Source of the DNA: an uncultured Anaerolineaceae bacterium
GTDB taxonomy: Bacteria > Chloroflexota > Limnocylindria > Limnocylindrales > CSP1-4
Assembly (NCBI GenBank): GCA_964518505.1
Contig: CAZFGT010000003.1
Coordinates: 26,589-90,588 of the forward strand
Length of the DNA stretch: 64,000 nucleotides
Direction of reading: 5' to 3'
Shown here: piece by piece, positions 1 to 64,000 of the stretch
Layout: every line of letters starts with the position of its first letter
Position numbering within the stretch: the stretch's first letter is position 1
Translations under genes and position numbers: made by a program
Notes under the pieces: model-generated
What the model was told of the DNA's origin: nothing
Seen by the model: only the letters and a program-made list of their open reading frames with translations
The model's database searches: none

Positions 1-437
1 TGACGCCGGTGTGGCAGGCGCTGGGCGCCCATCCCGGCGCCATCGACTTGAGCGGTTTGGGCGTGGGCCTGCTGATCGCCGTCCTCGTCGTGCCGCCCAT
101 CCTGACCGTGCTGCTGGCCCTGCCGTTCTGGATGCTCTTCACGAAGCTGCGCTTCTGGCAGGCCCTCGTGATCGGCTTCCTCTGCTTCAACGCCCTGGTC
201 GGCGCGGCGGTCCTCATCTGGGCCGCCTTCAGCTTCGACGCGGTGATGGGCCTGCTCTGGTTCCTGGGCAAGACCTACGTCTTCGTCGTGATCTTCGTGT
301 GGATGCGCGCCACCCTGCCGCGCGTGCGCATCGACCAGCTGATGGGCTTCGCCTGGAAGTGGCTCCTGCCGGCCTCGCTGGCCAACCTGTTCGTGACCGC
401 CCTGGCCATCCTGATCATCGCCCAGGTGCGCGGATGA
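1..437 (+). CDS. nuoH: NADH-quinone oxidoreductase subunit H (C-terminal part; 5' end lies outside the window)
   Basis: ORF 9..437 carries the NuoH/ND1 C-terminal motifs ([19 protein letters not shown]) and several TM helices. Its TGA stop overlaps the next ATG (ATGA at 434-437). Confidence 0.88.
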
Positions 438-1267
438 GCTTCGTGCCCGGGCTGGGGATCCTCAAGGGGATGGCCCTCACCTTCCGCAACATGCTGCGCC
501 TCAAGCCCACGGTGCAGTACCCCGAGGAGGTGTACCCAGTCGCGCCGCGCCACCGCGGCCGCCTCCTGCTGCTCTATGACGAGGCCGGGGCGCTGAAATG
601 CGAGACCTGCTTCCAGTGCGCCCAGGCGTGCCCCATCGAGTGCATCGACATGGGCGGAGTGGACACGCGCGACCGCTACCACGTCCACTGGGGCCCCGCC
701 GAGCAGTACGGCGAACGCCGCGAGGAGTCGGCCCTGCGCCGCTCCGGCCGGCCGGTCCCCGATCCCACCGCGACGCCCTTCGAGCCCATCGACACGGCCG
801 CCCTCGACGCCATCCTGGCCGACGAGGGCTACGACCCGCGCCACATGTTGGCCATCCTGGGCCGCACCCAGGACGCCTACGGCCACCTGTCGGTCGCGGC
901 GCTCAAGCACATCAGCCATGCCACCGGCGCGTGGTACGCCGAGGTATACGGCACGGCCACCTTCTACGACCAGCTGCGCATGGCCCCGGCCGGCGGCCAT
1001 GTGCTGGCCATCTGCCGCTGCCCCAGCTGTACCTTCCGCGGCGCGGGCCGCGTGCTCGCTGCCGCGGAGGCGGCGGCCTCGACGACCCTCGGCGGCAGCA
1101 GCCCCGAGGGCGCCGTGCGGCTCGAAGCGGCGGCCTGCCACGGCGGCTCGCCGGGGGCCGCCTACGTGACGCTCGACGGCGCCGTCCAGGCCGAGCCGAC
1201 GGCCAGGGGCATCACCGATCTGCTGACCCGCCTGCGGGCCGGCCATGCGCCGGCGGGACGGGCCTGA
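434..1267 (+). CDS. NuoI-like (single [4Fe-4S] motif) fused to a NuoE-like thioredoxin-fold [2Fe-2S] domain
   Basis: The N-terminus aligns by eye to NuoI/Nqo9 ([33 protein letters not shown]). Only the first CxxCxxCxxxCP motif is present; the second is absent. The C-terminal half matches NuoE/Nqo2 ([29 protein letters not shown]). Start ATG 434 overlaps the nuoH stop; stop 1265-1267 lies 1 nt before the nuoF ATG. Confidence 0.75.
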
Positions 1268-1268
1268 G

Positions 1269-2597
1269 ATGACCGCCCCCATCCTGCGCCAGCCGGCCGG
1301 CTGGCCGTCGGTGCTCCTCGCCCGAGCCGCCAAGCTCGACGCCCGGGCCGATCTGGCCGAGGCGGAGAAGCTGGGCGCCTGGGCCGCCTGGAAGGCGGCC
1401 GTCCGACAGGGCCCGGAGGCGGTGGTGCGGGCCGTCAGCGACGCCGGCCTGCGGGGCCGTGGCGGGGCCGGCTATCCCACGGCCGACAAGTGGCGCGCCG
1501 TGCGTGCGCAGCCCGCCCTGGTCCGCTACGCCGTGGCCAACGGCTACGAGGCCGATCCGGGTGTCGTCGTCGACCGCACGCTGATGGAAGCTGACCCCCA
1601 CGCCGTGCTGGAGGGCCTGGCCCTCGCCGCCTTTGCCGTCGGCGCCCAGGAGGCCTTCCTCGTCGTGCGCGCCGACGCGAGTGCCGCCATCGAGCGGCTC
1701 ACGGCGGCGCTCGAGGCGGCCGTGGCGGCGGGCTACCTGGGCGACGACGTGCTCGGCAGCGGCGTGACCGTGGAGATCCAGATCCGGCCGCTGGAGGGCG
1801 GCTTCGTGCTCGGCGAGGAGACCGTCCTGCTGAAGGCGCTGGAGGGCAAGCGGGGCGTGCCGGAGCAGCGGCCGCCGTACCCCTCTGAGCGTGGCCTTTT
1901 CGGGGCCCCCACCGCGGTCAACAACGTGGCCACCCTGGCGAGCGTGCCCTGGCTGCTCATCAACGGGCCGGCCACGTTCCGGGCCATCGGCGATCCGGAC
2001 TACCCGGGCACCGTCCTCGTGCAGCTCAGTGGCGCCGTCCATCGGCCGGGCGTGGCCGAGGTGCCCACCGGCACGCCCCTCGCCGTGGTCATCGACAAGG
2101 CCGGCGGCGGCGCGACCGGGCAGCTCAAGGCGGCCCTCGTGGGTGGCCCCTCGGGCGGCTTCCTGCCCCCCGACGCCCTGGCCACGCCCCTCGCGCCCGA
2201 CGCGCTCGAAGCGGCGGGGGCGATCATGGGCTCGGGCTCCCTGCTCGTGCTCGACGAGCACGCCTGCATCGTCGAGCTGGCGACGCTCATGGAGCGCTTC
2301 ATGAACGACGAGTCGTGCGGCAAATGCATCCCCTGCCGCATCGGCACGCGCCGCCTCACGGAGATCGGCGAGCGCTTCATGAGCGGCCGTCCGCGGCCCA
2401 CCGACACGGGCCTCCTGCTGGACCTGGCGGCCGATGTCCGGGATGGCTCGCTGTGCGGCCACGGCATCACGGCCCCCAATCCGCTCACATCCGGGATGCG
2501 ATACTTCGGCCAGGAATTCGACGACCACATCGTGCGCGGCCGGTGCGCCGCCGGGGTGTGCAAGCCCCTGCGCGTCGCCGCCGGAGCCGCCCGATGA
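1269..2597 (+). CDS. nuoF: NADH-quinone oxidoreductase subunit F (51 kDa, FMN/NADH-binding)
   Basis: GLRGRGGAGYPT FMN/NADH-site motif and ESCGKCIPCRIG [4Fe-4S] (N3) motif. The ORF frame holds a conserved length of about 440 aa. Start chosen at MTAPIL (ATG 1269), immediately after the upstream stop. Confidence 0.9.
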   Translation: MTAPILRQPAGWPSVLLARAAKLDARADLAEAEKLGAWAAWKAAVRQGPEAVVRAVSDAGLRGRGGAGYPTADKWRAVRAQPALVRYAVANGYEADPGVVVDRTLMEADPHAVLEGLALAAFAVGAQEAFLVVRADASAAIERLTAALEAAVAAGYLGDDVLGSGVTVEIQIRPLEGGFVLGEETVLLKALEGKRGVPEQRPPYPSERGLFGAPTAVNNVATLASVPWLLINGPATFRAIGDPDYPGTVLVQLSGAVHRPGVAEVPTGTPLAVVIDKAGGGATGQLKAALVGGPSGGFLPPDALATPLAPDALEAAGAIMGSGSLLVLDEHACIVELATLMERFMNDESCGKCIPCRIGTRRLTEIGERFMSGRPRPTDTGLLLDLAADVRDGSLCGHGITAPNPLTSGMRYFGQEFDDHIVRGRCAAGVCKPLRVAAGAAR

Positions 2598-2631
2598 GCC
2601 CGTCCCTCGCCAGCCAAGGACCTGTCCGCGC

Positions 2632-5199
2632 ATGACCGACCTGCTGCCTGCGCCGACCGCCGCCCAGGACTCGCTCGCCGACCGCCTGCTCGAGACGCAG
2701 GCGCCGCAGCGCCCCCAGGTCAGCCCCGCCATCACCATCGAGGTGGACGGCCGGCAGATCACCGGTCGCGAGGGCCAGACGATCCTGGAGCTGTGCCGCG
2801 ACAACGGCATCGAGATCCCCACCCTCTGCTACGAGCCCAAGCTGCCGGGCTTCGGGGCCTGCCGCATGTGCGTCGTGGACCTGGCCGGGGAGGATCAGCC
2901 GCCCATCAGCTGCTCGCGCGCCGCCGAGGCGGGCATGGTCGTGCAGACACAGACCGCGCGGATCCGCCAGCTGCGCAAGACCAACCTGGAGCTGATCTTC
3001 AGCGACCACAACGCCTACTGCCTGCCGCCGTGCCAGAACAAGTGCCCCAGCCACATCGACATCCCGGGCTTCCTGAAGGCCAACACGGAAGGCAACTTCG
3101 TCGAGTCGGCGCGCATCTTCAAGCGCACCATCCCCTTCCCCAGCATCCTGGGGCGGGTCTGCCCCGCGCCGTGCGAGGAGCACTGCCGCCGCGACGAGGT
3201 GGACGAGGCGATCGCCATCCGCGACAGCCACCGCTACGCCGGCGACCAGGTCCTCAAGGCGCTGGGCCGGGGCCAGAAGGCGCCCGTGCCGTTCGAGGTG
3301 CAGGCACCGTCGGGCAAGCGGGTGGCGGTCATCGGCTCGGGCCCGGCGGGCGCCTCGGCCGCCTACTACCTGGCCATCGCCGGCCACGAGGTGACGATCT
3401 TCGAGCGTGACCCGGCGCCCGGCGGCATGCTGCGCTACGGCATCCCGCAGTACCGCCTGCCCAAGGACGAGGTGCTGGCCGGGGAGTACGAGAGCCTCAC
3501 CGACCTGGGCATCCGCATGGTCTGCGACCGCGCCCTGGGCCGCGACTTCACCGTCGACGACCTGCAGAACCAGGGCTTCGATGCGGTCTGCGTGGCCATC
3601 GGCTGCTACGACACGAACAAGCTCGGCGTGCCCGGCGAGGACGCCCCCGACGTGCTCGACGGCCTGGAGTACCTGCGCATCGCCACGCTCGGTCTGCCCT
3701 ACCCCGGCCACAAGGGCAAGCGGGTGGTCGTCATCGGCGGCGGTTTCACCTCCATGGACTGCACCCGCACGTCGCTGCGGCAGGGCGCCAGTGAGGTCAC
3801 GCTCGTCTACCGCCGCGACATGAAGGAGATGTCGGCCGCCAACGAGGTCCACGAGGCCATCGAGGAGGGCGCGCGGGCCATCTTCCAGGCGGCCCCCACG
3901 CGCGTCCTGTCCGACGCCAAGGGCAAGGTCACGGGGGTGGAGTTCATCCGCATGCGGCTCGGCGCCCCGGACGAGAAGGGCCGCCGCCGACCGGAGCCGG
4001 TCGAGGGCACCGAGTTCACCATCCCCTGCGACCGCGTCCTGCTGGCCATCGGCCAGGGCCCCGACCTCACCTGGCTCGACCACGGCTCCGACGGCCTGGC
4101 CGCCTCCAAGCAGCGACGCCTGCAGGCCGACGCCGTCACCTTCGCCACCGGGCGGGCCGGCGTCTTCGCCACGGGCGACGTGCGCGTCGGCGCCACCACG
4201 GTCGTCCAGGCCGTGGGCGAGGGCCGCCGCTCGGCGTACGCCATCGATGCGTACCTCAAGGGCCACGACCTGGAGGCGATCCGGACGCGCCAGACGCTGG
4301 CCGAGCCGCAGCCCGAGTTCCTCTCCATCGTGCCCTACACCGACGAGCGCAAGGAACCGCGCCTGCGGCTGAAGTCGATGGCGCCCGAGGTGCGCAAGCA
4401 GAGCTACATCGAATACGAGATCCCTTACACGCAGCAGGAGGCGATGAGCGAGTCGGGGCGCTGCCTGCAGTGCACCTGCGAAGCGATCGGCTTCTGCGAT
4501 CTGCGCCGTCAGGGCATCGAGTACGGCACGACGCTGCCGACCCTGGAGCCGGCGCGGACGGGCCTGTCCTTCCGCTCGGTGACCGAGAACCGCTTCACCG
4601 GTCACAACCACGACTACATCCGCGACGACAGCCACGCCTTCATCCTGCGGGAGCCGTCGCGCTGCATCGACTGCGGCCGCTGCGCCAACGTGTGCAAGGA
4701 GGTCGTGGGGGCGGCCTGCTACGACTTCATGCGTACGGGCTTCGACACGCTCGTCACGACGCCCCTCGACATGAGCCTCAACACGACCCCCTGCGTGAGT
4801 TGCGGGCGGTGCGCCGAGACGTGCCCGACGGGCGCGCTGATGCCCAAGCCGCGGGTGCTGGAGCGCTACGACGTCGACGAGAGCCGCTGCATCCTGTGTG
4901 GCATCTGTGTCGATGCGTGCCCCTATGACGCGCTGCGCTGCGGGCCCGACTTCGAGCTCTCCCACGAGAGCCGGGCCGAGCCCCTGATCGACCTGCTGGC
5001 CATCAGCGCCATCGAGCACACCAGCGAGGTCACCTACATCCAGCGCGAACGCGACTGGCTGACGCGGGCCCAGGCGGCGGGCCGGTCGGTCGACGCCGGG
5101 CGCCTCCTGCCGGTCCTGCCGGCCAGCGTGCGCGGCAACGGCCACGGTAACGGGCTGGGCAACGGCCACGGCGACGGCCACGCGTCCGACGCCTCCTAG
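2632..5199 (+). CDS. NuoG-position subunit: NuoG-type [2Fe-2S] N-domain + GltD-like FAD/NAD(P)H flavoprotein + 2x[4Fe-4S] ferredoxin; lacks the molybdopterin-like domain
   Basis: The N-terminus (ITIEVDGRQI..LCYEPKL..GACRMCVV) matches the NuoG/Nqo3 ferredoxin domain. The middle matches the glutamate synthase small subunit (CLPPCQNKCP, GRVCPAPCEEHC, KRVAVIGSGPAG, KRVVVIGGGFTSMDC, GRRRPEP). The C-terminus has CIDCGRCANVC, CVSCGRCAETCP and CILCGICVDACP motifs and a His/Gly tail (GNGHGNGLGNGHGDGH). Start ATG 2632 is the first in-frame ATG after the nuoF stop at 2597. Confidence 0.8.
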   Translation: MTDLLPAPTAAQDSLADRLLETQAPQRPQVSPAITIEVDGRQITGREGQTILELCRDNGIEIPTLCYEPKLPGFGACRMCVVDLAGEDQPPISCSRAAEAGMVVQTQTARIRQLRKTNLELIFSDHNAYCLPPCQNKCPSHIDIPGFLKANTEGNFVESARIFKRTIPFPSILGRVCPAPCEEHCRRDEVDEAIAIRDSHRYAGDQVLKALGRGQKAPVPFEVQAPSGKRVAVIGSGPAGASAAYYLAIAGHEVTIFERDPAPGGMLRYGIPQYRLPKDEVLAGEYESLTDLGIRMVCDRALGRDFTVDDLQNQGFDAVCVAIGCYDTNKLGVPGEDAPDVLDGLEYLRIATLGLPYPGHKGKRVVVIGGGFTSMDCTRTSLRQGASEVTLVYRRDMKEMSAANEVHEAIEEGARAIFQAAPTRVLSDAKGKVTGVEFIRMRLGAPDEKGRRRPEPVEGTEFTIPCDRVLLAIGQGPDLTWLDHGSDGLAASKQRRLQADAVTFATGRAGVFATGDVRVGATTVVQAVGEGRRSAYAIDAYLKGHDLEAIRTRQTLAEPQPEFLSIVPYTDERKEPRLRLKSMAPEVRKQSYIEYEIPYTQQEAMSESGRCLQCTCEAIGFCDLRRQGIEYGTTLPTLEPARTGLSFRSVTENRFTGHNHDYIRDDSHAFILREPSRCIDCGRCANVCKEVVGAACYDFMRTGFDTLVTTPLDMSLNTTPCVSCGRCAETCPTGALMPKPRVLERYDVDESRCILCGICVDACPYDALRCGPDFELSHESRAEPLIDLLAISAIEHTSEVTYIQRERDWLTRAQAAGRSVDAGRLLPVLPASVRGNGHGNGLGNGHGDGHASDAS

Positions 5200-5205
5200 G
5201 TCGCC

Positions 5206-5760
5206 ATGCTGAGCATCCCCTCCACGATCCCGCTGCTCGGCTGGACCTGGAACGACCTGCTGTTCCTGATCCTGGCCGGCGGCCTCCTGGGCTCGGCCCT
5301 CATGGTCGTCCTGGGGCGGGACATCATCCGCTGCGGCCTGTGGATGATCGTCTGCTTCCTGTTCCTGGCCGGCCTCTACGTGCTGCTGGGCAATCCGCTC
5401 GTGGCCGGCGCGCAGGTGCTGGTCTACATCGGCGCCATCAGCGTGCTGATCCTCTTCGCCGTCATGCTCACCCAGTCCAAGGCCGGCCCGGCGCGCCTGG
5501 TCTTCCACCACCAGGCGTGGGCCGCCGCCCTGGCCGCGATCGGCCTGGCCGTGGTGCTGGTGATCGTCGACGGGGCCACCAGCTGGCCGCTGGCCCAGCC
5601 GGACCGCACCGCGACGGCGACCACCGACGTCGCCTCGAAGCTCTTCAGTGACTTTGTGCTGCCGTTCGAGGTGGTCAGCGTGCTCCTGCTGGCGGCCGTC
5701 ATCGGCGGCGTCTTCCTGGCCAAGAAAGATGACGCGCCTCGCTCCGACAGCGACATATGA
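5206..5760 (+). CDS. nuoJ: NADH-quinone oxidoreductase subunit J
   Basis: 184-aa polytopic protein with a NuoJ/ND6-like profile (…[16 protein letters not shown]…), positioned before nuoK with an ATGA overlap. Confidence 0.8.
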
Positions 5761-6068
5761 GCCAGAACCTCGACGCCTACCTCGTCCTCTCGGCGCTCCT
5801 CTTCTGTATCGGCGTCTTCGGCTTCCTGGCCCGGCGCAACGCGATCTCCATGCTCATGTGCATCGAGCTGATGCTCAACGCGGTGAACCTGGCCATCCTG
5901 GCCTTCGGCGCGTTCGTGCCGTCGCTGCACGGCAACGCCGCGGTCATCGCCCTCATCGTCATGGCCGTGGCGGCCGGCGAGGCGACCGTGGGCCTGGCCA
6001 TCGTCATCGCCATCTACCGCAACCGGCGCACGCCGCTGGTCGATGAGTACGCCCAGATGCGTGACTGA
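5757..6068 (+). CDS. nuoK: NADH-quinone oxidoreductase subunit K
   Basis: 103 aa with three TM helices and conserved NuoK/ND4L motifs ([12 protein letters not shown]…ELMLNAVNL…EATVGLAIV). Confidence 0.9.
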
Positions 6069-6071
6069 GCG

Positions 6072-8036
6072 GTGACCCAGCTGACGGTCCTGCTCCTGCT
6101 CCTGCCGGTGGCCGGCTTCGCCATCACGGCACTCGTCGGGCGACGCCTTGGGGCGAGCTCGTGGGTGCCTGCCGTGGCGGCCATCGTGGCCACCTGGGCC
6201 GTGGCCATGGTCGTCGTCTACGGCCAGCTGAGCGGCGGCAACGGCGACACGGGCCTGCAGGTCACGCTCTACCGCTGGATCCCGGCCGGCGCCTTCACCA
6301 TCGACTTCAACCTGGCGGTGGACAACCTGACCGCGGCGCTGCTCATCGTGGTCACCACGGTAGGCATGCTGGTCCACGTCTACTCGATCGGCTACATGGC
6401 CCACGACCCGGGCCGGTGGCGCTTCTTCGCCTACCTCAACTTCTTCATGTTCAGCATGCTGCTGCTGGTCCTGGCGGGCAACTTCCTGCTGCTGTTCGCG
6501 GCGTGGGAGCTGGTCGGCCTGTCGAGCTACCTGCTCATCGGCTTCTGGTACCGGCGGCACAGCGCGGCCCTGGCAGCCAAGAAGGCCTTCCTGGTCAACC
6601 GCGTCGGCGACGTCGGCTTCGCCCTCGGCATCATGGCCGTCTGGTCGACCGTGGGGACGCTCAACTTCACCGATGTGTTCAACCTCCTGCCGGCCAAGCT
6701 GGCCAGCGGCGCCATCCAGCCCTGGGAGATGACCGGCATCGCCCTGCTGCTCTTCTGCGGGGCGGTCGGCAAGAGCGCCCAGTTCCCCCTCCACGTCTGG
6801 CTGCCCGACGCGATGGAGGGCCCCACGCCCGTGAGCGCCCTGATCCATGCGGCGACCATGGTCAACGCCGGCGTCTACTTCGTGGCCCGGGCCAACCCCA
6901 TCTTCAGCCAGAGCGGGTCGGCCATGGTCATCGTCGCCGCGATCGGCATCTTCACGGCCCTGCTGGCCGCCTCGATCGCCCTGACCCAGACCGACATCAA
7001 GCGCGTCCTGGCCTACTCCACGCTGAGCCAGCTGGGCTACATGTTCGCGGCCCTCGGCGTGGGCGCCTACGTGGCCGCCATCTTCCATCTCATGGCCCAC
7101 GGCTTCTTCAAGGGCCTGCTGTTCCTCGATTCGGGCTCGGTCATCCACGGCGTGCACGACGAGCAGGACATGAACCGCATGGGCGGCCTGTGGCGGAAGC
7201 TGCCGGTGACCCACGCCACGATGCTCGTGGGCACCCTGGCCATCGCCGGCATCCCGCCGCTGGCAGGCTTCTTCAGCAAGGATGAGATCCTGGGCCAGAG
7301 CTTCAAGGCCGGCTTCCTGTGGGTCTGGATCGTGGGCATCGGGGTGGCCGGCCTGACCGCCTTCTACATGTTCCGGCTCATGGGCAAGACGTTCTACGGG
7401 CCCAGCCACGTCGACCCGGCCGTGGAACCGCAGGTCCACGAGTCGCCGCGCTCGATGACGGTGCCGCTCGTCCTGCTGGCCATCCCGTCGGCCCTGCTCG
7501 GCCTGGGTCTGGGCCTGCCGTTCGGCGCCGGCGCGATCTCCAGCTGGCTCGATCCGGTCTTCGCCCACGCGGAGCAGACCCTGGGCCGCAGCCCCGAGTC
7601 GTTCAGCCTCTTCGGCCTCGACGGCGCCCTGATCCTCATCAGCGTCACCGTGGCGGCCGTGGGCACGATCGCCGGCATGCGGCTGTTCGGCTTCCACTGG
7701 CCGTTCACGGCGCGCGAGACGGCGCCTCTGCCCGATCGGGTGGCGGCCATCACCGCCCGCCTGCGGCCGCTCTACACGGCGTCGTTCCACAAGTGGTGGT
7801 TCGACGACCTCAACGACCTGATCTTCGTGCGCTTCGGCAGCCGCCTGGCCAACGGGGCGTGGTGGTTCGACCGCACGGTCGTCGACGGCACCGTCAACGG
7901 CACCGGGCGCTTCATCCAGCGCACCGGTCGCGAGGTGCGCCAGATCCAGACCGGCCACGTCCAGAACTACGCCCTGGGCATCGCCCTCGGCCTGCTCGTG
8001 GTGGCCGGCGGCTACCTGCTCCTGGCGGGCCGCTGA
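6072..8036 (+). CDS. nuoL: NADH-quinone oxidoreductase subunit L
   Basis: 654-aa antiporter-like subunit (WEL/GLSSYLLIGFW, long C-terminal extension). GTG start 4 nt after the nuoK stop. Confidence 0.9.
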   Translation: MTQLTVLLLLLPVAGFAITALVGRRLGASSWVPAVAAIVATWAVAMVVVYGQLSGGNGDTGLQVTLYRWIPAGAFTIDFNLAVDNLTAALLIVVTTVGMLVHVYSIGYMAHDPGRWRFFAYLNFFMFSMLLLVLAGNFLLLFAAWELVGLSSYLLIGFWYRRHSAALAAKKAFLVNRVGDVGFALGIMAVWSTVGTLNFTDVFNLLPAKLASGAIQPWEMTGIALLLFCGAVGKSAQFPLHVWLPDAMEGPTPVSALIHAATMVNAGVYFVARANPIFSQSGSAMVIVAAIGIFTALLAASIALTQTDIKRVLAYSTLSQLGYMFAALGVGAYVAAIFHLMAHGFFKGLLFLDSGSVIHGVHDEQDMNRMGGLWRKLPVTHATMLVGTLAIAGIPPLAGFFSKDEILGQSFKAGFLWVWIVGIGVAGLTAFYMFRLMGKTFYGPSHVDPAVEPQVHESPRSMTVPLVLLAIPSALLGLGLGLPFGAGAISSWLDPVFAHAEQTLGRSPESFSLFGLDGALILISVTVAAVGTIAGMRLFGFHWPFTARETAPLPDRVAAITARLRPLYTASFHKWWFDDLNDLIFVRFGSRLANGAWWFDRTVVDGTVNGTGRFIQRTGREVRQIQTGHVQNYALGIALGLLVVAGGYLLLAGR

Positions 8037-9574
8037 TGGCCGGCCTGCCCCTCCTCGCGCTGGTCGTCTTCAGCCCGCTCGTCGGCGCGCTGCTCATCGC
8101 CTTCATGCCGCGCGACCGCGTGGTGCTCATCCGCCGGCTGGCCCTGGCCACGGCCCTTGTCAGCTTCGGCTTCTCGCTGCTCCTGCTGATCGGCTTCAAC
8201 GGCGCCGCGTCGGATGCCGGGGGCTTCCGCTTCGTCGAGACGGCGACGTGGGTACCCGCCTTCGGCATCCAGTTCAAGCTGGGCGTGGACGGCATCAGCC
8301 TGCTGCTGGTGGTGCTCACCACGCTGCTCACGTGGATCAGCATCCTGGCCAGCTTCGGCCCCATCCGGGAGCGGGTGAAGGAGTACATGATCTCCTTCCT
8401 CATCCTCGAGGTGGGCATGCTGGGCGTCTTCCTGGCGCTCGACCTCTTCCTCTTCTACGTCTTCTGGGAAGTGGTCCTCGTGCCGATGTACCTCATCATC
8501 GGCATCTGGGGCGGGCCCAACCGCATCTACGCCACGATCAAGTTCGTCCTCTACACGCTGGTCGGCTCGCTGCTCATGCTGGTGGCCATCCTGGCCACCG
8601 CGTTCGCCTTCGCCTCCGCCCACGGCGGCGACTTCACGGGCGCCTTCGACTACGAGCAGCTGCGCGGCTTCCCCTTCACCGACGTGCTCCAGACCGGCGC
8701 CTTCCTGGCCTTCTTCCTGGCCTTCGCCATCAAGGTGCCGATGGTGCCCTTCCACACATGGCTGCCCGACGCGCACGTGGAGGCGCCCACCGCCGGCTCG
8801 GTGATCCTGGCCGGCGTCCTGCTCAAGCTCGGCGCCTATGGCTTCATCCGCTTCTCGCTGCCCCTCTTCCCGCACGCGGCGCAGTCGTTCGCGGTGCCCA
8901 TCGTGGTGCTGTCGCTGATCGCCATCATCTATGGCGCGATCGTGGCCCTGGTCCAGACCGACCTGAAGAAGCTCATCGCTTACTCGTCGGTGAGCCACAT
9001 GGGCTTCGTGACCCTGGGCATCTTCATCTTCCAGCAGCAGGGCCTCCAGGGCGCGGTGCTCCAGATGGTCAACCACGGGCTCATCACGGGCGCCCTCTTC
9101 CTGCTGGTCGGCGTCATCTACGAGCGCGGCCATGACCGCACCATCGCGCGGATGGGTGGCCTGGCCGGTGCGACACCGGTGTACGCCGTGGCCTTCGGCT
9201 TCTTCATGCTGGCCAGCGTCGGCCTGCCCGGCCTGGCCGGCTTCGTGGGTGAGTTCCTGGTCTTCCAGGGCTCGTTCGTGGCCTGGCCCCTGTACGCGGC
9301 CATCGCCGTGCTGGTCATGACGCTGGGGGCGGCCTACCTGCTGTGGCTGTACCAGCGGATGTTCACCGGCGAGCTGTCCGACTTCTTCCGCGGCCTGGGC
9401 GACCACCTGACCGACCTGAGCCCGGTGGAGGTCATGACGCTCGTGCCCCTGGGCACGCTGGTGCTCCTGCTGGGCCTCTTCCCGGGGCTCGCCCTTGGCG
9501 TCATCCAGGGACCCACGGACAGCGTCCTCAACGCCGTCCATGGCACCGTGACCGCCCTGGCGGGCACCCCGTGA
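8036..9574 (+). CDS. nuoM: NADH-quinone oxidoreductase subunit M
   Basis: 512-aa NuoM/ND4-like antiporter subunit (FFLAFAIKVPMVPFHTWLPDAHVEAPT). ATG overlaps the nuoL TGA. Confidence 0.9.
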   Translation: MAGLPLLALVVFSPLVGALLIAFMPRDRVVLIRRLALATALVSFGFSLLLLIGFNGAASDAGGFRFVETATWVPAFGIQFKLGVDGISLLLVVLTTLLTWISILASFGPIRERVKEYMISFLILEVGMLGVFLALDLFLFYVFWEVVLVPMYLIIGIWGGPNRIYATIKFVLYTLVGSLLMLVAILATAFAFASAHGGDFTGAFDYEQLRGFPFTDVLQTGAFLAFFLAFAIKVPMVPFHTWLPDAHVEAPTAGSVILAGVLLKLGAYGFIRFSLPLFPHAAQSFAVPIVVLSLIAIIYGAIVALVQTDLKKLIAYSSVSHMGFVTLGIFIFQQQGLQGAVLQMVNHGLITGALFLLVGVIYERGHDRTIARMGGLAGATPVYAVAFGFFMLASVGLPGLAGFVGEFLVFQGSFVAWPLYAAIAVLVMTLGAAYLLWLYQRMFTGELSDFFRGLGDHLTDLSPVEVMTLVPLGTLVLLLGLFPGLALGVIQGPTDSVLNAVHGTVTALAGTP

Positions 9575-11058
9575 CCGGGCCCGAGCTGGCGGCCATCGCG
9601 CCGTTCGGCTACGTCGTCGCGCTGGCGGTGCTGGTCATCCTGGCCGACATCGTGCGGCCCGGCGACGAGCGCGTGACGATCGTCATCGGGACGGTGGGGA
9701 CCCTCGTGGGACTCGTCCTCGTGGTGGCCGTCGGGCTCGGCGGGACGGTGCAGCCCGTCTTCGGCGGCGCCTACCAGCTGGATCCGCTGACGACGTTCCT
9801 GGACATGCTCTTCCTGGCCATCGCGTTCCTGACCATCCTCTTCTCGCCCGACTACCTGCGGCCGCGTCACTACCCCCTGCCCGAGTACGTGGCGACCCTC
9901 CTGTTCGCCATCAGCGGCGCCATGCTCATCTCCGCCGCCCGTGACCTGTTGGTCCTGTTCCTTGGCCTGGAGCTCCTGGTACTGCCCGGCTACATGCTCG
10001 TGGCCTACGCCAAGCGGGACGGCCTGGCCACCGAGGGCGCCATCAAGTACTTCCTGCTCGGCTCGTTCTCCTCGGCCATCTTCCTCTTCGGCCTGGCCTT
10101 CACCTGGGGCTACACCGGCACGACGAGCGTGGCCGGCGTGGCGTCACACCTCCAGCAGGTGGTGACCAGCGGGCAGGTGCCGGCCGCCGGGTTGCTGATG
10201 GGCCTCGCGCTGATGACCACCGGGGTGGCCTTCAAGATCGCCGCGGTGCCCTTCCACTACTGGACACCGGATGCGTACCAGGGCTCGCCCACGCCGGTCA
10301 CCGGCTACCTCTCGGTGGGGCCCAAGATCGCCGCCTTCGCCCTCATCCTGCGCCTCTTCGCCGAGGCCCTGGCCCCCATGCGCGCCGACTGGGTCGGCGT
10401 GGTCGTGGTGCTGGCCGCCCTGACCATGACGCTGGGCAACCTGGTGGCCCTGACGCAGGACAACATCAAGCGGATGCTGGCCTACTCGTCGATCGCCCAC
10501 ACCGGCTACATCCTCGTCGGCCTGGCCGCCTTCGCCGGTGCGCCGGCGGGTTCCAGCGCGGCCTCGGCCGGCATCGCCGGCGTGCTCTTCTACAGCGCCG
10601 CCTACACCTTCATGAACCTGGGCGCGTTCGCCGTGGTGGCCGCCCTCCAGGGCCGGCCCGGCGTGACCAGCCAGATCGCCACGTTCGCCGGCCTGGGGCG
10701 CCGCGCCCCGCTGGCCGGCGCGCTGATGCTGCTGTTCCTGCTGTCGCTGACGGGGATCCCGCCCACAGCTGGCTTCTTCGCCAAGGCGTACGTCATCGAG
10801 GCCGCCCTGCAGTCGGGCGGGCTGGTGCCCTGGCTGGCCGTGATCGCCGTCGTCAACGCGGCGATGGCCGCCTTCTACTACCTGCGCGTGGTGGTGGTGA
10901 TGTACATGCAGGAGCCGGCGGCCGACGCCCAGCCGGTCACCGACAGCCGACCGATGCGCCTGGGCCTCCTCATCGCGGCCGTGGCCACAGTGCTCATCGG
11001 CGTGGTCCCCGGCCTGCTCATCCCGATGGCCCAGGCCGCCGCCGCGGCCATCCAGTAG
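9571..11058 (+). CDS. nuoN: NADH-quinone oxidoreductase subunit N
   Basis: 495-aa NuoN/ND2-like subunit (AAVPFHYWTPDAYQGSPTPVT). GTG start overlaps the nuoM stop (GTGA). Confidence 0.9.
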   Translation: MTGPELAAIAPFGYVVALAVLVILADIVRPGDERVTIVIGTVGTLVGLVLVVAVGLGGTVQPVFGGAYQLDPLTTFLDMLFLAIAFLTILFSPDYLRPRHYPLPEYVATLLFAISGAMLISAARDLLVLFLGLELLVLPGYMLVAYAKRDGLATEGAIKYFLLGSFSSAIFLFGLAFTWGYTGTTSVAGVASHLQQVVTSGQVPAAGLLMGLALMTTGVAFKIAAVPFHYWTPDAYQGSPTPVTGYLSVGPKIAAFALILRLFAEALAPMRADWVGVVVVLAALTMTLGNLVALTQDNIKRMLAYSSIAHTGYILVGLAAFAGAPAGSSAASAGIAGVLFYSAAYTFMNLGAFAVVAALQGRPGVTSQIATFAGLGRRAPLAGALMLLFLLSLTGIPPTAGFFAKAYVIEAALQSGGLVPWLAVIAVVNAAMAAFYYLRVVVVMYMQEPAADAQPVTDSRPMRLGLLIAAVATVLIGVVPGLLIPMAQAAAAAIQ

Positions 11059-11905
11059 GCCAGGTCGCCAGCCGCCACAGCAGGCGCGCCGCCTCGGCAG
11101 GGCTGGCGAGGACGGCGTCGGCGGCGGCCATGATCTCGGGCACCTGGTCGGCCCGCCCGTGGACCCCCACAGCAAGGGTCCGCAAACGGCCGCTGTCCCG
11201 GGCGGCATCCAGCACGCGGAAGGCGGCCGCGTCACTGACGTCATCGCCAAGCATCACGGCGAAGCCCGGGCGCACCTCGTCGAGCAGCGTGGCCACCGCC
11301 TGCGCCTTGGTCGTGGCGCCCGGCGGACGCAGCTCCAGCATGCGCATGCCAAGCTGCCGCTCGAAGCGGCCTTCGGGGTCCAGGCGGTCGACGGCGGCCC
11401 GGACGCGGACGGCGGCCGCGGCGAGGTCCGGCGCGCCGCGGAAGTGGAGGGCCAGGGCCGGCGGCTTGCGCTCCACGACCAGCCACGCCTCCGGCAGGAG
11501 CCGTGGGACGCCCATCGCGAGGCCTTCGGCACCCTCGTCGTAGGCCTCGAACCCCGGCCGCCGCACGGTCTGCAGGCGGCGGGAGGCGGCACCACGCGCG
11601 AGGCGGCCGCGCTCCATCCCGTGGTTGCCCAGGTAATCCGCCCCACCGACGCGCACGCGACCGGCCAGGTCTGCGGAGGCGCGCCCGGACAGCAGGACGA
11701 CGGTCGTGGCCGGCCGCGCCACCAGGCGACGCAGCGCCCGTTGCGCCAGCGGCACGATGGTGGCGCCCCACGGATCCATCTGCAGGGGACTCAGCGTGCC
11801 GTCGAAATCGGAGACGACCAGCCAGGGCGTGGCATGGAGGGCGTCCCCGGCGAGCTCGAGCGCGCCATCGACGGAGAGCCGGCGCCCCTCGACGCCGTCG
11901 CTCAC
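11018..11905 (-). CDS. otsB: HAD-superfamily phosphatase, trehalose-6-phosphate phosphatase-like
   Basis: DFDGTLSP motif I, LLSGR, YLGNHGME and GDDVSD motifs typical of OtsB-type HAD phosphatases. Its 3' end overlaps the nuoN 3' end by about 40 nt (convergent). Confidence 0.55.
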   Translation of the reverse strand: MSDGVEGRRLSVDGALELAGDALHATPWLVVSDFDGTLSPLQMDPWGATIVPLAQRALRRLVARPATTVVLLSGRASADLAGRVRVGGADYLGNHGMERGRLARGAASRRLQTVRRPGFEAYDEGAEGLAMGVPRLLPEAWLVVERKPPALALHFRGAPDLAAAAVRVRAAVDRLDPEGRFERQLGMRMLELRPPGATTKAQAVATLLDEVRPGFAVMLGDDVSDAAAFRVLDAARDSGRLRTLAVGVHGRADQVPEIMAAADAVLASPAEAARLLWRLATWPTGWPRRRPGPSG

Positions 11906-12600
11906 GGGGCGAAGCTGGCGGCGCCCGGCAGGATCGACTTGAGCCCGGTGGCGAAGCCGGGGATGGTCCCCTCGCCGAAGAGGACGTAGCGGATGACACC
12001 GCCCTTGTCGATGAAGTAGTGCATCGGCAGCACCAGCGCGTTGAAGGTCTGCTGCGCCGTGCCGTCGGCGTCGATGCCCATGGTGGCCACGAAGCCGGTC
12101 TGGGCCACGAGCGAGGCGGCCGTGGCGGCGTCCTCGCGCACGTCCACGGCGACGATCTGCAGCTGGCTGCCGTACTGGGCCGCCGCCGCATCCATCAGCG
12201 ACATCTCATCGCGGCAGCTGGGGCACCAGCTCGCCGTGAAGGCCAGCCAGACCGGTTTGCCGCGCAGACTCGCGAGGTCGACGGTGCCCCCGCCGACCCG
12301 TGCCACCGTGAGCCCGGGCGCCTGCTGGCCCACCTTGAGGCCGACCGCGATGGTGGGCGTCGGCGCCGTGGTCGGGCCGTTGGAGGAGGGCGTCGGGCCG
12401 CCGCCAGCCGGGGTCGCCGTAGCGCTCGGCGTCGCCGAGGGGCTGGCGTTCACCGACGGGCTCGGCGACGGGGAAGCGAGGGCCAGCGACGCGGGCGGCG
12501 GCTCGAGCTTGGTGGAGCCCAGGTTCATGGCGATGGCGCCGAGCACCAGGGCTCCCACGACGAGGCCCGCGATCAGGCCCACCAGGGTGGGGATACGCAT
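11902..12600 (-). CDS. Membrane-anchored TlpA/ResA-like thiol-disulfide oxidoreductase (thioredoxin fold)
   Basis: N-terminal TM helix, Pro/Ser/Thr/Ala-rich linker, and a WCPSC active site within a thioredoxin-like domain. Confidence 0.7.
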   Translation of the reverse strand: MRIPTLVGLIAGLVVGALVLGAIAMNLGSTKLEPPPASLALASPSPSPSVNASPSATPSATATPAGGGPTPSSNGPTTAPTPTIAVGLKVGQQAPGLTVARVGGGTVDLASLRGKPVWLAFTASWCPSCRDEMSLMDAAAAQYGSQLQIVAVDVREDAATAASLVAQTGFVATMGIDADGTAQQTFNALVLPMHYFIDKGGVIRYVLFGEGTIPGFATGLKSILPGAASFAP

Positions 12601-12676
12601 GCCGGCGCAGTCTACGTCCTCGCCTCGGTCGTCCGTCGCCGGCCCTCGCGCGGAGGCCTGCTAGCATCGCCCGTCG

Positions 12677-13411
12677 ATGCGCCAAGCTCGCCCCCTCGTC
12701 CAGCGCCTCGTCTCCGCCGTCATCACCGCGGCGGGCGTCGTCCTGCTCGCGGCCGGACTGCTGACCGTGGCCGCGCCCGCGACCGGCGCCGGGCCCACCA
12801 GCTCACCGACCGGCCTCGCCGTGGTGTCGCCTTCACCAGGCGGCAGCGGCGTCCATCCCTCGGGCGGCCCGTCAGCCAGTCCGTCCACCGCGCCCGGCCA
12901 CGCGGCGCCGACCCGCATCGTCATCGCCGCCATGAAGATCGACCTGCCGGTCCTCTCGTACCTGTATCCGGGGGGCCAGAACTTCCCGCTCTGCAACGTG
13001 GCCCAGTACTACGATGGCGCGGGCGCCAACTTCGCCGGCACCAACATCGGCCTGCCGGGCAACGATGGTCGGAGTGTCTACATCTACGCCCACGCCAGGA
13101 CGGGCATGTTCCTGCCGTTACTGACCGCCTCGCTCACGGCGAACGGCGACAGCATGCTGGGCGACGAGGTCCAGGTGTACACCGACGACGACCTCGTCTA
13201 CACGTACGACATCTCCACGGTGAAACGCCACAGCGAGGACTTCTCGATCGCCTCGTCCGTGGCCGCCGACGCGCAGCAGCTCGTCCTCCAGACCAGCGAA
13301 GGGCCCAGCCCGACCCTGCCCAAGCTCCAGGTGGCAGCCATCTTCGTGAGCGTGGCCCCGGCCGACCACGCGGCCGCCCATCCGGCGCCCCACCCGGTGA
13401 CCTGCAGCTAG
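12677..13411 (+). CDS. Sortase-family protein (class F-like); the canonical TLxTC Cys appears replaced (LVLQTS)
   Basis: N-terminal TM anchor. A sortase β-barrel signature (RIVIAAMKIDLPV, NVAQY…GLPG, YIYAHAR with the conserved His) is present. LVLQTSEGP sits where LTLxTC is expected. This is a by-eye alignment. Confidence 0.5.
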   Translation: MRQARPLVQRLVSAVITAAGVVLLAAGLLTVAAPATGAGPTSSPTGLAVVSPSPGGSGVHPSGGPSASPSTAPGHAAPTRIVIAAMKIDLPVLSYLYPGGQNFPLCNVAQYYDGAGANFAGTNIGLPGNDGRSVYIYAHARTGMFLPLLTASLTANGDSMLGDEVQVYTDDDLVYTYDISTVKRHSEDFSIASSVAADAQQLVLQTSEGPSPTLPKLQVAAIFVSVAPADHAAAHPAPHPVTCS

Positions 13412-13454
13412 GACGCAGGGCCGGCCACGTTCCGAGCGTTACCGAGGCGCCCGA

Positions 13455-13595
13455 TGAACCCAAAAGGTGGCTAAGGGCGGCGATAAGGGCCTTCCTTCAC
13501 CAGGATGAACCTCATAGGTTCGAGTCGACCCCGGAAACGCCCGAATCGGGGTCAACTGCGGCCGCAGGTTCGTCGCTGGCCACCCTTTGGGTTCA
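13455..13595. repeat. Long-range inverted repeat (17-bp arms, 107-nt spacer) enclosing an internal GC hairpin; candidate structured RNA or MITE-like element between convergent genes
   Basis: Arms TGAACCCAAAAGGTGGC (13455-13471) and GCCACCCTTTGGGTTCA (13579-13595), with one mismatch that is a G-U pair on the minus-strand transcript. The internal hairpin is GACCCCG…CGGGGTC (13525-13551). Confidence 0.3.
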
Positions 13596-13750
13596 CGCTG
13601 ACGCGTGGGATGTCGGGACGGCTGCAGTGACGCTCGCAGGGGAGCGTGACGATGCCACTTGTCGCAACGACGATCACGGCCGACGGATCCGCCGCGCCCA
13701 CGCAGCGACCCGCGCTATCACGACTGAGCGACACCCGGGCTCGCTGGCCG

Positions 13751-15331
13751 TCAGGCCGCGGGATCAGGCCGCCGCGCCGCGAGCCAGAGGGTCGGCAGGA
13801 GCGCGGCGAGCATGACGGCCGCGGCCACGATGAACAGGCCTTCCAGGATGCCGGCGGCCTGACCGGCGGCCCACCGTTCCAGGGCGTCCACCACGAACGG
13901 GTCGTCGAGCGGCCGCCCACGAAGGGTCGCCGGCAGGACGGCGTCGCGCGCGGCCGCGTCGGTCAGGACGATCGAGAGGGACTGGATGCGGTTCGAGCCG
14001 AGGGCCGTCAGGATGGCCACGCCCACGCCCATGCCGGCGAAGCGCGCCTGGGTCACCAGGCCCGAGGCGAGGCCGTAGGCGTCCCGGCCCAGGGCCTCGA
14101 CAGCCGTGACGGCGTACGGCGTGACCGTCAGGCCGAAACCCAGCCCGAAAAGGCCCAGCGCGAGCGCCACCATCGTCGTCGCGGAGGTCGCGTCCTCGCG
14201 GCCCACCAACACCAGCCCGGCTGCCCCGATGACGATCCCGACCGCGGCCACGACCCGCCCCCCGACGCGGCGCACGATGAGGCCCGACGCCAGCGCCCCG
14301 ATGGCCATGGTCAGCGCCAGCGAGCCAAGCACGAGCTGCTGGTCGGAAGGACCGCCGTAGCGGACCCGGTCGACGAAGACGGCCCCGCCGACGAGAGCGG
14401 TCGCCAGCGCGTATCCGGTGAGACCACTCACCAGGACGGCGCCGCGCAGGCGCACATCCCGCAGGAGGCCGCGAGGCAGGAACGGCTCAGCCGCGCGCCG
14501 CTCGACGACGATCCCCAGCACGAGGGCCGCGCAGGCCACCGCGGCCGGGACGACCGCCCCGCCCGGTCCACCGGGCGCGTCCGACCAGCCCAGCCAGGTG
14601 AGGGCGAGGAGGCCTGCCGCGAAGGCCACCGTGAGGGCCACGCCACCGACCATGTCGAAACGCATCGACCTCCGGTCCACCGTCGGCCAGGCGGCGCCAG
14701 CGGCCCACACGTACAACGCGGCCAGGCCGGCCACCGGCGCGGCCAGGTAGAAGATCCAGCGCCACGCCGGCACGAGCAGATGAGGCGCGGCCGTCCCCTG
14801 CAGGCCTGACGCAGCCACCTGGGCCCCGAGATCCAGGTGCTGCAGCACCCAGGCGCCAAGGAAGGGGCCGGCGGCCATGCCCAGGAACGTCGCGCCCCCG
14901 ACCACCCCGAGGGCCCGGGCGCGCGCCGGGCCGTCGAACAGCCGGCTTGCCCCGAATGTCGCCAGCGGCACGATGGCGCCCGCGCCGAGGCCCTGCACGA
15001 GACGCGCCCCGATGAGGACGGCCAGGGTCGGGGCGGCGCCGGCGACCAGCGAGGCGACCGCGAACAGGCCGAGCGCCAGCGTCAGCGGCGGCACCAGCCC
15101 GTAGCGGTCGGCGGCCCGTCCGGCGATGGGCATGACGGCGATGCTCGTGACGAAGAAGCCGTCGACGATCCACGACGCCTGGCGCAGCTCCTGCCAGCTC
15201 GCCAGGTCCTGCACGATCGAGGGCAGCGCTGTGGCCGTCACCAGCAGCTCGGCCCCGGCCAGGCCGGCGGCGACGCTCAGGATGGCCAGCAGCGACCAGG
15301 CGGCGCGACGACTCACGGCCCGGGCCCTCAC
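13751..15331 (-). CDS. MFS transporter (DHA2-like, ~14 TMS drug/metabolite:H+ antiporter)
   Basis: About 14 hydrophobic segments and MFS motifs (GRAADRYG, LVQGLGAGAIVP). A GTG start at 15331 is assumed. The ORF extension beyond it is antisense to arsR. Confidence 0.75.
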   Translation of the reverse strand: MRARAVSRRAAWSLLAILSVAAGLAGAELLVTATALPSIVQDLASWQELRQASWIVDGFFVTSIAVMPIAGRAADRYGLVPPLTLALGLFAVASLVAGAAPTLAVLIGARLVQGLGAGAIVPLATFGASRLFDGPARARALGVVGGATFLGMAAGPFLGAWVLQHLDLGAQVAASGLQGTAAPHLLVPAWRWIFYLAAPVAGLAALYVWAAGAAWPTVDRRSMRFDMVGGVALTVAFAAGLLALTWLGWSDAPGGPGGAVVPAAVACAALVLGIVVERRAAEPFLPRGLLRDVRLRGAVLVSGLTGYALATALVGGAVFVDRVRYGGPSDQQLVLGSLALTMAIGALASGLIVRRVGGRVVAAVGIVIGAAGLVLVGREDATSATTMVALALGLFGLGFGLTVTPYAVTAVEALGRDAYGLASGLVTQARFAGMGVGVAILTALGSNRIQSLSIVLTDAAARDAVLPATLRGRPLDDPFVVDALERWAAGQAAGILEGLFIVAAAVMLAALLPTLWLAARRPDPAA

Positions 15332-15359
15332 GGCCGGCAGTGTACGCGGCGGCTCCCCG

Positions 15360-15406
15360 TTGACACCGCCCCGGTCGCGGCCTAGTATCAATGTGTCTTT
15401 ATCAAT
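15360..15406 (+). promoter_or_regulatory. Sigma70-like promoter (TTGACA-17-TAGTAT) with two TATCAAT direct repeats; a putative ArsR operator in the divergent arsR/MFS intergenic region
   Basis: TTGACA at 15360-15365, a 17-nt spacer, and TAGTAT at 15383-15388. TATCAAT occurs at 15386-15392 and again at 15400-15406. The region is an AT-rich island in a 70% GC context. Confidence 0.4.
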
Positions 15407-15427
15407 CACGAGAGCGCACCCGCCCTG

Positions 15428-15760
15428 ATGGCCAGCCCGGCCCGCATCCGCGCCACGATCGCCTCCGTCACCACGGCTCCCGACGAGCTGCGCGAACTGC
15501 GCGCGTTCCACAAGGCCCTCGCCGACGTCAACCGCCTGCGGCTGGTCCGCCGCCTGGCCGACGGGCCGGCGACCGTGGCCGAGCTGACCGAGCATGTCGG
15601 CCTGTCGCAGCCCCTGGTCAGCTGGCACCTCGGCCGCCTCCGCGCCGCCGGGCTCGTGGCCATGCGTCGCAGCGGCCGGGAGACGGTGTGTAGCCTCGAA
15701 CCCGCGGCGCTCCTGGCCGCCGAGCAGCGCGAGCGCGCGTGGCTGGGCCTGGCGGGATGA
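15428..15760 (+). CDS. ArsR/SmtB-family transcriptional regulator
   Basis: Winged-HTH signature LADVNRLRLVRRLADGPATVAELTEHVGLSQPLVSWHL. It is divergent from the MFS pump, and its stop overlaps the next ATG (ATGA). Confidence 0.85.
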   Translation: MASPARIRATIASVTTAPDELRELRAFHKALADVNRLRLVRRLADGPATVAELTEHVGLSQPLVSWHLGRLRAAGLVAMRRSGRETVCSLEPAALLAAEQRERAWLGLAG

Positions 15761-16392
15761 ACCTCAAGGAGGGCTCGCTGCTGTCGGTCGCCGCGCGCGA
15801 TCGCTTCCGCCACCGCGTGGAGCCGTACGCCGCCAACCTCGCCCGGGTCGGCCTGACGCCCAACGCGCTGACGCTGATCGGCTTCGGCATCTCCGTCGCG
15901 GCGGCCGCCCTGGGCGGCCTGCAGCTGTGGCTGGCCTGCGGGCTGGTGGCCACGTTCGGGGCCGCCTTCGACATGTTCGACGGCGCCGTGGCCCGCGCCA
16001 CCGGCACGGCCAGCCCGTTCGGCGCGTTCATGGACAGCACCTTCGACCGCTGGGGCGAGGGCATCGTCTACGCCGGCATCGCCACCGGGGCGGCCCTGGC
16101 GGGCCAGTCGGTGACCGTCCTGCTGGCGGCGCTGGCGATGGGCGCCGCCTTCATGGTCAGCTACAGCCGGGCCAAGGCGGAGAGCCTTGGCTGGCATGGC
16201 GAGACGGGCATCGCCCCGCGCCCCGAGCGCGTCGTGCTCCTGGGCCTGGGCCTCGTGGCGGCTGGCCTGGGGGGTGGACCGGCCGGCGGCCCGTGGCTCC
16301 AGCTGGCCCTTGCCGCCATCGCCGTCCTCGGCACCGTCACGGTCATCCAACGCATCGTCTACGTCCAGCATCAGGCAGAAGGGACCAGGTAG
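15757..16392 (+). CDS. CDP-alcohol phosphatidyltransferase (phosphatidylinositol-phosphate synthase-like, PgsA1 type)
   Basis: D-x2-DG-x2-AR…G-x3-D-x3-D motif (FDMFDGAVARATG…FMDSTFDRWGE) and multiple TM helices. Confidence 0.85.
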   Translation: MNLKEGSLLSVAARDRFRHRVEPYAANLARVGLTPNALTLIGFGISVAAAALGGLQLWLACGLVATFGAAFDMFDGAVARATGTASPFGAFMDSTFDRWGEGIVYAGIATGAALAGQSVTVLLAALAMGAAFMVSYSRAKAESLGWHGETGIAPRPERVVLLGLGLVAAGLGGGPAGGPWLQLALAAIAVLGTVTVIQRIVYVQHQAEGTR

Positions 16393-16398
16393 GAGCAC

Positions 16399-17631
16399 AT
16401 GGAGCAGCACGTGAGCAAGAACGGGCAGGAGAAGGAAGCGCCGGCGAAGGGCAGCGGCAAGCGCGGCGACGGCAAGATCCGCGTCGCCATCGTGGGCGTC
16501 GGCAACTGTGCCAGCAGCCTGGTGCAGGGCCGCTACTACTACGAGAACGCCAAGGACGACGAGTTCGTGCCGGGCCTCATGCACGTCAACCTGGGCGGGT
16601 ACCACATCCGCGACATCGAGTTCGTGGCCGCCTTCGACATCGACAAGAACAAGGTCGGCAAGGACCTGTCCGAGGCGATCTACACCAAGCCCAACAACAC
16701 CTACGTCTTCAAGCAGGTCCCCCACATCGGGGTCAAGGTCGAGCGCGGGATGACCCACGACGGCCTGGGCAAGTACCTCAGCCAGATCATCGAGAAGGCG
16801 CCCGGCCCGACGGCCGATGTGGTGGGCATCCTCAAGTCGCGCAAGGTCGACGTCGTCGTCTCCTACCTGCCGGTCGGCTCGGAGGAGGCCACCAAGTGGT
16901 ACGTCGAGCAGGCCCTGGCGGCCGGCGTCGGCTTCGTCAACGCCATCCCCGTCTTCATCGGCCGCGAGCCGTACTGGCAGCGCCGCTTCGCCGAGAAGGG
17001 CCTGCCGGTCATCGGCGACGACATCAAGAGCCAGGTCGGGGCCACCATCACGCACCGCGTCCTGACCCGCCTCTTCATGGATCGCGGCGTGCGCCTGGAC
17101 CGCACGTACCAGCTCAACTTCGGCGGCAACACCGACTTCCTGAACATGCTCGAGCGCGAGCGCCTGGAGTCCAAGAAGATCAGCAAGACCAACGCCGTCA
17201 CGTCGATGCTCGACTACGACATCGACCCCGACGACATCCATGTCGGCCCGTCCGACCACGTGCCGTGGCTGCTCGACCGTAAGTGGTGCTACATCCGCAT
17301 GGAGGGCACGACCTACGGCGACGTGCCCCTCAACGCCGAGCTCAAGCTCGAGGTCTGGGACAGCCCCAACAGCGCCGGCGTCATCACCGACGCGGTCCGC
17401 TGCCTGAAGCTGGGCCTGGATCGCGGCCTGAAGGGCACGCTCGTGGCGCCGTCCTCGTACTTCATGAAGAGCCCGCCGATCCAGATCCACGACGACATCG
17501 CCTTCGAGCGGGTCGAGGCCTTCATCCGGGGCGAGGACAACGAGACCCTGGTGGGCACCGAGGCAGCCCCGGCGCGTCGCATGCGCCGGATGGCCCCGGC
17601 GCGCGCCAAGGCGAGCGTGGCGGCACGCTGA
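16399..17631 (+). CDS. ino1: myo-inositol-1-phosphate synthase
   Basis: Conserved MIPS motifs ([39 protein letters not shown]). 410 aa. Confidence 0.9.
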
Positions 17632-17735
17632 AGCGCCGCACGCCCGGATCGGGAGCCGCACCCCCAGCGCCTCCCGCGCCGGTGGCCTCCACGACCGTAC
17701 CCGCGCCGCATCGCCCGCCCGCCCGCGGCGGACGG

Positions 17736-18734
17736 GTGCGGCGCACCCTGCTGCGCGCCAACGAGAAGGCGACCGTGACCGCCTACCGGGCCACCTCGGC
17801 CGTGATGGGCCACGTCCCCGTGGGCGTGGCCTGGCCGGTGGCGCGCGCCGGGTTCCTCGCCGGCTACGCGGCGTGGCCGGCCAAGCGACGCATCATCCAG
17901 GCCAATGCGGGCCACATCCTGGGCGTGCCGCCGGACGATCCCGCCGCGCGGCGGCTCGCCCGGCGCGTCTACCAGACGTACGCGCGGTACGTCGTGGAGC
18001 TGATGCGGCTGCCCTCGCGGCCGCTCGACGAGCCTGGGCGCCTGTTCGAGACCGGGGGCCCGGGTGGCTACGACTCGTTCCGGGCGCTCTACGAACGGAC
18101 CGCCGCGGAGGGCCGCTCGCTCATCGCCGTGAGCTGCCACATCGGCAGCATCGAGACCCTCGTGGCCGCCTTCGCGACACGCGGCATGCCCGTCTACGGC
18201 CTGGCCGACGACAGCGCCTATCCCGAGCTCTACGAACTCCTCCAGGCGCAGCGGCGCCGCTGGGGTGTGGAGGTCGTCCCCTGGCGCAACCTCCGGTCGC
18301 TCTTCCGCATCCTCCGCCAGCCGGTCGTGCTGGGCCTGCTCGTCGACTGGGGCTATCGCGCCGAGGACGTGCCGGTCCGCCTCTTCGGGGCCTGGACCAC
18401 GCTGCCGGCCGGCCCGGCGGTGCTCGCCGCGCGGACGGGGGCACGCCTCGTACCGGTCGCCTGCCGCCGGCTGCCCGATGGGCACTACGAGGCGCAGCAC
18501 CTGGATCCGATCGAGGTCCGCGACGGCTCCCCGGCCGGCGTGGCCCGGGCGACCCAGGCCATCGCCGACGCCGTGGAGACCATGGTCCGCGTCGCGCCCG
18601 CCCAGTGGTACACGTTCAAGCGCATGTGGCCGGCGACGGACGCCGAGGCGCAGACGCTGGCCGCGCGAGCCGCCGGCATGCTGGCCGACAAGGCGCCGGT
18701 CGAAGCGGCGGCGGCTGAGCCGGCCCCGGCATGA
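17736..18734 (+). CDS. Lysophospholipid acyltransferase (LpxL/HtrB family, PatA-like), copy 1
   Basis: LPLAT-family pattern (N-terminal amphipathic segment, HIGSIE, LVDWGYRAED…RLFG, PAGPAVLAARTGARLVPV). GTG start at 17736 is assumed; upstream ORF sequence overlaps ino1 in another frame. Confidence 0.7.
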   Translation: MRRTLLRANEKATVTAYRATSAVMGHVPVGVAWPVARAGFLAGYAAWPAKRRIIQANAGHILGVPPDDPAARRLARRVYQTYARYVVELMRLPSRPLDEPGRLFETGGPGGYDSFRALYERTAAEGRSLIAVSCHIGSIETLVAAFATRGMPVYGLADDSAYPELYELLQAQRRRWGVEVVPWRNLRSLFRILRQPVVLGLLVDWGYRAEDVPVRLFGAWTTLPAGPAVLAARTGARLVPVACRRLPDGHYEAQHLDPIEVRDGSPAGVARATQAIADAVETMVRVAPAQWYTFKRMWPATDAEAQTLAARAAGMLADKAPVEAAAAEPAPA

Positions 18735-19711
18735 GCGAACCGCCGACCGGCACGCCGCGCCAGCGCCTCACGGCACGCCTCGTGGCGGCCGGCTCCGCCC
18801 TCGCCTGCCGGCTGCCGGGCGGCCCCCTTGAGCGCCTGGCCGACGCCCTTGGCGGGGCCCGCTACCTCCTCGCCCGGGCGCCGCAGCGGGACCTCGTGCG
18901 GGCCAACATGCGGCGGGTCTGTGAGGGCCTGGTGGCGGCCGGGCTGGCCACCCCGCGCGTCACGGCGGCCACGAGCGACCCGCGCGTCCTTGACGACCTG
19001 GTCCGCGGCGTCTACCGCCATCACGCCCGATACCTGGTGGAGTTGATGCGCGGGCCGACCATGACGGCCGCCTGGCTGGCGTCCCACCTCGTGATCGAGA
19101 CGCCGGAGACGATCGACGCCGCCTACGCGCGCGTCGCCGCCGGCGGTGCCCTGCTCGCCCTCGGCCTGCATTTCGGGCCCGTCGAGATGCCCGCCATCTA
19201 CAGCGCGGTGCGCAGCGGACGACGCGTCGCCGGCCCCATGGAGATCATCGACAATCCGCCGCTCCAGGCGTGGTTCACGGCCCAGCGGGAACGCCTGGGG
19301 GTGCAGGCCGTCATGCCGCCCGAGACGGCCGGGCCGGAGCTCCGGCGCACCCTCCGCGAGGGCGGCCTGGTGGGCATCGTGGCCGACCGCGACATCGCCG
19401 GCAGCGGCCGGCCGACCCGGCTGTTCGGCGCGCCGGCGCCCCTGTCGGCCGGCCCGGCCCTGCTGGCCCTGGAGAGCGGCGTGCCCACGTACGCCGTGGC
19501 CATCCGGCGGGTGGGGTGGAGTCGCTACGCGGGTCGCATGGTGCCGCTCGACCTGCCCAGCGGCGGCTCGCTGCGCCAGCGCGTCGAGGCCTTCATGGAA
19601 GGCGAGGCGCGCGCCTTCGAACGCCTCGTGGCCGCCGCGCCGGAGCAATGGTGGGCCCTCCTGTTCCCCATCTGGCCCGACCTCGTGCCCTCCACTGCGG
19701 CCGGCGCATGA
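18731..19711 (+). CDS. Lysophospholipid acyltransferase (LpxL/HtrB family), copy 2
   Basis: A paralogous LPLAT (HFGPVE, IVADRDIAGSGRPTRLFG, PAGPALLALESGVPTYAV). Start overlaps the copy 1 stop (ATGA). Confidence 0.7.
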   Translation: MSEPPTGTPRQRLTARLVAAGSALACRLPGGPLERLADALGGARYLLARAPQRDLVRANMRRVCEGLVAAGLATPRVTAATSDPRVLDDLVRGVYRHHARYLVELMRGPTMTAAWLASHLVIETPETIDAAYARVAAGGALLALGLHFGPVEMPAIYSAVRSGRRVAGPMEIIDNPPLQAWFTAQRERLGVQAVMPPETAGPELRRTLREGGLVGIVADRDIAGSGRPTRLFGAPAPLSAGPALLALESGVPTYAVAIRRVGWSRYAGRMVPLDLPSGGSLRQRVEAFMEGEARAFERLVAAAPEQWWALLFPIWPDLVPSTAAGA

Positions 19712-20544
19712 GCGCCGTCGATCCCGCCGACGTGACGCGCCCCGGGCGGGCCGACCTGCACATCCACACCGCGGCCTCGGACGGCACGGCGCCCGTGACC
19801 GACGTCCTCGAGCGCGTGGCGGCGCGGGGCGACCTGGACGTCATCGCCATCGCCGATCACGACCGCCTGGATGCCGCACTCGCGGCGCAGGCCATGGCCC
19901 GCAGCCGGGCGTACCCCTTCCAGGTGGTCGTGGGCGAGGAGGTCAGTACTCGCGGGGGGCACCTGCTCGGGCTATTCCTGACCAGCCGCGTCCGGCCCTG
20001 GCGCTCGATGCGGGCCACGATCGCTGAGGTCCATGCCCAGGGGGGCCTGGCGGTGCCTGCCCATCCGTTCATCCCCTACCCGCTGTGCGTCAGCCGCCGC
20101 ACGCTGCTGCGACTGCTGGCCGACCCCGACCCGAACGTGCATCCGGACGCCCTCGAGGTCTTCAACCCGACCACCATCGGCCGCCGCTGGCACCCCCAGG
20201 TGGTGGCCTTCGCCGCCCAGCACGGACTGCCGGGCATCGGCGACAGCGACGCCCACGAGCTGGACCAGATCGGCCAGGGCTGGACCGGCTTCCCGGGCCG
20301 CACCGCGGATGACCTGCGCCAAGCCATCCTGGCCGGCACGACGACCTGGCACGGCGACTTCTACCCGCGGTTCGCCCAGGTGGGCATGGTCGGCCGCCAG
20401 TACCGCAAGAAGGCCCTGGACCTCTCGGCCGACCTGGGCGGCCGCCTGCTGCGGCGAGGCACTGGCCGCGACCTGGGCTACCCGGGCGGACGCGAGCGGC
20501 CTGCTCGCTACGGAGCGGACACCGAGGAGGCCGGCCGGCCGTGA
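19708..20544 (+). CDS. PHP-domain metal-dependent phosphoesterase
   Basis: DLHIHTAASDG, IAIADHD and His-rich PHP signatures. ATGA overlap with the upstream gene; GTGA overlap with the downstream GT4. Confidence 0.75.
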   Translation: MSAVDPADVTRPGRADLHIHTAASDGTAPVTDVLERVAARGDLDVIAIADHDRLDAALAAQAMARSRAYPFQVVVGEEVSTRGGHLLGLFLTSRVRPWRSMRATIAEVHAQGGLAVPAHPFIPYPLCVSRRTLLRLLADPDPNVHPDALEVFNPTTIGRRWHPQVVAFAAQHGLPGIGDSDAHELDQIGQGWTGFPGRTADDLRQAILAGTTTWHGDFYPRFAQVGMVGRQYRKKALDLSADLGGRLLRRGTGRDLGYPGGRERPARYGADTEEAGRP

Positions 20545-21725
20545 AGATCGGCCTCGTCACGCCCTACGTCTACCCCCTGCCGGGGGGCGTCAACGAGCAC
20601 GTCCGGCACCTCTACGAGAACCTCCTGACGCGCGGCCATGACGTGCGCATCATCTCCAGCACGCACGGCCTGCAGAAGGCCAGCGAGGGCGACGTGATCC
20701 GCCTGGGCCGCGGCTTCAGCGTGCCCACCAACGGCTCCGTCGGCACGCTGACCCTCTCGCCGCGCTACCTGGCCCAGGCACGCGACCTGATCGCCGCGGA
20801 GCGCTTCGATCTGCTGCACTTCCACGAACCGCTGGTGCCGTTCCTGTCCCCCATCCTGCTGCGCGAATCCGATTGCGTGAACGTGGCGACCTTCCACGCC
20901 TATGCCGGCTGGAGCCCGGCCTACCAGGTCATCGGGCGGGCGGTGCGGGGGTCGGTGGCGCGGCTGCACGGCCGGATCGCGGTCAGCGCGGCGGCGCGCC
21001 ACTTCATCGATCACTACTTCCCGGGCGACTACAAGGTCATCCCCAACGGGGTGGACCTGTGGCGCTACGAATCGGCGCGGCCCATCGCCAAGTGGCGCGA
21101 CGGGACGCCCAACATCCTGTTCGTCGGCCGTTTCGAGGCCCGCAAGGGCCTGCCCGTGCTGCTCAAGGCGTACCGCACGCTGCGCCGCTCAGGACGGCCC
21201 TGCCGACTCCTCGTCGTGGGCTCCGGGCCGCTGGAGCGGGAGGTCCGGCGATACGTCCAGACGCGGCGCCTCCAGGGCGTCGAACTCCTGGGTCGCGTCA
21301 GCGATGAGGAGAAGGCCCGCTACTTCGCCACGGCGGACGTCTTCGTCGCCCCGGCCACCGGTCAGGAGTCGTTCGGCATCGTGCTGCTGGAGGCGATGGC
21401 CGCCGGGACGCCGATCGTGGCCAGTGACATCCATGGCTACAAGGGCGTCGTGCGGCGGGACGTGGAGGCGCTCCTCGTCGAGCCACGCGACCCGCACGAG
21501 CTGGCGGTGGCGCTGGCGACGCTCCTGGACGACCCCGCCGGCCGGGAGCGCCTGGCGGATGCCGGCCGACGCCGCGCCGAACAGTTCGGCTGGCCGCGCA
21601 TCACGGCCAAGGTGGACGACTACTACGGCTTCGTCATCCGGCGCCTGGCCGCCCAGGGGCGGCTGCCCTCAGGCTTCCGCGCGGCGATCCCCGAACCGAC
21701 CGACCGGGCCGAACGACCAGCCTAG
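20541..21725 (+). CDS. GT4 glycosyltransferase, PimA-like (phosphatidylinositol alpha-mannosyltransferase candidate)
   Basis: GT-B fold and GT4 motifs (EPLVP, FVGRFEARKG, E-x7-E: FGIVLLEAMAAGTPIVA). It sits beside pgsA-like and acyltransferase genes, as in the mycobacterial pgsA1-patA-pimA cluster. Confidence 0.75.
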   Translation: MKIGLVTPYVYPLPGGVNEHVRHLYENLLTRGHDVRIISSTHGLQKASEGDVIRLGRGFSVPTNGSVGTLTLSPRYLAQARDLIAAERFDLLHFHEPLVPFLSPILLRESDCVNVATFHAYAGWSPAYQVIGRAVRGSVARLHGRIAVSAAARHFIDHYFPGDYKVIPNGVDLWRYESARPIAKWRDGTPNILFVGRFEARKGLPVLLKAYRTLRRSGRPCRLLVVGSGPLEREVRRYVQTRRLQGVELLGRVSDEEKARYFATADVFVAPATGQESFGIVLLEAMAAGTPIVASDIHGYKGVVRRDVEALLVEPRDPHELAVALATLLDDPAGRERLADAGRRRAEQFGWPRITAKVDDYYGFVIRRLAAQGRLPSGFRAAIPEPTDRAERPA

Positions 21726-23221
21726 GGCCAGGGCAGGCCGGCGGCGAGATGGAGGGCGATGTCGGCGGCGTCGGACACGCCACTCGGGCCACCCAGGACG
21801 ACCATGGAGGGTGGTGCCAGCAGGTGCACCTCGTCGAGGACCTCCTGGGGCACGATGTCGCCACTCGGCACCAGCAGCAGCGGTCCGCCCAGCGGCGCGC
21901 CGGCCAGGGCGTCGGGGAAGTTCTCGCCGTTCGCCACGTAGAGGGTGTCGCCGGGGCTGTAGGTGGCCTGCGCGATGGCGACCGCCGTGCCGTACCGATC
22001 GGTGCCGCCCAGCCGCGTCACGCTCGTCGGCGCGCGGCTGGCGGTGTACTGCGCGAGGGCCGTCTGGATCGAGGCGGAGATCGAGGCCGTGCCGCCCAGG
22101 ACGTAGATGTGCGTGGGCACGAGGCGCTTGAGTTCGGTGGCCGTACTGGCGGGGATGCCGCCGCTGACGAGGAGCACGGGCGCCCCGACGTGGGCCGCGG
22201 CGGCCGCGCCGGCCAGCGCGTCGGGGAAGTTGAGGCCGCTGGCGATGTAGACGGCGGCCGGATGCGCCGCGAACGTGGCCCTGGAGACCGCTGCCGCGGT
22301 GGCGTAGCGATCGCTCCCGGCGAGGCGGGTCACGGAACCGCTGGTGTAGCCCTGCAGCAGGCTCATGACCGGCCCGTCAACAGCACTCGTGCTGCCCAGC
22401 AGGACGATCCGGCCCGGTTGGAGCCGGGCCAGCTCCTGGGCGGTGCTCATGGGCAGCAGGCCGTTCTGGACCAGCAGCACCGGTCCGCCGTTCTTGCCGG
22501 CGGCCGAGGCCCCCGAGAGGGCGTCGGGGAAGGCCTGGCCGCTGCCGACGTAGACCACGCTGACGCCGGGCGCGAAGTTGGAGGCGGAGGTCTCCGCCGA
22601 GGTCGCGTAGCGGTCGATCCCGGAGATGCGGTCGGGGTCCACCGGCGGCGGCGGGGGCGGAGGCGGGGGCGGGCCCTTGATGAAGACGCCCGTCCAGTAG
22701 GTCCGACCGCTCGTCGCGTCATACGCGACGCCGATGCCGGCCGCCGTGTACGCCGCCGTGGTGATGATGGCGTAGTGGGGCGGTGAGGCATGCCAGTCGG
22801 TGGCGGCCTCGTCGGCCGACGGGCCCCAGCTGCCGTAGCCCGCGTTCCACTCGATGATCTCGCCCATGGCCGACCACTGGATGCCCGAGTCCTCGATCAT
22901 GGAAAGGGCTGTCCGGCCGTCCGGCTGGGTGTGGGAGAAGTAGTGCAGCGTGGCCATGTTCATGGAGCGCTGCTCGGCGATCGCCTGGAGCCGGGGATCC
23001 ATGATCACCGGGGCCAGGCCGACGGCGCTGCGCTGCCCATTCAGCAGGTCCAGCTCGTGAGCCTCTGCCGCGATCGGCGTCATCGATCCGCTGCTGGCGG
23101 AGGCATGCCGGGCGCCGCCCGCCGGCGCGACCACGCAGGCCAGCGCGAATACGAAGGCGACGGCGGTGCTGAGGGTGGGGCGTCGAGCGATGGTCAAGAT
23201 CCGATCGTGTCCGGGGCACAC
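21722..23221 (-). CDS. Secreted CAP/SCP (PR-1-like) domain protein with a poly-Pro linker and 3x CWB2 (cell-wall-binding repeat 2) modules
   Basis: Signal peptide, then a CAP-domain block (HYFSHTQPDG…EIIEWN…HYAIITT), then PPPPPPPPPPP. Three repeats follow with the R-x-G-x-DRY-x-TA…FPDAL-GA……PVLLV pattern typical of CWB2. Confidence 0.65.
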   Translation of the reverse strand: MCPGHDRILTIARRPTLSTAVAFVFALACVVAPAGGARHASASSGSMTPIAAEAHELDLLNGQRSAVGLAPVIMDPRLQAIAEQRSMNMATLHYFSHTQPDGRTALSMIEDSGIQWSAMGEIIEWNAGYGSWGPSADEAATDWHASPPHYAIITTAAYTAAGIGVAYDATSGRTYWTGVFIKGPPPPPPPPPPVDPDRISGIDRYATSAETSASNFAPGVSVVYVGSGQAFPDALSGASAAGKNGGPVLLVQNGLLPMSTAQELARLQPGRIVLLGSTSAVDGPVMSLLQGYTSGSVTRLAGSDRYATAAAVSRATFAAHPAAVYIASGLNFPDALAGAAAAAHVGAPVLLVSGGIPASTATELKRLVPTHIYVLGGTASISASIQTALAQYTASRAPTSVTRLGGTDRYGTAVAIAQATYSPGDTLYVANGENFPDALAGAPLGGPLLLVPSGDIVPQEVLDEVHLLAPPSMVVLGGPSGVSDAADIALHLAAGLPWP

Positions 23222-23365
23222 GCGTGATGGACGGCGACATGGAGCGCCGTGCTACCCCGCCAGTCTGGGCGCCCTCACCGCCACGACCATAGCGCACGGG
23301 TCCCGCCTGCGGACTCGTCGATGGTACGGGCGGCGTGCTCAGACCCGGTCAGGCGGTGCCCGCTG

Positions 23366-26300
23366 TCAACGCGTTACCGGCTCGTCGGGGTCCGGCCCGG
23401 GGCCACGGAGGAGTTCCAGGCGCTGGGCGCGGCGCGTCCACGCGGCGTACATCACGGCCAGGGCCAGGGCCGCGGTGACCAGCACGAGCGACCCGGACTG
23501 GAGGCCCAGCACCTGCAGCGTCTGCGGCGGGTCGGTGTTGACGGCGAACTGGAAGTCGTACACGTAGGTCGGCAGAGGCAGGACCTGGAAGATGTTCTTG
23601 AGGCCGGTCGGGATGGGCAGGCCGGCGATGTCGGCGTAGAAGATGACGAACCACAGGGCGGCGGCACCCAGGATGCCGATCACGAAGCGATGCGGGTCGC
23701 GCATCGTGAGCACGAACCAGGCGGCGACCGCCAGCGGCACGGTGCCGATGATGGCGAACGCGTAGGGCCCCAGCGCGCCGAGCGGGGCGGAGATCAGGGA
23801 CTGGTCCCCGAACCGCGACTGGGCCAGGGCCAGGGCGGCCAGCAGGGCCGCCGCGGTGAGCACGAGCCACGGCGCGCCTGAGTGGAGCAGGCCGCCCCCG
23901 CCGGGGCGTTGGCGGCCGGCCGTGAAAGCCCGCTCGGCGAGCACCAGGCGCAGCTGCCAGAGCAGGATGGCGCCGCCGACGATGAGGACCACGGCGGAGG
24001 CAGCGACCCGCTCGGTGAGCACGAACGGCATGCTCACGAAGCCGCAGACCTGCGAGTTGGGCGCCACCCGGGAGGTCCCGGCCAGCGCACACAGCGGCAC
24101 GCGGGCCAGCCACAGGAGCGGCGCCGCCACCAGGGCACCCGCGGCGGCCAGGCGGGCCAGCAGCCAGGTGCGCGGCGAGGGACCGTGCCATAGCTCGGCC
24201 AGCCAGTAGGCCACGGCGGCGAAGAGGAACGGCAGCGCCGTGTAGTAGTGGTACTGGAAGCTCGCCCGGTCGATGCGTGACCAGGAGAGCCACTGGCAGA
24301 CGAAGCCGATGACCAGGATCGTCAGGGCCAGGCTCCGCCGCGCCCAGGCCTGCCAGGCGGCCCAGGCCATGACCGGCACGCCGAGCCAGAAGATCACCAG
24401 GTTGCCGGCGTCGTACGTGATGCCGGTCGTGTCGTTGGCGTAACCCTGCTGGAAGAACCACACCGGCTTGAAGTCGAAGGGCCAGGCCCACCACGGCGAC
24501 GACGCAGGATGGGAGGCGCGCAGGTCGTTGTGGTAGTTGTACATCTGGATCTGGAGGTCCAGCAGCGTCTGGCCCGTGTGGCCGGCCGGGTAACCGGTGA
24601 ACCACTGGTTGCCCAGGGCGATCCACGGCGCGTAGCTGATGACGTAGACGACGAGCGGGACGAGCGTGAAGCAGGCCAGGGCGAGCAGCCATGGCGCGCC
24701 CAGGAACGCGCCGGGGATGAGCCATCCCTGGTCGGGGGCCTCGGCGGGCGGGGGGTCGGCGGGTCCGGCACGCACGCGGGCCAGGGGGCCCAGGCCGCTC
24801 CGGCCGGCCAGCGAGAAGGCGACCAGGACCGCGGCCGCGAGGACGAGGAAGGCGGCCCCCACCAGGACGAGGTTGCCGGGCGTGGCCGAGGCACCGGTCG
24901 CCGGCGCCCGCCCGCCGAGCACGATGCCCGCCAGGAGCGCCAGCCCGCCGGCCGCGGCCGGGGCACCGACCGCGAAGCGCACCTCGTCGAGCGTCCAGCG
25001 GATGGGGCGCACGACGATGGCCGCCGCCAGGACCCCGGTGAGGATGACCATCAGGACGAGGAAGCTCGCATCGCCGATCGGCGCGCCGGCGGAGGTGGCG
25101 CCGATGGCCAGCCAGCCCAGCACGCCCGTCAGGCCCACCATGGCCGCGAGGGCCAGGAGGCGGCCCAGCGCTGAGCGCAGCAGCACGAGCAGGACGATGC
25201 CGCCGATGGCGTAGGCGCCGACCCACTTGGAGGCGAGGGCCAGGCCCAGCAGGACGCCGATGGCCGGGATGGCCAGGGCCACCACCCAGCGGCGACGCCA
25301 CAGCCCCATGTAGATCGGCACGAAGAGCATGTAGGCGGCCACGATGAAGAGGGCCACGTACGTGTCGTTCATGGCGATCCGCGACTGGGCGAAGAACATG
25401 CCGTCGACCAGCACCAGGCCCGCGGTGAGGAGGGCCACGGAGCGCCGGCGGAAGAGCATGCGCACGAGGAGGTAGAGGCAGCCCAGCAGGAGGGCGCCGG
25501 CGATGACGCCCATGATCCGCCAGGCGTAGGCGTGGTTGCCGATGTCCACCACGGCCAGCTGGCCGGCTGAGTCCACGGCCAGGAGCTGCTGGCGATCCTG
25601 GGCCGGGCGCTGGGGCTGCGTGTCCAGGGTCATGGCGATGGTCGAGAACGGCAGGCGGGCGTCGGCGAAGACGGCGTTGCCGTGCGGCTCCACGACGTAC
25701 ACCGTGTCGCTGCTGCCGTCGGCCGTGCGGCCCAGGACGTGGATGATGTTGGACGACTCGTCCCACGCCACCGCCCGGACCGGGCCGGGCATCTTGAGGG
25801 TGCCGCCCAGCGTGGTCCCGCCCGAGGCCGGCACCGCCACCCAGCTGAGCGACGACTCGCCGGCGGCGTAGATCGTGGGCTGGTCGAGCCCGTTCATCAG
25901 CACCAGCCCGGTGGCTGCCTCGGGCAGCGTCAGCTGGCTCGTCGAGACCAGCGTCGCCGCGTCCCGCAGGTCCAGCGTGTCGCCCTCGGCGACCGCCACC
26001 GCGCCGGCCCCGGAGTCCGTGGGCACGGCGACCAGGGCGGCCGCCGACGGATCGGCCACCGAGGCGGACTGGCTGCCGTCGGCCGTGGCCAGGCTGACCA
26101 GCTGGTGGGCCGTCGTGATGGCCTCGACGTGGGCGCCGTCGGACGACACGATGACGGTCGCGACCGGGCCGCCGAACGTGCCGAGGCGCGTCGCCACGGG
26201 CGCCGCCGCGGAGGTGGCGAGGCGCATGGCGTCGAGGTCGGCCGTCTGGATGGTCCATAGCCCGCCCGCGTCGTCGGCCACGTACAGCACGTGGTTGCCC

Positions 26301-28462
26301 TCATCGACGGCCAGATGGACGGCCACCCGCCCCTGGCCAAGGGCCACGGTCGCCACGACCTGCCGCGTGGCCAGGTCGTAGGCCACGACGCCGCTCGGGG
26401 TGGCCGTGTAGAGGCGGTCGCCATCACGCTGGTCCGGTTGGTCGGGCGGGCTCCAGCGCGTCTCGGTCACGGCGTCGGTGACCGGCCCGCCCAGATCGGC
26501 CGTGCCCGTCACGTTGTCGTCGCCGAAGGCCACGAGGCCGACGGCGATGAGGTACTTGGCCAGGTGGGGGTGGGTGAACTCGTAGATGTCGTGGGGCTCG
26601 CCGTAGCGCCAGTCCTGCAGGAACTCGGTCGCCGTGCGGGCGTGGTAGACCTCGTCGAAGATCATGCCGAAGGGCTGGCCAAGGTCCCACGTCCGCAGGA
26701 CCATGGCGGCCACGATCAGGATGAGCACCACGAGCCCGTCCAGCCGGTCGGGCAGCCCGAACGGCTCGCGCCGCAGCTCGCCGCTGCGGTCACGCCGCAG
26801 CGAGCGGGCCATCAGTCCGCGCAGCAGGCCCGATCGCCGGGGAGCCTGGAGACCCGGTGACGCCAGCGGCGCCGGGGCCGGAGCCCGTGGTGCCGGCGGC
26901 GGCCGGTCGTAGGGGTCGACCTCCGGCGGCCGCGCCCCGAGGCCCGCCAGGCGGCGCAGCGGCCCGGCGACGAGGTCGCTGATGGGCCGCAGCGACCAGG
27001 CCACGACGAGGAACCCGCCCGTCTGGAGGATGACGCTCAGGAGCACCCCGCCAAAGCTCCGCATGTCGGCCCCGAAGGGCAGGCCGCTGACGTTGGCCGT
27101 GCCGTAGTTGCCGACCGTGAGGATGCCGTGCAGGTTGATGAACGAGCCGATGGCGAGGACCAGCGTCAGGACCCGGAAGCGCCGCGAGTTGACCGCCAGC
27201 AGCGGCAGGAAGACGAAGACGGGGAAGAGGTAGCGCTCGTGCACGCGCGTGGGCAGGATGAAGAAGGCGAGCGACAGGAAGACGGCGGTCAGCAGGATCG
27301 AGCGGCGTGAATCGCGCCACGCGAGCTGGATGGCCCCCACGGCGAAGCCCAGGCCCAGCAGCAGGGCCCCGATCGTGAAGCCGTTGAGCCCAGCCAGCAG
27401 GGGCACCTGGTCGGACGACCAGCCCCCGCCGGCGGCCAGCGAGGCCTGCCCGCCGGAGCCGATGAGCGCCCATGGGTCATAGGCATTGACGCTCAGGTAG
27501 GGATAGCCGGCGGCCGTGTCGCCCATGCGCGAGATCAGCGTGGGCACGTCCAGGCCGAACGGGGTGATGAGGACGAAGAGGACCACCGCCCCCACCGCCG
27601 CACAGCTGACGAGGCGCCAGATGCCCTGTTCCTCCACGACCCACGAACGGAGCGCCCGGGGTACCGCTGTCGCCCGCGGTCCCGATCCGATGAGGAAGAG
27701 GTGGCGGCGCAGGAGCGTCACGCCGATGAGCGGCGCGAGGACGATGCCGAACTGCGGCTTGACCAGCGCCGCCACGACGGCGAAGCCGACGGCGGCCTCG
27801 GAGAAGCCGTCGATCAGGAAGGCGATGGCGACGAGCATGACCAGCGCGCCGACGGCGTCGATCTGGCCCCACAGCGCCGAGTCGTACCAGGTGACCGGGT
27901 TGAAGAGGTAGAGCGCGGCGGCCCCCAGCGCCGCGCCGCGGGCGTCCGATCGCGTCCCCAGCCAGCGGCGGACGAGGCGGTACAGGAGGTAGGCGATGCC
28001 CAGGTCGGCGGCGATCGCCGGCAGCTTGATGAGCCCGCCCACGATCGTGTCGGGCAGCGGCAGGACGATCCCACCGAAGGTGATCGTGCCGCCGCCCAGC
28101 AGGTCGGCCACGCCGCTGCCGATCGAGCCCAGGATCCACAGCACGTAGAGGTAGCCGGGCGGGTAGTCGGCGAAGCCGGCGTTGGCGTAGAAGCCGCCGG
28201 GGCCGCCGTGGGCGAGCGTCAGGGCCCACGAGGTGAAGCTGCCGATGTCGCTCTGGAAGCCAGAGCCCGGGAAGAGGACGTATGCGATGATGAGTCGCAA
28301 CGCCAGCCCGACCAGGAGCAGGATGGCGATGGCGGGGATGGCCGAGGGCGACCCGTCCGAGCGTCTCGGCGCCGTGCGCCCCGGTGCGGCCTCACCCGGC
28401 CGAGGCGCTGTCGAGTCCAACCGGCCTCCTGCACGAGCGACGAGTGGCCCGCAGTATAGCAA
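23366..28462 (-). CDS. Giant (1698 aa) polytopic glycosyltransferase: N-terminal GT-C-like module + β-propeller-like domain + PMT/GT39 mannosyltransferase module
   Basis: The PMT-family DE motif (MIFDEVYHART) and the C-terminal PMT_4TMC-like signature (HPASSPWWAWPFDFKPVWF) are present. A ~300-aa soluble repeat-rich insert replaces the MIR domain. The N-terminal ~550 aa form another ~11-TM GT-C-like domain, possibly DUF2029/GT87-like. The annotated start is TTG and is uncertain. Confidence 0.7.
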   Translation of the reverse strand: MLYCGPLVARAGGRLDSTAPRPGEAAPGRTAPRRSDGSPSAIPAIAILLLVGLALRLIIAYVLFPGSGFQSDIGSFTSWALTLAHGGPGGFYANAGFADYPPGYLYVLWILGSIGSGVADLLGGGTITFGGIVLPLPDTIVGGLIKLPAIAADLGIAYLLYRLVRRWLGTRSDARGAALGAAALYLFNPVTWYDSALWGQIDAVGALVMLVAIAFLIDGFSEAAVGFAVVAALVKPQFGIVLAPLIGVTLLRRHLFLIGSGPRATAVPRALRSWVVEEQGIWRLVSCAAVGAVVLFVLITPFGLDVPTLISRMGDTAAGYPYLSVNAYDPWALIGSGGQASLAAGGGWSSDQVPLLAGLNGFTIGALLLGLGFAVGAIQLAWRDSRRSILLTAVFLSLAFFILPTRVHERYLFPVFVFLPLLAVNSRRFRVLTLVLAIGSFINLHGILTVGNYGTANVSGLPFGADMRSFGGVLLSVILQTGGFLVVAWSLRPISDLVAGPLRRLAGLGARPPEVDPYDRPPPAPRAPAPAPLASPGLQAPRRSGLLRGLMARSLRRDRSGELRREPFGLPDRLDGLVVLILIVAAMVLRTWDLGQPFGMIFDEVYHARTATEFLQDWRYGEPHDIYEFTHPHLAKYLIAVGLVAFGDDNVTGTADLGGPVTDAVTETRWSPPDQPDQRDGDRLYTATPSGVVAYDLATRQVVATVALGQGRVAVHLAVDEGNHVLYVADDAGGLWTIQTADLDAMRLATSAAAPVATRLGTFGGPVATVIVSSDGAHVEAITTAHQLVSLATADGSQSASVADPSAAALVAVPTDSGAGAVAVAEGDTLDLRDAATLVSTSQLTLPEAATGLVLMNGLDQPTIYAAGESSLSWVAVPASGGTTLGGTLKMPGPVRAVAWDESSNIIHVLGRTADGSSDTVYVVEPHGNAVFADARLPFSTIAMTLDTQPQRPAQDRQQLLAVDSAGQLAVVDIGNHAYAWRIMGVIAGALLLGCLYLLVRMLFRRRSVALLTAGLVLVDGMFFAQSRIAMNDTYVALFIVAAYMLFVPIYMGLWRRRWVVALAIPAIGVLLGLALASKWVGAYAIGGIVLLVLLRSALGRLLALAAMVGLTGVLGWLAIGATSAGAPIGDASFLVLMVILTGVLAAAIVVRPIRWTLDEVRFAVGAPAAAGGLALLAGIVLGGRAPATGASATPGNLVLVGAAFLVLAAAVLVAFSLAGRSGLGPLARVRAGPADPPPAEAPDQGWLIPGAFLGAPWLLALACFTLVPLVVYVISYAPWIALGNQWFTGYPAGHTGQTLLDLQIQMYNYHNDLRASHPASSPWWAWPFDFKPVWFFQQGYANDTTGITYDAGNLVIFWLGVPVMAWAAWQAWARRSLALTILVIGFVCQWLSWSRIDRASFQYHYYTALPFLFAAVAYWLAELWHGPSPRTWLLARLAAAGALVAAPLLWLARVPLCALAGTSRVAPNSQVCGFVSMPFVLTERVAASAVVLIVGGAILLWQLRLVLAERAFTAGRQRPGGGGLLHSGAPWLVLTAAALLAALALAQSRFGDQSLISAPLGALGPYAFAIIGTVPLAVAAWFVLTMRDPHRFVIGILGAAALWFVIFYADIAGLPIPTGLKNIFQVLPLPTYVYDFQFAVNTDPPQTLQVLGLQSGSLVLVTAALALAVMYAAWTRRAQRLELLRGPGPDPDEPVTR

Positions 28463-29847
28463 CGGCCCGCCCCGTTCCCCCGCCTCGCCCCAGGTCGGTC
28501 GCCGACCGTCTCCGCGCGCGGCTGGACGGCCTTGACCCGACCTGGATCGGCGTCGCCGTGTTCGTCGCCGCGCTCGTCATCTACATCGCCTCGAATCCGG
28601 CGCGCCAGAACGTCTACGACCACTTCGTGTGGCAGGCCGACGCCTACCTCCACGGCCGCTTCGCCATCACCTGGCCGGTCGTCACGGACGGGTTCCGCAA
28701 CGACTACTTCCAGGACGTCTACCCGCTCCCCTCGGCGCCGGGCTACGCGCTCCTGCCGTTCCCGCCGCTGCCGGCCGTGCTGCTCATCCCGTTCGTGGCC
28801 CTGGGCGGCCTGGGCACCGACGCGGCGCTCCTCGTGGCCTGCCTTGGCGCGGTCAACGTGGCCCTCGCCTGGCGCCTTGCCTCGCACGTCACGGACGACC
28901 GCCTGGCGGCCCTCGTGGCGACCGCCTTCTACGGCTTCGGGACGGTCGCCTGGTACGCGGCGATGCTGGGCAGCACGTGGTTCGCGGCCCACGTGGTGGC
29001 CAGCTTCTTCGTCTTCCTGGCCGTCACCCTCGCCGTCGACGGCGAACAGCGCGACCGGGCACGGGCCGCCGTGCGGCGCCTGCCCTTCGACGGGCGGCAG
29101 TTCGTGGCCGGCCTCGTCTTCGGCGTGGCGGCGCTGGCGCGCCTGACGACCATCCTGGGCCTGCCGTTCTTCGTCGTCGTCGGCAGCGGGGGGAGCATCT
29201 GGCGACGGGGCCTCTCCGCCGCCCTCGGCGCAGCCATCCCCGTCGCCGTCCTCCTGGCCTACAACCTGGCCTCGTCGGGCCAGCTCTTCGAGCCGGGCTA
29301 CGACTACCTGTACCAGACCGAGACGGTACCCATCCCCGGCGGCCTCCTGGCCCAGGTCTTCCCGGCCCTCCAGGCCATCGGCTACCACCCCGGCACGTGG
29401 AGCGCGGAGGACCTGCATTACCTGCCCCAGAACCTGCTGATCATGCTGGCCTGGCTGCCCACGGTCCAGCCGCAGTGCGGGGTCGAGGGGCTCTTCTCCA
29501 CCACCTGCGCGCTGATCCGGCCCGACCCGCTGGGCATGAGCCTGCTGCTCACCAGCCCGGCCTACCTGCTGGCCATCCCGGCGCTCCTGGCCGACTGGCG
29601 CGACCGCCTCGTCATCGGCGCCACGGTGGCAGTAGCCGTGATCGCCGGGGCCGACCTGGTCCATTTCAGCCAGGGCTGGGTCCAGTTCGGCTACCGCTTC
29701 AGCAACGACTTCGCGCCGTTCGCCCTGATCCTGGTCACGCTGGGTATCGCCCGGCTGGGGCTGCGCCGCGCCGTCGTGGGCCTGGTGGCCGCCTCGGTCC
29801 TCATCAACGCCTGGGGCGTCTTCTGGGGCGTGGCCCTGGGCTGGTGA
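28444..29847 (+). CDS. GT-C fold glycosyltransferase (PMT_2/ArnT-like, GT39/GT83 family)
   Basis: Polytopic protein of about 11 TM with a PMT_2-like profile (AWRLASHVTDDRLAALVATAFYGFGTVAWY…). Start could be ATG 28384 or GTG 28444; it is divergent from the giant GT-C gene and overlaps its N-terminus. Confidence 0.65.
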   Translation: MARSIATARPVPPPRPRSVADRLRARLDGLDPTWIGVAVFVAALVIYIASNPARQNVYDHFVWQADAYLHGRFAITWPVVTDGFRNDYFQDVYPLPSAPGYALLPFPPLPAVLLIPFVALGGLGTDAALLVACLGAVNVALAWRLASHVTDDRLAALVATAFYGFGTVAWYAAMLGSTWFAAHVVASFFVFLAVTLAVDGEQRDRARAAVRRLPFDGRQFVAGLVFGVAALARLTTILGLPFFVVVGSGGSIWRRGLSAALGAAIPVAVLLAYNLASSGQLFEPGYDYLYQTETVPIPGGLLAQVFPALQAIGYHPGTWSAEDLHYLPQNLLIMLAWLPTVQPQCGVEGLFSTTCALIRPDPLGMSLLLTSPAYLLAIPALLADWRDRLVIGATVAVAVIAGADLVHFSQGWVQFGYRFSNDFAPFALILVTLGIARLGLRRAVVGLVAASVLINAWGVFWGVALGW

Positions 29848-29868
29848 GGCGCCTCTATACTCGCCGCG

Positions 29869-30675
29869 ATGTCGAACCCTGACGGGGTGGCGGCCGCCCC
29901 GCCAGAGGCGAGCGCGGCCGTCGTGCCCGCCCTCTCCTACTTCTTCCCCGCCCACGACGAGGCCGAGAACATCGAGGCGCTCGTGGCCGAGGCCCTGGCT
30001 GCCCTGCCCGCCCTGGCCCAGCGCTTCGAGATCATCACCGTCGACGACGGCAGCCGCGACGGCACGGGGGCCCTGGCCGACCGCCTGGCCGCCGAGCACC
30101 CCGACGTCGTGCGCGCCGTGCACCACGAGGTCAACCAGGGTTACGGGGCGGCCCTGCGCAGCGGCTTCCGGGCGGCGCGCTACCCGCTGGTGGGCTTCAC
30201 CGACGGCGACCGCCAGTTCCGCGTGGCCGACCTGCGCTTGCTGCTCGACCGTCTCGAGGCGCCCGACGCCCCCGACGTGGTCGTGGGCTACCGCCTGCGG
30301 CGGGCGGACGCCACGGTGCGCCTCCTGTATGCCCGCGTCTACCGCTGGTGCCTGCGCCTCTTCTTCGGCCTGAACGTGCGCGACGTGGACTGCGCCTGCA
30401 AACTCTTCCGGCGCGAGGCCCTCACCGGCGTGCGGCTGGAGTCCGGCGGGGCGTTCCTCTCCGCCGAGCTGCTCATCAAGCTGCGCGCCCGCGGCGCCCG
30501 CCTGGCCCAGGTGGGCGTGCCGCATCACCCGCGCGTGGCAGGCCAGGCCTCGGGCGCCAACCCGCGGGTCGTCCTGCGCGCGGTGCGCGACTTCTGGCGC
30601 CTCCGTATCCGCCTGTGGGTGGCCCGCGACCGCGCCCTGGCGCGCGGGCTGCCGGTCCTCGGCAGCGAGGCCTAG
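29869..30675 (+). CDS. GT2 polyprenyl-phosphate sugar synthase (Ppm1/DPM1/GtrB-like polyprenol monophosphomannose synthase)
   Basis: GT2 DPM1-type motifs (ITVDDGSRDGT, VNQGYGAAL, TDGDRQF, DCACKLFRR). Located 22 nt downstream of the GT-C gene. Confidence 0.8.
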   Translation: MSNPDGVAAAPPEASAAVVPALSYFFPAHDEAENIEALVAEALAALPALAQRFEIITVDDGSRDGTGALADRLAAEHPDVVRAVHHEVNQGYGAALRSGFRAARYPLVGFTDGDRQFRVADLRLLLDRLEAPDAPDVVVGYRLRRADATVRLLYARVYRWCLRLFFGLNVRDVDCACKLFRREALTGVRLESGGAFLSAELLIKLRARGARLAQVGVPHHPRVAGQASGANPRVVLRAVRDFWRLRIRLWVARDRALARGLPVLGSEA

Positions 30676-31175
30676 CTCTCGCCCTCCGGCGGGTCGGGCA
30701 CGTCCAGGGAGTTGACGAACTCGCGGAACACGGAGAGGCGCTCCTCGTCGATCGTGTCGGCCTCCGCCGGCGTCACGCCGGCGCGGTCCAGGACATCATC
30801 CGTGGCGTAGATGACGACGCCCGCCCGGAGGGCCAGGGCGATCGCGTCGCTCGAGCGGGCGTCGACGTCGACCGTCCGGTCGCCCAGCTCCATGATCAGC
30901 CGGGCACGGTAGGTCTCGTCGGCGAGCTCCGAGATGATGACCTGCTTGAGCTGCACACCGAGCTCGTCGAGGGCGGTGGCGAAGAGGTCATGGGTCAGCG
31001 GCCGCTCGGGCACGACGCCCTGGAGCCGCCGGGCGATGGCGTCCGCCTCGTTGGCCCCGACCCAGATGGGCAGGTAGCGGTCCCGGTCGGCTTCCTTGAG
31101 GATCACCACGTGCTGCGACGTCAGCATGTGGATCCGCACGCTCTCGACGACCATCGCGTTCAGCCCTGGCGGCAT
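30672..31175 (-). CDS. Bifunctional nuclease family protein (DUF151/BFN domain)
   Basis: ILKE…DRYLPIWVG..EADAIA…PRPLTHDL signature of BFN/DUF151. 167 aa. Confidence 0.55.
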   Translation of the reverse strand: MPPGLNAMVVESVRIHMLTSQHVVILKEADRDRYLPIWVGANEADAIARRLQGVVPERPLTHDLFATALDELGVQLKQVIISELADETYRARLIMELGDRTVDVDARSSDAIALALRAGVVIYATDDVLDRAGVTPAEADTIDEERLSVFREFVNSLDVPDPPEGES

Positions 31176-31206
31176 GCGAGCGATTCTACGCCCGGTCCGG
31201 CGTGGC

Positions 31207-33450
31207 TCAGCGCTTGGGGGTGGCCTTGGGCTTGGCCGTCGGCTTGGGCGTGATGTGCGGGCTCGGCGAGGGGCTGGCCGAGGGTGACGGCGAGGCGCCC
31301 GGGCCGGTGATGGCGGCCAGCGGGCTGACCATGACCTGGTCGGCGGTGATCCACACCAGCGCCGGCGGCTGGCCCGCCTTGCCCAGCACGACGGCCATGC
31401 CGCGCAGCCCGTCGAAGCCGGTGCCGCCGTCGGCCACGAGGAACTGGCCGACGTAGCTGCCGTCGGTGCGCGAGAACTCGACGATGCGGGCGTGGCTGGA
31501 GTCCCACACCCACAGGCGGTCGGTCGGGGCGGCGCCCGTGGCGTTGAGCAGCCGGTAGTCGTGGCCGGGCCGCATGTCGCCCTGGTCGGGCGGGGTGTCC
31601 AGCGAGAACGAGCTCGCCTGGCCGCTGAAGTAGCGGGTCACACCGTCGCTGGCGAGGGTGAAGACGTAACCGTCCACGATGTCCAGGTCGTGCACGCCCG
31701 ACAGGTCGGTGGGCACCGTCAGGTAGTCGGAACTGGTGACGTAGCCGCCGCCGGCCGCGGTGGGCTGGTAGCGCACGATCTGGCGCCCGGCCGGATCGAC
31801 CGTGTAGAAGTTGTAGAGGCCGGTGTTGAAGTTGCGCAGGTAGGCCGCGATGGCCGACACGTCCGGGGCCAGGGGGGTCGGCGCGGTGATGGAGAGGCGC
31901 GCCAGCGTGCCGTCGCCCTTGGCGTCGGACGGCGCCCAGCGCCACAGGCCCTGCGCGGCATCCACGATCAGGACATCCGGCCCGGCCGTGGTCAGCAACC
32001 GCGGGGCGGCGATGCCCTTCTGGCCCTTCTGGACCACGATCTTGGCCGTCCGCGCCGCGAGGTCGATGCGGATGACCGAGCCGTTGGCCGTGTCGACGAT
32101 GTAGGCGGCGCCGTCGGGCCCGACGATGAGGCCCTGCAGGTCCGGGTTCGCGTCGATCTTGTCGAGGGTCAGGAGCGCCTGCGAGGTCGTGTAGCTGACG
32201 TCGTAGAGCTGGTCCAGCGCGCCCGACACCTGCCCCTTGAGGTCGACCAGGGCCGACGCCGGCGCTCCGAACGCGGTCGCCTGGGTGAGCTGATGCCACG
32301 CGTCCTGGAGGATGGTGTGGGCTCGCGTCGGCTCGTTGACCAGGAGGTTGCCGTTGGTCACCTGGGCCATGTCGTCGGTAGCGGCCTGGATGGCCTGCTG
32401 GGCGTTGCTCACGGCGGCCACGTTGGGACGGCTCAGCCCGCCGATGAACCAGACCACGCCGGCGAGGGCCACCAGCAGCACGAGGAAGCCCAGGAAGGCG
32501 ATGGCCAGGCGCCGTTGCGAAGCGGTCCGGTCGGCCAACGGCACGACGCGGCGGTAGGAGGTGCGGCGACGGGGCAGCAGGTCGGTCAGGTGCTCCATGG
32601 CGTCGGCGGCTGCCCCGGACATCGCCTCGCGGGCGACCCGCGCCCCGCCCTGCACGGCGCTGGCGGCCCCCACGAGCGGGTCGGCCAGGGGGATCGGCGA
32701 CCGGTCGGGCGCGCCCGCCAGCGGTTCGGCGGCCCGCACGGGCACCAGCTTGCGGTCGGTCCGCGTGGCCGGCATCTCGGCCGCCTCCATGACCATGAGG
32801 GCGTCCGATTGCTCGCCGCCGCCGGCCACGAAGAGGTGGTGGAGGTGCTCCGCCGCCGACTGCGGGTGGAGCGTCACGGCGGCGTTCTTGATCTCCTCGA
32901 GGCCGACCGTGGTGGTCACGTTGTGGGCGCTCAGGATCAGCGTGTCGCCGACGACCATGTCGCCGCGCCAGACGTCCACCTCGACCTCGCCGGCGGCCGG
33001 CAGGCCGGCCCCGCGCTCCTCCTCCGGGAGGGTCAGGAGGCGCGCCTGGCGCACCAGGAAGGCGTCCGCATCACCGATGGTCGCCACATACAGCTCGTGA
33101 CCGCGGACGACCGCCACGGCCGCTCCGATGGCCCCCGCCGCCAGGCCGTGGCTCTCGCGGCCATGGCGCAGGCGCTGGTTGGCGCTGCGGACGGCCTTCT
33201 CGAGGCACACGGGGATGCCGGCTGATTCGTCGTAGTAGTACTGCCGCTCGATCGTCTCGGCGACCAGGCGCGTGGCCTCGCCGGCCCGGCTGCCGCTGCC
33301 CGGGCGGCCGGTCACGATGGCGTACAGGTTGCCCTTGGAGCGACTGGTGGAGCCGATCGTCGGCTCCTGCACGACGATCGTGTCGGGCGAGGTCGGCAGG
33401 CGGTCCGCGGCGGCCACGAGGCCCGGCTTGAGGTGCAGTCGGACGGCCAT
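31207..33450 (-). CDS. Membrane protein with an N-terminal PP2C-like (possibly catalytically degenerate) domain and a large extracytoplasmic repeat/β-propeller-like domain
   Basis: The N-terminal ~250 aa align to PstP-type PP2C (AAVAVVRGHELYVATIGDADAFLVR), but DGMGG is replaced by TGRPG. A single TM follows (LAIAFLGFLVLLVALAGVVWFI), then a ~430-aa extracellular region and a Ser/Pro/Lys-rich tail. Confidence 0.45.
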   Translation of the reverse strand: MAVRLHLKPGLVAAADRLPTSPDTIVVQEPTIGSTSRSKGNLYAIVTGRPGSGSRAGEATRLVAETIERQYYYDESAGIPVCLEKAVRSANQRLRHGRESHGLAAGAIGAAVAVVRGHELYVATIGDADAFLVRQARLLTLPEEERGAGLPAAGEVEVDVWRGDMVVGDTLILSAHNVTTTVGLEEIKNAAVTLHPQSAAEHLHHLFVAGGGEQSDALMVMEAAEMPATRTDRKLVPVRAAEPLAGAPDRSPIPLADPLVGAASAVQGGARVAREAMSGAAADAMEHLTDLLPRRRTSYRRVVPLADRTASQRRLAIAFLGFLVLLVALAGVVWFIGGLSRPNVAAVSNAQQAIQAATDDMAQVTNGNLLVNEPTRAHTILQDAWHQLTQATAFGAPASALVDLKGQVSGALDQLYDVSYTTSQALLTLDKIDANPDLQGLIVGPDGAAYIVDTANGSVIRIDLAARTAKIVVQKGQKGIAAPRLLTTAGPDVLIVDAAQGLWRWAPSDAKGDGTLARLSITAPTPLAPDVSAIAAYLRNFNTGLYNFYTVDPAGRQIVRYQPTAAGGGYVTSSDYLTVPTDLSGVHDLDIVDGYVFTLASDGVTRYFSGQASSFSLDTPPDQGDMRPGHDYRLLNATGAAPTDRLWVWDSSHARIVEFSRTDGSYVGQFLVADGGTGFDGLRGMAVVLGKAGQPPALVWITADQVMVSPLAAITGPGASPSPSASPSPSPHITPKPTAKPKATPKR

Positions 33451-33462
33451 GGGGCGCCTAGT

Positions 33463-33837
33463 CTACACGCGCCCGTCCGGCGCTCCGCTGGCGGCTCCCG
33501 GTGGCCGGCCGGGTGGCCGTGGGGGCCGGACGACGACCCGCAGCTCCCGCATGTGGCGGCCGCCGGGCGCCTGGGCGAAGGCCGCCAGCAGCTCGTCCGC
33601 CCGCAGGGCCAGTTCCTGGGCCACGATCGGCGACGGCGCCGCGGCCACGATGGTGCCGTCCTCACGGAGGTCAAGGAGTGTGCTGGCGCCGGCCGCGGCG
33701 GGCACCCGTTCGGCCACCAGCCGGCTCCAGGCCGCCATCGCCCGGCCGCGCATGAGCGGCTCCTCCAGGCCCAGGGCCTGGGCGGCGGGTGGCAGGAGGT
33801 CGCCCAGGCGCCGCATCGGGCGACGACGATTCGTCAT
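33463..33837 (-). CDS. DUF721 (DciA-like) protein in the recF-gyrB position
   Basis: Small basic protein (…AMAAWSRLVAERVPAAAGASTLLDLREDGTIVAAAPSPIVAQELALRADELL) immediately downstream of recF, with an ATGA overlap. This is the conserved origin-region synteny. Confidence 0.65.
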   Translation of the reverse strand: MTNRRRPMRRLGDLLPPAAQALGLEEPLMRGRAMAAWSRLVAERVPAAAGASTLLDLREDGTIVAAAPSPIVAQELALRADELLAAFAQAPGGRHMRELRVVVRPPRPPGRPPGAASGAPDGRV

Positions 33838-34961
33838 GCGGCGGTCCGATCGACACGACCGGCGGTGACGCGCCAGGCGGTCGAGGCGGCCACGAGCTCG
33901 GGGTCCAGGTCGGCCAGGGCGGTCGTGGTGATGAAGGCCTGGGGCAGGGCCTGGATGCGGCGCACCAGGTGGGCCCGCCGCAGCGGATCGAGCTCGCTGA
34001 ACACGTCGTCGAGCAGGAGCAGCGGTGGCTCGCCCTCCGGCGAGGTCAGCAGGTGGACCTCCGCCAGCTTGAGGGCCAGGATCGCCGTCCGTTGCTGGCC
34101 GCGCGAGGCGAACGCGGCCAGCGGCCGGTCGTCCAGCCGGAAGACGATGTCGTCGCGGTGGGGCCCGACCAGGGTGGCCCCGTTCCACAACTCCTTGTCG
34201 GCCGTCTCGGCCAGCCGGCGACGGATGGCGTCGGCCGGCGACTCGGATGCCTCGGCCGGCGCGTTCGTCACGTAGCCCATCGCCAGGCGGCCCTCGCCGG
34301 GTGCGATCTCGGCATGGGCCGCGGCCAGCGGCCCGTCCAGGTCGGCCAGCGTGGCCAGGCGGCCGGCCACGATGGCCCCGCCCTCGTCGACGAGGAGCGC
34401 GTCCCAGTAGGGCAGCTGGTCGCGGGTCGCGGTGCCCTCGCGGATGGCTCGCAGCAGGCTGTTGCGCTGGGCCAGGGCTCGACCGTACGTGGCAAGCGCC
34501 CGGCCGTGGCCCGGCGACCGCGCCGCGGCCAGGGCATCAAGGGCGGCCCGCCGCAGGGCCGGCGAACCGACCACCAGGAGCATCTCCTCCGGCGCGAAGA
34601 GCACGACCCGCAGCGCCTGGCCCAGGGCCGGGGCGCGGCGCGGCACGCCATTGATGCGGATGCGCTTGCGGGCGGCCGTCCCCGCGGCGGGCCGCGGGAT
34701 CACGACCTCCACGACATCGGGCCCGTGGGCCGGGCCGTGGCTCACCCCGGCCTCGAGGCGGGCCATGTCCCCCGACCAGGCCACCAGCTCGGGGTCCGCG
34801 GCCCGGTGCGAGCCGCCGCGGGCCAGGACGACGAGTGACTCGACGAGGTTGGTCTTGCCCGCCGCGTTCGCCCCGTACAGGATCTGCGGTCCGGGCGGCG
34901 GCTCGACGACGAGTTCCTCGTAGCTGCGGAACCCCGTCACGACCAGGCGATCGACGCGCAT
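33834..34961 (-). CDS. recF: DNA replication and repair protein RecF
   Basis: Walker A GANAAGKTNLVES, ABC signature/RecF motifs, and LLLDDVFSELD (D-loop). Start at MRVDRLVVTGFRSY. Confidence 0.9.
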   Translation of the reverse strand: MRVDRLVVTGFRSYEELVVEPPPGPQILYGANAAGKTNLVESLVVLARGGSHRAADPELVAWSGDMARLEAGVSHGPAHGPDVVEVVIPRPAAGTAARKRIRINGVPRRAPALGQALRVVLFAPEEMLLVVGSPALRRAALDALAAARSPGHGRALATYGRALAQRNSLLRAIREGTATRDQLPYWDALLVDEGGAIVAGRLATLADLDGPLAAAHAEIAPGEGRLAMGYVTNAPAEASESPADAIRRRLAETADKELWNGATLVGPHRDDIVFRLDDRPLAAFASRGQQRTAILALKLAEVHLLTSPEGEPPLLLLDDVFSELDPLRRAHLVRRIQALPQAFITTTALADLDPELVAASTAWRVTAGRVDRTAA

Positions 34962-35004
34962 CGCTGCCCTCCGGCGCGTGCGGGCACGGCCGGACCGCTG
35001 GCCG

Positions 35005-36120
35005 TCAGGACGGGGTGCGGACCGGCATGATGACGTGCACATAGCCCGGGTCGCCGACCGGCTTCATGACGCCCGGCGAGAGCGGCCCGCTGAACTCCAG
35101 GGCGACCTGCTCGGCGCGCACGTTCTGGAGCGCCTCCTGCAGGTAGCGGGCGTTGAAGGCGATCGTCATCGGCTCGCCTTCCACGGCCGCCTCGACCTGG
35201 CCCTCCGTGTCGCCCACATCGGCCGCGGCGGCGATGGTCAAGAGCCCGCTGGAGGCCTCCTCCACCCGCACCTTGACGACGTTGGCGGAGTTGCTGGCGA
35301 TGAGCGCGGACACGCGCACGGCCTTCAGCAGAGCCTCGCGATCGACCACCGCCCGGGCGGTGAACGAGCTTGGCATGACCTGCTGGTAGTTGGGGAACTG
35401 GCCGTCGATGAGGCGGCTCACCAGCTCCGTACCTTCGAGGTGGAAGACGACCTGGTTCTTGGCCGGCGCCAGCAGGATGTCGACCGGGTCGTCCGTGTCG
35501 GTCAGCAGCCGCTCCAGCTCCATGTAGGTGCGGGCCGGGACGACCACGCTGGTCTCCTCCACGGGATCCAGGGTCGTCAGGGTCTTGACCGCGATGCGGT
35601 AGTTGTCGGCGGCCGCCAGGGTCACGCGGTCGCCCTCGAAGCGGGTCAGGACGCCGGTCAGGATCGGGCGGGCCTCGTCGGTGGCCGCGGCGAAGGCGAC
35701 CTCGCTGAGCGCCTGGCGCAGGGCGCGCTGGCTGATGCGGGTCGTGGGCCGCTCGCCGGCGGCGGGGATGACCGGGAACTCCTCCGCGTCGATCCCCCGC
35801 AGGGTCGCCTTCTGGCGCCCGCAGTGCAGGCGCATGGTGCCGTCCTCGACCTCCAGGTCGACGCGTTCGGACGGCTGCAGGGAGTTGACCACGTCGGACA
35901 TGAGGCGGGCCGGGACGGTCAGGGCGCCGTCCGTCTCGATGCGGCCGGGCACCCAGACGGTGATGCCGATCTCCAGGTTGGTGGCCGTCAGCTTGAGGCC
36001 GGCGTCCTCTGTTCGCAGCAGGACGTTGGCCAGGACGGGCAACGCGCTGCGGGAACTCACGGCCCGGCTGACGACCTGGAGGCCGCGCGCCAGGTTCTCC
36101 TGCATCACCGAGAGCTTCAC
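35005..36120 (-). CDS. dnaN: DNA polymerase III beta subunit (sliding clamp)
   Basis: 371 aa: MKLSVMQENLARGLQ…, three-domain β-clamp pattern, C-terminal MPVR. Confidence 0.92.
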   Translation of the reverse strand: MKLSVMQENLARGLQVVSRAVSSRSALPVLANVLLRTEDAGLKLTATNLEIGITVWVPGRIETDGALTVPARLMSDVVNSLQPSERVDLEVEDGTMRLHCGRQKATLRGIDAEEFPVIPAAGERPTTRISQRALRQALSEVAFAAATDEARPILTGVLTRFEGDRVTLAAADNYRIAVKTLTTLDPVEETSVVVPARTYMELERLLTDTDDPVDILLAPAKNQVVFHLEGTELVSRLIDGQFPNYQQVMPSSFTARAVVDREALLKAVRVSALIASNSANVVKVRVEEASSGLLTIAAAADVGDTEGQVEAAVEGEPMTIAFNARYLQEALQNVRAEQVALEFSGPLSPGVMKPVGDPGYVHVIMPVRTPS

Positions 36121-36502
36121 GGTCGGGGGTCTCCCTCGAGCCGGGAGGCCGCCATCTTGCGGCTTCCACGGGTCGGTCGTGGTGGGTGGTCCTTCTTCCT
36201 GAATCTTCTCATCTACTCATCACCGTCATATGCCTGTGGACACGGTGGAAGTCCGTGTGTGAGGCCACATCACGGGTCGGTGGATGGACCAGGGGGAGGG
36301 GGTGGAAAGCCGGGCTTCCGGATGGGACGGACGGTGGGAAGTGGCGCCGCTGGGCCGGGCGTGGTCTCCGGTGAAGGGGTCCCCTGGCGGACGGCTTGTC
36401 CACAAGTGACCCGTGTTATCCACAGATTCAGGCGGCTTCTCCACAGGAACAGGTCCGGGAAGGGGTCGCGGCGACCTCTGGCGACGACTGGCGGGCAGGC
36501 CC
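36121..36502. promoter_or_regulatory. Chromosomal origin of replication (oriC): DnaA-box cluster and AT-rich unwinding element in the dnaA-dnaN intergenic region
   Basis: TTGTCCACA (36387-36395), TTATCCACA (36417-36425, perfect consensus), TTCTCCACA (36438-36446), and an inverted GTGTCCACA (36236-36244). AT-richer stretch at 36191-36235. Actinobacteria-type placement between dnaA and dnaN. Confidence 0.75.
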
Positions 36503-37852
36503 TCAGTCGGCGTAGAGCAACTCGCGGACGGCCGCCAGCTCGCGGCGCAATTCGTCGTTCTCGGCCGTCTCGCGGGCGATCTTGTCGCACGCGTACAGGA
36601 CGGTCGAATGGTCGCGTCCACCCAGCTCCGCGCCGATGCGCATGAGCGAGACGTCGGTCTCCGAACGCATCAGGTACATGGCGATCTGGCGCGGCGTCAC
36701 GATGGCCTTGTCGCGCTTCTCCCCGCGCAACGCGTCCAGGTCCACGCCGTAGTAGTCGGAAACGGCCTGGGCCACGCGCTCGGGGGTCACGCTCCGCTTC
36801 TTGGGGTTGTACAGGACGTTGGAGAGGACCGCCTGGGCCAGCTCGATGGTGATCGGCTGGCCGCCCATGCTGGCATAGGCCACGATGCGGTTGAGGGCGC
36901 CCTCCAGCTCGCGGATGTTACTGGCCACCTTGCGGGCGATGAACTCGATGACGTCCGAGCCCACGCCGACCGCCTGATCCTCTGCCTTGGCCCGCAGGAT
37001 GGCGATGCGCGTCTCCAGGTCGGGCGCCGTCAGGTCGGCGATGAGGCCCCATTCGAAGCGGCTCCGCAGACGCTCCTCCAGGGTCAGGATGGCCTTGGGC
37101 GGCCGGTCGCTGGAGAGGACGATCTGTTTGCCGTCCTCGTGGATGGCGTTGAAGGTGTGGAAGAACTCTTCCTGGGTCCGTTCCTTGTCGGCGATGAACT
37201 GGATGTCATCGATCAGGAGCAGGTCGATCTTGCGATAGCGGGCCCGGAACTCGTCGATCTTGCCCTGCTGGATGCTGGTGATGAACTCGTTGGTGAACTT
37301 CTCGCTCGTGGCGTAGACGACGCGCTTGCGGGGCAGCCGCGAGAGCACCTGGTTGCCGATGGCGTGCATGAGGTGCGTCTTGCCCAGGCCCACCCCGCCG
37401 TACAGGAAGAGCGGGTTGTAGGCGTGCCCGGGCCGCTCGGCGACCGACAGGCTGGCGGCGTGGGCGAGCCGGTTGGCCGAGCCGACGATGAAGGTGCCGA
37501 AGGTATACCGGGGGTTGAGGCCGACCGCCGCGCCCTCGCCCCCCACCCGGGTCGGCTCAAGCCGGACCGACCGGTTCTCGTCGTTGCTTTCGCGCACCGG
37601 AGCGGGCGCCTCGCGCACCTCGAACTCGACGGTCACGCTGTAGCCCACGACCCGCGCCAGCGTCTGGCTGATCAGCGAGCGATAGCGGGTCTCCAGCCAG
37701 TCCTTGGCGAAGCCGTTGGGGACCGCCACGCGGAAGCGGCTGTCGTCCACCTCCACGAGCGCGGTGTCGCGCAGCCACGTCTCGTAGTTGGCGGGCGAGA
37801 GGGACACCTGGAGCTCGCCCAACGCGGCGCGCCACACCTGCTTCGCGTCCAT
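36503..37852 (-). CDS. dnaA: Chromosomal replication initiator protein DnaA
   Basis: AAA+ Walker A GGVGLGKTHLMHAIG, Walker B LLIDDIQF, sensor motifs, and a C-terminal DNA-binding HTH (DHSTVLYACDKI). Start at MDAKQVWRAALGEL (ATG 37852); the upstream ORF extension is non-coding. Confidence 0.95.
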   Translation of the reverse strand: MDAKQVWRAALGELQVSLSPANYETWLRDTALVEVDDSRFRVAVPNGFAKDWLETRYRSLISQTLARVVGYSVTVEFEVREAPAPVRESNDENRSVRLEPTRVGGEGAAVGLNPRYTFGTFIVGSANRLAHAASLSVAERPGHAYNPLFLYGGVGLGKTHLMHAIGNQVLSRLPRKRVVYATSEKFTNEFITSIQQGKIDEFRARYRKIDLLLIDDIQFIADKERTQEEFFHTFNAIHEDGKQIVLSSDRPPKAILTLEERLRSRFEWGLIADLTAPDLETRIAILRAKAEDQAVGVGSDVIEFIARKVASNIRELEGALNRIVAYASMGGQPITIELAQAVLSNVLYNPKKRSVTPERVAQAVSDYYGVDLDALRGEKRDKAIVTPRQIAMYLMRSETDVSLMRIGAELGGRDHSTVLYACDKIARETAENDELRRELAAVRELLYAD

Positions 37853-38183
37853 CGATAGCACGACCCCGAGACTGGATGATGACCATGGACTGGGCTGCGG
37901 GACTCGCTGCCGGCCGACCCGACTGGGTTCGCGCGGGCGGCTCGAACAGGCGGCGACGGGCTGTCGGGCTGGGTCCCGGGCGTGACCGGCGGGCCGTCTC
38001 CTGGCGCACCTCCGGCGTCCCGGCGCTGGGGGTCGAAAGAGAGTAGCACCGCCCCGAGCGGCCCTGCAACGATGAAGTTCGGATACTCCCTGGGAGTACT
38101 GACGATCGGCGCCCCGTGGGGCCGGTGACGGGGGATGATGCCACTCCGCGGGGGCGCCTGCAGCGCCGTCGCGCAGCCCCGCG

Positions 38184-38549
38184 TCAGGCCACGGGATCCC
38201 CCGGCGCGGCGCCCTCATCGACGCTCAGGAGGGGGATGCGGCCGTCCTCCGGCAGCGCGCCAAGGACCAGCACCTCGCTGCTGAAGCCGGCGATGCGCTT
38301 GGGGGCGAAGTTGGCGACCACCACCACGAGGCGCCCCACCAGCGCCGCCGGATCGGCGTACGTGCCAGGCAGTTGGGCCGAGCTGCGCCGCAGGCCGCCC
38401 GGGCCCAGGTCGATGGTCAGGCGGTAGGCCGGTCGCCGCGCCTCGGGGAACGCTTCGGCGGCCACGATCCGGCCGACCCGCAGGTCCAGGCGCTCGAAGT
38501 CGGCCCACGACGCCGAGCCGGGCGGCAGGAGGGGACGGGTCGTGCTCAT
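38184..38549 (-). CDS. tRNA-binding domain protein (CsaA/Trbp111-like)
   Basis: 121 aa with an OB-fold tRNA-binding signature (DLRVGRIVAAE…RLVVVVANFAPKRIAGFSSEVLVLGA). Confidence 0.65.
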   Translation of the reverse strand: MSTTRPLLPPGSASWADFERLDLRVGRIVAAEAFPEARRPAYRLTIDLGPGGLRRSSAQLPGTYADPAALVGRLVVVVANFAPKRIAGFSSEVLVLGALPEDGRIPLLSVDEGAAPGDPVA

Positions 38550-38588
38550 CGGCCCGATGGTAGCCTCCAGCGGCGCTAAGCTGCGCCG

Positions 38589-39281
38589 ATGGATCTGGGC
38601 CTTCAGCTCGACCTTGGCCTGCGCATCCTGCTGGCGGCCATCGGCGGCGCGGCCATCGGCCTGGAGCGGGAGATCCACGATCATCCGGCCGGCATGCGCA
38701 CGCACCTGTTGGTGGCCATGGGTGCCGGCCTGTTCGCCGTGCTGAGTGGCACCGGCTACCAGGACGCCTTCCACCAGGGCATCGCGGCCGCGCCCGACCC
38801 GACGCGGATCGCCGCCCAGATCGTCACCGGCGTGGGCTTCCTGGGGGCCGGCGCGATCATCCACCAGGGCAACATCATCCACGGCCTGACGACCGCCGCG
38901 AGCCTGTGGGCCACGGCCGCCGTGGGCCTCGCCGCGGGGACCGGCCAGTACATCCTGGGCTTCGTGGCCGTGGCCATCATGCTCATCAGCCTGGGGCCGC
39001 TGAACGCCATCGCCGCGCGCATCCACCCCACCGGCTCGCACGCCGTGACGATGCGTATCGAGATCGCCGCCCTCGACGTGCTGGGGGCCGTGTCGGCGCG
39101 CATCGCCGCCGCCAACGCCGATCTCCTGTCGATCAACAGCCGCAAGCTGGGCAAGGGCCGCTACGAGATCACGCTGGGGGTGCGCATGCCGCGCCGCACC
39201 TCGGCCAACGAGCTGATCGCCGGCCTGACGAGGGTGGAGGGGGTCGAGAGCGTCGACGCCTCGGACAACGCCGAGACCTGA
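38589..39281 (+). CDS. mgtC: MgtC/SapB family membrane protein
   Basis: GLEREIHDHPAGMRTHLLVAMGAGLF signature, four TM helices, and a C-terminal ACT-like soluble domain. Confidence 0.8.
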   Translation: MDLGLQLDLGLRILLAAIGGAAIGLEREIHDHPAGMRTHLLVAMGAGLFAVLSGTGYQDAFHQGIAAAPDPTRIAAQIVTGVGFLGAGAIIHQGNIIHGLTTAASLWATAAVGLAAGTGQYILGFVAVAIMLISLGPLNAIAARIHPTGSHAVTMRIEIAALDVLGAVSARIAAANADLLSINSRKLGKGRYEITLGVRMPRRTSANELIAGLTRVEGVESVDASDNAET

Positions 39282-39334
39282 GTAGGCTTCGGCCGGCCCG
39301 GGGGGCGACGGACGTGCGGGACCGGTCCGTTCGT

Positions 39335-39364
39335 TTGACACCCGTTCCGAGCGGTTCCTATAAT
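39335..39364 (+). promoter_or_regulatory. Consensus sigma70-type promoter upstream of rpmH (TTGACA-18-TATAAT)
   Basis: TTGACA at 39335-39340 and TATAAT at 39359-39364. About 140-nt leader, then an AAGGAG RBS before the rpmH ATG. Confidence 0.5.
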
Positions 39365-39512
39365 CCCGCGTTGATCGACGCGCCACGGCGGGACGGACCG
39401 AACCCGGTTCCGACACCTCGCAGCGGCGCGTTCGGTGCCTCTCAGGGACCAATGGGGCCCGTCCCGCCCCGTCCGGGTCCGGATCCTCGGCCCAAGGAGT
39501 CCTCCCAGCGCG

Positions 39513-39647
39513 ATGAAGCAGACCTACCAGCCTCGCAAGCGTCACCGCGCCAAGGAGCACGGCTTCCGGGCCCGCATGCGCACCCACGGAGGCCGGCGCG
39601 TGCTGGCCGCCAGGCGCGCCAAGGGGCGGAAGCGCCTGTCCGCCTGA
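39513..39647 (+). CDS. rpmH: 50S ribosomal protein L34
   Basis: [44 protein letters not shown] is near-identical to the universal L34 sequence. Confidence 0.97.
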
Positions 39648-39686
39648 CCTCCGCCCGGATCGAGGCCGCACCGCATCACTCTGCGC

Positions 39687-40025
39687 ATGCTCACCTCGGC
39701 GCATGACTTCGCCGAACTCCAGCGTTCGCGGCGGACCAGGGGTGACACGTACGTCGCCCTCCGCTTCAAGCGCACCGACTTGCCAGAGACACGGTTCGGC
39801 TTCGCCACCGGACGGAAGCTGGGGGGAGCGGTCGTCCGCAACCGGGTGCGGCGGCGGCTACGCTCGATCCTCCGCGGCATGGAGCCGCGGTTGCTCGGCG
39901 GATGGGACGTCCTCATCGCCGTCCGGCCGGCCGGGGCGACGGTGAGCCAGGCCACGCTGGGGTCGTCGGTCGGAGAGGCCCTGCAGGCTGCGGGCGTGCT
40001 CAAGGGAGAAGTGACGAACAGGTGA
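39687..40025 (+). CDS. rnpA: Ribonuclease P protein component
   Basis: Follows rpmH. 112 aa, basic, with the RNR motif region ([14 protein letters not shown]). Confidence 0.85.
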
Positions 40026-40240
40026 GACGAATCGGCGTCGCCCTCGGCGTGGGGCTCATCCGTCTCTACCGCCTCGTCTTCGCCCTGTTCCCCTCGTCCT
40101 GCCGGTACGAACCCAGCTGCTCCCGCTACACGGAGCAGGCGATCGTCCGCTACGGCCTCCTGCGAGGCAGCGTCATGGGGGCCCGGCGCATCGCCCGGTG
40201 CCACCCGTGGGCCCCCGGCGGGTTCGATCCCGTCCCGTGA
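40022..40240 (+). CDS. yidD: Membrane protein insertion efficiency factor YidD
   Basis: [34 protein letters not shown] is a YidD signature. GTG start overlaps the rnpA stop (GTGA). Confidence 0.8.
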
Positions 40241-41568
40241 TGCTCGATCCCCGCCGCGTGAGTCGCTCGCTCCTGATCCGCGCCGGCATGCTGGTGGCGT
40301 TGCTCGGCCTGGCGATCGCCATGTGGCTGCCGGCCGGCCTGGCCTTCGCCGACAGTCCCGCCCCGACCGCCTCCGTCGCGGCCAGCGCGCCGGCCGCGAC
40401 CCCGACCCCGACGCCGGCCGGCCAGACGCCGTTCCTGGAGAACAACGAGCCGCCCTGCCCGAACGTCACGCCTGCCCCCACGGCCAGCCCCACACCGAGC
40501 TCCGCGGCGGCCGGTTCGCCCCTCGCCACCACGACCCCGCGCCCGAGTCCGACGCGGCACCCCAACCTCTGCCCGGCCCAGCTCGCCAGCATCGACCCGC
40601 TGACGATCCTGGCCGTGGCCTTCACGCCGATCTTCCAGACCATCTTCCTGGCCCTGGCCTTCATCTACAGCATCACCGGCGACATCGGCATCGCGATCAT
40701 CCTCGTGACGCTCGTCATCCGGCTCCTGCTGATCCCCCTGTTCCGCCGGCAGATCACCTCGACCCGCCGGATGCAGGCGCTCCAGCCGGAGCTGGCGGAG
40801 ATCCGTCGGCGCTACAAGGGCGACCGCAACAAGCAGAGCGCCGAGCAGATGAAGCTGTACCAGGACCGCGGCATCAACCCAGCCGCCGGCTGCCTGCCGT
40901 CGCTGTCCCAGATGCTCCTGCTGCTACCCATGTACTACGTCTTCAGCGCCGGCCTCCAGGCGCCCAATATCAGCTCGATGCTGACGGTCTTCGGGACGAA
41001 GCTCGTCAACATCCAGTGCCAGGACCCCACCGGCAACGCCCTGGTGCCATGCCTCAATTCCACCATCCACTGGCTGGGCGGCCTGAACGCGGGCCAGCCG
41101 GCCGTCTTCGCGCAGATCCCGCTGGGCATCGCCACCTTCGGCCTGAGCCTCCTGGCCCTGGTCTCGGCCGGCCTCCAGCTGATCCAGACGCGCATGATGA
41201 TGCCGCCCGCGGTCGACTCCCAGTCACGCAGCCAGCAGCAGATCTACGCCTTCATCCCGCTGCTGTCGATCGTCTACGGTTCGTTCCTGCCGGCTGGCCT
41301 GTTCCTCTACTGGATCGTCACCACGGTCTTCTCGATCGTGCAGCAATATCTGACCGTTGGATGGGGCTCGTTGTTCCCGTTCCTCGGTTGGACGCCCGCC
41401 TTCGCCAAGGGCCACGTGCCGCGCTTCGGGATCGCCGATGCGCCGCCGCCGCGGCCCAGGGTGACGGAGACGCCCGCCAGTCAGCGTGATCCCAAGGACG
41501 CTGCCAGCGGCACGGTGCGCCCGGCCAGGAAACGGGCACGGACCAGTCGACGGGGGAGAAGAAGATGA
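40240..41568 (+). CDS. yidC: Membrane protein insertase YidC
   Basis: YidC/Oxa1 core (…GDIGIAIILVTLVIRLLLIPL…QALQPELAEIRRRYKGDRNKQSAEQMKLYQDRGINPAAGCLP…). Start ATG overlaps the yidD stop. Confidence 0.85.
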   Translation: MLDPRRVSRSLLIRAGMLVALLGLAIAMWLPAGLAFADSPAPTASVAASAPAATPTPTPAGQTPFLENNEPPCPNVTPAPTASPTPSSAAAGSPLATTTPRPSPTRHPNLCPAQLASIDPLTILAVAFTPIFQTIFLALAFIYSITGDIGIAIILVTLVIRLLLIPLFRRQITSTRRMQALQPELAEIRRRYKGDRNKQSAEQMKLYQDRGINPAAGCLPSLSQMLLLLPMYYVFSAGLQAPNISSMLTVFGTKLVNIQCQDPTGNALVPCLNSTIHWLGGLNAGQPAVFAQIPLGIATFGLSLLALVSAGLQLIQTRMMMPPAVDSQSRSQQQIYAFIPLLSIVYGSFLPAGLFLYWIVTTVFSIVQQYLTVGWGSLFPFLGWTPAFAKGHVPRFGIADAPPPRPRVTETPASQRDPKDAASGTVRPARKRARTSRRGRRR

Positions 41569-42686
41569 GCGATTACCAGGAGTTCACCGGCAAGAGCGTC
41601 GAAGAGGCGCTCCGGGCCGCCCGCGAAGCCTTTGGCGTCACGGGGCTCGACGATCTCGACTTCGAGATCCTGACGCCCGGCAGCCGGGGGGTCCTGGGCA
41701 TGGGCGCCGAGCCGGCCCGCATCGTGGCCGCGCCGCGGTCCGCGCTCGGCGGCGCCGCACCTCGCCGTGAGGCAGCCGCCGCGACACCGCTGCCGCCACG
41801 CGAACCGCGCCCCGAGGGCGACGCCCGCGAGGGCGGACGCGAAAGCCGCGGACGCGACGACCGCGGCCGTGGTGGGCGACCCGACCGTGGTCCGCGGCCC
41901 CCGGACCGTGCGCGGCCGATGGAGCGCCCCGTCCGATCGGAGGAGCCGCGCGTGGCCGCGCCGGACGTGGAGCCGGCGGGCGCCGAGGTCGCAGCCCAGC
42001 CCGACCAGGTCACGCGCCCGCCGCGTGCCGACCGACCACCCCGCCGCGACCGGCCCGAGCGTGGACCCCGGCCCGAGCGGGCCCCGCGTGTGGACCGTGC
42101 GGACCGCCCCCGTACCGACCACCGTCCGACCGGCCTGACCGATGCCGAGACCGAGCAAGTGGCGGCCGGCCGGGCCTCCCGCACCGTGGAGCGCGAAGAG
42201 ATCCAGGCGGCCGAGGCTTCGCCTGAGGCACTCGCCGCCGGCAAGGCCATCCTGGAGCGCCTGCTGACCCTGATGGGCTACGACGTGCAGGTCAGCATCG
42301 TGACCGGGGAGACGTCCAAGCTCGATGTGAGCGGCGAGGGCGACGAGAGCGAGGCGCTGGGGGCCCTCATCGGCCGCAAGGGAGAGCGCCTGTCGGCGCT
42401 GCAGCATCTGCTCAACCTGATGCTCTCCCGGGAGATCGGCGCCTGGACCCGCGTCCTCGTCGACGTGGAGGACTACCGTGGGCGCCGCGAGCGGCAGCTC
42501 GTGGAGCTCGCCAACCGGGCCGCCGACCACGTCATCGAGACGGGCAAGATGCTCCAGCTGGAGCCCATGCCGCCGCTCGAGCGCCGCTGGATCCACATCG
42601 CGCTCAAGGGGCGTGAGGGGATCGGCACGCAGTCCATCGGCGAGGAGCCCAACCGTCGCGTGGTGGTCCTCCGCCGGGACGCCTAG
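41565..42686 (+). CDS. jag: Jag/KhpB (EloR) RNA-binding protein with Jag_N, KH and R3H domains and a long Arg/Pro/Asp/Glu-rich linker
   Basis: N-terminal Jag_N (FTGKSVEEALRAAREAFGV), KH (LLTLMGYDVQVSIV…ALIGRKGERLSALQHLLN) and R3H (MPPLERRWIHIALKGREGI) domains. Confidence 0.8.
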   Translation: MSDYQEFTGKSVEEALRAAREAFGVTGLDDLDFEILTPGSRGVLGMGAEPARIVAAPRSALGGAAPRREAAAATPLPPREPRPEGDAREGGRESRGRDDRGRGGRPDRGPRPPDRARPMERPVRSEEPRVAAPDVEPAGAEVAAQPDQVTRPPRADRPPRRDRPERGPRPERAPRVDRADRPRTDHRPTGLTDAETEQVAAGRASRTVEREEIQAAEASPEALAAGKAILERLLTLMGYDVQVSIVTGETSKLDVSGEGDESEALGALIGRKGERLSALQHLLNLMLSREIGAWTRVLVDVEDYRGRRERQLVELANRAADHVIETGKMLQLEPMPPLERRWIHIALKGREGIGTQSIGEEPNRRVVVLRRDA

Positions 42687-42699
42687 GCGTCTGTCCGGC

Positions 42700-43596
42700 G
42701 TGCCCGCCCTGCGGCTCGCCCGCTTCGCCCGCGCCGACGACCTGCTGGCCCTGGCCGGGGACTTCCTGGCCGGGCGCGAGGCTGAGCACAACCTGCTGCT
42801 GGGCATCCTTGGCGGTCTCCGATCGCCCGCTCCGGGCGCGGTCGGCGAGGCGCCGTACCTGGCCGCGGTCGTGCGCGGCGACACGGTCGTCGCGGTGGCT
42901 CTCCGGACGCCGCCGTGGAACCTGGTGCTGTCCGAGATCGACGACCGGGCGGCCCTGCCGTTCATCGCCCGGGATGTGGCGATCGACCTCGTCGAGCGCG
43001 GCCCGGATGCGACGATCCGCGGCGTCCTTGGCCCGACGGCGCACGCGGAGGCCTTCGCGCGGTCGTGGGTCCGCCGTCGCTCGGGGCAGCGCATGCGGCT
43101 GGCGCGCACGGAACGGATCTTCCGCCTGGACCACGTCCGACCGCCGCGACCGGCGACGGGCACGTCGCGCCTGGCCACCATGGCCGACCGCGACCTGCTC
43201 GTGGCGTGGCTTCATGCGTTCAATGACGAGGCACTCGAGGGCGACGAGCCGGCGGACATGGCGGTGATCGCCGACCGGATGCTGGCCGGCGGCGGGCGCG
43301 CGGCCTACCTGTGGGACGACGAGGGGCCCGTCTCGCTGACCGCCATCGGCGGGCGCACGCCGCATGGCGTGCGCGTGGGGCCGGTCTACACGCCGCCCGA
43401 ACGTCGGGGACGCGGTTACGCCAGCAGCCTCGTGGCGGCCATCAGCCAGAGCCAGCTGGACGCCGGCTGCCGCTCGCTCTTCCTCTTCACCGACGTGGCC
43501 AACCCCACCTCCAACCACGTGTACCGGGCCATCGGCTACGAGCCGGTCTGCGATGTGGCCGACTGGCGCTTCGAGGCGGCCAGCGGGCCGACCTAG
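42700..43596 (+). CDS. GNAT-family N-acetyltransferase (two-domain)
   Basis: C-terminal GNAT motif A (VGPVYTPPERRGRGYASSLVAAI). GTG start at 42700 is assumed. Confidence 0.55.
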   Translation: MPALRLARFARADDLLALAGDFLAGREAEHNLLLGILGGLRSPAPGAVGEAPYLAAVVRGDTVVAVALRTPPWNLVLSEIDDRAALPFIARDVAIDLVERGPDATIRGVLGPTAHAEAFARSWVRRRSGQRMRLARTERIFRLDHVRPPRPATGTSRLATMADRDLLVAWLHAFNDEALEGDEPADMAVIADRMLAGGGRAAYLWDDEGPVSLTAIGGRTPHGVRVGPVYTPPERRGRGYASSLVAAISQSQLDAGCRSLFLFTDVANPTSNHVYRAIGYEPVCDVADWRFEAASGPT

Positions 43597-43885
43597 CGGC
43601 GCAGGAGGCGATCGAGCAGGCTGCGGCGGGGCTCGGCCGGCGGCGTCGGGGTCGTGCCCGCGTCGTAGTAGTCCGCCTGGTCCGTCTCGTGGAGATCGGC
43701 CTCATCGAGGAGAGCTTGGGCTTGCTCCGCGTCATGGTGGAGCGCGGTGGCCTGGTTCGAGTCGAGACCGCTGACGATCGCCGCCCCGACGATGGCGGGA
43801 TTCGGGCTCTGCATGCGCTGCACGCTGCGCCTCGCCGGTCGAGGTGTCAAGCGAACCGGGTGCGCAGCGACACGCGAATCGAAAC

Positions 43886-43912
43886 GGCGCCCCTCCGGGG
43901 TGGAGGAGCGCC
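43886..43912 (-). terminator. GC-rich hairpin immediately 3' of tmRNA (possible ssrA terminator or processing stem)
   Basis: GGCGCCCCTCCGGGGTGGAGGAGCGCC is an imperfect palindrome 15 nt downstream of the tmRNA CCA end. No clear U-tract. Confidence 0.3.
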
Positions 43913-43926
43913 GATCGCATGAGTGC

Positions 43927-44300
43927 TGGTGGAGATGGGGGAGGGTCGAACTCCCCGTCCAGAACCCTCAGCCGGAGACCACTACGAGCGTGTCCGATGG
44001 TTTGTCGTCGACCGCTCAGCCGGCCATCGGCAGTCTGCTGGGCAGTCCAGTCGCGTGTCCCTGGATCGGGCCTGGTCTCCGGGTACGCCACACTGGCCGG
44101 AGCTGCATCCCCGCTGAGTGACGCTTCCACAGCCCACGGGGAGGAGGCTGCTTCCACGCTCACCTTACCGCGTTAAGCGGCGAGGGCGAGAGCAGGCTGG
44201 CGGTTGCCAGTTACTTCGTTTTGCCGCCTGTTTAACGAGGCCTGACGGCACCTCGGCTCGCGTTCCCCGGGGATCCGGCCCTGTCGAAACCACACATCCC
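43927..44300 (-). ncRNA. ssrA: tmRNA (SsrA), ~374 nt; predicted tag peptide GNRQPALALAA
   Basis: Minus-strand 5' end GGGGAUGUGUGGUUUCGACAGGG and 3' end GGACGGGGAGUUCGACCCUCCCCCAUCUCCACCA. The acceptor stem carries a G3-U pair (Ala identity) and the T-loop is UUCGACC. Tag ORF: …AGUAACU GGC AAC CGC CAG CCU GCU CUC GCC CUC GCC GCU UAA. Confidence 0.85.
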
Positions 44301-44332
44301 CGTAGCCGGTCGCTCTCGCGTCCGGACCACCG

Positions 44333-44361
44333 ATTCTACGCTCGAACACCCGTTCGGACAA
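44333..44361 (-). promoter_or_regulatory. Putative ssrA promoter (TTGTCC-17-TAGAAT on the minus strand)
   Basis: Minus-strand reading cTTGTCCgaacgggtgttcgagcgTAGAAT, about 35 nt upstream of the mature tmRNA 5' end. Confidence 0.35.
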
Positions 44362-44919
44362 GAGCCCCCGTGACCGACGGCGACTCCTGGGGTCCCGAGC
44401 CCGCCGTCGACCCTCCTCTCACCAGCCGTCGTGGTGGTACGTGCCTGTCCGACTCTCCCGCGCTCCGGGACACCCTCTCGGGCCCCTCCATCCACGCTGC
44501 GGGGCGGGTCCCTCCATGGGGTCTGCCGCCGCCGATCGCCGTCGGATGCACATAGCACCAAGCCCACTGGTGCGCGAGGGGGCCGCCGGCACGGAGAGCC
44601 TTGATGTGGCGCACCCCATCGAGAGGACAGGGCGTAGCGCCTGCAGTGCTGCTCTGAGCACAGGGTCACGGCGCAACGGGCCCCCGCGCCGACGCGCATC
44701 GCCCGTGGATCGATGTAGCGCGCCCATGCCTGGATCGGGCCCAGCAGGCCCAGTAGCCGTTCCGAACCCCAGCCGACGGAGGACGCTCGACTCCTTGTGG
44801 GGGCGGCTTGTGCGGGGAGCAGCACTGGACGCGATATCGGCCAGCGCTAGGCGATCAAACGGGCCTGGCCTTGTGGCGCCGCGCCCCGAGGGATCGGGCC
44901 GTCCGGCATGGTCCTCGGC

Positions 44920-45384
44920 CTAGCGCCCGCGGGCGACGTCGGCCATCTGGCGCTCCAGGTCCCGCCGTGCATCGCGCTCGGCGATGGCCCGACGGCGATC
45001 GTGGAGCTGCTTGCCGCGGGCCAGGCCCAGCTCGACCTTGGCCCGGCCGTGGTCGTCCAGATAGAGCCGCAGAGGCACGACCGTGAGGCCCTTGGCCGAG
45101 GCCTTGCCCATCAGCTCATCGATCTGGCGGCGGTGCAGGAGCAGCTTGCGCACGCGCTTCGCCTCGTGGTTCCAGCGGTTGCCGCTGGTCCACGGCGCGA
45201 TGTCGGCGCCGATGAGCCACGCCTCACCGTGTTCGACGCGCGCGTAGGCATCCCGCAGGTTCACCTTGCGGGCGCGGATGCTCTTGATCTCGGTGCCGGT
45301 CAGGACGAGGCCGGCCTCGAAATGCTCCTCGATGAGGTATTCGTGATGGGCCCGGCGGTTCAGCGCCACCGTGGTCTCGCCCAT
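44920..45384 (-). CDS. smpB: SsrA-binding protein SmpB
   Basis: VALNRRAHHEYLIEE…GTEIKSIRARKVNLRDAYA…KLLLHRRQI…KGLTVVPLRLYL is the canonical SmpB sequence. Confidence 0.92.
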   Translation of the reverse strand: MGETTVALNRRAHHEYLIEEHFEAGLVLTGTEIKSIRARKVNLRDAYARVEHGEAWLIGADIAPWTSGNRWNHEAKRVRKLLLHRRQIDELMGKASAKGLTVVPLRLYLDDHGRAKVELGLARGKQLHDRRRAIAERDARRDLERQMADVARGR

Positions 45385-45426
45385 GGGATGGATCCTTCAG
45401 GCGCGGACGGGAGCCCGCGGGGTTCC

Positions 45427-45452
45427 TAGACGCACGAATGCCGGCCCGAAAT
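45427..45452. terminator. Perfect 8-bp GC hairpin (ATGCCGGC-N10-GCCGGCAT) between ctpA and smpB
   Basis: Palindrome seen directly in the sequence. No adjacent U-run, so rho-independent terminator function is uncertain. Confidence 0.2.
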
Positions 45453-45649
45453 CGAGCCGGCATCCGGTTGCTGGACCACCTGCGGGTCTTGGCTTAGGCA
45501 GCTGCCTCCCGCGAGGTGGTGCAGCTAGGCGTAGGGTCGATCACTGCACATCACCTCCTTTCGTTAGGCGGCACGATACCGGAAGGCCCGGCGGGGCGCA
45601 AGGACCCGCCTCGAGCGCGGCGGCCCCTGGTCGCGGGCCCGTGGAACCC

Positions 45650-46969
45650 CTAGCCCATGAGCCAGAGCGGCACCAGGCTGGAGCCGCCGGCGGGCGAGCC
45701 CATCAGCGCCTGGATGGCGGCGTCGAGCACCGGATCGTCGCCGGCCGGCGGGTTGGCCGGCGGCGTGACCACCACATCGGGCGTCAGGCCCTTGCCCTGG
45801 ATCCACGTCTTGCTGTCAGGCGTGAGCCACTTGGCGATGGTCAGGCGGAAGCCGCCCATGTCGTCGCTGAGGGTCTGGAACTGCTGGATCACGCCCTTGC
45901 CGAAGGTGACCTGGCCCACCAGTCGCGCGCGCTTGGTGTCCTGCAGCGCCCCGGCGACGATCTCGCTGGCACTGGCCGAGCCCTTGTCCACGAGCACGAC
46001 CAGGGAGACGCGCGGATCGGTGGCGACGCCGCCGGGCTGAGCGTCCTGGGCCACCTGGCGCCCATCGGCGTACTCCTGCCAGTAGATGGGCCCCGAGCCG
46101 ATGAACTGGCTGGCGATCTTCTGGGCGGCATCCACGAAGCCTCCTGGATCACCGCGCAGGTCGAAGGCGATGTGCGTCACGCCCTGGGCCAACAGGGCGG
46201 CGAGCTGGTCCTTGAAGTCGGCAGGGGCCGTGTCACTGAACTGCGCCAGGTGGATGTAGCCGACCTGGCCGGCGTCCACCAGCCGGCTGTCCACCTGTGG
46301 CTCGGTGACCACCTGGCGGGTGATCGACAGGTCGAAGGGGCTTCCTCCGTTGCGCGCCAGGCGCAGGATCACGGCCGTGTTCGCCGGGCCGCGGACCTCC
46401 GCCGTGATGGCGCCGACCGTCTGCCCGTCGACCGCCTTGCCGCCCACGGCGACGATGACGTCGTTGGCCAGCAAGCCGGCCGCCTCGGCCGGTGCGCCGG
46501 GGACGGTGCGCACGACGACGAGCGAGCAGGCCGCGCCGAGGGGCGTGCAGCCCTCCGTCCCGTCGGGTGCGCGACTCGTCATGACGGCCCCGATGCCCTC
46601 GAACTGGCCCGCCAGGCCCGAGAGGGTCGAGGTCAGGGCGGCCGGCGCCAGGTATTGGCTGTAGGGATCGTTGAGCGAGGAGAACATGCCACCGAGCGCG
46701 CCCTCGATGAGTGCCCGCTGGTCCACCGGGCCCTCCGCGAAGTCACTCGTGATGGCATGGTACGCGTCCCAGAACGCCTGGAACGCGGCCTCGTCGGACG
46801 CCTGCGTGCCCGGTGTCTCGGCCTGCAGGTGCCCCAGGGAATAGCCCGACGCGAAGAGGGCCGAACCGGCCAGCACCGCGGCCACGACGAGCGCCAGGCG
46901 CGAACCAGGTACGTGGACGGGCCGGCGGCCTGCCGGCTCGGGATCGGGGGAGGCGAGCGGCAGGGACAT
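45650..46969 (-). CDS. ctpA: Carboxyl-terminal processing protease (S41, PDZ domain)
   Basis: S41 motifs (GGxxFDLSITRQ…, VLVDKGSASASEIVAGALQD, GKGxIQ) and a PDZ region. N-terminal signal/TM. Confidence 0.8.
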   Translation of the reverse strand: MSLPLASPDPEPAGRRPVHVPGSRLALVVAAVLAGSALFASGYSLGHLQAETPGTQASDEAAFQAFWDAYHAITSDFAEGPVDQRALIEGALGGMFSSLNDPYSQYLAPAALTSTLSGLAGQFEGIGAVMTSRAPDGTEGCTPLGAACSLVVVRTVPGAPAEAAGLLANDVIVAVGGKAVDGQTVGAITAEVRGPANTAVILRLARNGGSPFDLSITRQVVTEPQVDSRLVDAGQVGYIHLAQFSDTAPADFKDQLAALLAQGVTHIAFDLRGDPGGFVDAAQKIASQFIGSGPIYWQEYADGRQVAQDAQPGGVATDPRVSLVVLVDKGSASASEIVAGALQDTKRARLVGQVTFGKGVIQQFQTLSDDMGGFRLTIAKWLTPDSKTWIQGKGLTPDVVVTPPANPPAGDDPVLDAAIQALMGSPAGGSSLVPLWLMG

Positions 46970-47070
46970 GAGACGCCTCGGAGGGGATCGGTGCGGGTCC
47001 GGACCTTGTGGGGCGTCAGTCTACTCAAGGCCGGCGAGCCTGCAAGGGACCCGTCGGCCGGGCCGCGCGG

Positions 47071-47961
47071 CTAGCGGATGAGGTAGCTGCGGACGGAGAT
47101 CCAGGCGCCCATGCCGCCCATCAGCGCTCCCGCCCCCACCACCAGGCCGACCAGCTCCAGGCCCAGCTGCTGGTCGAAGCCGACCGGGACCTGGGCCACG
47201 ATGGCGGTCGTGAACTGGCTGATGGGACCCGCCGCGAGGCCCAGCAGGACCAGCGTGAGAGCCGCCCCGATGAGGCCGACGAACAGGCCCTCGAAGATGA
47301 AGGGCCAGCGGATGAACGCGTCGGACGCCCCGACCAGCCGCATGATCTCGATCTCGTCGGCCCGCGCCATGACCGCCATGCGGATCGTGTTGACGACGAT
47401 GAAGAGGACGGTCAGGCCGACCATGACGAGCATGATCAGGCCGATCGTGCGCAGGACGTTGGTGATCGTGATGAGGGCGTCGACGACCTGCTGCGTCTCG
47501 TCGACGCGCTGGACCACGCCGGTGGACGCCTTGAGCACGTCGACGACCGTCCCGTAGACGCCCGGCTCACGCAGCTTGACGTTGATGCTGGCAGGGATGG
47601 GGTTGGTCCCGGTGACGGCCGTGAAGTCCTGCTGGCCGCGCGCGCGGAGCGTGGCCTGCCAATCGGCCAGCGCCTGGTCCTTGGTCGTGTAGGTGACCGC
47701 CGAGACCTCCGGCAGCGCCTGCACCTGCCCGATGAGGGCCTGGACGCGGTCGGGCGGCACCCCGTCGTAGAGGTAGGCCTGCACATCGACCTTCTGTTCC
47801 ACGAACGACAGGCCCGCCTGGAGGCCCGACAGCACGATCAGCAGGCCGGCCAGGAGCAGCAGCATCAGGACCATGGTCACGGTCGCGGCGAGGCTCATCA
47901 CGCGGTTGCGCCAGAGGCCCTGGAGGGCGCGGCGCACGGAGAAGGCGGTGAAGGTCAGCAC
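47071..47961 (-). CDS. ftsX: Cell-division ABC transporter permease FtsX
   Basis: 296 aa with one N-terminal TM, a periplasmic loop, and three C-terminal TM (FtsX topology). Located downstream of ftsE. Confidence 0.85.
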   Translation of the reverse strand: MLTFTAFSVRRALQGLWRNRVMSLAATVTMVLMLLLLAGLLIVLSGLQAGLSFVEQKVDVQAYLYDGVPPDRVQALIGQVQALPEVSAVTYTTKDQALADWQATLRARGQQDFTAVTGTNPIPASINVKLREPGVYGTVVDVLKASTGVVQRVDETQQVVDALITITNVLRTIGLIMLVMVGLTVLFIVVNTIRMAVMARADEIEIMRLVGASDAFIRWPFIFEGLFVGLIGAALTLVLLGLAAGPISQFTTAIVAQVPVGFDQQLGLELVGLVVGAGALMGGMGAWISVRSYLIR

Positions 47962-47988
47962 GGCCTGCGCCCGTCGCCCACGTGCAGC

Positions 47989-48738
47989 TCAGTACTCGCG
48001 GTGATAGCCGCCCACCTCATCGCGTACGACGCGGCCCTCCTCCAGGGCCACCACGCGGCGTCGCAGCGCGGTCACCACCTCCGCGTTGTGGGTGGCCATG
48101 AGGACGGTCGTGCCCAGCTCGTTGATGCGCAGCAGGAGCTGCAGGATCTCCCAGCTGATGAGGGGATCCAGGTTTCCGGTGGGCTCGTCGGCGATGATGA
48201 TCTCGGGGTCGTGGACCATGGCCCGGGCGATGGCCGTGCGCTGCTGCTCACCACCAGACAGCTGGGCCGGTCGCTGCGCGGCCTGGCCGGTCAGGCCGAC
48301 CAGGGCGAGGACCCGCTCCACCACCGGCGCGGCCTGCTGGCGCGGGGTGCCCGTGACCTCCAGGGCGAAGGCCACGTTCTCGCGCACGGTCTTGCTGGGC
48401 AGCAGCTTGAAGTCCTGGAAGACGATGCCGATGCGCCGCCGCATGAGCGGCACCTGGCGCCGCGGCAGGTGGGCCAGGTCCTGGCCCGCCAGCAGCACCG
48501 CGCCGGTCGTCGCCACCTCGTCGCGGATCAGCAGCTTGATGAGCGTCGTCTTGCCCGCTCCGGAGGGGCCGACGAGGAAGACGAAGTCGCCGCGGGGCAC
48601 CACCAGGTCCACGTCCACCAGGGCGCGTTTCCCATTGGGGTACACCATGCTCACGTCGTGCAGCACGAGCGAGGCACGGAGGGCGTCCGGTTCCGGCGGT
48701 CGCGGCGTGACGGCCGGCGGCTCGAGCGTTGCGGTCAC
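47989..48738 (-). CDS. ftsE: Cell-division ATP-binding protein FtsE
   Basis: Walker [11 protein letters not shown], signature [14 protein letters not shown], Walker [13 protein letters not shown]. The true start may be a few codons downstream. Confidence 0.9.
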
Positions 48739-48802
48739 GGCGGCGCGAGGGTAGCACAGGCGCCTGCCGGGCCGGCCCGCCAGGGACGGCCGAGCGACGC
48801 GG

Positions 48803-49780
48803 TCAGCCCTCGCCCGAGGCGGCCACCTCCGCCAGGGCCCGCTCGAAGCGCGGTTCGGCGGCGTGGCCCAGGAGCCGCTCGAAGTGGTGCGCGGCGTAGG
48901 CGTGGAAGTCCACGTCCAAGGTGCTGATGGCCTGCTGGAGGACGCCCCAGGTGGCCTCGCGGAAGTCGGACACGACGCGCATGAGGGTCAGGCGGCCGAG
49001 GCGCTCGGGACGCACCGACCCCTCGTAGGCCGCCAGCAGGACCTCGTCCTCATCGATATCCAGGCCATGGTTGACGCTGAAATTGCCGAGGTCGAAGAAC
49101 GGGTCGCCCATGCCCGCGTACTCCCAGTCGACGATCCGGACCCGGGCCCCGTCGTCGATGAAGTTGCCGTTGAGCAGGTCGTTGTGGCAGGGCTGCATGG
49201 GCAGCGGCGCGGCGACGCAGGCCCGTTCCACGCGTCGCACCACCGCCTCTGCCCGCGCGTAGGCGTCGGGGATGGCCACGCCGCGTGACGCGGCCAGGGC
49301 GCGATAGGCCTCGCCGATGCGATAAGGCACGAAGATGCCCGGGATGGCCGGCCCGTCGTGGATGCGGCGGATCGAGTCGGCGACGCGCCGGATGGTGGCC
49401 GGCTCGTGGACGGCCTCGTCGGTGATGGGCCCACCGACGATGAAGCGGGTCACGAGGTAGCCCTCGGGTCTGATGTAGGCGGCCACCTCCGGACCCACGC
49501 CGACGCCGGCAGCCATCACGGTCGCCGCGTGCTCCACCTCCCGGCTGATGCCAAGGAGGTGGGTGTCGTTGCCGCCCAGGCGCAGGACGACCGTGTCGCC
49601 CCCCGGCACGTCAAGGCCGCCGTCCGCATCGACGCGGTAGTTGCGGTTGGTGATGCCGCCTGAGAGGGTCGTCAGGACCAGGTCGCGGCCGGCCAGTTCG
49701 GGGACGCGTTGGAGCGCACTCACCATGGCCGCGCGGAGCTCCCCCGTGAGGAGCTCCCCGCTGACCGGCCCCCCGGTCAT
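48803..49780 (-). CDS. Choline/ethanolamine kinase-family phosphotransferase (APH fold)
   Basis: LSGGITNRNYRV, Brenner motif CHNDLLNGNFI, and IDWEYAGMGDPFFDLG. Confidence 0.7.
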   Translation of the reverse strand: MTGGPVSGELLTGELRAAMVSALQRVPELAGRDLVLTTLSGGITNRNYRVDADGGLDVPGGDTVVLRLGGNDTHLLGISREVEHAATVMAAGVGVGPEVAAYIRPEGYLVTRFIVGGPITDEAVHEPATIRRVADSIRRIHDGPAIPGIFVPYRIGEAYRALAASRGVAIPDAYARAEAVVRRVERACVAAPLPMQPCHNDLLNGNFIDDGARVRIVDWEYAGMGDPFFDLGNFSVNHGLDIDEDEVLLAAYEGSVRPERLGRLTLMRVVSDFREATWGVLQQAISTLDVDFHAYAAHHFERLLGHAAEPRFERALAEVAASGEG

Positions 49781-49799
49781 ACCGCGCTCGCCACGCCGC

Positions 49800-51431
49800 C
49801 TAGGCGATGGCCGTCTCGCCGGTCGCCGTGTCGGCCGCCACGTGCACCACGTCCACCTTGCCGCGCAGGGCGACGAGGTAGTAGATGACCCCCAGGACGA
49901 CGATGACGCCCAGCGTGGCTTCGAAGACGGGGATCGCCGGCAGGTCGGTCAGGGGGTTGCCAAAGAACTTGAGGAACGTGTTGACGAACGGGTTCGTCCA
50001 TGTGTTGCGCAGGTCGCTGCCGTAGATGCCGAAGATGTCGGGGGCCGTCCACAGCCCGATGTTGATGATCATCACGCCGCCCCAGATGAGGGCGATGATG
50101 TTGATGATCGTGCCGTAGCTGCGCAGCGAGAACGGCGCCGTCTGGTGCGGCCAGCCGCGCCGCCGGGCGAACAGCACGCCCAGGTTGCACATGAAGTAGG
50201 CAAGGTAGATCAAGCCGGTGGCGGAGATGGCCAGGACGGCCGCGCCGCCGGCGCCGGTGACCAGGACGGGGACGGCGGCCAGGACGCCCACCGCGATGCC
50301 GGCGTTGGCCGGCGTCTTGAGCGTCGAGTTGACGTGGGCCCAGACGCCGCCCAGCGGCACCCGCCCGTCGCGGCCCATGGAGAAGAGCAGGCGCACCGTT
50401 GCGCCCTGGATGGCCAGGGTGCACACGAAGACCGCGATGAGGATCACCACGAGGTACAGCTGCCCGAAGGTGAAGCCGTTGAAGATGTTGAAGGTCAGGT
50501 TCTGGGTCAGCGTGTCGGCGATGGGGAAGCCGAAGTTCTGAGCGCTGGTGGTGGCCGCGCCGAGGTCCTGGAACGAGAGGGTCACGGCCAGGAGGAACAC
50601 GGCCCCCACGATGCCGCTGAGCCAGATCGCGGCCAGGACGCCGCGCGGGGCGCGGCGGCTGGCGTCGACGGTCTCTTCGCCGAAGGTGCCGGCGGTGTCG
50701 AAGCCATAGACCACGAAGAGGGGCATCAGCATGCCCACCAGGAACACGGCCAGGAAGTTGCCGCCGGCCAGGCCGCTGGTGGTCGACGTGTCGAACAGGA
50801 TCGACGGTGACTGGTGGTTGGCAAAGAAGAGCAGGATCAGGGCGAAGACGAGCATGCCCACGATCTCCGCCGCCACGCCGATGTTGTTCAGCACGGCCAG
50901 GATGCGCACCCCGGCCACGTTGATGATCGTGGAGATCAGCAGCGTGATGAGGCCCAGGAACTGCTGGTTGTCCAGGCCCGGCACGGCCGACGGATCGCCC
51001 AGCTTGATGTTCATGATCGTGGAGAGCACGAGCGGCACCGTCACGGCCACGGCCGTGACGGTGACCACGCCGGCCCAGAAGTAGATCCAGCCGGTGAACC
51101 AGCCGAGGGTGCGATTGGAGAGCCGCTTGGACCACTGGTAGATGGACCCCGCGACCGGGAAGTGGCTGGACAGCTCGGCGAAGTTGAGGGCCACGAAGGA
51201 CTGGCCGATGATCACCAGGAACCAGGCCCAGAAGACCGTCACGGGCCCGCCCACGCCGTACCCGACGGCCTGGTTGGTGAAGGTCCCGGTGGACACCGAG
51301 ATGTAGCTGAAGGCGACCGCGAAGACGGAGAGGAAGCCCAGCGTGCGGCGCAGCTCCGGCTTGATGCCCAGCGATCGAAGGTGGGCGTCGTCCTGGGCGG
51401 CCTGATCGGCCGGCGCGGCGCCCGGTTGCAT
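49800..51431 (-). CDS. APC-superfamily amino acid/amine permease
   Basis: About 12 TM with an APC profile (…FSYISVSTGTF…GSIYQWSKRL…). Start assumed at MQPGAAPADQ. An alternative-frame ORF 49777..51888 was rejected as spurious. Confidence 0.8.
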   Translation of the reverse strand: MQPGAAPADQAAQDDAHLRSLGIKPELRRTLGFLSVFAVAFSYISVSTGTFTNQAVGYGVGGPVTVFWAWFLVIIGQSFVALNFAELSSHFPVAGSIYQWSKRLSNRTLGWFTGWIYFWAGVVTVTAVAVTVPLVLSTIMNIKLGDPSAVPGLDNQQFLGLITLLISTIINVAGVRILAVLNNIGVAAEIVGMLVFALILLFFANHQSPSILFDTSTTSGLAGGNFLAVFLVGMLMPLFVVYGFDTAGTFGEETVDASRRAPRGVLAAIWLSGIVGAVFLLAVTLSFQDLGAATTSAQNFGFPIADTLTQNLTFNIFNGFTFGQLYLVVILIAVFVCTLAIQGATVRLLFSMGRDGRVPLGGVWAHVNSTLKTPANAGIAVGVLAAVPVLVTGAGGAAVLAISATGLIYLAYFMCNLGVLFARRRGWPHQTAPFSLRSYGTIINIIALIWGGVMIINIGLWTAPDIFGIYGSDLRNTWTNPFVNTFLKFFGNPLTDLPAIPVFEATLGVIVVLGVIYYLVALRGKVDVVHVAADTATGETAIA

Positions 51432-51685
51432 CGTCACGATCACCCTCCTGTGCCTCGTCGCATGCCGCGGCCCCACCTGCCGTCACGCGGACGAGCTCCG
51501 ACCCGCGCCCCCTCCGGGCGGCGGGAATGGCAGCGGAGTCTACGGACGGTGGTGCACCGACGCAAGGGGTGAATTTCACGGATGTCGTGCCGTCCGGGGC
51601 CTTTTCGCACGATTCCCGCAGCTCCAGCCCGGTCGTGCGGTCGGTCGAGCCAGCGGTGCGCCGTATGCTGCCCGGCGTGAAGTCG

Positions 51686-53218
51686 ATGGCGCGGCGCCGA
51701 TCCTGGTCCCGGCTGGCGGCCGTGCCCGTCATCCTGGCCGTCATCGCGGGGTGCGCCAGTCCCGCCCCGCCACCCACCCTGCAGCCCTCGGCCGTCGCGG
51801 GCAGCCCGTCGGCGAGCGGGGCGACACCGGGACCCTCGAGCGTCCCCCTGGCGTGGACCGACTGCGGCGCCCCGTTCGAGTGCGCCACCCTCAGCGTGCC
51901 CCTCGACTACGCCACGGGCGGGGCAGCCGTCGCGCACATCAGCCTGATCCGCCTGCCGGCCTCGGACCACGCCCGCCGGATCGGCTCACTCGTGACCAAC
52001 CCGGGCGGGCCCGGCGGATCGGGCGTCGACTTCGTGCGCGCCGACGCGACCCAGATCTTCCCGGCCGCGGTGCGCGAGCGCTTCGACATCGTCGGCTTCG
52101 ACCCGCGCGGGGTCGGCCTCAGCACGCCGGTCCGCTGTGACGCCGATCTGGAGGCGTACCTCTCGGCCGATCCGGATCCCGTGACCGCGGCCCAGTGGAC
52201 GGCCCTCGCCACTGCGGATCGGGCCTTCGCCACTGCCTGCGGCGCGAACGCCGGTCCGCTGCTCGGCGATGTCTCGACCGTCGCCGCGGCGCGCGACCTG
52301 GACCGCCTGCGGGCGGCGCTCGGCGACGCGAAGCTGACCTACGTCGGCTACTCGTACGGCACGTTCCTTGGCGCGACGTACGCCGGGCTCTTCCCCGACC
52401 ACGTGCGGGCCCTGGTGCTCGACGCGGCGGTCGATCCGGCGCTCGACCTGCTGGGCCGTCTGCGCGGCCAGGCGGCCAGTTTCGAGGGAGCCCTGGACCG
52501 CTTCCTGGCCTCGTGCGCGGCGAACCCGGGCTGCGACTTCTACGAGGGCGGCGCGTCGGGCCGCGCCTTCGACCGCCTCATCGCCGGCCTCGTGCGGAAG
52601 CCGCTCCCGGCGCCGCTGGTGGGCGGTGGCCGCGCGGCGACCGCCGGCATGGCCTGGAACGCCATCCTTGGCGCGCTCTACAGCCCCGGCTTCGGCTGGC
52701 CGTACCTGGCCAGGGCCCTGGGGCTCGCCGCGCAGGGCGACGGCTCACTGCTGCTGGCCACCGCCGATGCGCTCAATGGCCGCAAGCCCGACGGCGAGTA
52801 CAGCAACGAGGTCGAGGCCAACAGCGCCATCAACTGCGTGGACGAGCCGGCCCCGACCGACCCGGCCGCCTACATGACGCTGGCCCAGCAGCTGGTCAGG
52901 ACCGCTCCACGCGTGGGTCGCGTCCTGGCCGCTACCGGGCTCACCTGCGCGTTCTGGCCCGTCCATCCCACCGCGGCGCCCGCTTCGATCAAGGCCGCCG
53001 GAGCCCCGCCGATCGTCGTCATCGGGGGCACCGGCGATCCGGCCACGCCGTACGCCTGGTCGGTGGCCCTGGCCCAGGAACTGAGCTCGGGCGTCCTGCT
53101 GACGCGGACGGGCGAGGGCCACGGCTCGTACGGCTTCGGCACGCCGTGCATCGACACGCCGGTGGATGCCTACCTGCTGGACCTCACCGCACCGGTCAAG
53201 GGCACGGTCTGCAAGTGA
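51686..53218 (+). CDS. Secreted α/β-hydrolase lipoprotein, S33 tripeptidyl-aminopeptidase (Tap)-like
   Basis: Lipobox (VILAVIAGCASP), a GYSYGT nucleophile elbow, and the α/β-hydrolase S33 pattern. Start at MARRRSW. Confidence 0.7.
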   Translation: MARRRSWSRLAAVPVILAVIAGCASPAPPPTLQPSAVAGSPSASGATPGPSSVPLAWTDCGAPFECATLSVPLDYATGGAAVAHISLIRLPASDHARRIGSLVTNPGGPGGSGVDFVRADATQIFPAAVRERFDIVGFDPRGVGLSTPVRCDADLEAYLSADPDPVTAAQWTALATADRAFATACGANAGPLLGDVSTVAAARDLDRLRAALGDAKLTYVGYSYGTFLGATYAGLFPDHVRALVLDAAVDPALDLLGRLRGQAASFEGALDRFLASCAANPGCDFYEGGASGRAFDRLIAGLVRKPLPAPLVGGGRAATAGMAWNAILGALYSPGFGWPYLARALGLAAQGDGSLLLATADALNGRKPDGEYSNEVEANSAINCVDEPAPTDPAAYMTLAQQLVRTAPRVGRVLAATGLTCAFWPVHPTAAPASIKAAGAPPIVVIGGTGDPATPYAWSVALAQELSSGVLLTRTGEGHGSYGFGTPCIDTPVDAYLLDLTAPVKGTVCK

Positions 53219-53230
53219 CCCGGCCCGGCC

Positions 53231-54064
53231 TCAGGGGCGGAGGCCGGCCAGCAGCTCGTCGTGCAGGAGGCCGTTGGAGGCGAGCATCGTGGACCCGTCG
53301 ATGGTGCGCCGGCCGTCGAAGTCGGTGACGCGCGCGCCGGCCTCCTCCAGGACCACCAGCGGGCCGGCCAGGTCCCAGGCGTGCATGCCCACCTCGATCA
53401 TGGCTTCGGCCGCCCCTTCCGCCACCAGCGAGTAGCCCCAGAAGTCGCCGAAGCCGCGGTCCCGCCAGGCGCGGCTGACCAGCGAGCGGAAGCCCGGTGC
53501 CTCGGGCTCGATGTCGGTCGGCGAGCTGTAGACCAGCTGGGCATCCTCCAGCCGCGCCACGGCCGACACGTGGATCCGCCGCGGACCCGGGGCGACCGCG
53601 CCGGGCGACCCGGTGACCCAGGCGCCGCCGCCCCGCCAGGCGTACCAGCGCTGCCGCAGGGCCGGGGCGGAGACCACGCCCACCTGCATCTCGCCGTCGC
53701 GGCTGATGCCCAGGAGCGTGCCGAAGAGCGGCACGCCGCGGATGAAGTTGTGGGTCCCGTCGATGGGGTCCACGTACCAGCGCACGGCGGCGTCGGGATG
53801 CGTCTCGCCTTCCTCTTCGCCGATGAGCCCGTGCTCGGGGTAGGCGCCCAGGATGCGCTCCCGCAGGTGGCGTTCGATGGCCTGGTCGACCTGGGTGACC
53901 AGGCTGCGGTCAGGTTTGGTGCTGATCTGCAGCTCGCGGCGGAAGCCCGCCAGGGCCATCCCGTCGGCCTCGTCGCACATGGCCAGGGCCAGGTCGAGCC
54001 ACCCGCGCAGCTCGGCCGCGCTGCCGCGTCGCAGGCCCGCGCTCCACGCCTCGCCGAACGTCAT
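53231..54064 (-). CDS. Inositol monophosphatase family protein (IMPase/SuhB/HisN-like)
   Basis: WYVDPIDGTHNF and EEGE…D metal-binding motifs. ATG overlaps the stop of the upstream flavoenzyme gene (ATGA). Confidence 0.75.
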   Translation of the reverse strand: MTFGEAWSAGLRRGSAAELRGWLDLALAMCDEADGMALAGFRRELQISTKPDRSLVTQVDQAIERHLRERILGAYPEHGLIGEEEGETHPDAAVRWYVDPIDGTHNFIRGVPLFGTLLGISRDGEMQVGVVSAPALRQRWYAWRGGGAWVTGSPGAVAPGPRRIHVSAVARLEDAQLVYSSPTDIEPEAPGFRSLVSRAWRDRGFGDFWGYSLVAEGAAEAMIEVGMHAWDLAGPLVVLEEAGARVTDFDGRRTIDGSTMLASNGLLHDELLAGLRP

Positions 54065-56511
54065 GCCCGGATCCGTTCGTTGGCCGGGTCGTACAGCGGC
54101 TCGCGGGTCACGATCCCGCCGACCCACGTGCCGAAGACGTCCACCTCCACGCGCGTCCCAAGCGCGGCGTGGGCGGCGGGCAGATAGGCGTAGGCGATGC
54201 TGCGCTCGACGGCATAGCCAAAACCGCCGGACGTGACCCGCCCGACCACCCGCCCGTCCACGCGCACGGGCTCGTTGCCCAGGGCGATCGAGCGTGGATC
54301 GTCGAGCACGAGGCACCGCAGCCGGCGCGCCGGCGGTCCCGCCTCGCGCGCGGCCCGCAGCGCAGCCTGGCCGATGAACTCCGCCGCCTTGTCCAGCCGC
54401 ACGGCGAAGCCCAGGCCGGCCATGTCGGGCGTCTCCTCGGGCGTGATGTCGCTTGACCAGACCCGGTAGCCCTTCTCCAGGCGCAGCGCGTCGATGGCCC
54501 GGTAGCCGCCGGCCACGAGCCCCTGCGGCTGGCCCTGGGCCCAGATCGTGCGCCACAGCGTCCGCCCGTACTCGCTCGGCGGGTACAGCTCCCAGCCCAG
54601 CTCGCCGACGTAGGTCACGCGGAGGGCCAGGACCGGGACGCTGCCGATGGTGATCTCGCGGGCGGTGAGGTAGGGGAAGGCGGCGTCGCTCAGGTCGTCA
54701 CGGGTGAGGGGCGCCAGGATCTCCCGCGCCAGTGGTCCCCACAGCCCCAGGCAGGCCCTGGCCGCGGTGATGTCGCGCAGCAGGACCGAGCCGTCGTCCG
54801 GGGCATGCTGGCGGATCCACCCCAGGTCGTGGTTGCCGAAGGCGGTGCCGGTCACGATCAGGAAGCGATCCTCGGCCCAGTGCGTGACCGTGAAATCGCT
54901 CTCGATGCCGCCGCGCCGGTTGAGGAGCTGGGTGTAGACGATGCTGCCGACCGGGCGGTCGACGTCGTTGGCGCAGAGGTTCTGCAGGAAGGCGCAGGCG
55001 CCGGGGCCGGCCACCTCGATCTTGGCGAAGCTGCTCTCGTCGAAGAGGACCGCCCGCCGCCGGCAGGCCAGCGCCTCGGCGCCGATGGCCGTCGACCAGT
55101 GTTCGCCGGCCCAGCCGCGCGGCCGCTGAGCCTCCAGCTCGGCCCGCGTCGCCACGCCGGCCCCATCCTCGTTGCCGGCGAACCAGTTGGGTCGCTCCCA
55201 GCCGGACTTCTCGCCGAAGACCGCGCCGAGCGCGGCGAGCTCCTCATAGGCCGGCGAGAGGCGCAGCGGCCGGCCCGCCTGGCGCTCCTCGTTGGGGTAG
55301 TGGATGTCGTAGTAGGTGGCGTAGTTCTCATACGTCCGGGCGAGCGTGTACGCCTGGCTGCGGTACTGCGGTCCGAAGCGCCGGATGTCCATCTTCCACA
55401 GGTCCAGCTCCGGCTCGCCGTCGACGATCCAGCGGGCCACCTGCTGGCCGATGCCGCCGGCGCCGGCGATGCCGTGGGCGCAGAAGCCGGCGGCGACGAA
55501 GAAGCCGCGCACGGCCGACTCGCCCAGGATGAACTCGTTGTCCGGCGTGAACGCCTCCGGGCCGTTGATGAGCCGCGTCACCTCCGCGTCGGCCATCGAC
55601 GGGACGCGGCGCACGGCGCCCTGCATGATCGCCTCGAAGCGGGGCCAATCGGGTGGCAGCAGCCGGCCGTTGAAGTCGGGCGGCACCCCGTCAAGCGCCC
55701 ACGGGGCCGGGTCCCGCTCGTAGCCGCCCATGCACAGGCCGCCGACCTCCTCACGGAAGTAGACGAGGTTGTCAGGGTCGCGCATGGTGGGCATGTCAGC
55801 GGTGACCCCGGCCAGGGGTCTTGTCAGCAGGTACTGGTGCGCCATGGGGATGATCGGCACGTCCACCCCGGCCAGGCGCCCGATCTCCGGCGCGCACATA
55901 CCGGCCGCGTCGACCACCACGTCGGCCACGATCTCGCCGCGGTCGGTGGTCACGCCACGGACGCGCCCCTGTTCGACGCGGATGGCCGTGACGCGGTGCT
56001 CGGTCAGGATGCGAGCGCCACGTGCCCGCGCCCCGGCGGCCAGGGCGAGGGCGAGGTTGGAGGGGTCGAGCCATCCGTCGGTCGGCAGGTAGACCGCCCC
56101 GAGCACACCGGTCGGGTCCATGAGCGGGAAGCGCGCCTGCGTCTGAGCCGTCGTCAGCAGCTCAAGCGGCAGGCCGAAGGTGCGCGCCCAGCCCACCTGG
56201 CGCTGCAGCTCCTCGAAGCGCGCCGGCGTGCTGGCCAGGCGCAACGAGCCCACCTCGTGCCACGAGACGTCCACCCCCGTCTCGGCGCCCAGGCGCCGGT
56301 ACAGCGCCGCGCCGTACATCATCATGCGGGTCAGGGTCGTGGTGCTGCGGAGCTGGCCCACCAGGCCGGCCGAATGGAACGTCGAGCCGCTGGTGAGACC
56401 CGCCCGATCGACCAGGACCACGTCCCGCCAACCGAGCTCGGTCAGGTGGTAGGCGATGCTCGTGCCGCCGACGCCGCCGCCGATGATGACTGCCTGGGCG
56501 TGCTCGACCAT
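54061..56511 (-). CDS. FAD-dependent oxidoreductase fused to an aminomethyltransferase (GcvT) domain; dimethylglycine/sarcosine dehydrogenase family
   Basis: N-terminal DAO Rossmann motif (AQAVIIGGGVGGTSIAYHL) and a C-terminal GcvT-like folate-binding domain (…GYRAIDALRLEKGYR…). Start at MVEHAQ; the first ~246 codons of the ORF are not coding. Confidence 0.8.
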   Translation of the reverse strand: MVEHAQAVIIGGGVGGTSIAYHLTELGWRDVVLVDRAGLTSGSTFHSAGLVGQLRSTTTLTRMMMYGAALYRRLGAETGVDVSWHEVGSLRLASTPARFEELQRQVGWARTFGLPLELLTTAQTQARFPLMDPTGVLGAVYLPTDGWLDPSNLALALAAGARARGARILTEHRVTAIRVEQGRVRGVTTDRGEIVADVVVDAAGMCAPEIGRLAGVDVPIIPMAHQYLLTRPLAGVTADMPTMRDPDNLVYFREEVGGLCMGGYERDPAPWALDGVPPDFNGRLLPPDWPRFEAIMQGAVRRVPSMADAEVTRLINGPEAFTPDNEFILGESAVRGFFVAAGFCAHGIAGAGGIGQQVARWIVDGEPELDLWKMDIRRFGPQYRSQAYTLARTYENYATYYDIHYPNEERQAGRPLRLSPAYEELAALGAVFGEKSGWERPNWFAGNEDGAGVATRAELEAQRPRGWAGEHWSTAIGAEALACRRRAVLFDESSFAKIEVAGPGACAFLQNLCANDVDRPVGSIVYTQLLNRRGGIESDFTVTHWAEDRFLIVTGTAFGNHDLGWIRQHAPDDGSVLLRDITAARACLGLWGPLAREILAPLTRDDLSDAAFPYLTAREITIGSVPVLALRVTYVGELGWELYPPSEYGRTLWRTIWAQGQPQGLVAGGYRAIDALRLEKGYRVWSSDITPEETPDMAGLGFAVRLDKAAEFIGQAALRAAREAGPPARRLRCLVLDDPRSIALGNEPVRVDGRVVGRVTSGGFGYAVERSIAYAYLPAAHAALGTRVEVDVFGTWVGGIVTREPLYDPANERIRA

Positions 56512-56519
56512 CGCGCGGC

Positions 56520-57494
56520 CTACAGCAGGCCGAACGAGGCGGGCAGGTAGCCGTCCCAGGCCGGACCCTCGCGGTTGCCGGACCACAGGGCGGGGTTGCC
56601 GTTGATGCGCATACCCCCCTCGATGAGGGGCACCAGGCTGGTCGAGTGGCCCGGGACGTAGACGCGCCATGCGCCGCCCGGTTCGAGCCGGCCCAGCAGG
56701 TCGCCCGTCACGGCCGGCAGGAGCGCCGCATCGCGCACGGCGATGGGGCCGGCGCGTCCGCTGGCGTGGACGTAGCCGTAGCCCAGCGGCCCCCCGTCGC
56801 GTCCCCGGTAGCGCACCAGCAGGCGGCCGTCGGCCATGAAACCCAGGTGATCGTGCCGGCGCCGCCAGCCCAGCACCCGGCGGTCGGTGGCGTCGAGCTC
56901 GGCCAGCAGGTCGGTGGGCAGCGAGGCCGGGTCGACCGGCTCGCTGGCGGTCATCTTGGTGTGGCCCGGTCGGGCGTGGAAGGGGACGGCCACGACCCCG
57001 TCCGGCAGGGGGGCCAGCGCCCCGGGACGCGGCCGGCCAAGGACCTCGTAGATGGGCACTCGCGGCAGCAGGCCGAACGTGGCGTAGAGGCCGGCCGAGA
57101 TGGGCTGAAGGGCGTCGATGCAGGTGTGGTGGAGCGCGCCCGGCGCCGCGGCCGGGCTGCCCGGACCGGGGACCAGGCGCCGCAGGATGCCGCGGCCCAC
57201 GCCCGCGGTCTGGATGCCCGGCTCGACGAAGAGGAACGACAGGAACCACGTCGCCTCTCGTTCGATGGCGATCCCGAAACCGGCCGGTCGCCCGTCGGGT
57301 TTCGCCGCGACCCAGGCGCGGCCGCCCTCCCCGAAGGCCAGGTCAGCGAAGAAGGACGCCAGGCCGTCGCCTTCGTCGGGCGGCAGCGAGGGCTGGTTCC
57401 AGCGGGCGAACAGCTCGTTGATGGAGCTGAAGAAGACCTCCAGGCAGGCGCTCACGTCGGCGCGGGTCATGGGCCGCTCGACGAGCTCGGTCAC
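56520..57494 (-). CDS. GNAT-fold acetyltransferase-like protein
   Basis: GNAT motif A (FLSFLFVEPGIQTAGVGRGIL) in the N-terminal domain. About 320 aa. Confidence 0.45.
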   Translation of the reverse strand: MTELVERPMTRADVSACLEVFFSSINELFARWNQPSLPPDEGDGLASFFADLAFGEGGRAWVAAKPDGRPAGFGIAIEREATWFLSFLFVEPGIQTAGVGRGILRRLVPGPGSPAAAPGALHHTCIDALQPISAGLYATFGLLPRVPIYEVLGRPRPGALAPLPDGVVAVPFHARPGHTKMTASEPVDPASLPTDLLAELDATDRRVLGWRRRHDHLGFMADGRLLVRYRGRDGGPLGYGYVHASGRAGPIAVRDAALLPAVTGDLLGRLEPGGAWRVYVPGHSTSLVPLIEGGMRINGNPALWSGNREGPAWDGYLPASFGLL

Positions 57495-58595
57495 GCGCCG
57501 CCGCCGGTCTGGTCGGTCGCTTCGCGTTCCAGCTCGGCGGTCATGAAGGCGTCCAGGTCGCCGTCCAGGACCGAGCCCGTGTTGCTGGTCTCGACCTGCG
57601 TGCGCAGGTCCTTGACCATCTGGTAGGGGTGCAGCACGTAGGAACGGATCTGGTTGCCCCAGCCGGCCTCCACGTGCTCGCCGCGGATGGCCCGCATCTC
57701 GGCCTCCTTCTCCTCCAGGCGCCGTTCCAGGAGGCGCGCCTTGAGGACCTTGATGGCCGTCTCGCGGTTCTGGATCTGCGACCGCTCGTTCTGGCTCTGG
57801 GCCACGATGCCCGTGGGCAGGTGGGTCAGGCGAACGGCCGAGTCGGTCTTGTTGACGTGCTGGCCGCCGGCGCCCTGGGAGCGGTACGTATCGACCCGGA
57901 TCTCATCCCAGTCGAGCTCGATCTCCGCATCGTCCTCCACCTCGGGGACCACCTCGATGAGGGCGAAGGTCGTCTGACGGCGCTTCTGGGCATCGAAGGG
58001 GCTGATGCGCACGAGGCGGTGGACGCCGCGCTCCGCCCGCAGCCAGCCGTAGGCCATGCGCCCGTGGACCCCCACGGTGACGCTCTTGAGGCCGGCCTGC
58101 TCACCCTCCAGCTGGTCCACGATCTCGCTGGCGAAGCGGTGTCGCTCCGCCCACCGCAGGTACGTCCGCAGCAGCATCTCGGCCCAGTCGGTGGCCTCGG
58201 TGCCGCCGGCCCCGGCGCTGATGGTCAGGAGGGCGTCCCGTTCGTCGTAGGGGCCGCCGAACAGCAGGTCGGTGCGCTGCCGCTCGTAGTCAGCCAGCAG
58301 CCCCTCGTACTCCGCGTCGACGCTGGCGGCGAAGTCGGGGTCCTGCTGCGCCATCTCGGTCAGCTCCAGGAGGTCGCCCGCCCGTGCCTGCAGGCCGCTC
58401 CACAACTCGATCTCCTCGCGCAGCCGCTCGGCGCGCCTGAGGGTGCGCTGGGCTGCCCGGGGGTCGTCCCACAGGTCCGGCCGCGCGGCGACCTCGTCGA
58501 GGCCGGCCAGGGTCAGGGTCTTGGCGTCGAGGTCAAAGCCGCCCCGAGGTCGCTCGGACGCGGTCGACCAGGTCACGGACGGCAGATGCGTCCAC
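57491..58595 (-). CDS. prfB: Peptide chain release factor 2, with the programmed +1 frameshift site
   Basis: SPF and GGQ motifs (SQGAGGQHVNKTDSAVRLTHLPTGIV). The main frame runs 57491..58576. A 0-frame N-terminus (GTG 58595: VDASAVRDLVDRVRATSGRL) ends at CUU UGA C (58538..58532) and is preceded by GGGG. The protein aligns to E. coli RF2 across the shift. Confidence 0.8.
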
Positions 58596-58822
58596 TACTG
58601 GCGGTTCCGCAGGTCCTGGAGCAGGACGGGGCGCAACTCGATGATGCGCAGCGCAGTCTTGCTTCGAGCGACGACGGGGTTCACGCAGGGGCAGTACGAG
58701 TTATGAGGGCAGACGCCGCAGTTGCCGTCGCAATCCAGCCACGCGGCGTAACTGCACGACCGGCAGTCACGCTCGCAGGCGATCAGATCGACGAATTCGT
58801 CGTCGACGGCGCCTGACTTCAC
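58595..58822 (-). CDS. Candidate small Cys-rich protein (75 aa, 9 Cys, two C-x3-C-x2-C motifs) immediately upstream of prfB
   Basis: GTG start at 58822 is preceded by the purine-rich GGGAGAGGGAGCGAGGGA. GC3 is about 85% (coding-like). Its stop TAG overlaps the prfB GTG (TAGTG). It has no recognised family. Confidence 0.35.
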   Translation of the reverse strand: MKSGAVDDEFVDLIACERDCRSCSYAAWLDCDGNCGVCPHNSYCPCVNPVVARSKTALRIIELRPVLLQDLRNRQ

Positions 58823-58984
58823 CCGATCCCTCGCTCCCTCTCCCGGCCGCGTCTGGGCAATGACTCACGTCGCGGAGTGCCGGGCCTGGCAGATCGAACG
58901 CCGTCGGGCTGGGCCGCCGGCGTGTTTTCGGAAGTATACGGAGGGGATCGTCCCGACTCAAGGGGTCAGGCCAGGAAGAACGGC

Positions 58985-59571
58985 CTAATGGCTGAAGAAG
59001 TACAGGGCGAGGCCGCCCAACTCGTGGACCATGGCGTCGGCCAGGCTCGAGGGGTCGGCGTCGGTCGGGCTGTCGGTGGCCGGCGAGCCGTACGCCGTCA
59101 GGCCCAGGTCGGTGGCCATGCGGAGGACCCGCAGCATGTGGGTCCGGTCGCTGACGAAGATGGCGCTCGTCAGGCCGTTCTGGCGAAAGACGGCGGCCAC
59201 GTTGGTCAGCGACTCCAGGGTGTCGCGGCCCGTTTGCTCGTCGAGGATGCGATCGTCGGGCACGCCATGCGCCACGGCGTAGGCGCGTGCCGTCTGGGCC
59301 TCCGTGAAGTGGTCGCCGGGGGCCCGGCCACCAGTGACCACGAGGTACCGCACTGAGCCGCGCCGGAAGACGGCCAGGGCGTGATCGAGACGCGCCCGGA
59401 AGACGGGCGACGGGACCCCGTTGTATTGCGCCGCCCCCAGCACCACGACGGCGTCGGCCGGGCGGTCGCCCTCATCCACCTGTCCCTGCTGCCAGATGCG
59501 GAAGGCCGTGTACCCCGTGACACCGACCGTGCCGACCACGACCGCCAGGCCCACCCGGGCCAGGGACCCGG

Positions 59572-59587
<16 letters not shown>
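58985..59587 (-). CDS. DUF218 (YdcF/SanA/ElyC-like) membrane-anchored protein
   Basis: N-terminal TM (RVGLAVVVGTVGVTGYTAF) followed by a DUF218 core (AVVVLGAAQYNG…YLVVTGG…IFVSDRTHMLR). GTG start overlaps the secA 3' end by about 16 nt. Confidence 0.6.
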
Positions 59588-62490
<2,903 letters not shown>

Positions 62491-62896
62491 GGGAAGCGAA
62501 AGTATAGGGCGGGTCGTTCGTTTGGCCGTGCTCGCCGTTCAGGGTCGGAGTCGTCGGCCGGCCACATGGCCACGTGGCGGAGGCGGCTGCGTTCACGGTG
62601 GGTGGACGATCCTGCCCCGAGGAGCCCGGCCGTCGGCTCCGAGGTCGGCCTGCGCGGCTTTTGGTCACTCGGGGTGAACATCTGGGGCCGATAGCGCCTG
62701 CCGGCTACCCGCGATGGCTCCTTGGGCGGCGTTTCGTTCACTGGCTGTGACGGAATGCCGCCGAGCGCGGCCCTTCGGGCCCGCGGCGCGCCTTGGACGC
62801 GAGAACGTTCACTCTGAGTGACGCCCGAGCCTGGATGGTGTGTCGACGTCGCAGCCAGGCCGCGACGGCCGCCGCGCCCTCGGGCGCTGCGGTGCG

Positions 62897-63124
62897 TCAG
62901 TGCCAGAAGCCGGTCAGGTAGCCCAGCAGCAGGAGGACGAGGGTCAAGCCGGCCAGGCCGCCGAAGAGGAGCACGCCCTGGAGCGGGCCGGCGGTCTCTG
63001 ATTCGGGATTGGCGAGCCGCGAAGGGGCCCAGCGGGCAGTCCGCAGGCGCGTGCGCCAGTCGCGCGGCTGGACCGGCCGCGGCTCGAGGCCCCCCTCGAC
63101 GGGTCGGTAGAGCTTGAGGCTCAC
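62897..63124 (-). CDS. Hypothetical small tail-anchored membrane protein (75 aa), translationally coupled to prs
   Basis: GTG start overlaps the prs TGA (GTGA). C-terminal TM (VLLFGGLAGLTLVLLLLGYL). No family recognised. Confidence 0.3.
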   Translation of the reverse strand: MSLKLYRPVEGGLEPRPVQPRDWRTRLRTARWAPSRLANPESETAGPLQGVLLFGGLAGLTLVLLLLGYLTGFWH

Positions 63125-64000
63125 CGAGCGGCCGCCGGCTCGAGGGGCCCGTCGCCCGGCTGCGCGATCGGCTCGTTGCCCTCCCAGAGGAGCATCTCCT
63201 CCACCAGCTGGAGTTCGCTGGAGAAGAGCGCCCCGACCGACTCGCCATCGTGGATGCGCCGGATGGCCTCGCCGATCAAGGGGGCCACCGACAGCTGCCG
63301 GATCTTGGCGATGCGCTTGGCCGGGGTCAGCGGCACGGTGTCGGTGACGACCACCTCCAGGAGCGCCGACTCGCGGATGCGGTCGATGGCCGGATCACTC
63401 AGGACGCCGTGCGTGGCGCATGCGTAGATCTCCGTGACGCCCTCCTTCTCGAGGGCGCGGACCGTCTCCATGAGCGTGCCCGCCGTGTCGATCTCGTCGT
63501 CGACGATGATGGCCCGCCGCCCGGCCACCTCACCGATGACGTTCAGCAGCTCCGCCCGGTCCAGGTTGCCCTGGCGCCGCTTCTCGATGATGGCCAGCGG
63601 GGCATCCAGCAGCTCGGCGAAGGCGCGGGCCCGCTTGGCGAAGCCCAGGTCGGTCACCACGACCAGGTCCTCCAGCTGCTTGCGCCGGAAGTAGTTGCTG
63701 AGGAGGTGGACGGCGGTCAGTTCGTCGACGGGGATGCTGAAGAAGCCCTGGATCTGGCCCTGGTGGAGGTCCATGGTGAGCATCCGGTCGGCGCCCGCCA
63801 CCTGCAGCATGTCGGCGATGAGGCGCGCCGTGATCGGTACCCGCGGCTGGTCCTTCTTGTCTGACCGGCCGTAGGCATAGAACGGCACCACGGCCGTGAT
63901 CCGCCCGGCGCTGGCCCGCTTGAACGCGTCGATCATGATCAGGAGTTCCATGATCGACTTGTTGACGGGCGCGCAGGTGGGCTGGATCAGGTAGACGTCG
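63121..64000 (-). CDS. prs: Ribose-phosphate pyrophosphokinase (N-terminus beyond the window end)
   Basis: DVYLIQPTCAPVNKSIMELLIMIDAFKRASA…VVTDLGFAKRA…IVDDEIDTAGT (PRPP-binding loop). The reading frame is open to position 64000. Confidence 0.9.
   Translation of the reverse strand, partial: DVYLIQPTCAPVNKSIMELLIMIDAFKRASAGRITAVVPFYAYGRSDKKDQPRVPITARLIADMLQVAGADRMLTMDLHQGQIQGFFSIPVDELTAVHLLSNYFRRKQLEDLVVVTDLGFAKRARAFAELLDAPLAIIEKRRQGNLDRAELLNVIGEVAGRRAIIVDDEIDTAGTLMETVRALEKEGVTEIYACATHGVLSDPAIDRIRESALLEVVVTDTVPLTPAKRIAKIRQLSVAPLIGEAIRRIHDGESVGALFSSELQLVEEMLLWEGNEPIAQPGDGPLEPAAAR

Follow-up and report, generated by a model that had tools for sequence, protein, structure and literature searches.

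Gene order of the operon

This locus raises the question of what kind of electron-input module serves a complex I whose E-, F- and G-like genes lie between nuoH and nuoJ, and where its NuoI is encoded. The window, a stretch of 64,000 nucleotides, comes from the genome of a soil member of the Chloroflexota (Limnocylindria), and all features described below lie on the + strand. Gene calls gave the order nuoH–(NuoI N-half::NuoE-like)–NuoF-like–(2Fe-2S::GltD::dicluster::NuoI C-half)–nuoJKLMN. The genes from nuoH to nuoN run in one direction and are closely packed, with 4-nt overlaps at H/IE (ATGA), J/K (ATGA) and M/N (GTGA), a 1-nt overlap at L/M (TGATG) and spacers of 1, 34, 6 and 3 nt at the remaining junctions. 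The non-canonical order, the shared direction and the overlapping start and stop codons claimed in the first-pass annotation were borne out by the gene calls, and the order recurred in all 80 loci compared.

The membrane arm (H, J, K, L, M, N) was ordinary, as had been proposed. Only the last 144 codons of nuoH (3..437; PF00146, E=1.3e-14, and NuoH NCBIfam models) are present, the gene start lying 5' of the window; they correspond to residues 317-460 of NuoH (460 aa) in L001, a near-identical contig with more than 99.5% amino acid identity to the window proteins. The genes nuoJ (5206..5760; PF00499, E=1.2e-33) and nuoK (5757..6068; PF00420, E=2.2e-25; NF004320 above cut-off) are followed by nuoL (6072..8036), nuoM (8036..9574) and nuoN (9571..11058), whose products reached the NCBIfam family cut-offs with 711 bits (NF005141, cut-off 556), 583 bits (TIGR01972, cut-off 264) and 416 bits (TIGR01770, cut-off 333), respectively. 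The families of all open reading frames were backed by Pfam/NCBIfam HMM matches far above chance (E 1e-14 to 1e-213), so the possibility that they are unrelated to Nuo does not hold. In L001 nuoA-B-C-D-H adjoin the cassette immediately upstream, and a canonical nuoEFG was found neither upstream of the cassette in that contig nor nearby in the window, so the reading of the cassette as a paralogous insert next to a canonical nuoEFG does not hold either. The locus is a 13-gene complex I operon composed of nuoA-B-C-D-H, three cassette genes and nuoJ-K-L-M-N.

NuoI is made as two halves

The nuoI gene is interrupted by the three-gene flavoprotein cassette, and NuoI is made as two halves, on the first and the last cassette proteins. 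The N-half (residues 1-88 of the first protein; 434..697) comprises the N-terminal helix, the 'TVQYPEE' region and one CxxCxxCxxxCP motif (C56, C59, C62, C66), whose cysteines were invariant in 17 aligned I/E homologues. Residues 12-78 matched positions 1-66 of the 121 in the TIGR01971 NuoI profile, and the half aligned with NuoI/TYKY chains of solved complex I, for example with residues 5-91 of M. smegmatis 8e9g_I. The C-half (residues 737-790 of the last protein; 4840..5001), noted by a 36-residue stretch, carries the third, orphan CxxCxxCxxxCP motif of that protein (C753, C756, C759, C763). The C-terminus of the G-like protein matched profile positions 71-113 of 121 (E=1.5e-14), and TYKY/NuoI chains matched the C-half with E about 1e-14. 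This half is more than 90% conserved; all 60 complete G-like homologues had exactly three CxxCxxCxxxCP motifs, and in 22 of these the motif cysteines were invariant.

The two pieces cover complementary ranges of NuoI (residues 76-144 versus 151-196 of 7aqr_I). When joined in silico, they aligned as one contiguous NuoI domain (E about 1e-20) over residues 17-138 of the P. denitrificans, 28-129 of the E. coli and 5-130 of the M. smegmatis protein. Each partner protein has exactly one orphan CxxCxxCxxxCP motif, and the halves together restore all eight NuoI cysteines. Neither the window nor the upstream part of L001 contained an intact nuoI or a further nuo paralogue. Because the halves are carried by the I/E and the G-like protein, the E/F/G-like genes sit inside nuoI; the first-pass annotation had rightly seen them ahead of nuoJ, but had placed them after nuoI. 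Its 'I/E fusion' does combine NuoI and NuoE-like parts, but the NuoI part is the N-terminal half only, the other half being at the C-terminus of the G-like protein.

Domain content and relatives of the cassette proteins

The first cassette protein (277 aa; 434..1267) consists of the NuoI N-half, a conserved linker and a NuoE-like thioredoxin-type domain with a putative [2Fe-2S] cluster (TIGR01971, PF01257), and it was conserved over its full length in more than 120 protein clusters. The NuoE-like domain (residues 112-273; 767..1252) matched PF01257 over residues 125-267 (E=5.5e-22) and was modelled by AF2 with pLDDT 71-94 over residues 119-272. Its cysteine pattern, CxCxxC...C, is non-canonical, and one canonical cysteine ligand is missing in the homologue alignment. 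The best solved relatives were NfnC (9bov_C, 66 bits) and StnA (8oh5_A, 65 bits), as against at most 50 bits for NuoE.

The second protein is a NuoF/BfuB-core-like flavoprotein of 442 aa (1269..2597) with an FMN/NADH site, an SLBB domain and one [4Fe-4S] (N3/B1) motif (PF01512, PF10531, PF10589); the motifs GRGGAGYP and CGKCIPC are present. Neither an N-terminal 2Fe-2S domain nor a C-terminal 2x[4Fe-4S] domain was detected with Pfam or in structure-chain alignments, and the match was limited to residues 128-527 in StnB, which has 584 aa, and to 117-526 in Csac NfnB. It scored 386, 381 and 378 bits against the NfnABC/StnABC subunits and at most 291 bits against any NuoF.

The third protein (855 aa; 2632..5199) is NfnA/StnC-like and ends in the NuoI C-half. 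Its residues 34-762 aligned with residues 4-698 of Csac NfnA 9bov_A (E=7e-158) and residues 34-764 with residues 4-700 of StnC 8oh5_C, the alignment ending where the FdhF-like domain of StnC starts (PMC10482914). It scored 530, 478 and 475 bits against NfnABC/StnABC and at most 86 bits, confined to the N-terminus, against NuoG; across 120 protein clusters it was at least 80% identical. A [2Fe-2S] ferredoxin domain (residues 33-108; 2728..2955; PF13510 Fer2_4, E=4.9e-19) has C66, C77, C80 and C94 as proposed ligands, judged by eye from the C-x10-C-x2-C-x13-C spacing. It is followed by a 415-residue GltD/NfnB-like FAD and NAD(P)H-binding domain with two [4Fe-4S] sites (residues 130-545; 3019..4266; PF14691, PF07992), which aligned with NfnB 4ylf_B and GltD; this region matched positions 3-631 of the 657 in NCBIfam PRK12814 (E=7e-167) and shares GSGPAG, GIPQYRLP and VYRRD with StnC. 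Conservation of such motifs with StnC and GltD suggests that NADPH is the nucleotide used. A CxxCxCxxxxxC motif (C611, C614, C616, C622; 4462..4497), which NfnA and StnC share in the alignment, was invariant in 22 homologues, and a complete ferredoxin-like domain of the 2x[4Fe-4S] type (4642..4839, with motifs at C678 and C721; PF22117 Fer4_Nqo3, PF12838) aligned with StnC, NfnA and HydA and is equivalent to its StnC, HydA and Nqo3 counterparts. The His-ligated cluster (N5) motif of NuoG, HxxxCxxCxxxxxC, is absent from the sequence, and no molybdopterin-like domain was among the listed Pfam/NCBIfam matches. The AF2 model of the whole protein had a mean pLDDT of 41.6, too low to be informative.

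All three proteins matched the same three solved complexes best, namely Csac NfnABC (9bov), NfnABC (9n5u) and StnABC (8oh5). The HMM domain content agrees with the earlier description of the soluble input proteins as domain-shuffled, and it is reasonable to infer an input arm of distinct structure. The division of NuoI and the closeness of the cassette to NfnABC/StnABC (Bfu-family) had gone unnoticed in the first-pass annotation.

Conservation and related loci

At least 543 matches among species-representative genomes were confirmed by tblastn. Gene order was compared for the best 80 of these, nearly all of them bearing the label Chloroflexota or Ca. Limnocylindria, and was identical in every one; the split-NuoI design is conserved in hundreds of genomes. 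Both NuoI halves, including their eight cysteines, were invariant or more than 90% conserved across genomes in which identity elsewhere falls to about 57%. An E-protein with a NuoI-type half-ferredoxin also occurred in five further contexts (L095/L093, L087, L091, L089), always paired with a last cassette protein bearing the other half. Thermoleophilia-type contigs held variants with a full BfuB, including the N-terminal 2Fe-2S-like domain and the C-terminal 2x[4Fe-4S]. In L089 and L090, PorD-PorA are followed by (half-ferredoxin::NuoE), BfuB and (StnC-like::half-ferredoxin::PorB). These loci resemble 'Por-Bfu', the predicted pyruvate oxidoreductase-Bfu complexes (PMC9304861), and have the same cassette and half-ferredoxin bracket with a different partner enzyme; the Por-linked version is soluble, with a full BfuB and without the N-terminal membrane-contact region of NuoI.

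Comparison with known systems

The electron-bifurcating transhydrogenases NfnABC/StnABC (Nfn-Bfu; Caldicellulosiruptor saccharolyticus 9BOV, Sporomusa ovata 8OH5, archaeal 9N5U) are likewise three-subunit E/F/G-like modules. Their large subunit aligned with the G-like protein over about 700 residues (E 1e-141 to 1e-158) and has the same order of [2Fe-2S], GltD FAD/NADPH domain, CxxCxC motif and 2x[4Fe-4S] domain. They are soluble, however, with a large subunit ending in an FdhF-like domain and a BfuB with extra B2-B5 sites for ferredoxin reduction, whereas here a NuoI half replaces the FdhF-like domain, the accessory domains of BfuB are missing and the genes sit in a membrane complex I operon. 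Canonical complex I (NuoA-N; Nqo1-3 as N-module, Nqo9/NuoI) shares NuoA-D, H and J-N, present and ordinary in the window operon and L001. It differs in that the window operon has no NuoG-type subunit, NuoI is divided between two polypeptides, there is an additional site for a flavin (FAD) and a nucleotide, and the order is A-D, H, cassette, J-N.

Schut et al. (2022) predicted 'Nuo-Bfu' and 'Mbh-Bfu', in which a Bfu-type module feeds a complex-I-like proton-pumping membrane module (PMC9304861), and the window operon embodies the same idea. In the Mbh-Bfu of Dehalococcoides the Bfu genes lie amid those for the membrane complex, and an additional flavin site is found in one subunit (PMC9304861). 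Nuo-Bfu was described from Deferribacteres, Proteobacteria, Planctomycetes and Nitrospirae, with BfuABC where nuoEFG normally stands, a complete BfuB and a predicted use of ferredoxin; no Limnocylindria or Actinobacteria members were reported, and the words NuoI and GltD do not occur there, so that the paper describes, under those names, no split NuoI and no GltD domain (PMC9304861). Mbx-like operons have a GltD-type NAD(P)H flavoprotein on a complex-I-like membrane module in place of NuoI (Degli Esposti 2015, PMC4758237). In these Mbx/Mrp-type sulfur or ferredoxin systems NuoI is replaced outright, whereas in the window it is kept but split and an FMN/NADH subunit is added. In the searchable literature, which predicts Nuo-Bfu and Mbh-Bfu, no description of a split NuoI or of an Nfn-type module on complex I was found.

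Alternative explanations

The explanation we favour, and hold to be probably correct, is that an NfnABC/StnABC-type cassette was inserted in nuoI, with the halves reassembling, and provides NAD(P)H:quinone input to complex I. A direct wire between the NADH and NADPH sites would also permit uncoupled transhydrogenation, which needs explanation.

It is unlikely that the GltD domain is an output, the enzyme acting as an energy-linked transhydrogenase or NADP+ reductase that forms NADPH by pmf-driven reverse flow or passes electrons from NADH to NADP+ via the Fe-S wire. Complex I is reversible, and the NADPH-type 'YRR' motif is conserved. The wire of StnABC, moreover, runs reversibly between FAD/NADPH and FMN/NAD (PMC10482914). 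No direction gate is seen in the sequence, however, and because electron flow from NADPH to NAD+ is downhill at usual cellular ratios, NADPH oxidation is the simpler default.

A bifurcating or confurcating module, passing electrons from NAD(P)H and reduced ferredoxin to menaquinone or using quinone reduction to drive an uphill reaction, seems improbable. The cassette is of Bfu-family descent, and confurcation was predicted for Nuo-Bfu by Schut et al. (PMC9304861). Since the Thermoleophilia-type relatives retain the complete BfuB, the ancestral and possibly the current chemistry may involve ferredoxin. Against this, the ligands of the NuoE-like cluster are altered, and Limnocylindria are probably mainly aerobic heterotrophs. 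The F-like subunit lacks every BfuB accessory domain, which is the published mark of non-bifurcating homologues: these lack the B2-B5 sites, and deletion of B3/B4 abolishes bifurcation (PMC9304861, PMC11829005). Because bifurcation requires these domains, the enzyme most probably works as an NAD(P)H:quinone oxidoreductase that does not bifurcate.

The first-pass view of a rearranged NuoEFG, that is, a canonical N-module relocated with fusions in an ordinary NADH:quinone complex I, fits the ordinary membrane arm and the matches of NuoE, NuoF and NuoG family models, which stayed below their cut-offs; it is nevertheless very improbable, as all three proteins scored clearly higher against Nfn/Stn/Hyd (Bfu) subunits, the G-like protein has a GltD domain and lacks the NuoG features, and NuoI is split. 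Hardly credible, too, is an independent soluble Nfn-like enzyme with inert relic half-ferredoxins beside a complex I without NuoI or with one encoded elsewhere: soluble relatives exist, but both halves are retained with their cysteines, they co-occur in five different architectures, the order is fixed with translational coupling at H/IE, and complex I cannot pass electrons to N2 without N6a and N6b.

Proposed origin and electron path

Under the favoured insertion of a cassette in nuoI, the ancestor would have been a complex of 11 subunits that lacked an N-module. A three-gene NfnABC/StnABC (Bfu) type cassette may then have entered nuoI at the loop that separates the two [4Fe-4S] motifs. The N-half would have been fused to the first cassette protein (NuoE/BfuC-like) and the C-half to the end of the last (NfnA/StnC-like), with removal of the FdhF-like domain. 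The halves are predicted to reassemble into one ferredoxin fold bearing clusters N6a and N6b. This fold would occupy its usual place on NuoB/NuoD and, being covalently joined to the input module at either end, would serve as its tether.

The electron path, like all function proposed here, is read from sequence, on the model of the homologous StnABC and NfnABC, whose structures have been solved. Electrons from NADH would pass to FMN on the F-like subunit and on to its [4Fe-4S], while those from NADPH would pass to FAD on the GltD domain, its two [4Fe-4S], the CxxCxC cluster and the [2Fe-2S]. The two routes would join at the dicluster domain. Past this domain the branch in StnC is a dead end into the FdhF-like domain, whereas here it would lead to quinone by way of the split NuoI and N2, and quinone reduction would drive proton pumping by the ordinary membrane arm. 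The design suggests a proton-pumping complex I that may also accept electrons from NADPH.

Layout of the operon and membrane arm

Gene calls and family profiles placed nine co-directional genes on the + strand within positions 1-11058 of the window, which has a G+C content of about 72%. The last 144 codons of nuoH (3..437) were followed by the genes for a 277-aa I/E protein (434..1267), a 442-aa NuoF-like protein (F-like; 1269..2597) and an 855-aa G-like protein (2632..5199), and these by nuoJ (5206..5760), nuoK (5757..6068), nuoL (6072..8036), nuoM (8036..9574) and nuoN (9571..11058). The start-stop overlaps measured 4 nt at three junctions (H/IE, J/K and M/N) and 1 nt at L/M, and the remaining spacers were 1-34 nt long. 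The gene calls and junctions confirmed the co-directional operon H-IE-F-G-J-K-L-M-N with overlapping start and stop codons that the first-pass annotation had described.

The complex I core (NuoA, B, C, D, H and J-N) was present in one operon. The partial nuoH and nuoJ-N were located in the window, and nuoA-D and the full nuoH in L001, the longest stretch fetched, a metagenome contig with more than 99.5% amino acid identity to the window in all genes. The curated NCBIfam cut-offs were reached by NuoL, NuoM, NuoN and NuoK. Directly upstream in L001 were nuoA-B-C-D-H; no nuoE, nuoF, nuoG or nuoI was found upstream in this contig, and no further nuo-like genes were found in the other 53 kb of the window. 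Two objections to the first-pass annotation, that the ORFs are not Nuo genes or that a canonical nuoEFG lies directly upstream, therefore do not hold.

Several features of the neighboring genes were recorded. NuoH was unusually long, with 460 aa compared with 321-375 aa in the other variants (window 3..437; L001 8622..10004). Its N-terminus was extended, and about 45 residues were inserted just ahead of the last conserved block; part of this insertion is encoded by the first 130 nt or so of the window. NuoB (232 aa; L001 6124..6822) was extended at the N-terminus by about 70 residues, so that its profile match to the conserved core began at residue 71. A 326-aa ORF without Pfam or NCBIfam matches was located outside the window, immediately upstream of nuoA (L001 4674..5654), and was kept in 39 of the 86 loci compared. 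A trehalose-phosphatase-like gene (11018..11905, - strand; PF02358 in the source contig) was convergent to the operon and overlapped the 3' end of nuoN by 41 nt.

NuoI is divided between two proteins

The I/E protein had been read as a fusion of a whole NuoI with NuoE, which the profile matches did not bear out. Residues 12-78 matched only positions 1-66 of the 121 positions of TIGR01971 and carried a single CxxCxxCxxxCP motif, and residues 125-267 matched a NuoE-type thioredoxin-like domain. The rest of NuoI was located at the C-terminus of the G-like protein, where residues 741-783 matched TIGR01971 positions 71-113 (E=1.5e-14); a 36-residue stretch there is what we take to be a typical second NuoI motif and tail. 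A single-polypeptide NuoI with two CxxCxxCxxxCP motifs, as for clusters N6a and N6b, was present in no ORF. The motifs were instead divided, with C56-C66 in the I/E protein and C753-C763 in the G-like protein.

Solved NuoI/TYKY chains covered the two pieces in complementary ranges, for example residues 76-144 and 151-196 of Arabidopsis 7aqr_I. When both pieces were joined in silico, they gave one uninterrupted NuoI domain, corresponding to residues 17-138 of the Paracoccus, 28-129 of the E. coli and 5-130 of the M. smegmatis protein. The joined pieces scored about 76 bits (E about 1e-20), compared with 38 and 55 bits for the separate halves against the Paracoccus chain. With respect to CxxCxxCxxxC motifs, three were present in the 855-aa protein and one orphan in the 277-aa protein. 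The third motif of the G-like protein is also an orphan, because the first two make up a complete dicluster domain shared with StnC, NfnA and HydA. In a 2x[4Fe-4S] ferredoxin, each cluster is held by three cysteines of one motif and a fourth from the other motif. Orphan motifs split over two proteins are therefore meaningful only in paired halves, and the two polypeptides would thus be expected to form one NuoI domain.

A POR-delta-type origin of the N-terminal piece of the I/E protein was rejected, as residues 9-55, ahead of the cysteine motif, matched NuoI-specific positions including 'TVQYPEE'. In an AF2 model of the I/E protein alone, the NuoE domain was confident and the NuoI half and linker had pLDDT values of 26-42, which fits a non-autonomous half-domain and a shallow alignment equally well and is weak evidence.

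The cassette is of the Nfn/Stn type

The highest scores of the E-, F- and G-like proteins were all obtained with the same three solved complexes of the Bfu (bifurcating BfuABC) family, NfnABC from Csac (9BOV), an archaeal NfnABC (9N5U) and Sporomusa StnABC (8OH5). The F-like protein scored 386, 381 and 378 bits with Nfn/Stn chains and at most 291 bits with NuoF. For the G-like protein the values were 530, 478 and 475 bits, compared with at most 86 bits for NuoG and this at the N-terminus only. The E-like domain scored 66, 65 and 60 bits, and at most 50 bits with NuoE. The region between nuoH and nuoJ is consequently not a reshuffled nuo operon, as had been proposed, but an Nfn/Stn-type cassette set inside a split nuoI, so that the NuoI subunit is interrupted by an Nfn/Stn-like flavoprotein module for NADH and NADPH. 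Current annotation pipelines give these proteins only the names 'NAD(P)H-dependent oxidoreductase subunit E', 'FAD-dependent oxidoreductase' and 'formate dehydrogenase major subunit'.

The F-like protein had the domains of NuoF, namely the FMN/NADH 51-kDa domain, SLBB and the N3 [4Fe-4S] motif (PF01512, PF10531 and PF10589, all above the gathering score). It reached 362 bits with TIGR01959, under the cut-off of 559, and solved BfuB outscored NuoF.

The G-like protein combined a [2Fe-2S] domain, a GltD-like FAD/NADPH domain, a CxxCxC motif and a dicluster domain on one polypeptide, which is the layout of an Nfn-type BfuA. It aligned contiguously with 9bov_A 4-698, 9n5u_A 3-703 and 8oh5_C 4-700 (E 1e-141 to 1e-158). 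The GltD-domain segments GSGPAG, GIPQYRLP, GGGFTSMD and VYRRD were aligned with StnC, a protein whose solved structure contains bound FAD and NADPH (PMC10482914). The domain is thus predicted from its sequence to bind FAD and NADPH and to pass electrons to the Fe-S clusters. The alignment ended at about StnC residue 700, where the FdhF-like domain of StnC starts; this domain was absent, and the remaining 90-110 residues consisted of the NuoI C-half and a tail. In Stn the FdhF-like domain mediates tetramerization. Of the features of NuoG, only the [2Fe-2S] and ferredoxin-like domains were held by the G-like protein (TIGR01973, 88 bits; cut-off 470). A regular-expression search for the His-ligated N5 motif HxxxCxxCxxxxxC in this protein was negative, and there was no molybdopterin-like domain among the family matches listed (Pfam/NCBIfam). 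The AF2 model of the 855-aa protein, made with 22 close homologues, had a mean pLDDT of 41.6 and was uninformative. Past the NuoI C-half, positions 5040..5196 encoded a conserved 'ERDWLxRAxAxGR...RLLPMLP' segment, and the protein ended in a His/Gly-rich low-complexity tail, GNGHGNGLGNGHGDGH, the length of which differed among genomes.

A NuoE-type fold was supported for the E-like domain (PF01257, E=5.5e-22; AF2 model confident at residues 119-272), and the protein scored under the cut-off of every NuoE family model. Its cysteine pattern was C194-x-C196-xx-C199...C235 (positions 1013..1150, residues 194-239). The canonical fourth ligand at position 239 was replaced by Ser, Ala, Gly or other residues in all 17 aligned Limnocylindria members, and the extra C196 was invariant. 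The canonical Cx4C...Cx3C pattern of the N1a ligands was kept in the Thermoleophilia-type and L087 variants described below. The cluster of the window protein may have an alternative ligand set or may have been lost.

Putative electron path

In StnABC, electrons run along FAD-C7-C6-C5-C4-C3-B1-FMN, and the C2/C1 branch toward the FdhF-like domain is described as a non-functional remnant (PMC10482914). The NuoI half of the G-like protein was attached at the site of this branch. The dead end of Stn would here become an outlet to N6a/N6b, N2 and quinone; electrons would enter at two putative sites, FMN (from NADH) and FAD (from NADPH), and leave by a single route, to quinone. NADPH use, the pairing of the halves and this path are all predictions from protein sequence.

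The accessory Fe-S sites B2-B5 of BfuB were absent from the F-like protein, which comprised only the 51K domain, SLBB and N3 and matched residues 128-527 of the 584 residues of StnB. It had neither the 2Fe-2S/Zn domain at the N-terminus nor the 2x[4Fe-4S] domain at the C-terminus; both accessory domains were present in the Thermoleophilia-type relatives. Non-bifurcating Bfu homologues are without the B2-B5 sites, and removal of B3/B4 abolishes bifurcation (PMC9304861, PMC11829005). A non-bifurcating enzyme is favored for the window, because the F-like protein lacks the B2-B5 domains and the E-like cysteine pattern is altered.

Distribution and conservation

An exact copy of the 277-aa protein was present on 19 metagenome contigs, and the architecture of this protein was present at full length in more than 120 protein clusters with 60-98% identity, several of them named Candidatus Limnocylindrales. 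The G-like protein was at least 80% identical in 120 clusters. At least 543 matches were confirmed in a scan with one genome per species; nearly all of the best 80 were labelled Chloroflexota, Chloroflexia or Ca. Limnocylindria, including CSP1-4 and GWC2_73_18, and the closest among the matches listed were Limnocylindrales-type MAGs with 96-99% identity. All 60 complete G-like ORFs contained exactly three motifs, and the NuoI half was more than 90% conserved. As far as each contig extended, the order (ORF326)-A-B-C-D-H-IE-F-G-J-K-L-M-N was found in every one of the 80 loci, which are independent and stem from many studies; since the ORFs were also intact, an assembly error or pseudogene was rejected. 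In a major lineage of soil and freshwater the split-NuoI design is fixed, and related forms occur in at least one further phylum.

Among the 80 loci, two contigs with the Limnocylindria-type operon, L008 and L083, carried the record labels Candidatus Sulfotelmatobacter and Acidobacteriota. Both belong to the Limnocylindria-type family, with 92% and 56% identity, and these labels are therefore probably binning or labelling errors.

Variant architectures

When 1.84 billion representatives were searched exhaustively without a profile and gene contexts were then looked up, further architectures emerged, in every one of which both orphan halves co-occurred. The Thermoleophilia-type family was large and comprised 1192 proteins at E<=1e-20, including one with the name Thermoleophilia bacterium. 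Its operon (contigs L093-L095; L095 6255..20762) had the order A-B-C-D-H-[I_N::E]-[BfuB]-[Fer2-GltD-dicluster::I_C]-J-K-L-M-N, where I_N and I_C are the two NuoI halves. The E domain had canonical NuoE cysteines, BfuB was full (636-643 aa) with both accessory Fe-S domains, and the I_C protein had 824 aa. Such operons are candidates for encoding a membrane-bound complex I that bifurcates or confurcates. Comparison of the window with L095 gave identities of 39-51% for the membrane-arm subunits, 44-45% for F and G and 27% for I/E, a pattern that would fit either an ancient common ancestry of the entire operon or its transfer in one piece.

Contig L087 (359..11571), from a lineage with 49% GC, had the order H-[I_N::E]-[2Fe-2S::NuoF::GltD, 1048 aa]-[HoxU-like::I_C, 265 aa]-J-K-L-M-N. 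NuoF and GltD were fused here in one protein, and the HoxU-like I_C fusion kept the His-type cluster motif. In L091 (6481..14281, Chloroflexi MAG GCA_016190715.1), nuoA-D,H were followed by (I_N::truncated E)-F-(G::I_C), the first of these being a 215-aa protein without the 2Fe-2S domain. No nuoJ-N was present downstream of this cluster, where flavin reductase and POR genes came next; the membrane pump genes are located elsewhere or absent.

The metagenome contigs L089 (1..7796) and L090 (GC 70%) carried the soluble gene cluster PorD-PorA-[NuoI-like half-ferredoxin::NuoE]-[BfuB]-[StnC-like::half-ferredoxin::PorB], with a full BfuB of 634 aa and a PorB fusion of 1060 aa. The cassette was bracketed by half-ferredoxins as in the window, but its partner was a 2-oxoacid oxidoreductase instead of complex I. 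We consider it possible, but somewhat doubtful, that the cassette with its NuoI-type halves is a portable 'plug', docked on complex I in Limnocylindria, Thermoleophilia-type Actinomycetota and the 49% GC lineage and on pyruvate oxidoreductase, and that it represents a second independent N-module acquisition by the ancestral 11-subunit complex.

Comparison with known complexes and significance

The Bfu family was defined by Schut et al. 2022, who predicted a membrane-bound 'Nuo-Bfu' in Geobacter and others with BfuABC at the normal nuoEFG position, an 'Mbh-Bfu' in Dehalococcoides with the Bfu genes in mid-cluster and an extra flavin site, and a 'Por-Bfu' (PMC9304861). In their Nuo-Bfu, BfuABC with a full BfuB replaces NuoEFG in a 14-gene nuoA-N cluster, whereas in the window the cassette lies inside nuoI and has an Nfn-type BfuA and a reduced BfuB. 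Mbx-like operons with a GltD-like flavoprotein in place of NuoI were reported by Degli Esposti 2015 (PMC4758237). A 2025 survey of complex I variants makes no mention of a split-NuoI/Nfn arrangement. In a literature search of incomplete coverage, with most subscription journals outside it, no description was found of a split NuoI, a nuoI-nuoE fusion, an Nfn-type (GltD) module on complex I or the complex I of Limnocylindria/Ellin6529, which is not proof of absence; a targeted search for Nuo-Bfu/Nfn-Bfu hybrids, likewise incomplete, also found none.

Complex I is usually taught as having gained its NADH module once, as NuoEFG. The operon in the window indicates a separate solution for the N-module, in which a module of the Bfu (transhydrogenase/bifurcase) family was spliced into the NuoI ferredoxin itself. 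If the halves pair, it would also be a naturally occurring case in which two polypeptides together build a 2x[4Fe-4S] ferredoxin domain. The operon further suggests a proton-pumping enzyme able to oxidize NADPH besides NADH; we know of no canonical complex I that oxidizes NADPH efficiently. Membrane-bound bifurcating complexes are still hypothetical, and the full-BfuB variants offer concrete candidates for them. If the cassette is indeed portable, the complex I form would be a proton-pumping enzyme respiring NADPH directly, and the full-BfuB variants would link NADH, NADPH, ferredoxin and quinone within a single machine that bifurcates electrons and conserves energy. Limnocylindria (Ellin6529) are abundant in soil and freshwater. 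As the design is fixed in this group and occurs also in Thermoleophilia-type contigs, it may matter for the energy conserved per NAD(P)H in common soil bacteria.

Follow-up and report, generated by a model that had tools for sequence, protein, structure and literature searches.

The gene at the nuoI position and its missing motif

NuoI (Nqo9, TYKY or NDUFS8) is the complex I subunit that carries two [4Fe-4S] clusters, N6a and N6b. It is among the most conserved core subunits of the enzyme, and its two clusters are the sole route from the NADH module to cluster N2 and quinone. We analyzed a 64-kb stretch of metagenomic DNA (the window), in which the gene following nuoH encodes a protein that begins like NuoI, carries a single cluster motif and then continues as a NuoE-like protein. 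The initial annotation of this gene, made from the sequence alone, proposed that cluster N6b had been lost. The question raised by the locus is whether this complex I lacks N6b or whether the remainder of its NuoI is encoded elsewhere.

The gene (434..1267, on the plus strand, as are all features described below) encodes a protein of 277 aa; its start ATG overlaps the nuoH stop (ATGA) and its 3' end lies 1 nt before the nuoF ATG. Profile and PDB phmmer matches, together with an alignment, identified it as a fusion of the N-terminal half of NuoI to a NuoE-like domain, as the initial annotation had recognized. The NuoI part, designated I_N (aa 1-95; 434..718), comprises the N-terminal helix of NuoI, the YPE/PRHRGR region, the first cluster motif (CxxCxxCxxxCP, 599..634) and the next strand. 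Residues 9-80 matched NuoI models and the match stopped at model position ~84 of 180 (NF004536, E=1.2e-15), while the match to TIGR01971 (121 positions) spanned positions 1-66 and scored 48.3 bits, below the cut-off of 113. In the PDB search, aa 7-95 aligned to residues 5-91 of the Mycobacterium smegmatis NuoI (8e9g_I). The four Cys of I_N (C56, C59, C62 and C66) were invariant in the family alignment. NuoI is characterized by two motifs per polypeptide and this protein has one; the absence of a second motif from the polypeptide, also pointed out before, was confirmed in all translated frames of 400-1300.

In the 2x[4Fe-4S] ferredoxin fold, each cluster is held by three Cys from one motif and a fourth Cys from the other. 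Because ligands are shared across motifs in this way, the fusion protein alone would supply three ligands of N6a and one of N6b, and is not a one-cluster NuoI. An AlphaFold2 model of the fusion protein without a partner gave pLDDT 36-50 for I_N, which by itself is thus not predicted to fold confidently.

The C-terminal half was confirmed as a thioredoxin-fold [2Fe-2S] domain of the NuoE/FdsG/NfnC type (788..1237). Residues 119-268 passed the gathering score of PF01257 (E=5.5e-22; 78.6 bits vs a cut-off of 24.8), aa 112-273 aligned by PDB phmmer to NuoE, FdsG, HydC, StnA and NfnC, and the domain was modelled by AlphaFold2 with pLDDT >90, with Foldseek matches to FdsG, NfnC, HydC and NuoE at E values down to 3e-12. 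For the NuoE equivalog (NF005722 and others), the score was 64.1 bits (cut-off 141); FdsG (79 bits) and HoxE (74 bits) scored above the NuoE model, each below its own cut-off. The Cys pattern is non-canonical (CxCxxC…C), as originally described, and part of the canonical arrangement is kept: C194 and C199 form the Cx4C pair and C235 (nt 1136-1138) occupies the third position. At the fourth, the protein has S239, and the position is Ser or variable across the family. The extra C196, which lies with C194 and C199 in nt 1013-1030, was invariant and could stand in for the fourth [2Fe-2S] ligand. The linker of ~25 residues between I_N and the NuoE-like domain (719..787) was nearly invariant in the family alignment. 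In canonical complex I, NuoE is located far from NuoI, so a linker of this length would imply a differently docked module.

A three-gene module between two segments of nuoI

The gene order of the operon is nuoA-B-C-D-H-[I_N::E]-F-[2Fe2S-GltD-NuoG-type Fd::I_C]-J-K-L-M-N, where I_C designates the C-terminal half of NuoI. In the window, the operon starts within the 3' part of nuoH (9..437; PF00146, E=1.1e-14), which begins upstream of it; the full NuoH, seen in locus L001, is 460 aa long and scored 321.6 bits with NF004741 (equivalog cut-off 305). The fusion gene is followed by a NuoF-like FMN/NADH subunit (1269..2597; 442 aa; PF01512, PF10589 and TIGR01959) that has the Cys of cluster N3. Its best PDB match was NfnB (9bov_B, 386 bits), compared to 291 bits for the best complex I NuoF. 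The alignment covered solely residues 117-526 of the 584-aa NfnB and only PF01512, PF10589 and SLBB were matched, so the extra cluster domains that define BfuB (an N-terminal [2Fe-2S] and a C-terminal 2x[4Fe-4S] domain, clusters B2-B5) are missing from this NuoF.

The third gene of the module (2632..5199) encodes an 855-aa protein in which profile and PDB matches delimited four parts and a tail. A NuoG/HoxU-type [2Fe-2S] domain (2728..3006; C66, C77, C80 and C94; PF13510, E=5.4e-19) is followed by a GltD/NfnB-like domain (3007..4431; PF14691, PF07992 and NF009454, the last with 556 bits), which aligned to 9bov_A, 4ylf_B and GltD. The latter domain contains two [4Fe-4S] sites (Cx3Cx3CP and Cx3Cx3C), a Rossmann fold for FAD (GSGPAG) and a second Rossmann fold (GGGFTSMD...YRR). 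Next is a NuoG/HydA-type ferredoxin domain (4594..4848), in which two motifs (nt 4663-4698 and 4792-4827) are complete; it aligned to residues 592-699 of NfnA (9bov_A) and was 90-100% identical between species. Over aa 34-762, the protein aligned to residues 4-698 of the Caldicellulosiruptor saccharolyticus NfnA (E=7e-158). The layout of a Bfu-type large subunit, with an N-terminal [2Fe-2S] domain, an inserted GltD domain and NuoG-type clusters, is therefore present. The FdhF-like C-terminal domain, which spans residues 683-1172 in StnC (PMC10482914), is missing; the 855-aa protein ends ~90 residues past the ferredoxin domain and carries the C-terminal half of NuoI in its place.

This segment, I_C (4849..5121), consists of a further cluster motif, CILCGICVDACP (nt 4888-4923), followed by YDALRCGPDFELSHESRAEP. 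It matched positions 72-113 of the 121 in TIGR01971 (E=1.4e-11), and TYKY/NuoI chains in the PDB matched it at E~1e-14. The claim that N6b had been lost thus did not hold at the level of the operon, since the second motif and the NuoI-specific sequence after it are encoded at nt 4849-5121 and are complementary to I_N. A Gly/His/Asn-rich low-complexity tail (5122..5196) completes the protein. The initial annotation missed two further points: the fusion forms one border of an insertion of three genes into nuoI, and the E-, F- and G-like proteins, judged by their sequence relationships, are of the Nfn/Stn type and not an ordinary NuoEFG.

Downstream of the module are nuoJ (5206..5760; PF00499), nuoK (5757..6068; PF00420), nuoL (6072..8036; NF005141, 711 bits vs a cut-off of 556), nuoM (8036..9574) and nuoN (9571..11058), the last two identified by the L001 gene calls and PF00361. 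The complete Q- and P-module set of the Nuo type (A, B, C, D, H, J, K, L, M and N) occurs in one operon; NuoB, D, H and L exceeded curated cut-offs and A, C and J matched Nuo models, so that by profile matching the remainder of the operon is bona fide Nuo. No ferredoxin-binding domain was evident in the window operon.

Complementarity of the two segments and competing explanations

The two NuoI segments are 3.6 kb apart and cover adjoining parts of one protein. I_N aligned to residues 5-91 of 8e9g_I and I_C to residues 84-130, with E values of 7.7e-11 and 3.1e-8 against solved NuoI; when the segments were joined in silico, a single uninterrupted alignment to residues 5-130 was obtained (E=2e-23). 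With TIGR01971, coverage rose from positions 1-67 and 72-113 for the separate halves to 1-113 of 121 for the join, and the score from 51.6 and 44.1 bits to 96.8 bits. The latter value is below the cut-off of 113, and neither half nor the join reached the NCBIfam cut-offs for NuoI; the joined protein is therefore divergent. The NuoI-specific N-terminal region, the sequence after the second motif and the nuoH-nuoJ position, with the module in between, were all found for the joined halves. A six-frame scan of the 64-kb window returned exactly four CxxCxxCxxxC motifs. Two of these are accounted for by the NuoG-type domain, a unit that aligns as a whole to NfnA and HydA, and one orphan motif is therefore left for each fusion protein. 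The eight NuoI Cys across both halves were all invariant in family alignments. An AlphaFold2 model of the in-silico join, made from the single sequence with no alignment, had a pLDDT of 36, too low to be informative.

The arrangement was conserved well beyond the window. The identical fusion protein was found on 19 contigs from several independent ENA and JGI assemblies, and its relatives formed >120 protein clusters of 60-98% identity and nearly equal length (265-283 aa). A total of 556 species-representative genome loci were confirmed to carry relatives of the fusion, and those with a name belong to Ca. Limnocylindria. The I_N::E fusion was a single ORF in 86 of 86 loci, and I_C shared one ORF with the ferredoxin domain in 65 of 66. 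The gene order was seen on independent contigs and, among 80 species-representative loci taken with 20-kb flanks, was kept in every one that reaches far enough.

We propose, as the probable explanation of these observations, that the locus is a 13-gene complex I operon whose nuoI is interrupted by an NAD(P)H module that comprises three genes and is of the NfnABC/StnABC type, and that the halves would reassemble in trans. Counting against it are the score of the joined NuoI below the cut-offs, the ~25-residue linker in view of the distance between NuoE and NuoI in canonical complex I, and the spacing of the last NuoG-type motif and the I_C motif, which would also suit an ordinary cis ferredoxin. 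The loop that separates the two cluster motifs would be the site of the break in nuoI, and the insertion would have produced two in-frame fusions, one of the NuoI N-terminal half to the NuoE-like protein and the other of the StnC/NfnA-like [2Fe-2S]-GltD-ferredoxin protein to the NuoI C-terminal half. Folded together, the halves would form the usual 2x[4Fe-4S] domain. To this, the fusion protein would contribute C56, C59 and C62 for N6a and C66 for N6b, and the large protein C763 for N6a and C753, C756 and C759 for N6b. N6a and N6b would then be inter-subunit clusters that staple the input module to NuoH, NuoB and NuoD, which may replace the docking role of the formate-dehydrogenase-like (FdhF-like) domain missing from the NuoG-like protein. 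The FMN of NuoF would receive the electrons of NADH, and the FAD of the GltD domain, for which NADPH specificity is predicted from homology, probably those of NADPH. Both inputs would pass along the Fe-S chain of the large protein to its two-cluster ferredoxin domain and from there to N6a, N6b, N2 and menaquinone, driving proton pumping.

Two other explanations would dispense with a split NuoI. The flagged polypeptide does contain just one CxxCxxCxxxCP motif, as expected if N6b were truly lost and a protein with a single [4Fe-4S] cluster shortened or altered the wire between the N- and Q-modules. We nevertheless consider such a loss very improbable, given that the second motif and the C-terminal NuoI sequence are present in the same operon with invariant Cys and are complementary to I_N; moreover, by established ferredoxin chemistry a single cluster does not draw its ligands from the four Cys of one motif, and I_N alone is not predicted by modelling to fold. 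We give almost no weight to an artefact of sequencing, assembly or gene calling, in which a frameshift or chimeric contig would create the appearance of a truncated NuoI-NuoE fusion. The window is metagenomic, and some related MAG loci (L010 and L026) do have frameshifts elsewhere, but the recurrence of the identical protein on 19 contigs, the near-equal length in >120 clusters, the 556 loci and the uninterrupted ORF in all 86 loci refute it. No motif was hidden in the other frames of 400-1300, and a frameshift does not explain the fusion.

Another explanation retains all the motifs and assigns them differently. The I_C motif might form an ordinary 2x[4Fe-4S] ferredoxin in cis, with the motif before it, CVSCGRCAETCP, as its partner, leaving I_N to pair with the first NuoG-type motif or to act as a structural anchor with an incomplete cluster or none. 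About 21 residues separate CVSCGRCAETCP from CILCGICVDACP, a ferredoxin-like spacing, and the pair was matched as a dicluster domain by Pfam Fer4_7. We regard this wiring as unlikely, however, since the two-cluster domain of NfnA, StnC and HydA aligns as one block with the first two motifs and their insert of ~40 residues, and the third motif with its following sequence is specific to the second half of NuoI (E~1e-14). I_N in turn matches the first half of NuoI, including regions found only in NuoI, its four Cys are all invariant, and the join gives an uninterrupted NuoI alignment. The remaining alternative accepts the same architecture and makes the GltD site an output, so that the enzyme would be a pmf- or quinol-linked NADP+ reductase or transhydrogenase or, in relatives with a full Bfu-type NuoF, a bifurcating or confurcating NADH/NADPH/ferredoxin:quinone machine. 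We hold this to be somewhat more plausible than the alternative wiring, though still a minority possibility. In its favor, the closest solved relatives of the module are reversible NADH/NADPH/ferredoxin transhydrogenases (PMC10482914), and a sister family (L093) keeps the BfuB N-terminal [2Fe-2S] and C-terminal ferredoxin domains, which are considered hallmarks of bifurcation (PMC9304861). Those domains are missing from the window NuoF, homologs without them do not bifurcate according to Schut et al. (PMC9304861), and the operon has no evident ferredoxin-binding domain; the direction of electron flow is not readable from sequence.

Relation to known redox modules and complexes

We compared the locus with known systems. 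It resembles canonical NuoI in the nuoH-nuoJ position, the N-terminal region, both motifs and the DFE(L/M) region that follows the second one, and differs in that the two segments are separated and each is fused to another redox subunit. The module resembles StnABC of Sporomusa ovata and NfnABC of Caldicellulosiruptor and Thermococcus, the domain layout of which has been described (PMC10482914), in its NuoE-like A/C subunit, its NuoF-like B subunit and its large subunit with [2Fe-2S], inserted GltD and NuoG-type [4Fe-4S] domains; StnABC and NfnABC chains were among the best PDB matches for all three proteins. Unlike these enzymes, the window module sits within a nuo operon, its NuoF has neither the N-terminal thioredoxin-like [2Fe-2S] nor the C-terminal ferredoxin domain, its large subunit ends in the NuoI C-half instead of an FdhF-like domain, and its NuoE-like subunit carries the NuoI N-half.

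The predicted complexes Nuo-Bfu, Mbh-Bfu and Por-Bfu (Schut et al. 2022, PMC9304861) are similar in having a BfuABC-type module amid a membrane-complex operon, where it replaces NuoEFG. Nuo-Bfu has 14 subunits (A-N) and is described as using NADH and ferredoxin (PMC9304861); neither a split NuoI nor a GltD domain in Nuo is mentioned in that report, and the window NuoF would fail its domain criteria for BfuB. The fusions NuoCD and NuoBCD, and mbx-like operons with a GltD-related flavoprotein in place of NuoI (Degli Esposti 2015, PMC4758237), are precedents for subunit fusion and, beside the NuoI position, for an NAD(P)H site of the GltD type. In those cases whole subunits are fused or NuoI is replaced outright; in the window operon a single subunit is divided and neither half has been given up. 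We found no description of a split NuoI in the literature searchable without subscription, including PMC4758237, PMC13212565, PMC9304861 and PMC5736913.

A natural split of NuoI would be an unusual way to build and dock a redox module. The design is fixed throughout a whole class of bacteria that are abundant in soil and freshwater, and each half is joined to a different subunit of the input module. The split would amount to natural protein-fragment complementation through shared Fe-S clusters. The architecture suggests that a single proton-pumping enzyme feeds the respiratory chain with NADPH as well as NADH, which, if true, would change how redox balance and energy yield are modelled in these bacteria.

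The two-fusion design recurred in two further complex I operons, one divergent and collinear with the window proteins (L093) and one partial (L088). The NuoF of L093, with its BfuB-type domains, makes this sister family a specific candidate for a bifurcating enzyme that is bound to the membrane and linked to quinone. The family is relevant to how an N-module was recruited to an 11-subunit ancestor of complex I. The design was also present in a soluble cluster linked to pyruvate:ferredoxin oxidoreductase (POR; L090), which resembles Por-Bfu-like clusters; its joined halves again had NuoI families as best matches. For the POR-linked relative P0200 a Dehalococcoides origin had been expected, but the named relatives are Thermoleophilia and Actinomycetia. 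We tentatively suggest, with less confidence than for the locus itself, that these operons may represent an unrecognised class of complex I in which an Nfn/Stn-type module lies within nuoI, N6a and N6b form at the interface of the fusion proteins and both NADH and NADPH are oxidised. The module and the NuoI halves might then be a portable connector, used also on the POR-linked soluble enzyme, and the sister lineage with the full bifurcating-type NuoF might couple flavin/Fe-S bifurcation to quinone reduction and proton pumping. Annotation pipelines label the fusion protein merely as "NAD(P)H-dependent oxidoreductase subunit E", and NuoI therefore appears to be missing from such genomes.

The fusion gene and its conservation

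The gene at 434..1267 (+) encodes a 277-aa protein with a NuoI-like N-terminal part and a NuoE-like C-terminal part. The gene sits in a nuo operon: its ATG overlaps the stop codon (ATGA) of the preceding gene, the 3' part of nuoH (9..437), and its reading frame ends one base before the ATG of a 442-aa NuoF-like protein (1269..2597). These are followed by genes for an 855-aa protein (2632..5199), nuoJ (5206..5760), nuoK (5757..6068) and nuoL, nuoM and nuoN (6072..11058), and longer contigs carry nuoA, B, C and D upstream of nuoH. The remaining subunits are ordinary Nuo proteins, with NuoB, D, H and L scoring above the curated NCBIfam cut-offs. In locus L001, NuoH (L001:8622-10001, whose 3' end corresponds to window 9..437) is 460 aa long; compared with its 375-aa counterpart in another locus, L093, it has an ~85-residue insertion (aa ~313-398). 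The 232-aa NuoB of L001 (L001:6124-6819) has an ~70-residue N-terminal extension ahead of the NuoB model start. The nuoH section in the window that is 5' of the Pfam match is hydrophobic in appearance.

Residues 9-80 of the fusion protein match NuoI models, reaching only about position 84 of 180 (NF004536, E=1.2e-15), and TIGR01971 covers the protein at model positions 1-66 of 121 only. For residues 119-268 the match is to PF01257, the thioredoxin-like [2Fe-2S] family (E=5.5e-22; 78.6 bits, cut-off 24.8); the NCBIfam models scoring highest on this part are formate dehydrogenase gamma, HoxE and NuoE, all below their own cut-offs. When searched against solved structures, aa 7-95 aligned with residues 5-91 of M. 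smegmatis NuoI and aa 112-273 with NuoE, FdsG, HydC, StnA and NfnC chains. An AlphaFold2 model based on an alignment of 54 sequences gave pLDDT >90 for the NuoE-like domain and only 36-50 for the NuoI-like core (aa 25-107), and Foldseek matched the former to FdsG, NfnC, HydC and NuoE with E-values down to 3e-12. The protein has one CxxCxxCxxxCP motif (nt 599-634), and no further motif of this type was found in any reading frame of the region around the gene.

The NuoE-like domain is tethered ~25 residues from the NuoI part by a linker that is nearly invariant in a 25-member alignment, in which C56, C59, C62, C66, C194, C196, C199 and C235 are invariant. C194 and C199 correspond to the canonical Cx4C pair and C235 to the third ligand; the fourth position is occupied by Ser239, and C196 is an additional cysteine that might substitute for the missing ligand. 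The resulting CxCxxC...C pattern (window 1013..1030 and 1136..1138) is invariant, with a variable residue at the fourth canonical position. In P0134, a divergent paralogous family labelled Limnocylindria, the equivalent of C235 is lost as well; the [2Fe-2S] site may be undergoing remodelling or decay. The initial annotation had described a NuoI-like part with a single cluster motif, no second motif in the same polypeptide and a NuoE-like domain with non-canonical cysteines; the domain, motif and model data therefore bear out this observation in every detail.

The possibility that the fusion is an artefact, such as a sequencing frameshift, was ruled out by its recurrence. An identical protein is encoded on 19 contigs, which derive from several ENA assemblies and a single JGI metagenome, and more than 120 protein clusters share 60-98% identity with it at near-equal length (265-283 aa), their named members being Candidatus Limnocylindrales or Chloroflexi. 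Scanning species-representative genomes yielded 556 confirmed loci; of the 80 best, almost all are from Chloroflexota MAGs of the same lineage, CSP1-4 included. The NuoI-like and NuoE-like parts form one uninterrupted reading frame in 86 of 86 loci. With I_N and I_C denoting the N- and C-terminal halves of NuoI, all of the best 80 loci with sufficient contig reach have the gene order D-H-[I_N::E]-F-[2Fe2S-GltD-Fd::I_C]-J-K. The ferredoxin domain and I_C share one reading frame in 65 of 66 loci, and the remaining locus appears to contain an assembly frameshift. Two related MAG loci, L010 (CSP1-4) and L026 (a long-read MAG), have frame breaks within the large protein, located in its ferredoxin domain or directly behind it; these are probably assembly errors and illustrate how such an architecture could come to be mis-annotated.

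The second half of NuoI

The 855-aa protein begins with a NuoG/HoxU-type [2Fe-2S] domain. A GltD-like domain comes next, containing two Rossmann folds and two Cx3Cx3C sites; then a NuoG/HydA-type ferredoxin domain whose two cluster motifs are both complete; and finally a third cluster motif, CILCGICVDACP, and then YDALRCGPDFELSHESRAEP. The segment CILCGICVDACP-YDALRCGPDFELSHESRAEP matches NuoI in its C-terminal half (TIGR01971 positions 72-113 of 121, E=1.4e-11) and finds TYKY/NuoI chains of many species at E ~1e-14. The two halves are complementary on M. smegmatis NuoI, with I_N covering residues 5-91 and I_C residues 84-130. An in-silico chimera of aa 1-93 of the fusion protein and the C-terminal segment of the large protein aligned with M. 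smegmatis NuoI in a single stretch (residues 5-130, one 2-residue gap, E=2e-23), compared to E=7.7e-11 and 3.1e-8 for the halves alone, and aligned continuously with the E. coli, Paracoccus and mitochondrial subunits as well.

Across the 64-kb window there are exactly four CxxCxxCxxxC motifs. The NuoG-type domain, which can be aligned as a whole with NfnA, StnC and HydA, accounts for two of them, leaving one orphan motif per fusion protein. In the ferredoxin fold of 2x[4Fe-4S] ferredoxins and Nqo9, each cluster is ligated by three cysteines of one motif and the fourth of the other. Neither NuoI half would thus hold a complete cluster alone, and together they would provide all eight ligands; the loss of cluster N6b proposed initially is therefore unsupported, the second motif and the sequence following it being encoded at the end of the 855-aa protein.

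The NuoG-type ferredoxin domain (window 4594..4848) is 90-100% identical across species, compared to only ~47-70% for the NuoE-like domain, NuoF and NuoJ, and this extreme constraint may fit a densely packed junction with the NuoI halves. At its C-terminus the large protein carries a low-complexity tail rich in Gly, His and Asn (GNGHGNGLGNGHGDGH..., 5122..5196) that could bind metal or be flexible; related genomes have a similar tail of variable sequence.

A probable Nfn/Stn-type input module

All three module proteins are nearer to transhydrogenases of the Bfu type than to their complex I counterparts. The large protein aligns with Caldicellulosiruptor NfnABC subunit A (E=7e-158, aa 34-762 to 4-698) and also matches Sporomusa StnC and Thermococcus NfnA. 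For NuoF, the score is 386 bits with NfnB but 291 bits with the highest-scoring NuoF of complex I, and NfnC and StnA are among the best matches of the NuoE-like domain. NuoF carries the FMN/NADH motifs and the N3 cysteines, and the GltD domain has its FAD and second-dinucleotide motifs. StnC is described (PMC10482914) as containing, besides its [2Fe-2S] domain and NuoG-type clusters, an inserted NADPH/FAD domain of the GltD type and an inactive formate-dehydrogenase-like (FdhF-like) domain. The large protein lacks the FdhF-like domain and has I_C in its place.

The module is nevertheless not that of a true Bfu enzyme. The alignment of NuoF with the 584-aa NfnB is confined to NfnB residues 117-526, so that the [2Fe-2S] domain at the N-terminus and the ferredoxin domain at the C-terminus are missing. 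Schut et al. (PMC9304861) report these BfuB hallmarks for all true bifurcating homologs and their absence from non-bifurcating ones. Those authors predicted Nuo-Bfu, Mbh-Bfu and Por-Bfu enzymes with the BfuABC genes in the middle of the membrane-complex operon, the 14-subunit Nuo-Bfu having the module in place of NuoEFG; their text contains no mention of a split NuoI or of a GltD domain within Nuo. A GltD-related flavoprotein in place of NuoI was reported in mbx-like operons (Degli Esposti, PMC4758237). The fusion protein falls outside the NuoI equivalog families, with one motif per polypeptide and a score below the cut-off. The enzyme may work like both NuoI and a Bfu enzyme. Searches of the openly accessible literature turned up no account of a split NuoI or of the Limnocylindria complex I.

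A profile search of 1.84 billion representatives recovered divergent full-length fusions. A large family of 253-aa fusions (at least 120 clusters, one member labelled Thermoleophilia) has the order A-B-C-D-H-[I_N::E]-F-[2Fe2S-GltD-Fd::I_C]-J-K-L-M-N, with a full 636-aa BfuB-type F and canonical Cx4C…Cx3C in the NuoE-like domain; it is collinear with the window proteins at 27% (fusion protein) and 44% (large protein) identity. This sister complex I operon (L093:6255-20762, GCA_040769125.1) combines the same split NuoI with that full BfuB-type NuoF, which has both the N-terminal [2Fe-2S] and the C-terminal ferredoxin domain, making it a candidate quinone-linked, proton-pumping bifurcating enzyme. 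L088, a second divergent complex I type, has the same gene order and a GltD protein ending with CIFCSECVEVCPHNAL. Outside nuo operons, L090 encodes a soluble, POR-linked form adjoining pyruvate:ferredoxin-oxidoreductase genes (L090:97-7726: delta-ferredoxin, POR alpha, a NuoE-like subunit with a half-ferredoxin at its N-terminus, a BfuB-type protein and a 1060-aa fusion), and its named relatives are Thermoleophilia or Actinomycetia. The 1060-aa protein is arranged as [2Fe2S]-GltD-Fd-half-ferredoxin (CIMCRECVGVCPVDAL), followed by a POR beta domain, and the joined halves match NuoI models best (TIGR01971, E=4.8e-18, one stretch). The same connector occurs in complex I and POR-linked contexts, so the split NuoI-like connector travels with the module.

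The anatomy of the proteins, the complementarity of the NuoI halves, their conservation and the homologies can be read directly from the sequences, and trans-assembly, cluster ligation, NADPH use and the direction of electron flow are inferred from them. We consider a split and reassembled NuoI carrying an Nfn/Stn-like module to be fairly probable. The simplest account of the gene order is a single insertion, in which one three-gene Nfn/Stn-like operon would have entered the nuoI loop between the two cluster motifs of an 11-subunit-type nuo operon, thereby creating both in-frame fusions. The NuoI halves would reassemble in trans, making N6a and N6b inter-subunit clusters that would serve the module as wiring and as anchor alike and make up for the loss of the FdhF-like docking domain. 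With less assurance, we propose a specific dual-donor function, in which electrons from NADH would enter at FMN and those from NADPH probably at FAD, both converging on the Fe-S chain to N6a, N6b, N2 and menaquinone.

Other features of the window

A recF-like gene (33834..35042, -), dnaA (36503..38218, -) and yidC (40198..41568, +) together mark a chromosomal origin region (33834..41568) ~30 kb from the nuo operon; an additional ORF (35005..36120) lies between recF and dnaA. Clustered genes for a CDP-alcohol phosphatidyltransferase, myo-inositol-1-phosphate synthase, a lipid A-type acyltransferase and a GT4 glycosyltransferase (15739..21725) are reminiscent of phosphatidylinositol-mannoside synthesis, which to our knowledge is unusual outside Actinomycetota. 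A 1697-aa ORF (23366..28462, -) has a protein-O-mannosyltransferase (PMT) as its sole match, in the C-terminal half, and no Pfam match in the N-terminal ~950 aa. A 1061-aa protein of the dimethylglycine/sarcosine dehydrogenase type (54061..57249, -) contains DAO, FAO_M and GCV_T domains and an N-terminal extension of ~250 aa.

Follow-up and report, generated by a model that had tools for sequence, protein, structure and literature searches.

The open reading frame at positions 2632–5199 of a nuo operon from an uncultured Anaerolineaceae bacterium, analysed here in a stretch of 64,000 nucleotides (the window), raises the question of which kind of electron-input protein complex I employs in place of NuoG. 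The first-pass annotation had taken it for a NuoG with a swapped body, in which a GltD-type flavoprotein follows the N-terminal [2Fe-2S] domain and a ferredoxin closes the chain. The frame is a real gene on the + strand, with an AAGGA sequence ~10 nt upstream of its ATG, and its 855-residue product, here named X, has an exact match among the proteins annotated in public assemblies (P0001). The host is a soil Chloroflexota genome.

X and its NfnA/StnC relatives

The polypeptide was divided into the following segments:

2632–5199, + strand: X, predicted Y-junction flavoprotein of NfnA/StnC type with the C-terminal half of NuoI attached, 855 aa
2728–2961, + strand: aa 33–110, [2Fe-2S] domain, cluster A1, N1b equivalent (Fer2_4, E 4.9e-19)
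2962–4266, + strand: aa 111–545, GltD/NfnL-like domain with [4Fe-4S] sites A6 and A7, FAD and NADPH Rossmann fold (Fer4_20, Pyr_redox_2)
4267–4611, + strand: aa 546–660, linker, CxxCxCx5C motif (cluster A3) and a 17-aa insert (alignment with NfnA-like proteins)
4612–4851, + strand: aa 661–740, HydA/NuoG-type 2x[4Fe-4S] ferredoxin-like domain (A2, A4), CIDCGRCANVC and CVSCGRCAETCP (9bov_A alignment, TIGR02512)
4852–5061, + strand: aa 741–810, C-terminal half of NuoI, motif 2 CILCGICVDACP and DFEL...R...L tail (TIGR01971 71–113 of 121)
5062–5196, + strand: aa 811–855, poorly conserved tail, His/Gly-rich low complexity at its end (conservation 48% over aa 831–855)

Pfam places Fer2_4 at aa 33–108, Fer4_20 at aa 130–208, Pyr_redox_2 at aa 230–531, Fer4_7 at aa 721–767 and Fer4 at aa 747–769, and TIGR02512 matches aa 671–745. 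The N-terminal [2Fe-2S] domain and the GltD-type FAD/NAD(P)H domain with two [4Fe-4S] sites described earlier are borne out by these matches. The same holds for the lack of a molybdopterin-oxidoreductase-like domain, for which neither Pfam nor NCBIfam gave a match in X. Both motifs and the His/Gly-rich tail (GNGHGNGLGNGHGDGH) are present in the translation as reported; the tail differs in length from one Limnocylindria sequence to another and is lacking in a metagenomic lineage labelled Thermoleophilia by its sources. The 17-aa insert is specific to Limnocylindria.

The NCBIfam model PRK12814 (NF009454), labelled 'putative NADPH-dependent glutamate synthase small subunit' and of 2Fe-2S plus GltD architecture, matches aa 33–691 only, with an E value of 7e-167 and 556.7 bits, below its cut-off of 916; gltD_gamma_fam scores 320 bits. 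X falls below both GltD cut-offs (TIGR01317/TIGR01318; 320 vs 483 bits and 230 vs 448), and a gltB partner gene was not found in the operon. With the NuoG N-terminus X shares the Fer2_4 [2Fe-2S] (N1b) and ferredoxin-like [4Fe-4S] (N4) features. The NuoG model TIGR01973 (Nqo3) covers aa 36–216 only, on profile positions 1–170, with 88.3 bits against a cut-off of 470, and the Fer4_Nqo3 match to aa 671–736 is weak (24.3 bits, cut-off 27).

End-to-end alignments of aa 34–762 were obtained with 9bov_A, 9n5u_A and StnC (8oh5_C), with E values of 1e-141 to 1e-158, and a Foldseek search with the AF2 model of X returned the same three chains at the top. In Csac NfnA (9bov_A) the aligned part spans residues 4–698 (E 7e-158) and ends at residue ~700 of 1178, with aa 661–740 of X reaching residue ~698. 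The GltD/NfnL-like part also has 4ylf_B (E 5e-81) and 5jca_L as solved matches. Judged by these alignments, X is not a modified NuoG but the A subunit of the Bfu-type NfnABC transhydrogenases (NfnA/StnC) over its first ~700 residues. The order of NfnA/StnC is found in X, with the [2Fe-2S] domain, the GltD-like FAD domain (A6, A7) ahead of A3, and then A2/A4. The Fdh-like domain with cluster A5, which in NfnA is pterin-less, is missing, and the C-terminal half of NuoI stands in its place; in the alignment NuoI motif 2 coincides with the NfnA A5 motif CxxCxxxC, 22 residues past the last A4 Cys. In Stn this C-terminal domain with A5 is required for stability (PMC10482914).

The Cys ligands of A1, A2, A3, A4, A6 and A7 are all invariant in the X alignment. 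They comprise C66, C77, C80 and C94 for A1 (shared without exception by the two Nuo-linked lineages and the NfnA-like proteins), C130/134/138 and C177/181/185 for the A6 and A7 sites, C611, C614, C616 and C622 for A3, and the eight Cys of aa 661–740 for A2 and A4, a segment that is the most conserved of the protein (99% among 117 Limnocylindria homologues). Position 200 is a His in 7/7 aligned Nuo-linked sequences from the two lineages and is invariant across 52 sequences. The same A7 position is a Lys in 6/6 aligned NfnA-like representatives, and Lys is the fourth A7 ligand in NfnA/StnC (Csac K170; PMC11829005, PMC10482914). GxGxxG and Y393-R394-R395 are conserved, and the conserved YRR motif together with the FAD site makes NADPH use by X plausible. 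The AF2 model is confident over the GltD-like domain (aa 111–545) and has pLDDT <35 over the Fe-S-rich C-terminus (aa 614–855).

The split nuoI and its operon

The genes around X are arranged as follows:

3–437, + strand: 3' end of nuoH (the window starts within the gene), continuing the 460-aa NADHdh (PF00146) protein of locus L001
434–724, + strand: N-terminal half of NuoI, aa 1–97 of the I'::E fusion, ferredoxin motif 1 (TIGR01971 1–66 of 121)
767–1267, + strand: NuoE/NfnC-like thioredoxin-like [2Fe-2S] domain, same polypeptide as the NuoI N-half (Pfam 2Fe-2S_thioredx, E 1.5e-21)
1269–2597, + strand: NuoF-like FMN/NADH subunit, NfnB/BfuB core without N- and C-terminal Fe-S domains (Pfam Complex1_51K, SLBB, NADH_4Fe-4S)
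5206–5760, + strand: nuoJ (Pfam Oxidored_q3, E 1.2e-33)
5757–6068, + strand: nuoK (Pfam Oxidored_q2)
6072–8036, + strand: nuoL (Pfam Proton_antipo_N and Proton_antipo_M)
8036–9574, + strand: nuoM (Pfam Proton_antipo_M; start by analogy with L001)
9571–11058, + strand: nuoN (Pfam Proton_antipo_M; start by analogy with L001)

The NuoI profile TIGR01971 (121 positions) is divided between two proteins, positions 1–66 lying in the I'::E fusion and 71–113 in X. The N-half aligns with residues 5–91 of M. smegmatis NuoI (8e9g_I) and the C-half with 92–130; in E. coli NuoI (7awt_I) the corresponding ranges are 28–85 and 92–129, and the C-half also aligns with 8qby_I 93–138. The two pieces are complementary, non-overlapping parts of the same solved chains, and together span 8e9g_I 5–130. 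NuoI (TIGR01971/Nqo9) was not encountered as one chain of ~160–180 aa with two CxxCxxCxxxCP motifs, and the operon, checked on that of L001 (98% identical to the window locus), holds no separate nuoG or nuoI. On this comparison the NuoI sequence is complete yet spread over two chains: nuoI holds an nfnC-nfnB-nfnA-like cassette, and NuoI is therefore made in two pieces. Single-sequence AF2 of the chimeric NuoI gave a pLDDT of 36.

The 2x[4Fe-4S] ferredoxin that had been assigned to the end of X is present as far as its two motifs are concerned, but these come from different domains. The partner of CVSC... is CIDCGRCANVC, a pairing also seen in NfnA/HydA, and CILC... is NuoI motif 2; with the motif of the NuoI N-half there are four ferredoxin motifs, which would therefore make up two dicluster domains. 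The suggestion that the second NuoI motif had moved to the C-terminus of X proved correct by TIGR01971 and the solved-NuoI alignments. Motif 1 (CxxCxxCxxxCP) is invariant in 63 Limnocylindria sequences and kept in the second lineage.

With the NuoI halves fused to the E-like protein and to X, the operon order is therefore nuoA-B-C-D-H-[I'::E]-[F]-[X::'I]-J-K-L-M-N. The nuoH stop overlaps the ATG of the I'::E gene as ATGA, the nuoF-like gene upstream of X stops at 2597, and nuoJ starts 6 nt past the X stop. Promoter-like or terminator-like sites, as an unrelated insertion might carry, were not found in positions 1–12000. X had been placed in the NuoG slot; it does follow a nuoF-like gene, but the E-F-X block lies within nuoI, between nuoH and nuoJ, and not in the canonical E-F-G slot between nuoD and nuoH. 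The complex I genes A, B, C, D, H, J, K, L, M and N are present in the L001 operon and the window taken together, and the L001 relatives of NuoB and NuoD retain the N2 ligands (CC...C...GCPP) and the quinone-site motifs (HPSTHGVLR and YLHRGVEK), respectively.

The C-terminal region of X is encoded in at least 579 GTDB species genomes, and the split-nuoI arrangement probably occurs in hundreds of genomes from uncultured organisms. In full it was observed in Limnocylindria and in the Thermoleophilia-labelled lineage, whose X proteins form one clade (200/200 bootstraps). The order H-I'E-F-X-J is kept at every locus with enough flank, and the second lineage has it too. Conservation within the block is highest for X, whose median identity to the window protein is 81%; the medians are 58% for F and 62% for I'E, and 52–62% across the neighbours of X. 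A prior description of the arrangement was not found in the literature that could be searched.

The E and F subunits

The E part has NfnC (9bov_C), StnA (8oh5_A) and 9n5u_C as its best solved relatives. Its Cys pattern is CRCxxC...C in place of CxxxxC...CxxxC; the fourth ligand Cys of NuoE is lost, with a new invariant Cys in CRCxxC as its counterpart. The best solved match of F is NfnB (9bov_B, residues 117–526 of 584, E 1.7e-114), and true NuoF (8e9g_F) aligns more weakly (E 1.4e-85). From these relationships the whole E-F-X trio is read as an NfnC-NfnB-NfnA-derived module inserted in nuoI, in place of the NuoG with a swapped body proposed at first.

The window F has neither the C-terminal 2x[4Fe-4S] ferredoxin-site domain of BfuB (B3/B4) nor the N-terminal thioredoxin-like domain (B5), and F is shortened likewise in 61/61 Limnocylindria sequences. 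The Bfu signature residues D195, A201 and M203 (Tsi NfnB numbering), which lie around the FMN (PMC12018979), are not kept in the window F, which has NGYEADPGVVVDR with Tyr, Val and Val at these positions; F281 is kept. None of the 61 Limnocylindria sequences keeps the FMN-site Asp195, which gives way to Phe, Tyr or Val, and PGAFMDR is degraded. F conserves the Gly-rich FMN loop GRGGAG, GGPxGG and GEET, including Glu286, the NADH-selectivity residue (PMC12018979). The Glu of NNVET is variable, and in 50/61 sequences a Thr takes the place of the second N3/B1 Cys, co-varying with a change of LCGLG to LCGLE; the window's own clade has all four N3 cysteines. The non-canonical E/F ligands and a conservation well under that of X suggest that the NADH site of F may be altered or weak.

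By contrast, the B subunit of the Thermoleophilia-labelled lineage (locus L002) is a full-length BfuB (7t2r_B residues 7–594, E 1e-231), with the N-terminal [2Fe-2S] and C-terminal 2x[4Fe-4S] domains and PGAFMDR; it carries NGDEGDPGAFMDR. The idea of an Nfn-like confurcating module holds in that NfnA/StnC of NfnABC are the closest solved relatives of X, but confurcation is unlikely in the window lineage because F no longer has the C-terminal domain that binds ferredoxin, the N-terminal domain or D195/A201/M203 (PMC12018979).

Proposed function and comparison with known complexes

We consider it fairly probable that X is the hub of a variant, dual-input respiratory complex I whose input module descends from an NfnABC/Stn-type (Bfu family) NADPH-NAD-ferredoxin oxidoreductase and not from NuoEFG. 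Its most likely function would be that of a proton-pumping NAD(P)H:menaquinone oxidoreductase. Since a flavoprotein module related to NfnABC/Stn is inserted in nuoI, NADPH is probably an electron donor of the enzyme in addition to NADH. The two NuoI halves would reassemble into the 2x[4Fe-4S] NuoI fold (N6a/N6b) on NuoB/D/H, which would tether the module to the Q-module by both its ends. By homology throughout, electrons from NADPH would pass through the FAD of the GltD-like domain, A7, A6 and A3 to the junction cluster A2, and those from NADH through the FMN of the NuoF-like subunit, B1(N3) and A1 to the same cluster. In Csac NfnA, A2 is the Y-junction and A2-A4-A5 an unused side branch (PMC11829005), which Stn also has, with its clusters named C1 and C2 (PMC10482914). 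Here A2 would feed A4, a dead-end side branch in soluble NfnA, followed by the NuoI clusters, N2 and menaquinone, whose reduction would drive the NuoL/M/N proton pumps. The branch that feeds NuoI in canonical complex I is the His-ligated N5 (A3-equivalent) one and not the A4 side, and the proposed docking is without precedent. The FAD–FMN wiring should also permit futile NADPH-to-NAD+ transhydrogenation, which counts against this explanation. With the ferredoxin-binding and bifurcation features of BfuB gone in Limnocylindria, a simple non-bifurcating dual-input NAD(P)H:quinone oxidoreductase is the most likely form of the enzyme.

An enzyme fed by NADPH only, in which the FAD site of X is the real input and the NuoE/F-like proteins, their NADH site weak or gone, survive mostly as structural relics tethering the NuoI N-half, would account for the higher identity of X, the replacement of D195, the variable NNVET and the Cys losses in F and E. 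We regard it as unlikely, since F keeps GRGGAG, GEET with Glu286, GGPxGG and Phe281, the co-varying Cys-to-Thr change resembles ligand replacement and not decay, the lost NuoE Cys is offset by a new one, and the window's own clade retains all four N3 cysteines. Complex I is generally reversible, and a presumed trace-gas-oxidising oligotrophic lifestyle is the argument behind a reverse mode, in which pmf and menaquinol would generate NADPH (and NADH) for biosynthesis, or the complex would act as a membrane-attached NADPH/NADH transhydrogenase. Stn/NfnABC is reversible and also has plain NADPH:NAD+ oxidoreductase activity (PMC10482914), and FAD and FMN are linked through A2 by homology (PMC11829005). 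This role is nevertheless rather improbable in our estimate, as the sequence carries no directionality signal and no CO2-fixation or hydrogenase genes adjoin the operon in the window.

The remaining explanations are weaker still. A bifurcating or confurcating Nuo-Nfn-Bfu complex, coupling NADPH, NADH and ferredoxin chemistry to quinone reduction, is suggested by the bifurcating family from which the module derives, by the full-length BfuB of the Thermoleophilia-labelled lineage and by the quinone-linked Nuo-Bfu predicted by Schut et al. (PMC9304861). It may hold for that lineage and not for the window version, for which we judge it very improbable: B3/B4 and B5 are missing, D195/A201/M203 are not retained and the ligands of the C1 cluster are altered. 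Equally hard to sustain is a NuoG whose body was swapped for GltD, with the C-terminus of X as a self-contained 2x[4Fe-4S] ferredoxin replacing NuoI and the upstream NuoI fragment a leftover. Fer4_7 does cover aa 721–767 as a single dicluster unit and the gene follows nuoF, but CVSCGRCAETCP pairs with CIDCGRCANVC exactly as in NfnA/HydA, the supposed leftover keeps an invariant motif, and E and F are NfnC/NfnB-like and not NuoE/NuoF-like. That a soluble NfnABC-like enzyme is encoded inside the nuo operon by chance, outside complex I, seems scarcely credible. Soluble homologues exist for all three proteins; the cassette ends, however, are translationally fused to both halves of an essential complex I subunit in an operon without an intact nuoI, and the arrangement recurs wherever enough flank is available and again in the second lineage.

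The favoured dual-input complex shares with canonical 14-subunit complex I (NuoA–N) the membrane-arm and Q-module genes with intact N2 and quinone-site motifs, an FMN/NADH subunit, a thioredoxin-like [2Fe-2S] subunit, a Y-junction Fe-S subunit and a full NuoI sequence. It differs in gene order (A-B-C-D-E-F-G-H-I-J...N in the canonical operon, A-B-C-D-H-[I'E]-F-[X'I]-J...N here), in carrying NuoI on two polypeptides, in lacking the molybdopterin-like domain and in having an extra FAD/NADPH site; the exit to NuoI would be the A4 (Mo-side) branch, and the GltD domain occupies the His-ligated N5 branch. Other input modules are FpoF (F420H2), cyanobacterial NDH-1 with NdhS/ferredoxin and Campylobacter/Helicobacter NuoX/Y with flavodoxin, which likewise combine an 11-subunit core with a lineage-specific electron-input device. 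To our knowledge, none of them uses an Nfn-type module or NADPH via a GltD domain, and none is spliced into a core subunit gene.

NfnABC/StnABC, the Bfu-type bifurcating transhydrogenase (9bov, 8oh5, 9n5u), likewise consists of three subunits, whose genes also follow the order C-B-A. NfnA/StnC resembles X in its [2Fe-2S] N-terminus, inserted GltD/NfnL domain (A6/A7), A3, A2/A4 and all Cys ligands, and NfnB and NfnC are closest to F and the E part, respectively. X differs in the absence of the ~470-aa NuoG/Fdh-like domain and A5, with half of NuoI instead, and in the replacement of the A7 Lys ligand by His, and Limnocylindria F lacks the N-terminal (B5) and C-terminal (B3/B4, ferredoxin site) domains and bifurcation signature residues of BfuB. 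Unlike soluble NfnABC, the module here lies within a nuo operon and would be membrane-tethered, and ferredoxin is probably not a substrate.

A split-nuoI complex I with a putative NADPH module is apparently new, although a Bfu-type module in a nuo operon was predicted before (PMC9304861). Nuo-Bfu is predicted in Geobacter, Deferribacteres, Planctomycetes and Nitrospirae (BfuB clades 38 and 39), with a Bfu-type ABC module in mid nuo operon as the proposed NuoEFG replacement feeding quinone (PMC9304861). By that text description it is a 14-subunit A–N complex with BfuABC for NuoEFG; the text does not mention NuoI, and its Nuo-Bfu passages include no GltD/NADPH domain (PMC9304861). In the Mbx-like operons of Thermotoga and some proteobacteria, a GltD-related flavoprotein replaces NuoI (Degli Esposti 2015, PMC4758237), which likewise puts a GltD-type NAD(P)H flavoprotein where NuoI would sit in a membrane complex akin to complex I. 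In those operons the flavoprotein takes over from NuoI within a ferredoxin-oxidising complex of the Mrp/Mbx type and presumably reduces NADP+ (PMC4758237), and the complex differs from the present one in having no NuoE/F-like pair, Y-junction protein or split NuoI.

An NfnA-type flavoprotein in the nuo operon

The nuo operon in this stretch encodes a predicted variant of complex I whose electron-input module is an alternative one spliced into the operon, an arrangement widespread in uncultured bacteria. The module centres on a protein of 855 residues, hereafter X, which is identical in sequence to P0001 from public assemblies. The window has a G+C content of 72%. The open reading frame and the Pfam domains of X are as follows.

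Features of X
2632-5199, + strand: open reading frame of X, 855 aa
aa 33-108: Fer2_4 domain
aa 130-208: Fer4_20 domain
aa 230-531: Pyr_redox_2 domain
aa 721-767: Fer4_7 domain
aa 747-769: Fer4 domain

The first-pass annotation had described X as a [2Fe-2S]-GltD-ferredoxin fusion in place of NuoG that lacks the molybdopterin-like domain. Positions 2632-5199 do contain the reading frame, with the motifs quoted there and a tail rich in His and Gly, and Pfam and NCBIfam bear out the [2Fe-2S] and GltD-type architecture; no molybdopterin-type domain was detected in X with either. The NCBIfam model PRK12814, which represents this architecture, covers aa 33-691 (E 7e-167) under its cut-off, GltD models reach about 320 bits, also under cut-off, and the NuoG model scores 88 bits against a cut-off of 470. 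X passes the membership tests for none of NuoG, GltD, PRK12814 and full NfnA. A true NuoG and a true GltD were excluded on these curated cut-offs, and a formate dehydrogenase, the JGI label, by the missing molybdopterin domain.

A comparison with solved structures aligned aa 34-762 of X end to end with the initial ~700 residues of three solved chains, namely NfnA of Caldicellulosiruptor (9bov_A, 1178 aa; E 7e-158), NfnA of Thermococcus (9n5u_A) and StnC of Sporomusa (8oh5_C). These are the A subunits of Bfu-type NfnABC/Stn transhydrogenases, and the same chains are the top three Foldseek matches of the AF2 model of X. The model, based on a 52-sequence alignment, is good for the [2Fe-2S] and GltD domains, with pLDDT below 35 for aa 614-855. 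Near the C-terminus (aa ~831-850; window 5122-5181) lies a low-complexity tail rich in His, Gly and Asn. Its length varies among Limnocylindria, up to ~45 residues in the homologue P0054, and the second, Thermoleophilia-labelled lineage that carries X is without it.

A transhydrogenase-like cassette inside nuoI

The gene for the NuoF-like protein F (1269-2597) has its stop at 2597, upstream of X, and the stop of X is followed after 6 nt by nuoJ. An unrelated insertion with its own promoter and terminators, the case that the first-pass annotation had named against itself, was looked for in positions 1-12000 and not found. No promoter-like or terminator-like sites are present in that range and the junctions between genes measure 0-35 nt, which rules such an insertion out. 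The best solved match of F is NfnB (9bov_B, residues 117-526 of 584; E 1.7e-114), and the best genuine NuoF match is weaker (8e9g_F; E 1.4e-85). The NuoE-like domain encoded upstream of F has NfnC and StnA as its nearest solved relatives. Because X, F and the NuoE-like domain are thus nearest to NfnA/StnC, NfnB and NfnC/StnA, the trio is, as judged from sequence, an nfnC-nfnB-nfnA-like cassette and not a modified nuoEFG. Of the earlier interpretation, the GltD-type domain and the missing molybdopterin domain stand, and the modified NuoG does not.

The NuoE/NfnC-like domain is part of a fusion protein (I'::E, 434-1267) that begins with the N-terminal half of NuoI on the same polypeptide. This half covers positions 1-66 of the 121 of profile TIGR01971; its counterparts are residues 5-91 in M. 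smegmatis NuoI (8e9g_I) and 28-85 in E. coli NuoI. The C-terminal half forms the end of the structured part of X, from aa 741 to ~800, with profile positions 71-113 and solved counterparts in 8e9g_I (92-130), 7awt_I (92-129) and 8qby_I (93-138). The two pieces are exactly complementary. A 98%-identical locus with more upstream sequence (L001) has the order nuoA-B-C-D-H-[I'::E]-[F]-[X::'I]-J-K-L-M-N, with no further nuoI or nuoG in its operon. The complementary halves and this order therefore place the cassette inside nuoI. An assembly or frameshift artefact is ruled out, since the same split occurs in more than 60 MAGs of different projects and in the second lineage. AF2 modelling of a chimeric NuoI, joined from both halves and run as a single sequence, gave a pLDDT of 36.

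NuoH, whose gene reaches into the window with its 3' end (3-437), has 460 aa in L001 (6462-7844) versus 371 aa in L002, a locus of the Thermoleophilia-labelled lineage. The extra length includes a hydrophobic stretch directly before the conserved C-terminal helix and may have evolved to suit the new peripheral module.

Cofactor sites and the predicted electron path

The cofactor sites were compared by aligning the X proteins of the two Nuo-linked lineages and six long NfnA-like proteins, the Fe-S clusters being named after NfnA and NfnB (A1-A7, B1-B5) or complex I (N2, N3, N5, N6a/N6b). The ligands of A1 (C66/77/80/94), A3 (C611/614/616/622) and A2/A4 (C678/681/684/688 and C721/724/727/731) are invariant, as are the A6/A7 cysteines (C130/134/138 and C177/181/185). 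Where NfnA has Lys as an A7 ligand (K170 in Csac and Stn), the two Nuo-linked lineages have His, and they also have an extra, specific Cys (Cys696 of X). X conserves both the FAD motif GxGxxG and, in its NADPH fold, the YRR motif; the latter presumably forms the 2'-phosphate site of GltD/NfnL-type domains. Half of NuoI stands in place of the A5-bearing domain of NfnA. [quoted passage not shown] In the core, L001 has intact N2 ligands in NuoB and intact HPSTHGVLR and YLHRGVEK motifs in NuoD.

In published structures of soluble NfnABC/Stn, electrons follow the path FAD-A7-A6-A3-A2-A1-B1-FMN with A2 as a Y-junction, and the A2-A4-A5 branch is unused and has been called a remnant of evolution (PMC11829005, PMC12018979); for Stn it is described as stabilising (PMC10482914). 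On the simplest reading of the operon studied here, the two NuoI halves would come together on the Q-module as the N6a/N6b ferredoxin fold and tether the module by both ends. Electrons from NADPH would pass from FAD through A7, A6 and A3 to A2, and those from NADH from FMN through B1 and A1 to the same cluster. The exit from A2 would lead through A4 and the NuoI clusters to N2 and menaquinone, and the proton pumps would be driven. For Limnocylindria, we favour a non-bifurcating, dual-input NAD(P)H:quinone oxidoreductase as the reasonably probable reading, because the ferredoxin site and the bifurcation signatures have been lost there.

In all 61 Limnocylindria sequences F is without two domains of BfuB, the N-terminal one (B5) and the C-terminal one with the ferredoxin site (B3/B4), and F does not pass the Bfu tests there. 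D195, A201 and M203 are reported Bfu signature residues (PMC12018979) and have changed in Limnocylindria F; the D195 position is Phe, Tyr or Val, and the PGAFMDR motif is degraded. A ferredoxin-linked bifurcating complex is accordingly improbable for this group and more plausible for the second lineage, whose B subunit (L002:8088-10004) is a full-length BfuB of 638 aa (7t2r_B residues 7-594; E 1e-231) with PGAFMDR and the C-terminal dicluster domain. An enzyme that takes NADPH only, its NADH site being vestigial, is unlikely. The FMN/NADH site of F keeps the Gly-rich loop, F281, GEET with Glu286 and GGPxGG, and Glu286 is linked to NADH-over-NADPH selectivity in Tsi NfnB (PMC12018979). The N3/B1 motif CGKC..PC, with all four Cys, is kept in only 9 of the 61 F sequences (loci L004-L083 and the window), those of the window's clade; its second Cys is Thr in 50 of the 61, and the Thr co-varies with a change of LCGLG to LCGLE near the fourth Cys, a possible ligand replacement by Glu. 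A mainly reverse or transhydrogenase function is slightly less likely than the NADPH-only reading.

The first-pass annotation had seen a self-contained 2x[4Fe-4S] ferredoxin at the C-terminus of X. Its motifs are there, but they do not pair within a single domain: CVSCGRCAETCP partners CIDCGRCANVC in the HydA/NfnA-type dicluster domain (A2/A4), and CILCGICVDACP is NuoI motif 2, whose partner motif sits on I'::E and is invariant in 63 sequences. We consider a separate ferredoxin there hardly probable, and a soluble enzyme merely encoded within the nuo operon very improbable. The dual-input quinone oxidoreductase remains the preferred reading for Limnocylindria.

The NuoE-like cluster motif is CRCxxC...C in Limnocylindria versus the canonical CxxxxC...CxxxC in the second lineage. 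The BfuB of L002 has GEST in place of GEET and therefore is without Glu286.

Distribution, relatives and genomic surroundings

Candidatus Limnocylindrales/Chloroflexota MAGs and soil metagenomes supply the 120 best homologues of X, which are at least 80% identical to it and, apart from two partial ones, measure 847-916 aa. Their database names do not go beyond 'FAD-dependent oxidoreductase' and 'formate dehydrogenase major subunit'. A search of 50%-identity representatives returned one distant protein with the X-type C-terminus, P0136 (42% identity), whose nearest relatives come from metagenomes and measure 808-880 aa; where a source name is given, as for a few of them, the label is Thermoleophilia or Actinobacteria. 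P0136-type loci in JGI metagenomes have the operon order of the window. A genome scan with the C-terminal region of X as query (one genome per GTDB species) gave at least 599 stretches and at least 579 confirmed relatives. The best 80 of these are all Limnocylindria MAGs by sequence, with a few records under other bin labels, and one is a complete 2.43-Mb chromosome. The order H-I'E-F-X-J is found at every locus with enough flank. X is the best-conserved protein of the block (median identity 81% versus 52-62% for its neighbours), and its A2/A4 domain is 99% conserved. Neighbour-joining on 676 shared columns, omitting the NuoI part, united X of the two lineages in a single clade, apart from 45 NfnA-like representatives, in all 200 of 200 bootstraps; the fusion therefore arose once and is now in both.

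Near-identical operons occur in MAGs labelled Sulfotelmatobacter, Dormiibacterota, Anaerolineae or Anaerolineaceae (L007, L008, L025, L029), probably mis-binned or loosely classified Limnocylindria contigs. The NfnA-like proteins P0137, P0159, P0170, P0176, P0195 and P0208 (~810-850 aa) all end in '...NN[IV]DHCARL'. The gene calls probably break off at a selenocysteine codon (UGA) within a genuine Fdh catalytic domain, in which case the proteins would be Sec-containing formate dehydrogenases with an inserted GltD/NADPH domain.

NfnABC/Stn share the module and lack the membrane link, whereas canonical complex I shares the core and differs in its N-module and its intact NuoI. In canonical complex I, NuoI is fed by the branch of His-ligated N5, the A3 equivalent; in X this branch is taken up by the GltD domain. 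Predicted Nuo-Bfu complexes of Geobacter and others in other phyla likewise have a Bfu module in the nuo operon, but are described without a GltD domain and with no mention of NuoI (PMC9304861). In Mbx-like operons, a GltD-like protein substitutes for NuoI (PMC4758237). No description of the spliced-in Nfn/nuoI arrangement was found in full-text open-access papers and bioRxiv.

Tentatively, the operons of both lineages might represent a third, independent wiring between the complex I core and a flavoprotein input module, in which nuoI received an entire bifurcating transhydrogenase of the NfnABC type and the A2-A4 branch became the main exit to quinone. The Thermoleophilia-labelled form, with full-length BfuB, would then be a proton-pumping, quinone-linked machine that bifurcates or confurcates among ferredoxin, NADH and NADPH, and the Limnocylindria form a pared-down proton-pumping NADPH (plus NADH) dehydrogenase.

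The evolution of complex I is explained by modular recruitment, and here an N-module would clearly, and datably, have been recruited a second time, from a different donor, an Nfn-Bfu transhydrogenase, through a gene-in-gene insertion that split a ferredoxin fold over two polypeptides. It would give a function to the A2-A4 branch, termed a dead end or evolutionary remnant in the NfnABC/Stn papers, and opens the question of whether NADPH can power proton pumping by complex I to study in a natural system. No gene of the operon would be named nuoG or nuoI, and complex I is probably rated incomplete when the metabolism of Limnocylindria and Thermoleophilia-labelled genomes is reconstructed automatically. 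Both lineages are abundant in soil; if this is the sole complex I of such carriers, NADPH would be an energy-conserving respiratory substrate in a large part of the soil microbiome.

Elsewhere in the window, positions 15694-21725 of this Chloroflexota genome hold a cluster like that of actinobacterial phosphatidylinositol-mannoside synthesis, with genes for a CDP-alcohol phosphatidyltransferase, myo-inositol-1-phosphate synthase, two Lip_A_acyltrans-family acyltransferases and a GT4 glycosyltransferase. It is followed on the minus strand by a probably secreted protein that combines a CAP (cysteine-rich secretory protein) domain with three CWB2 cell-wall-binding repeats (21722-23251), and by a giant reading frame of ~1700 aa (23366-28462) whose Pfam matches are confined to protein O-mannosyltransferase domains (PMT, PMT_4TMC) at aa ~1016-1463. 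Positions 33834-38218 on the same strand carry recF, dnaN and dnaA, with MgtC and YidC genes downstream. This region, ~25-30 kb away from the nuo operon, probably contains the origin of the chromosome.
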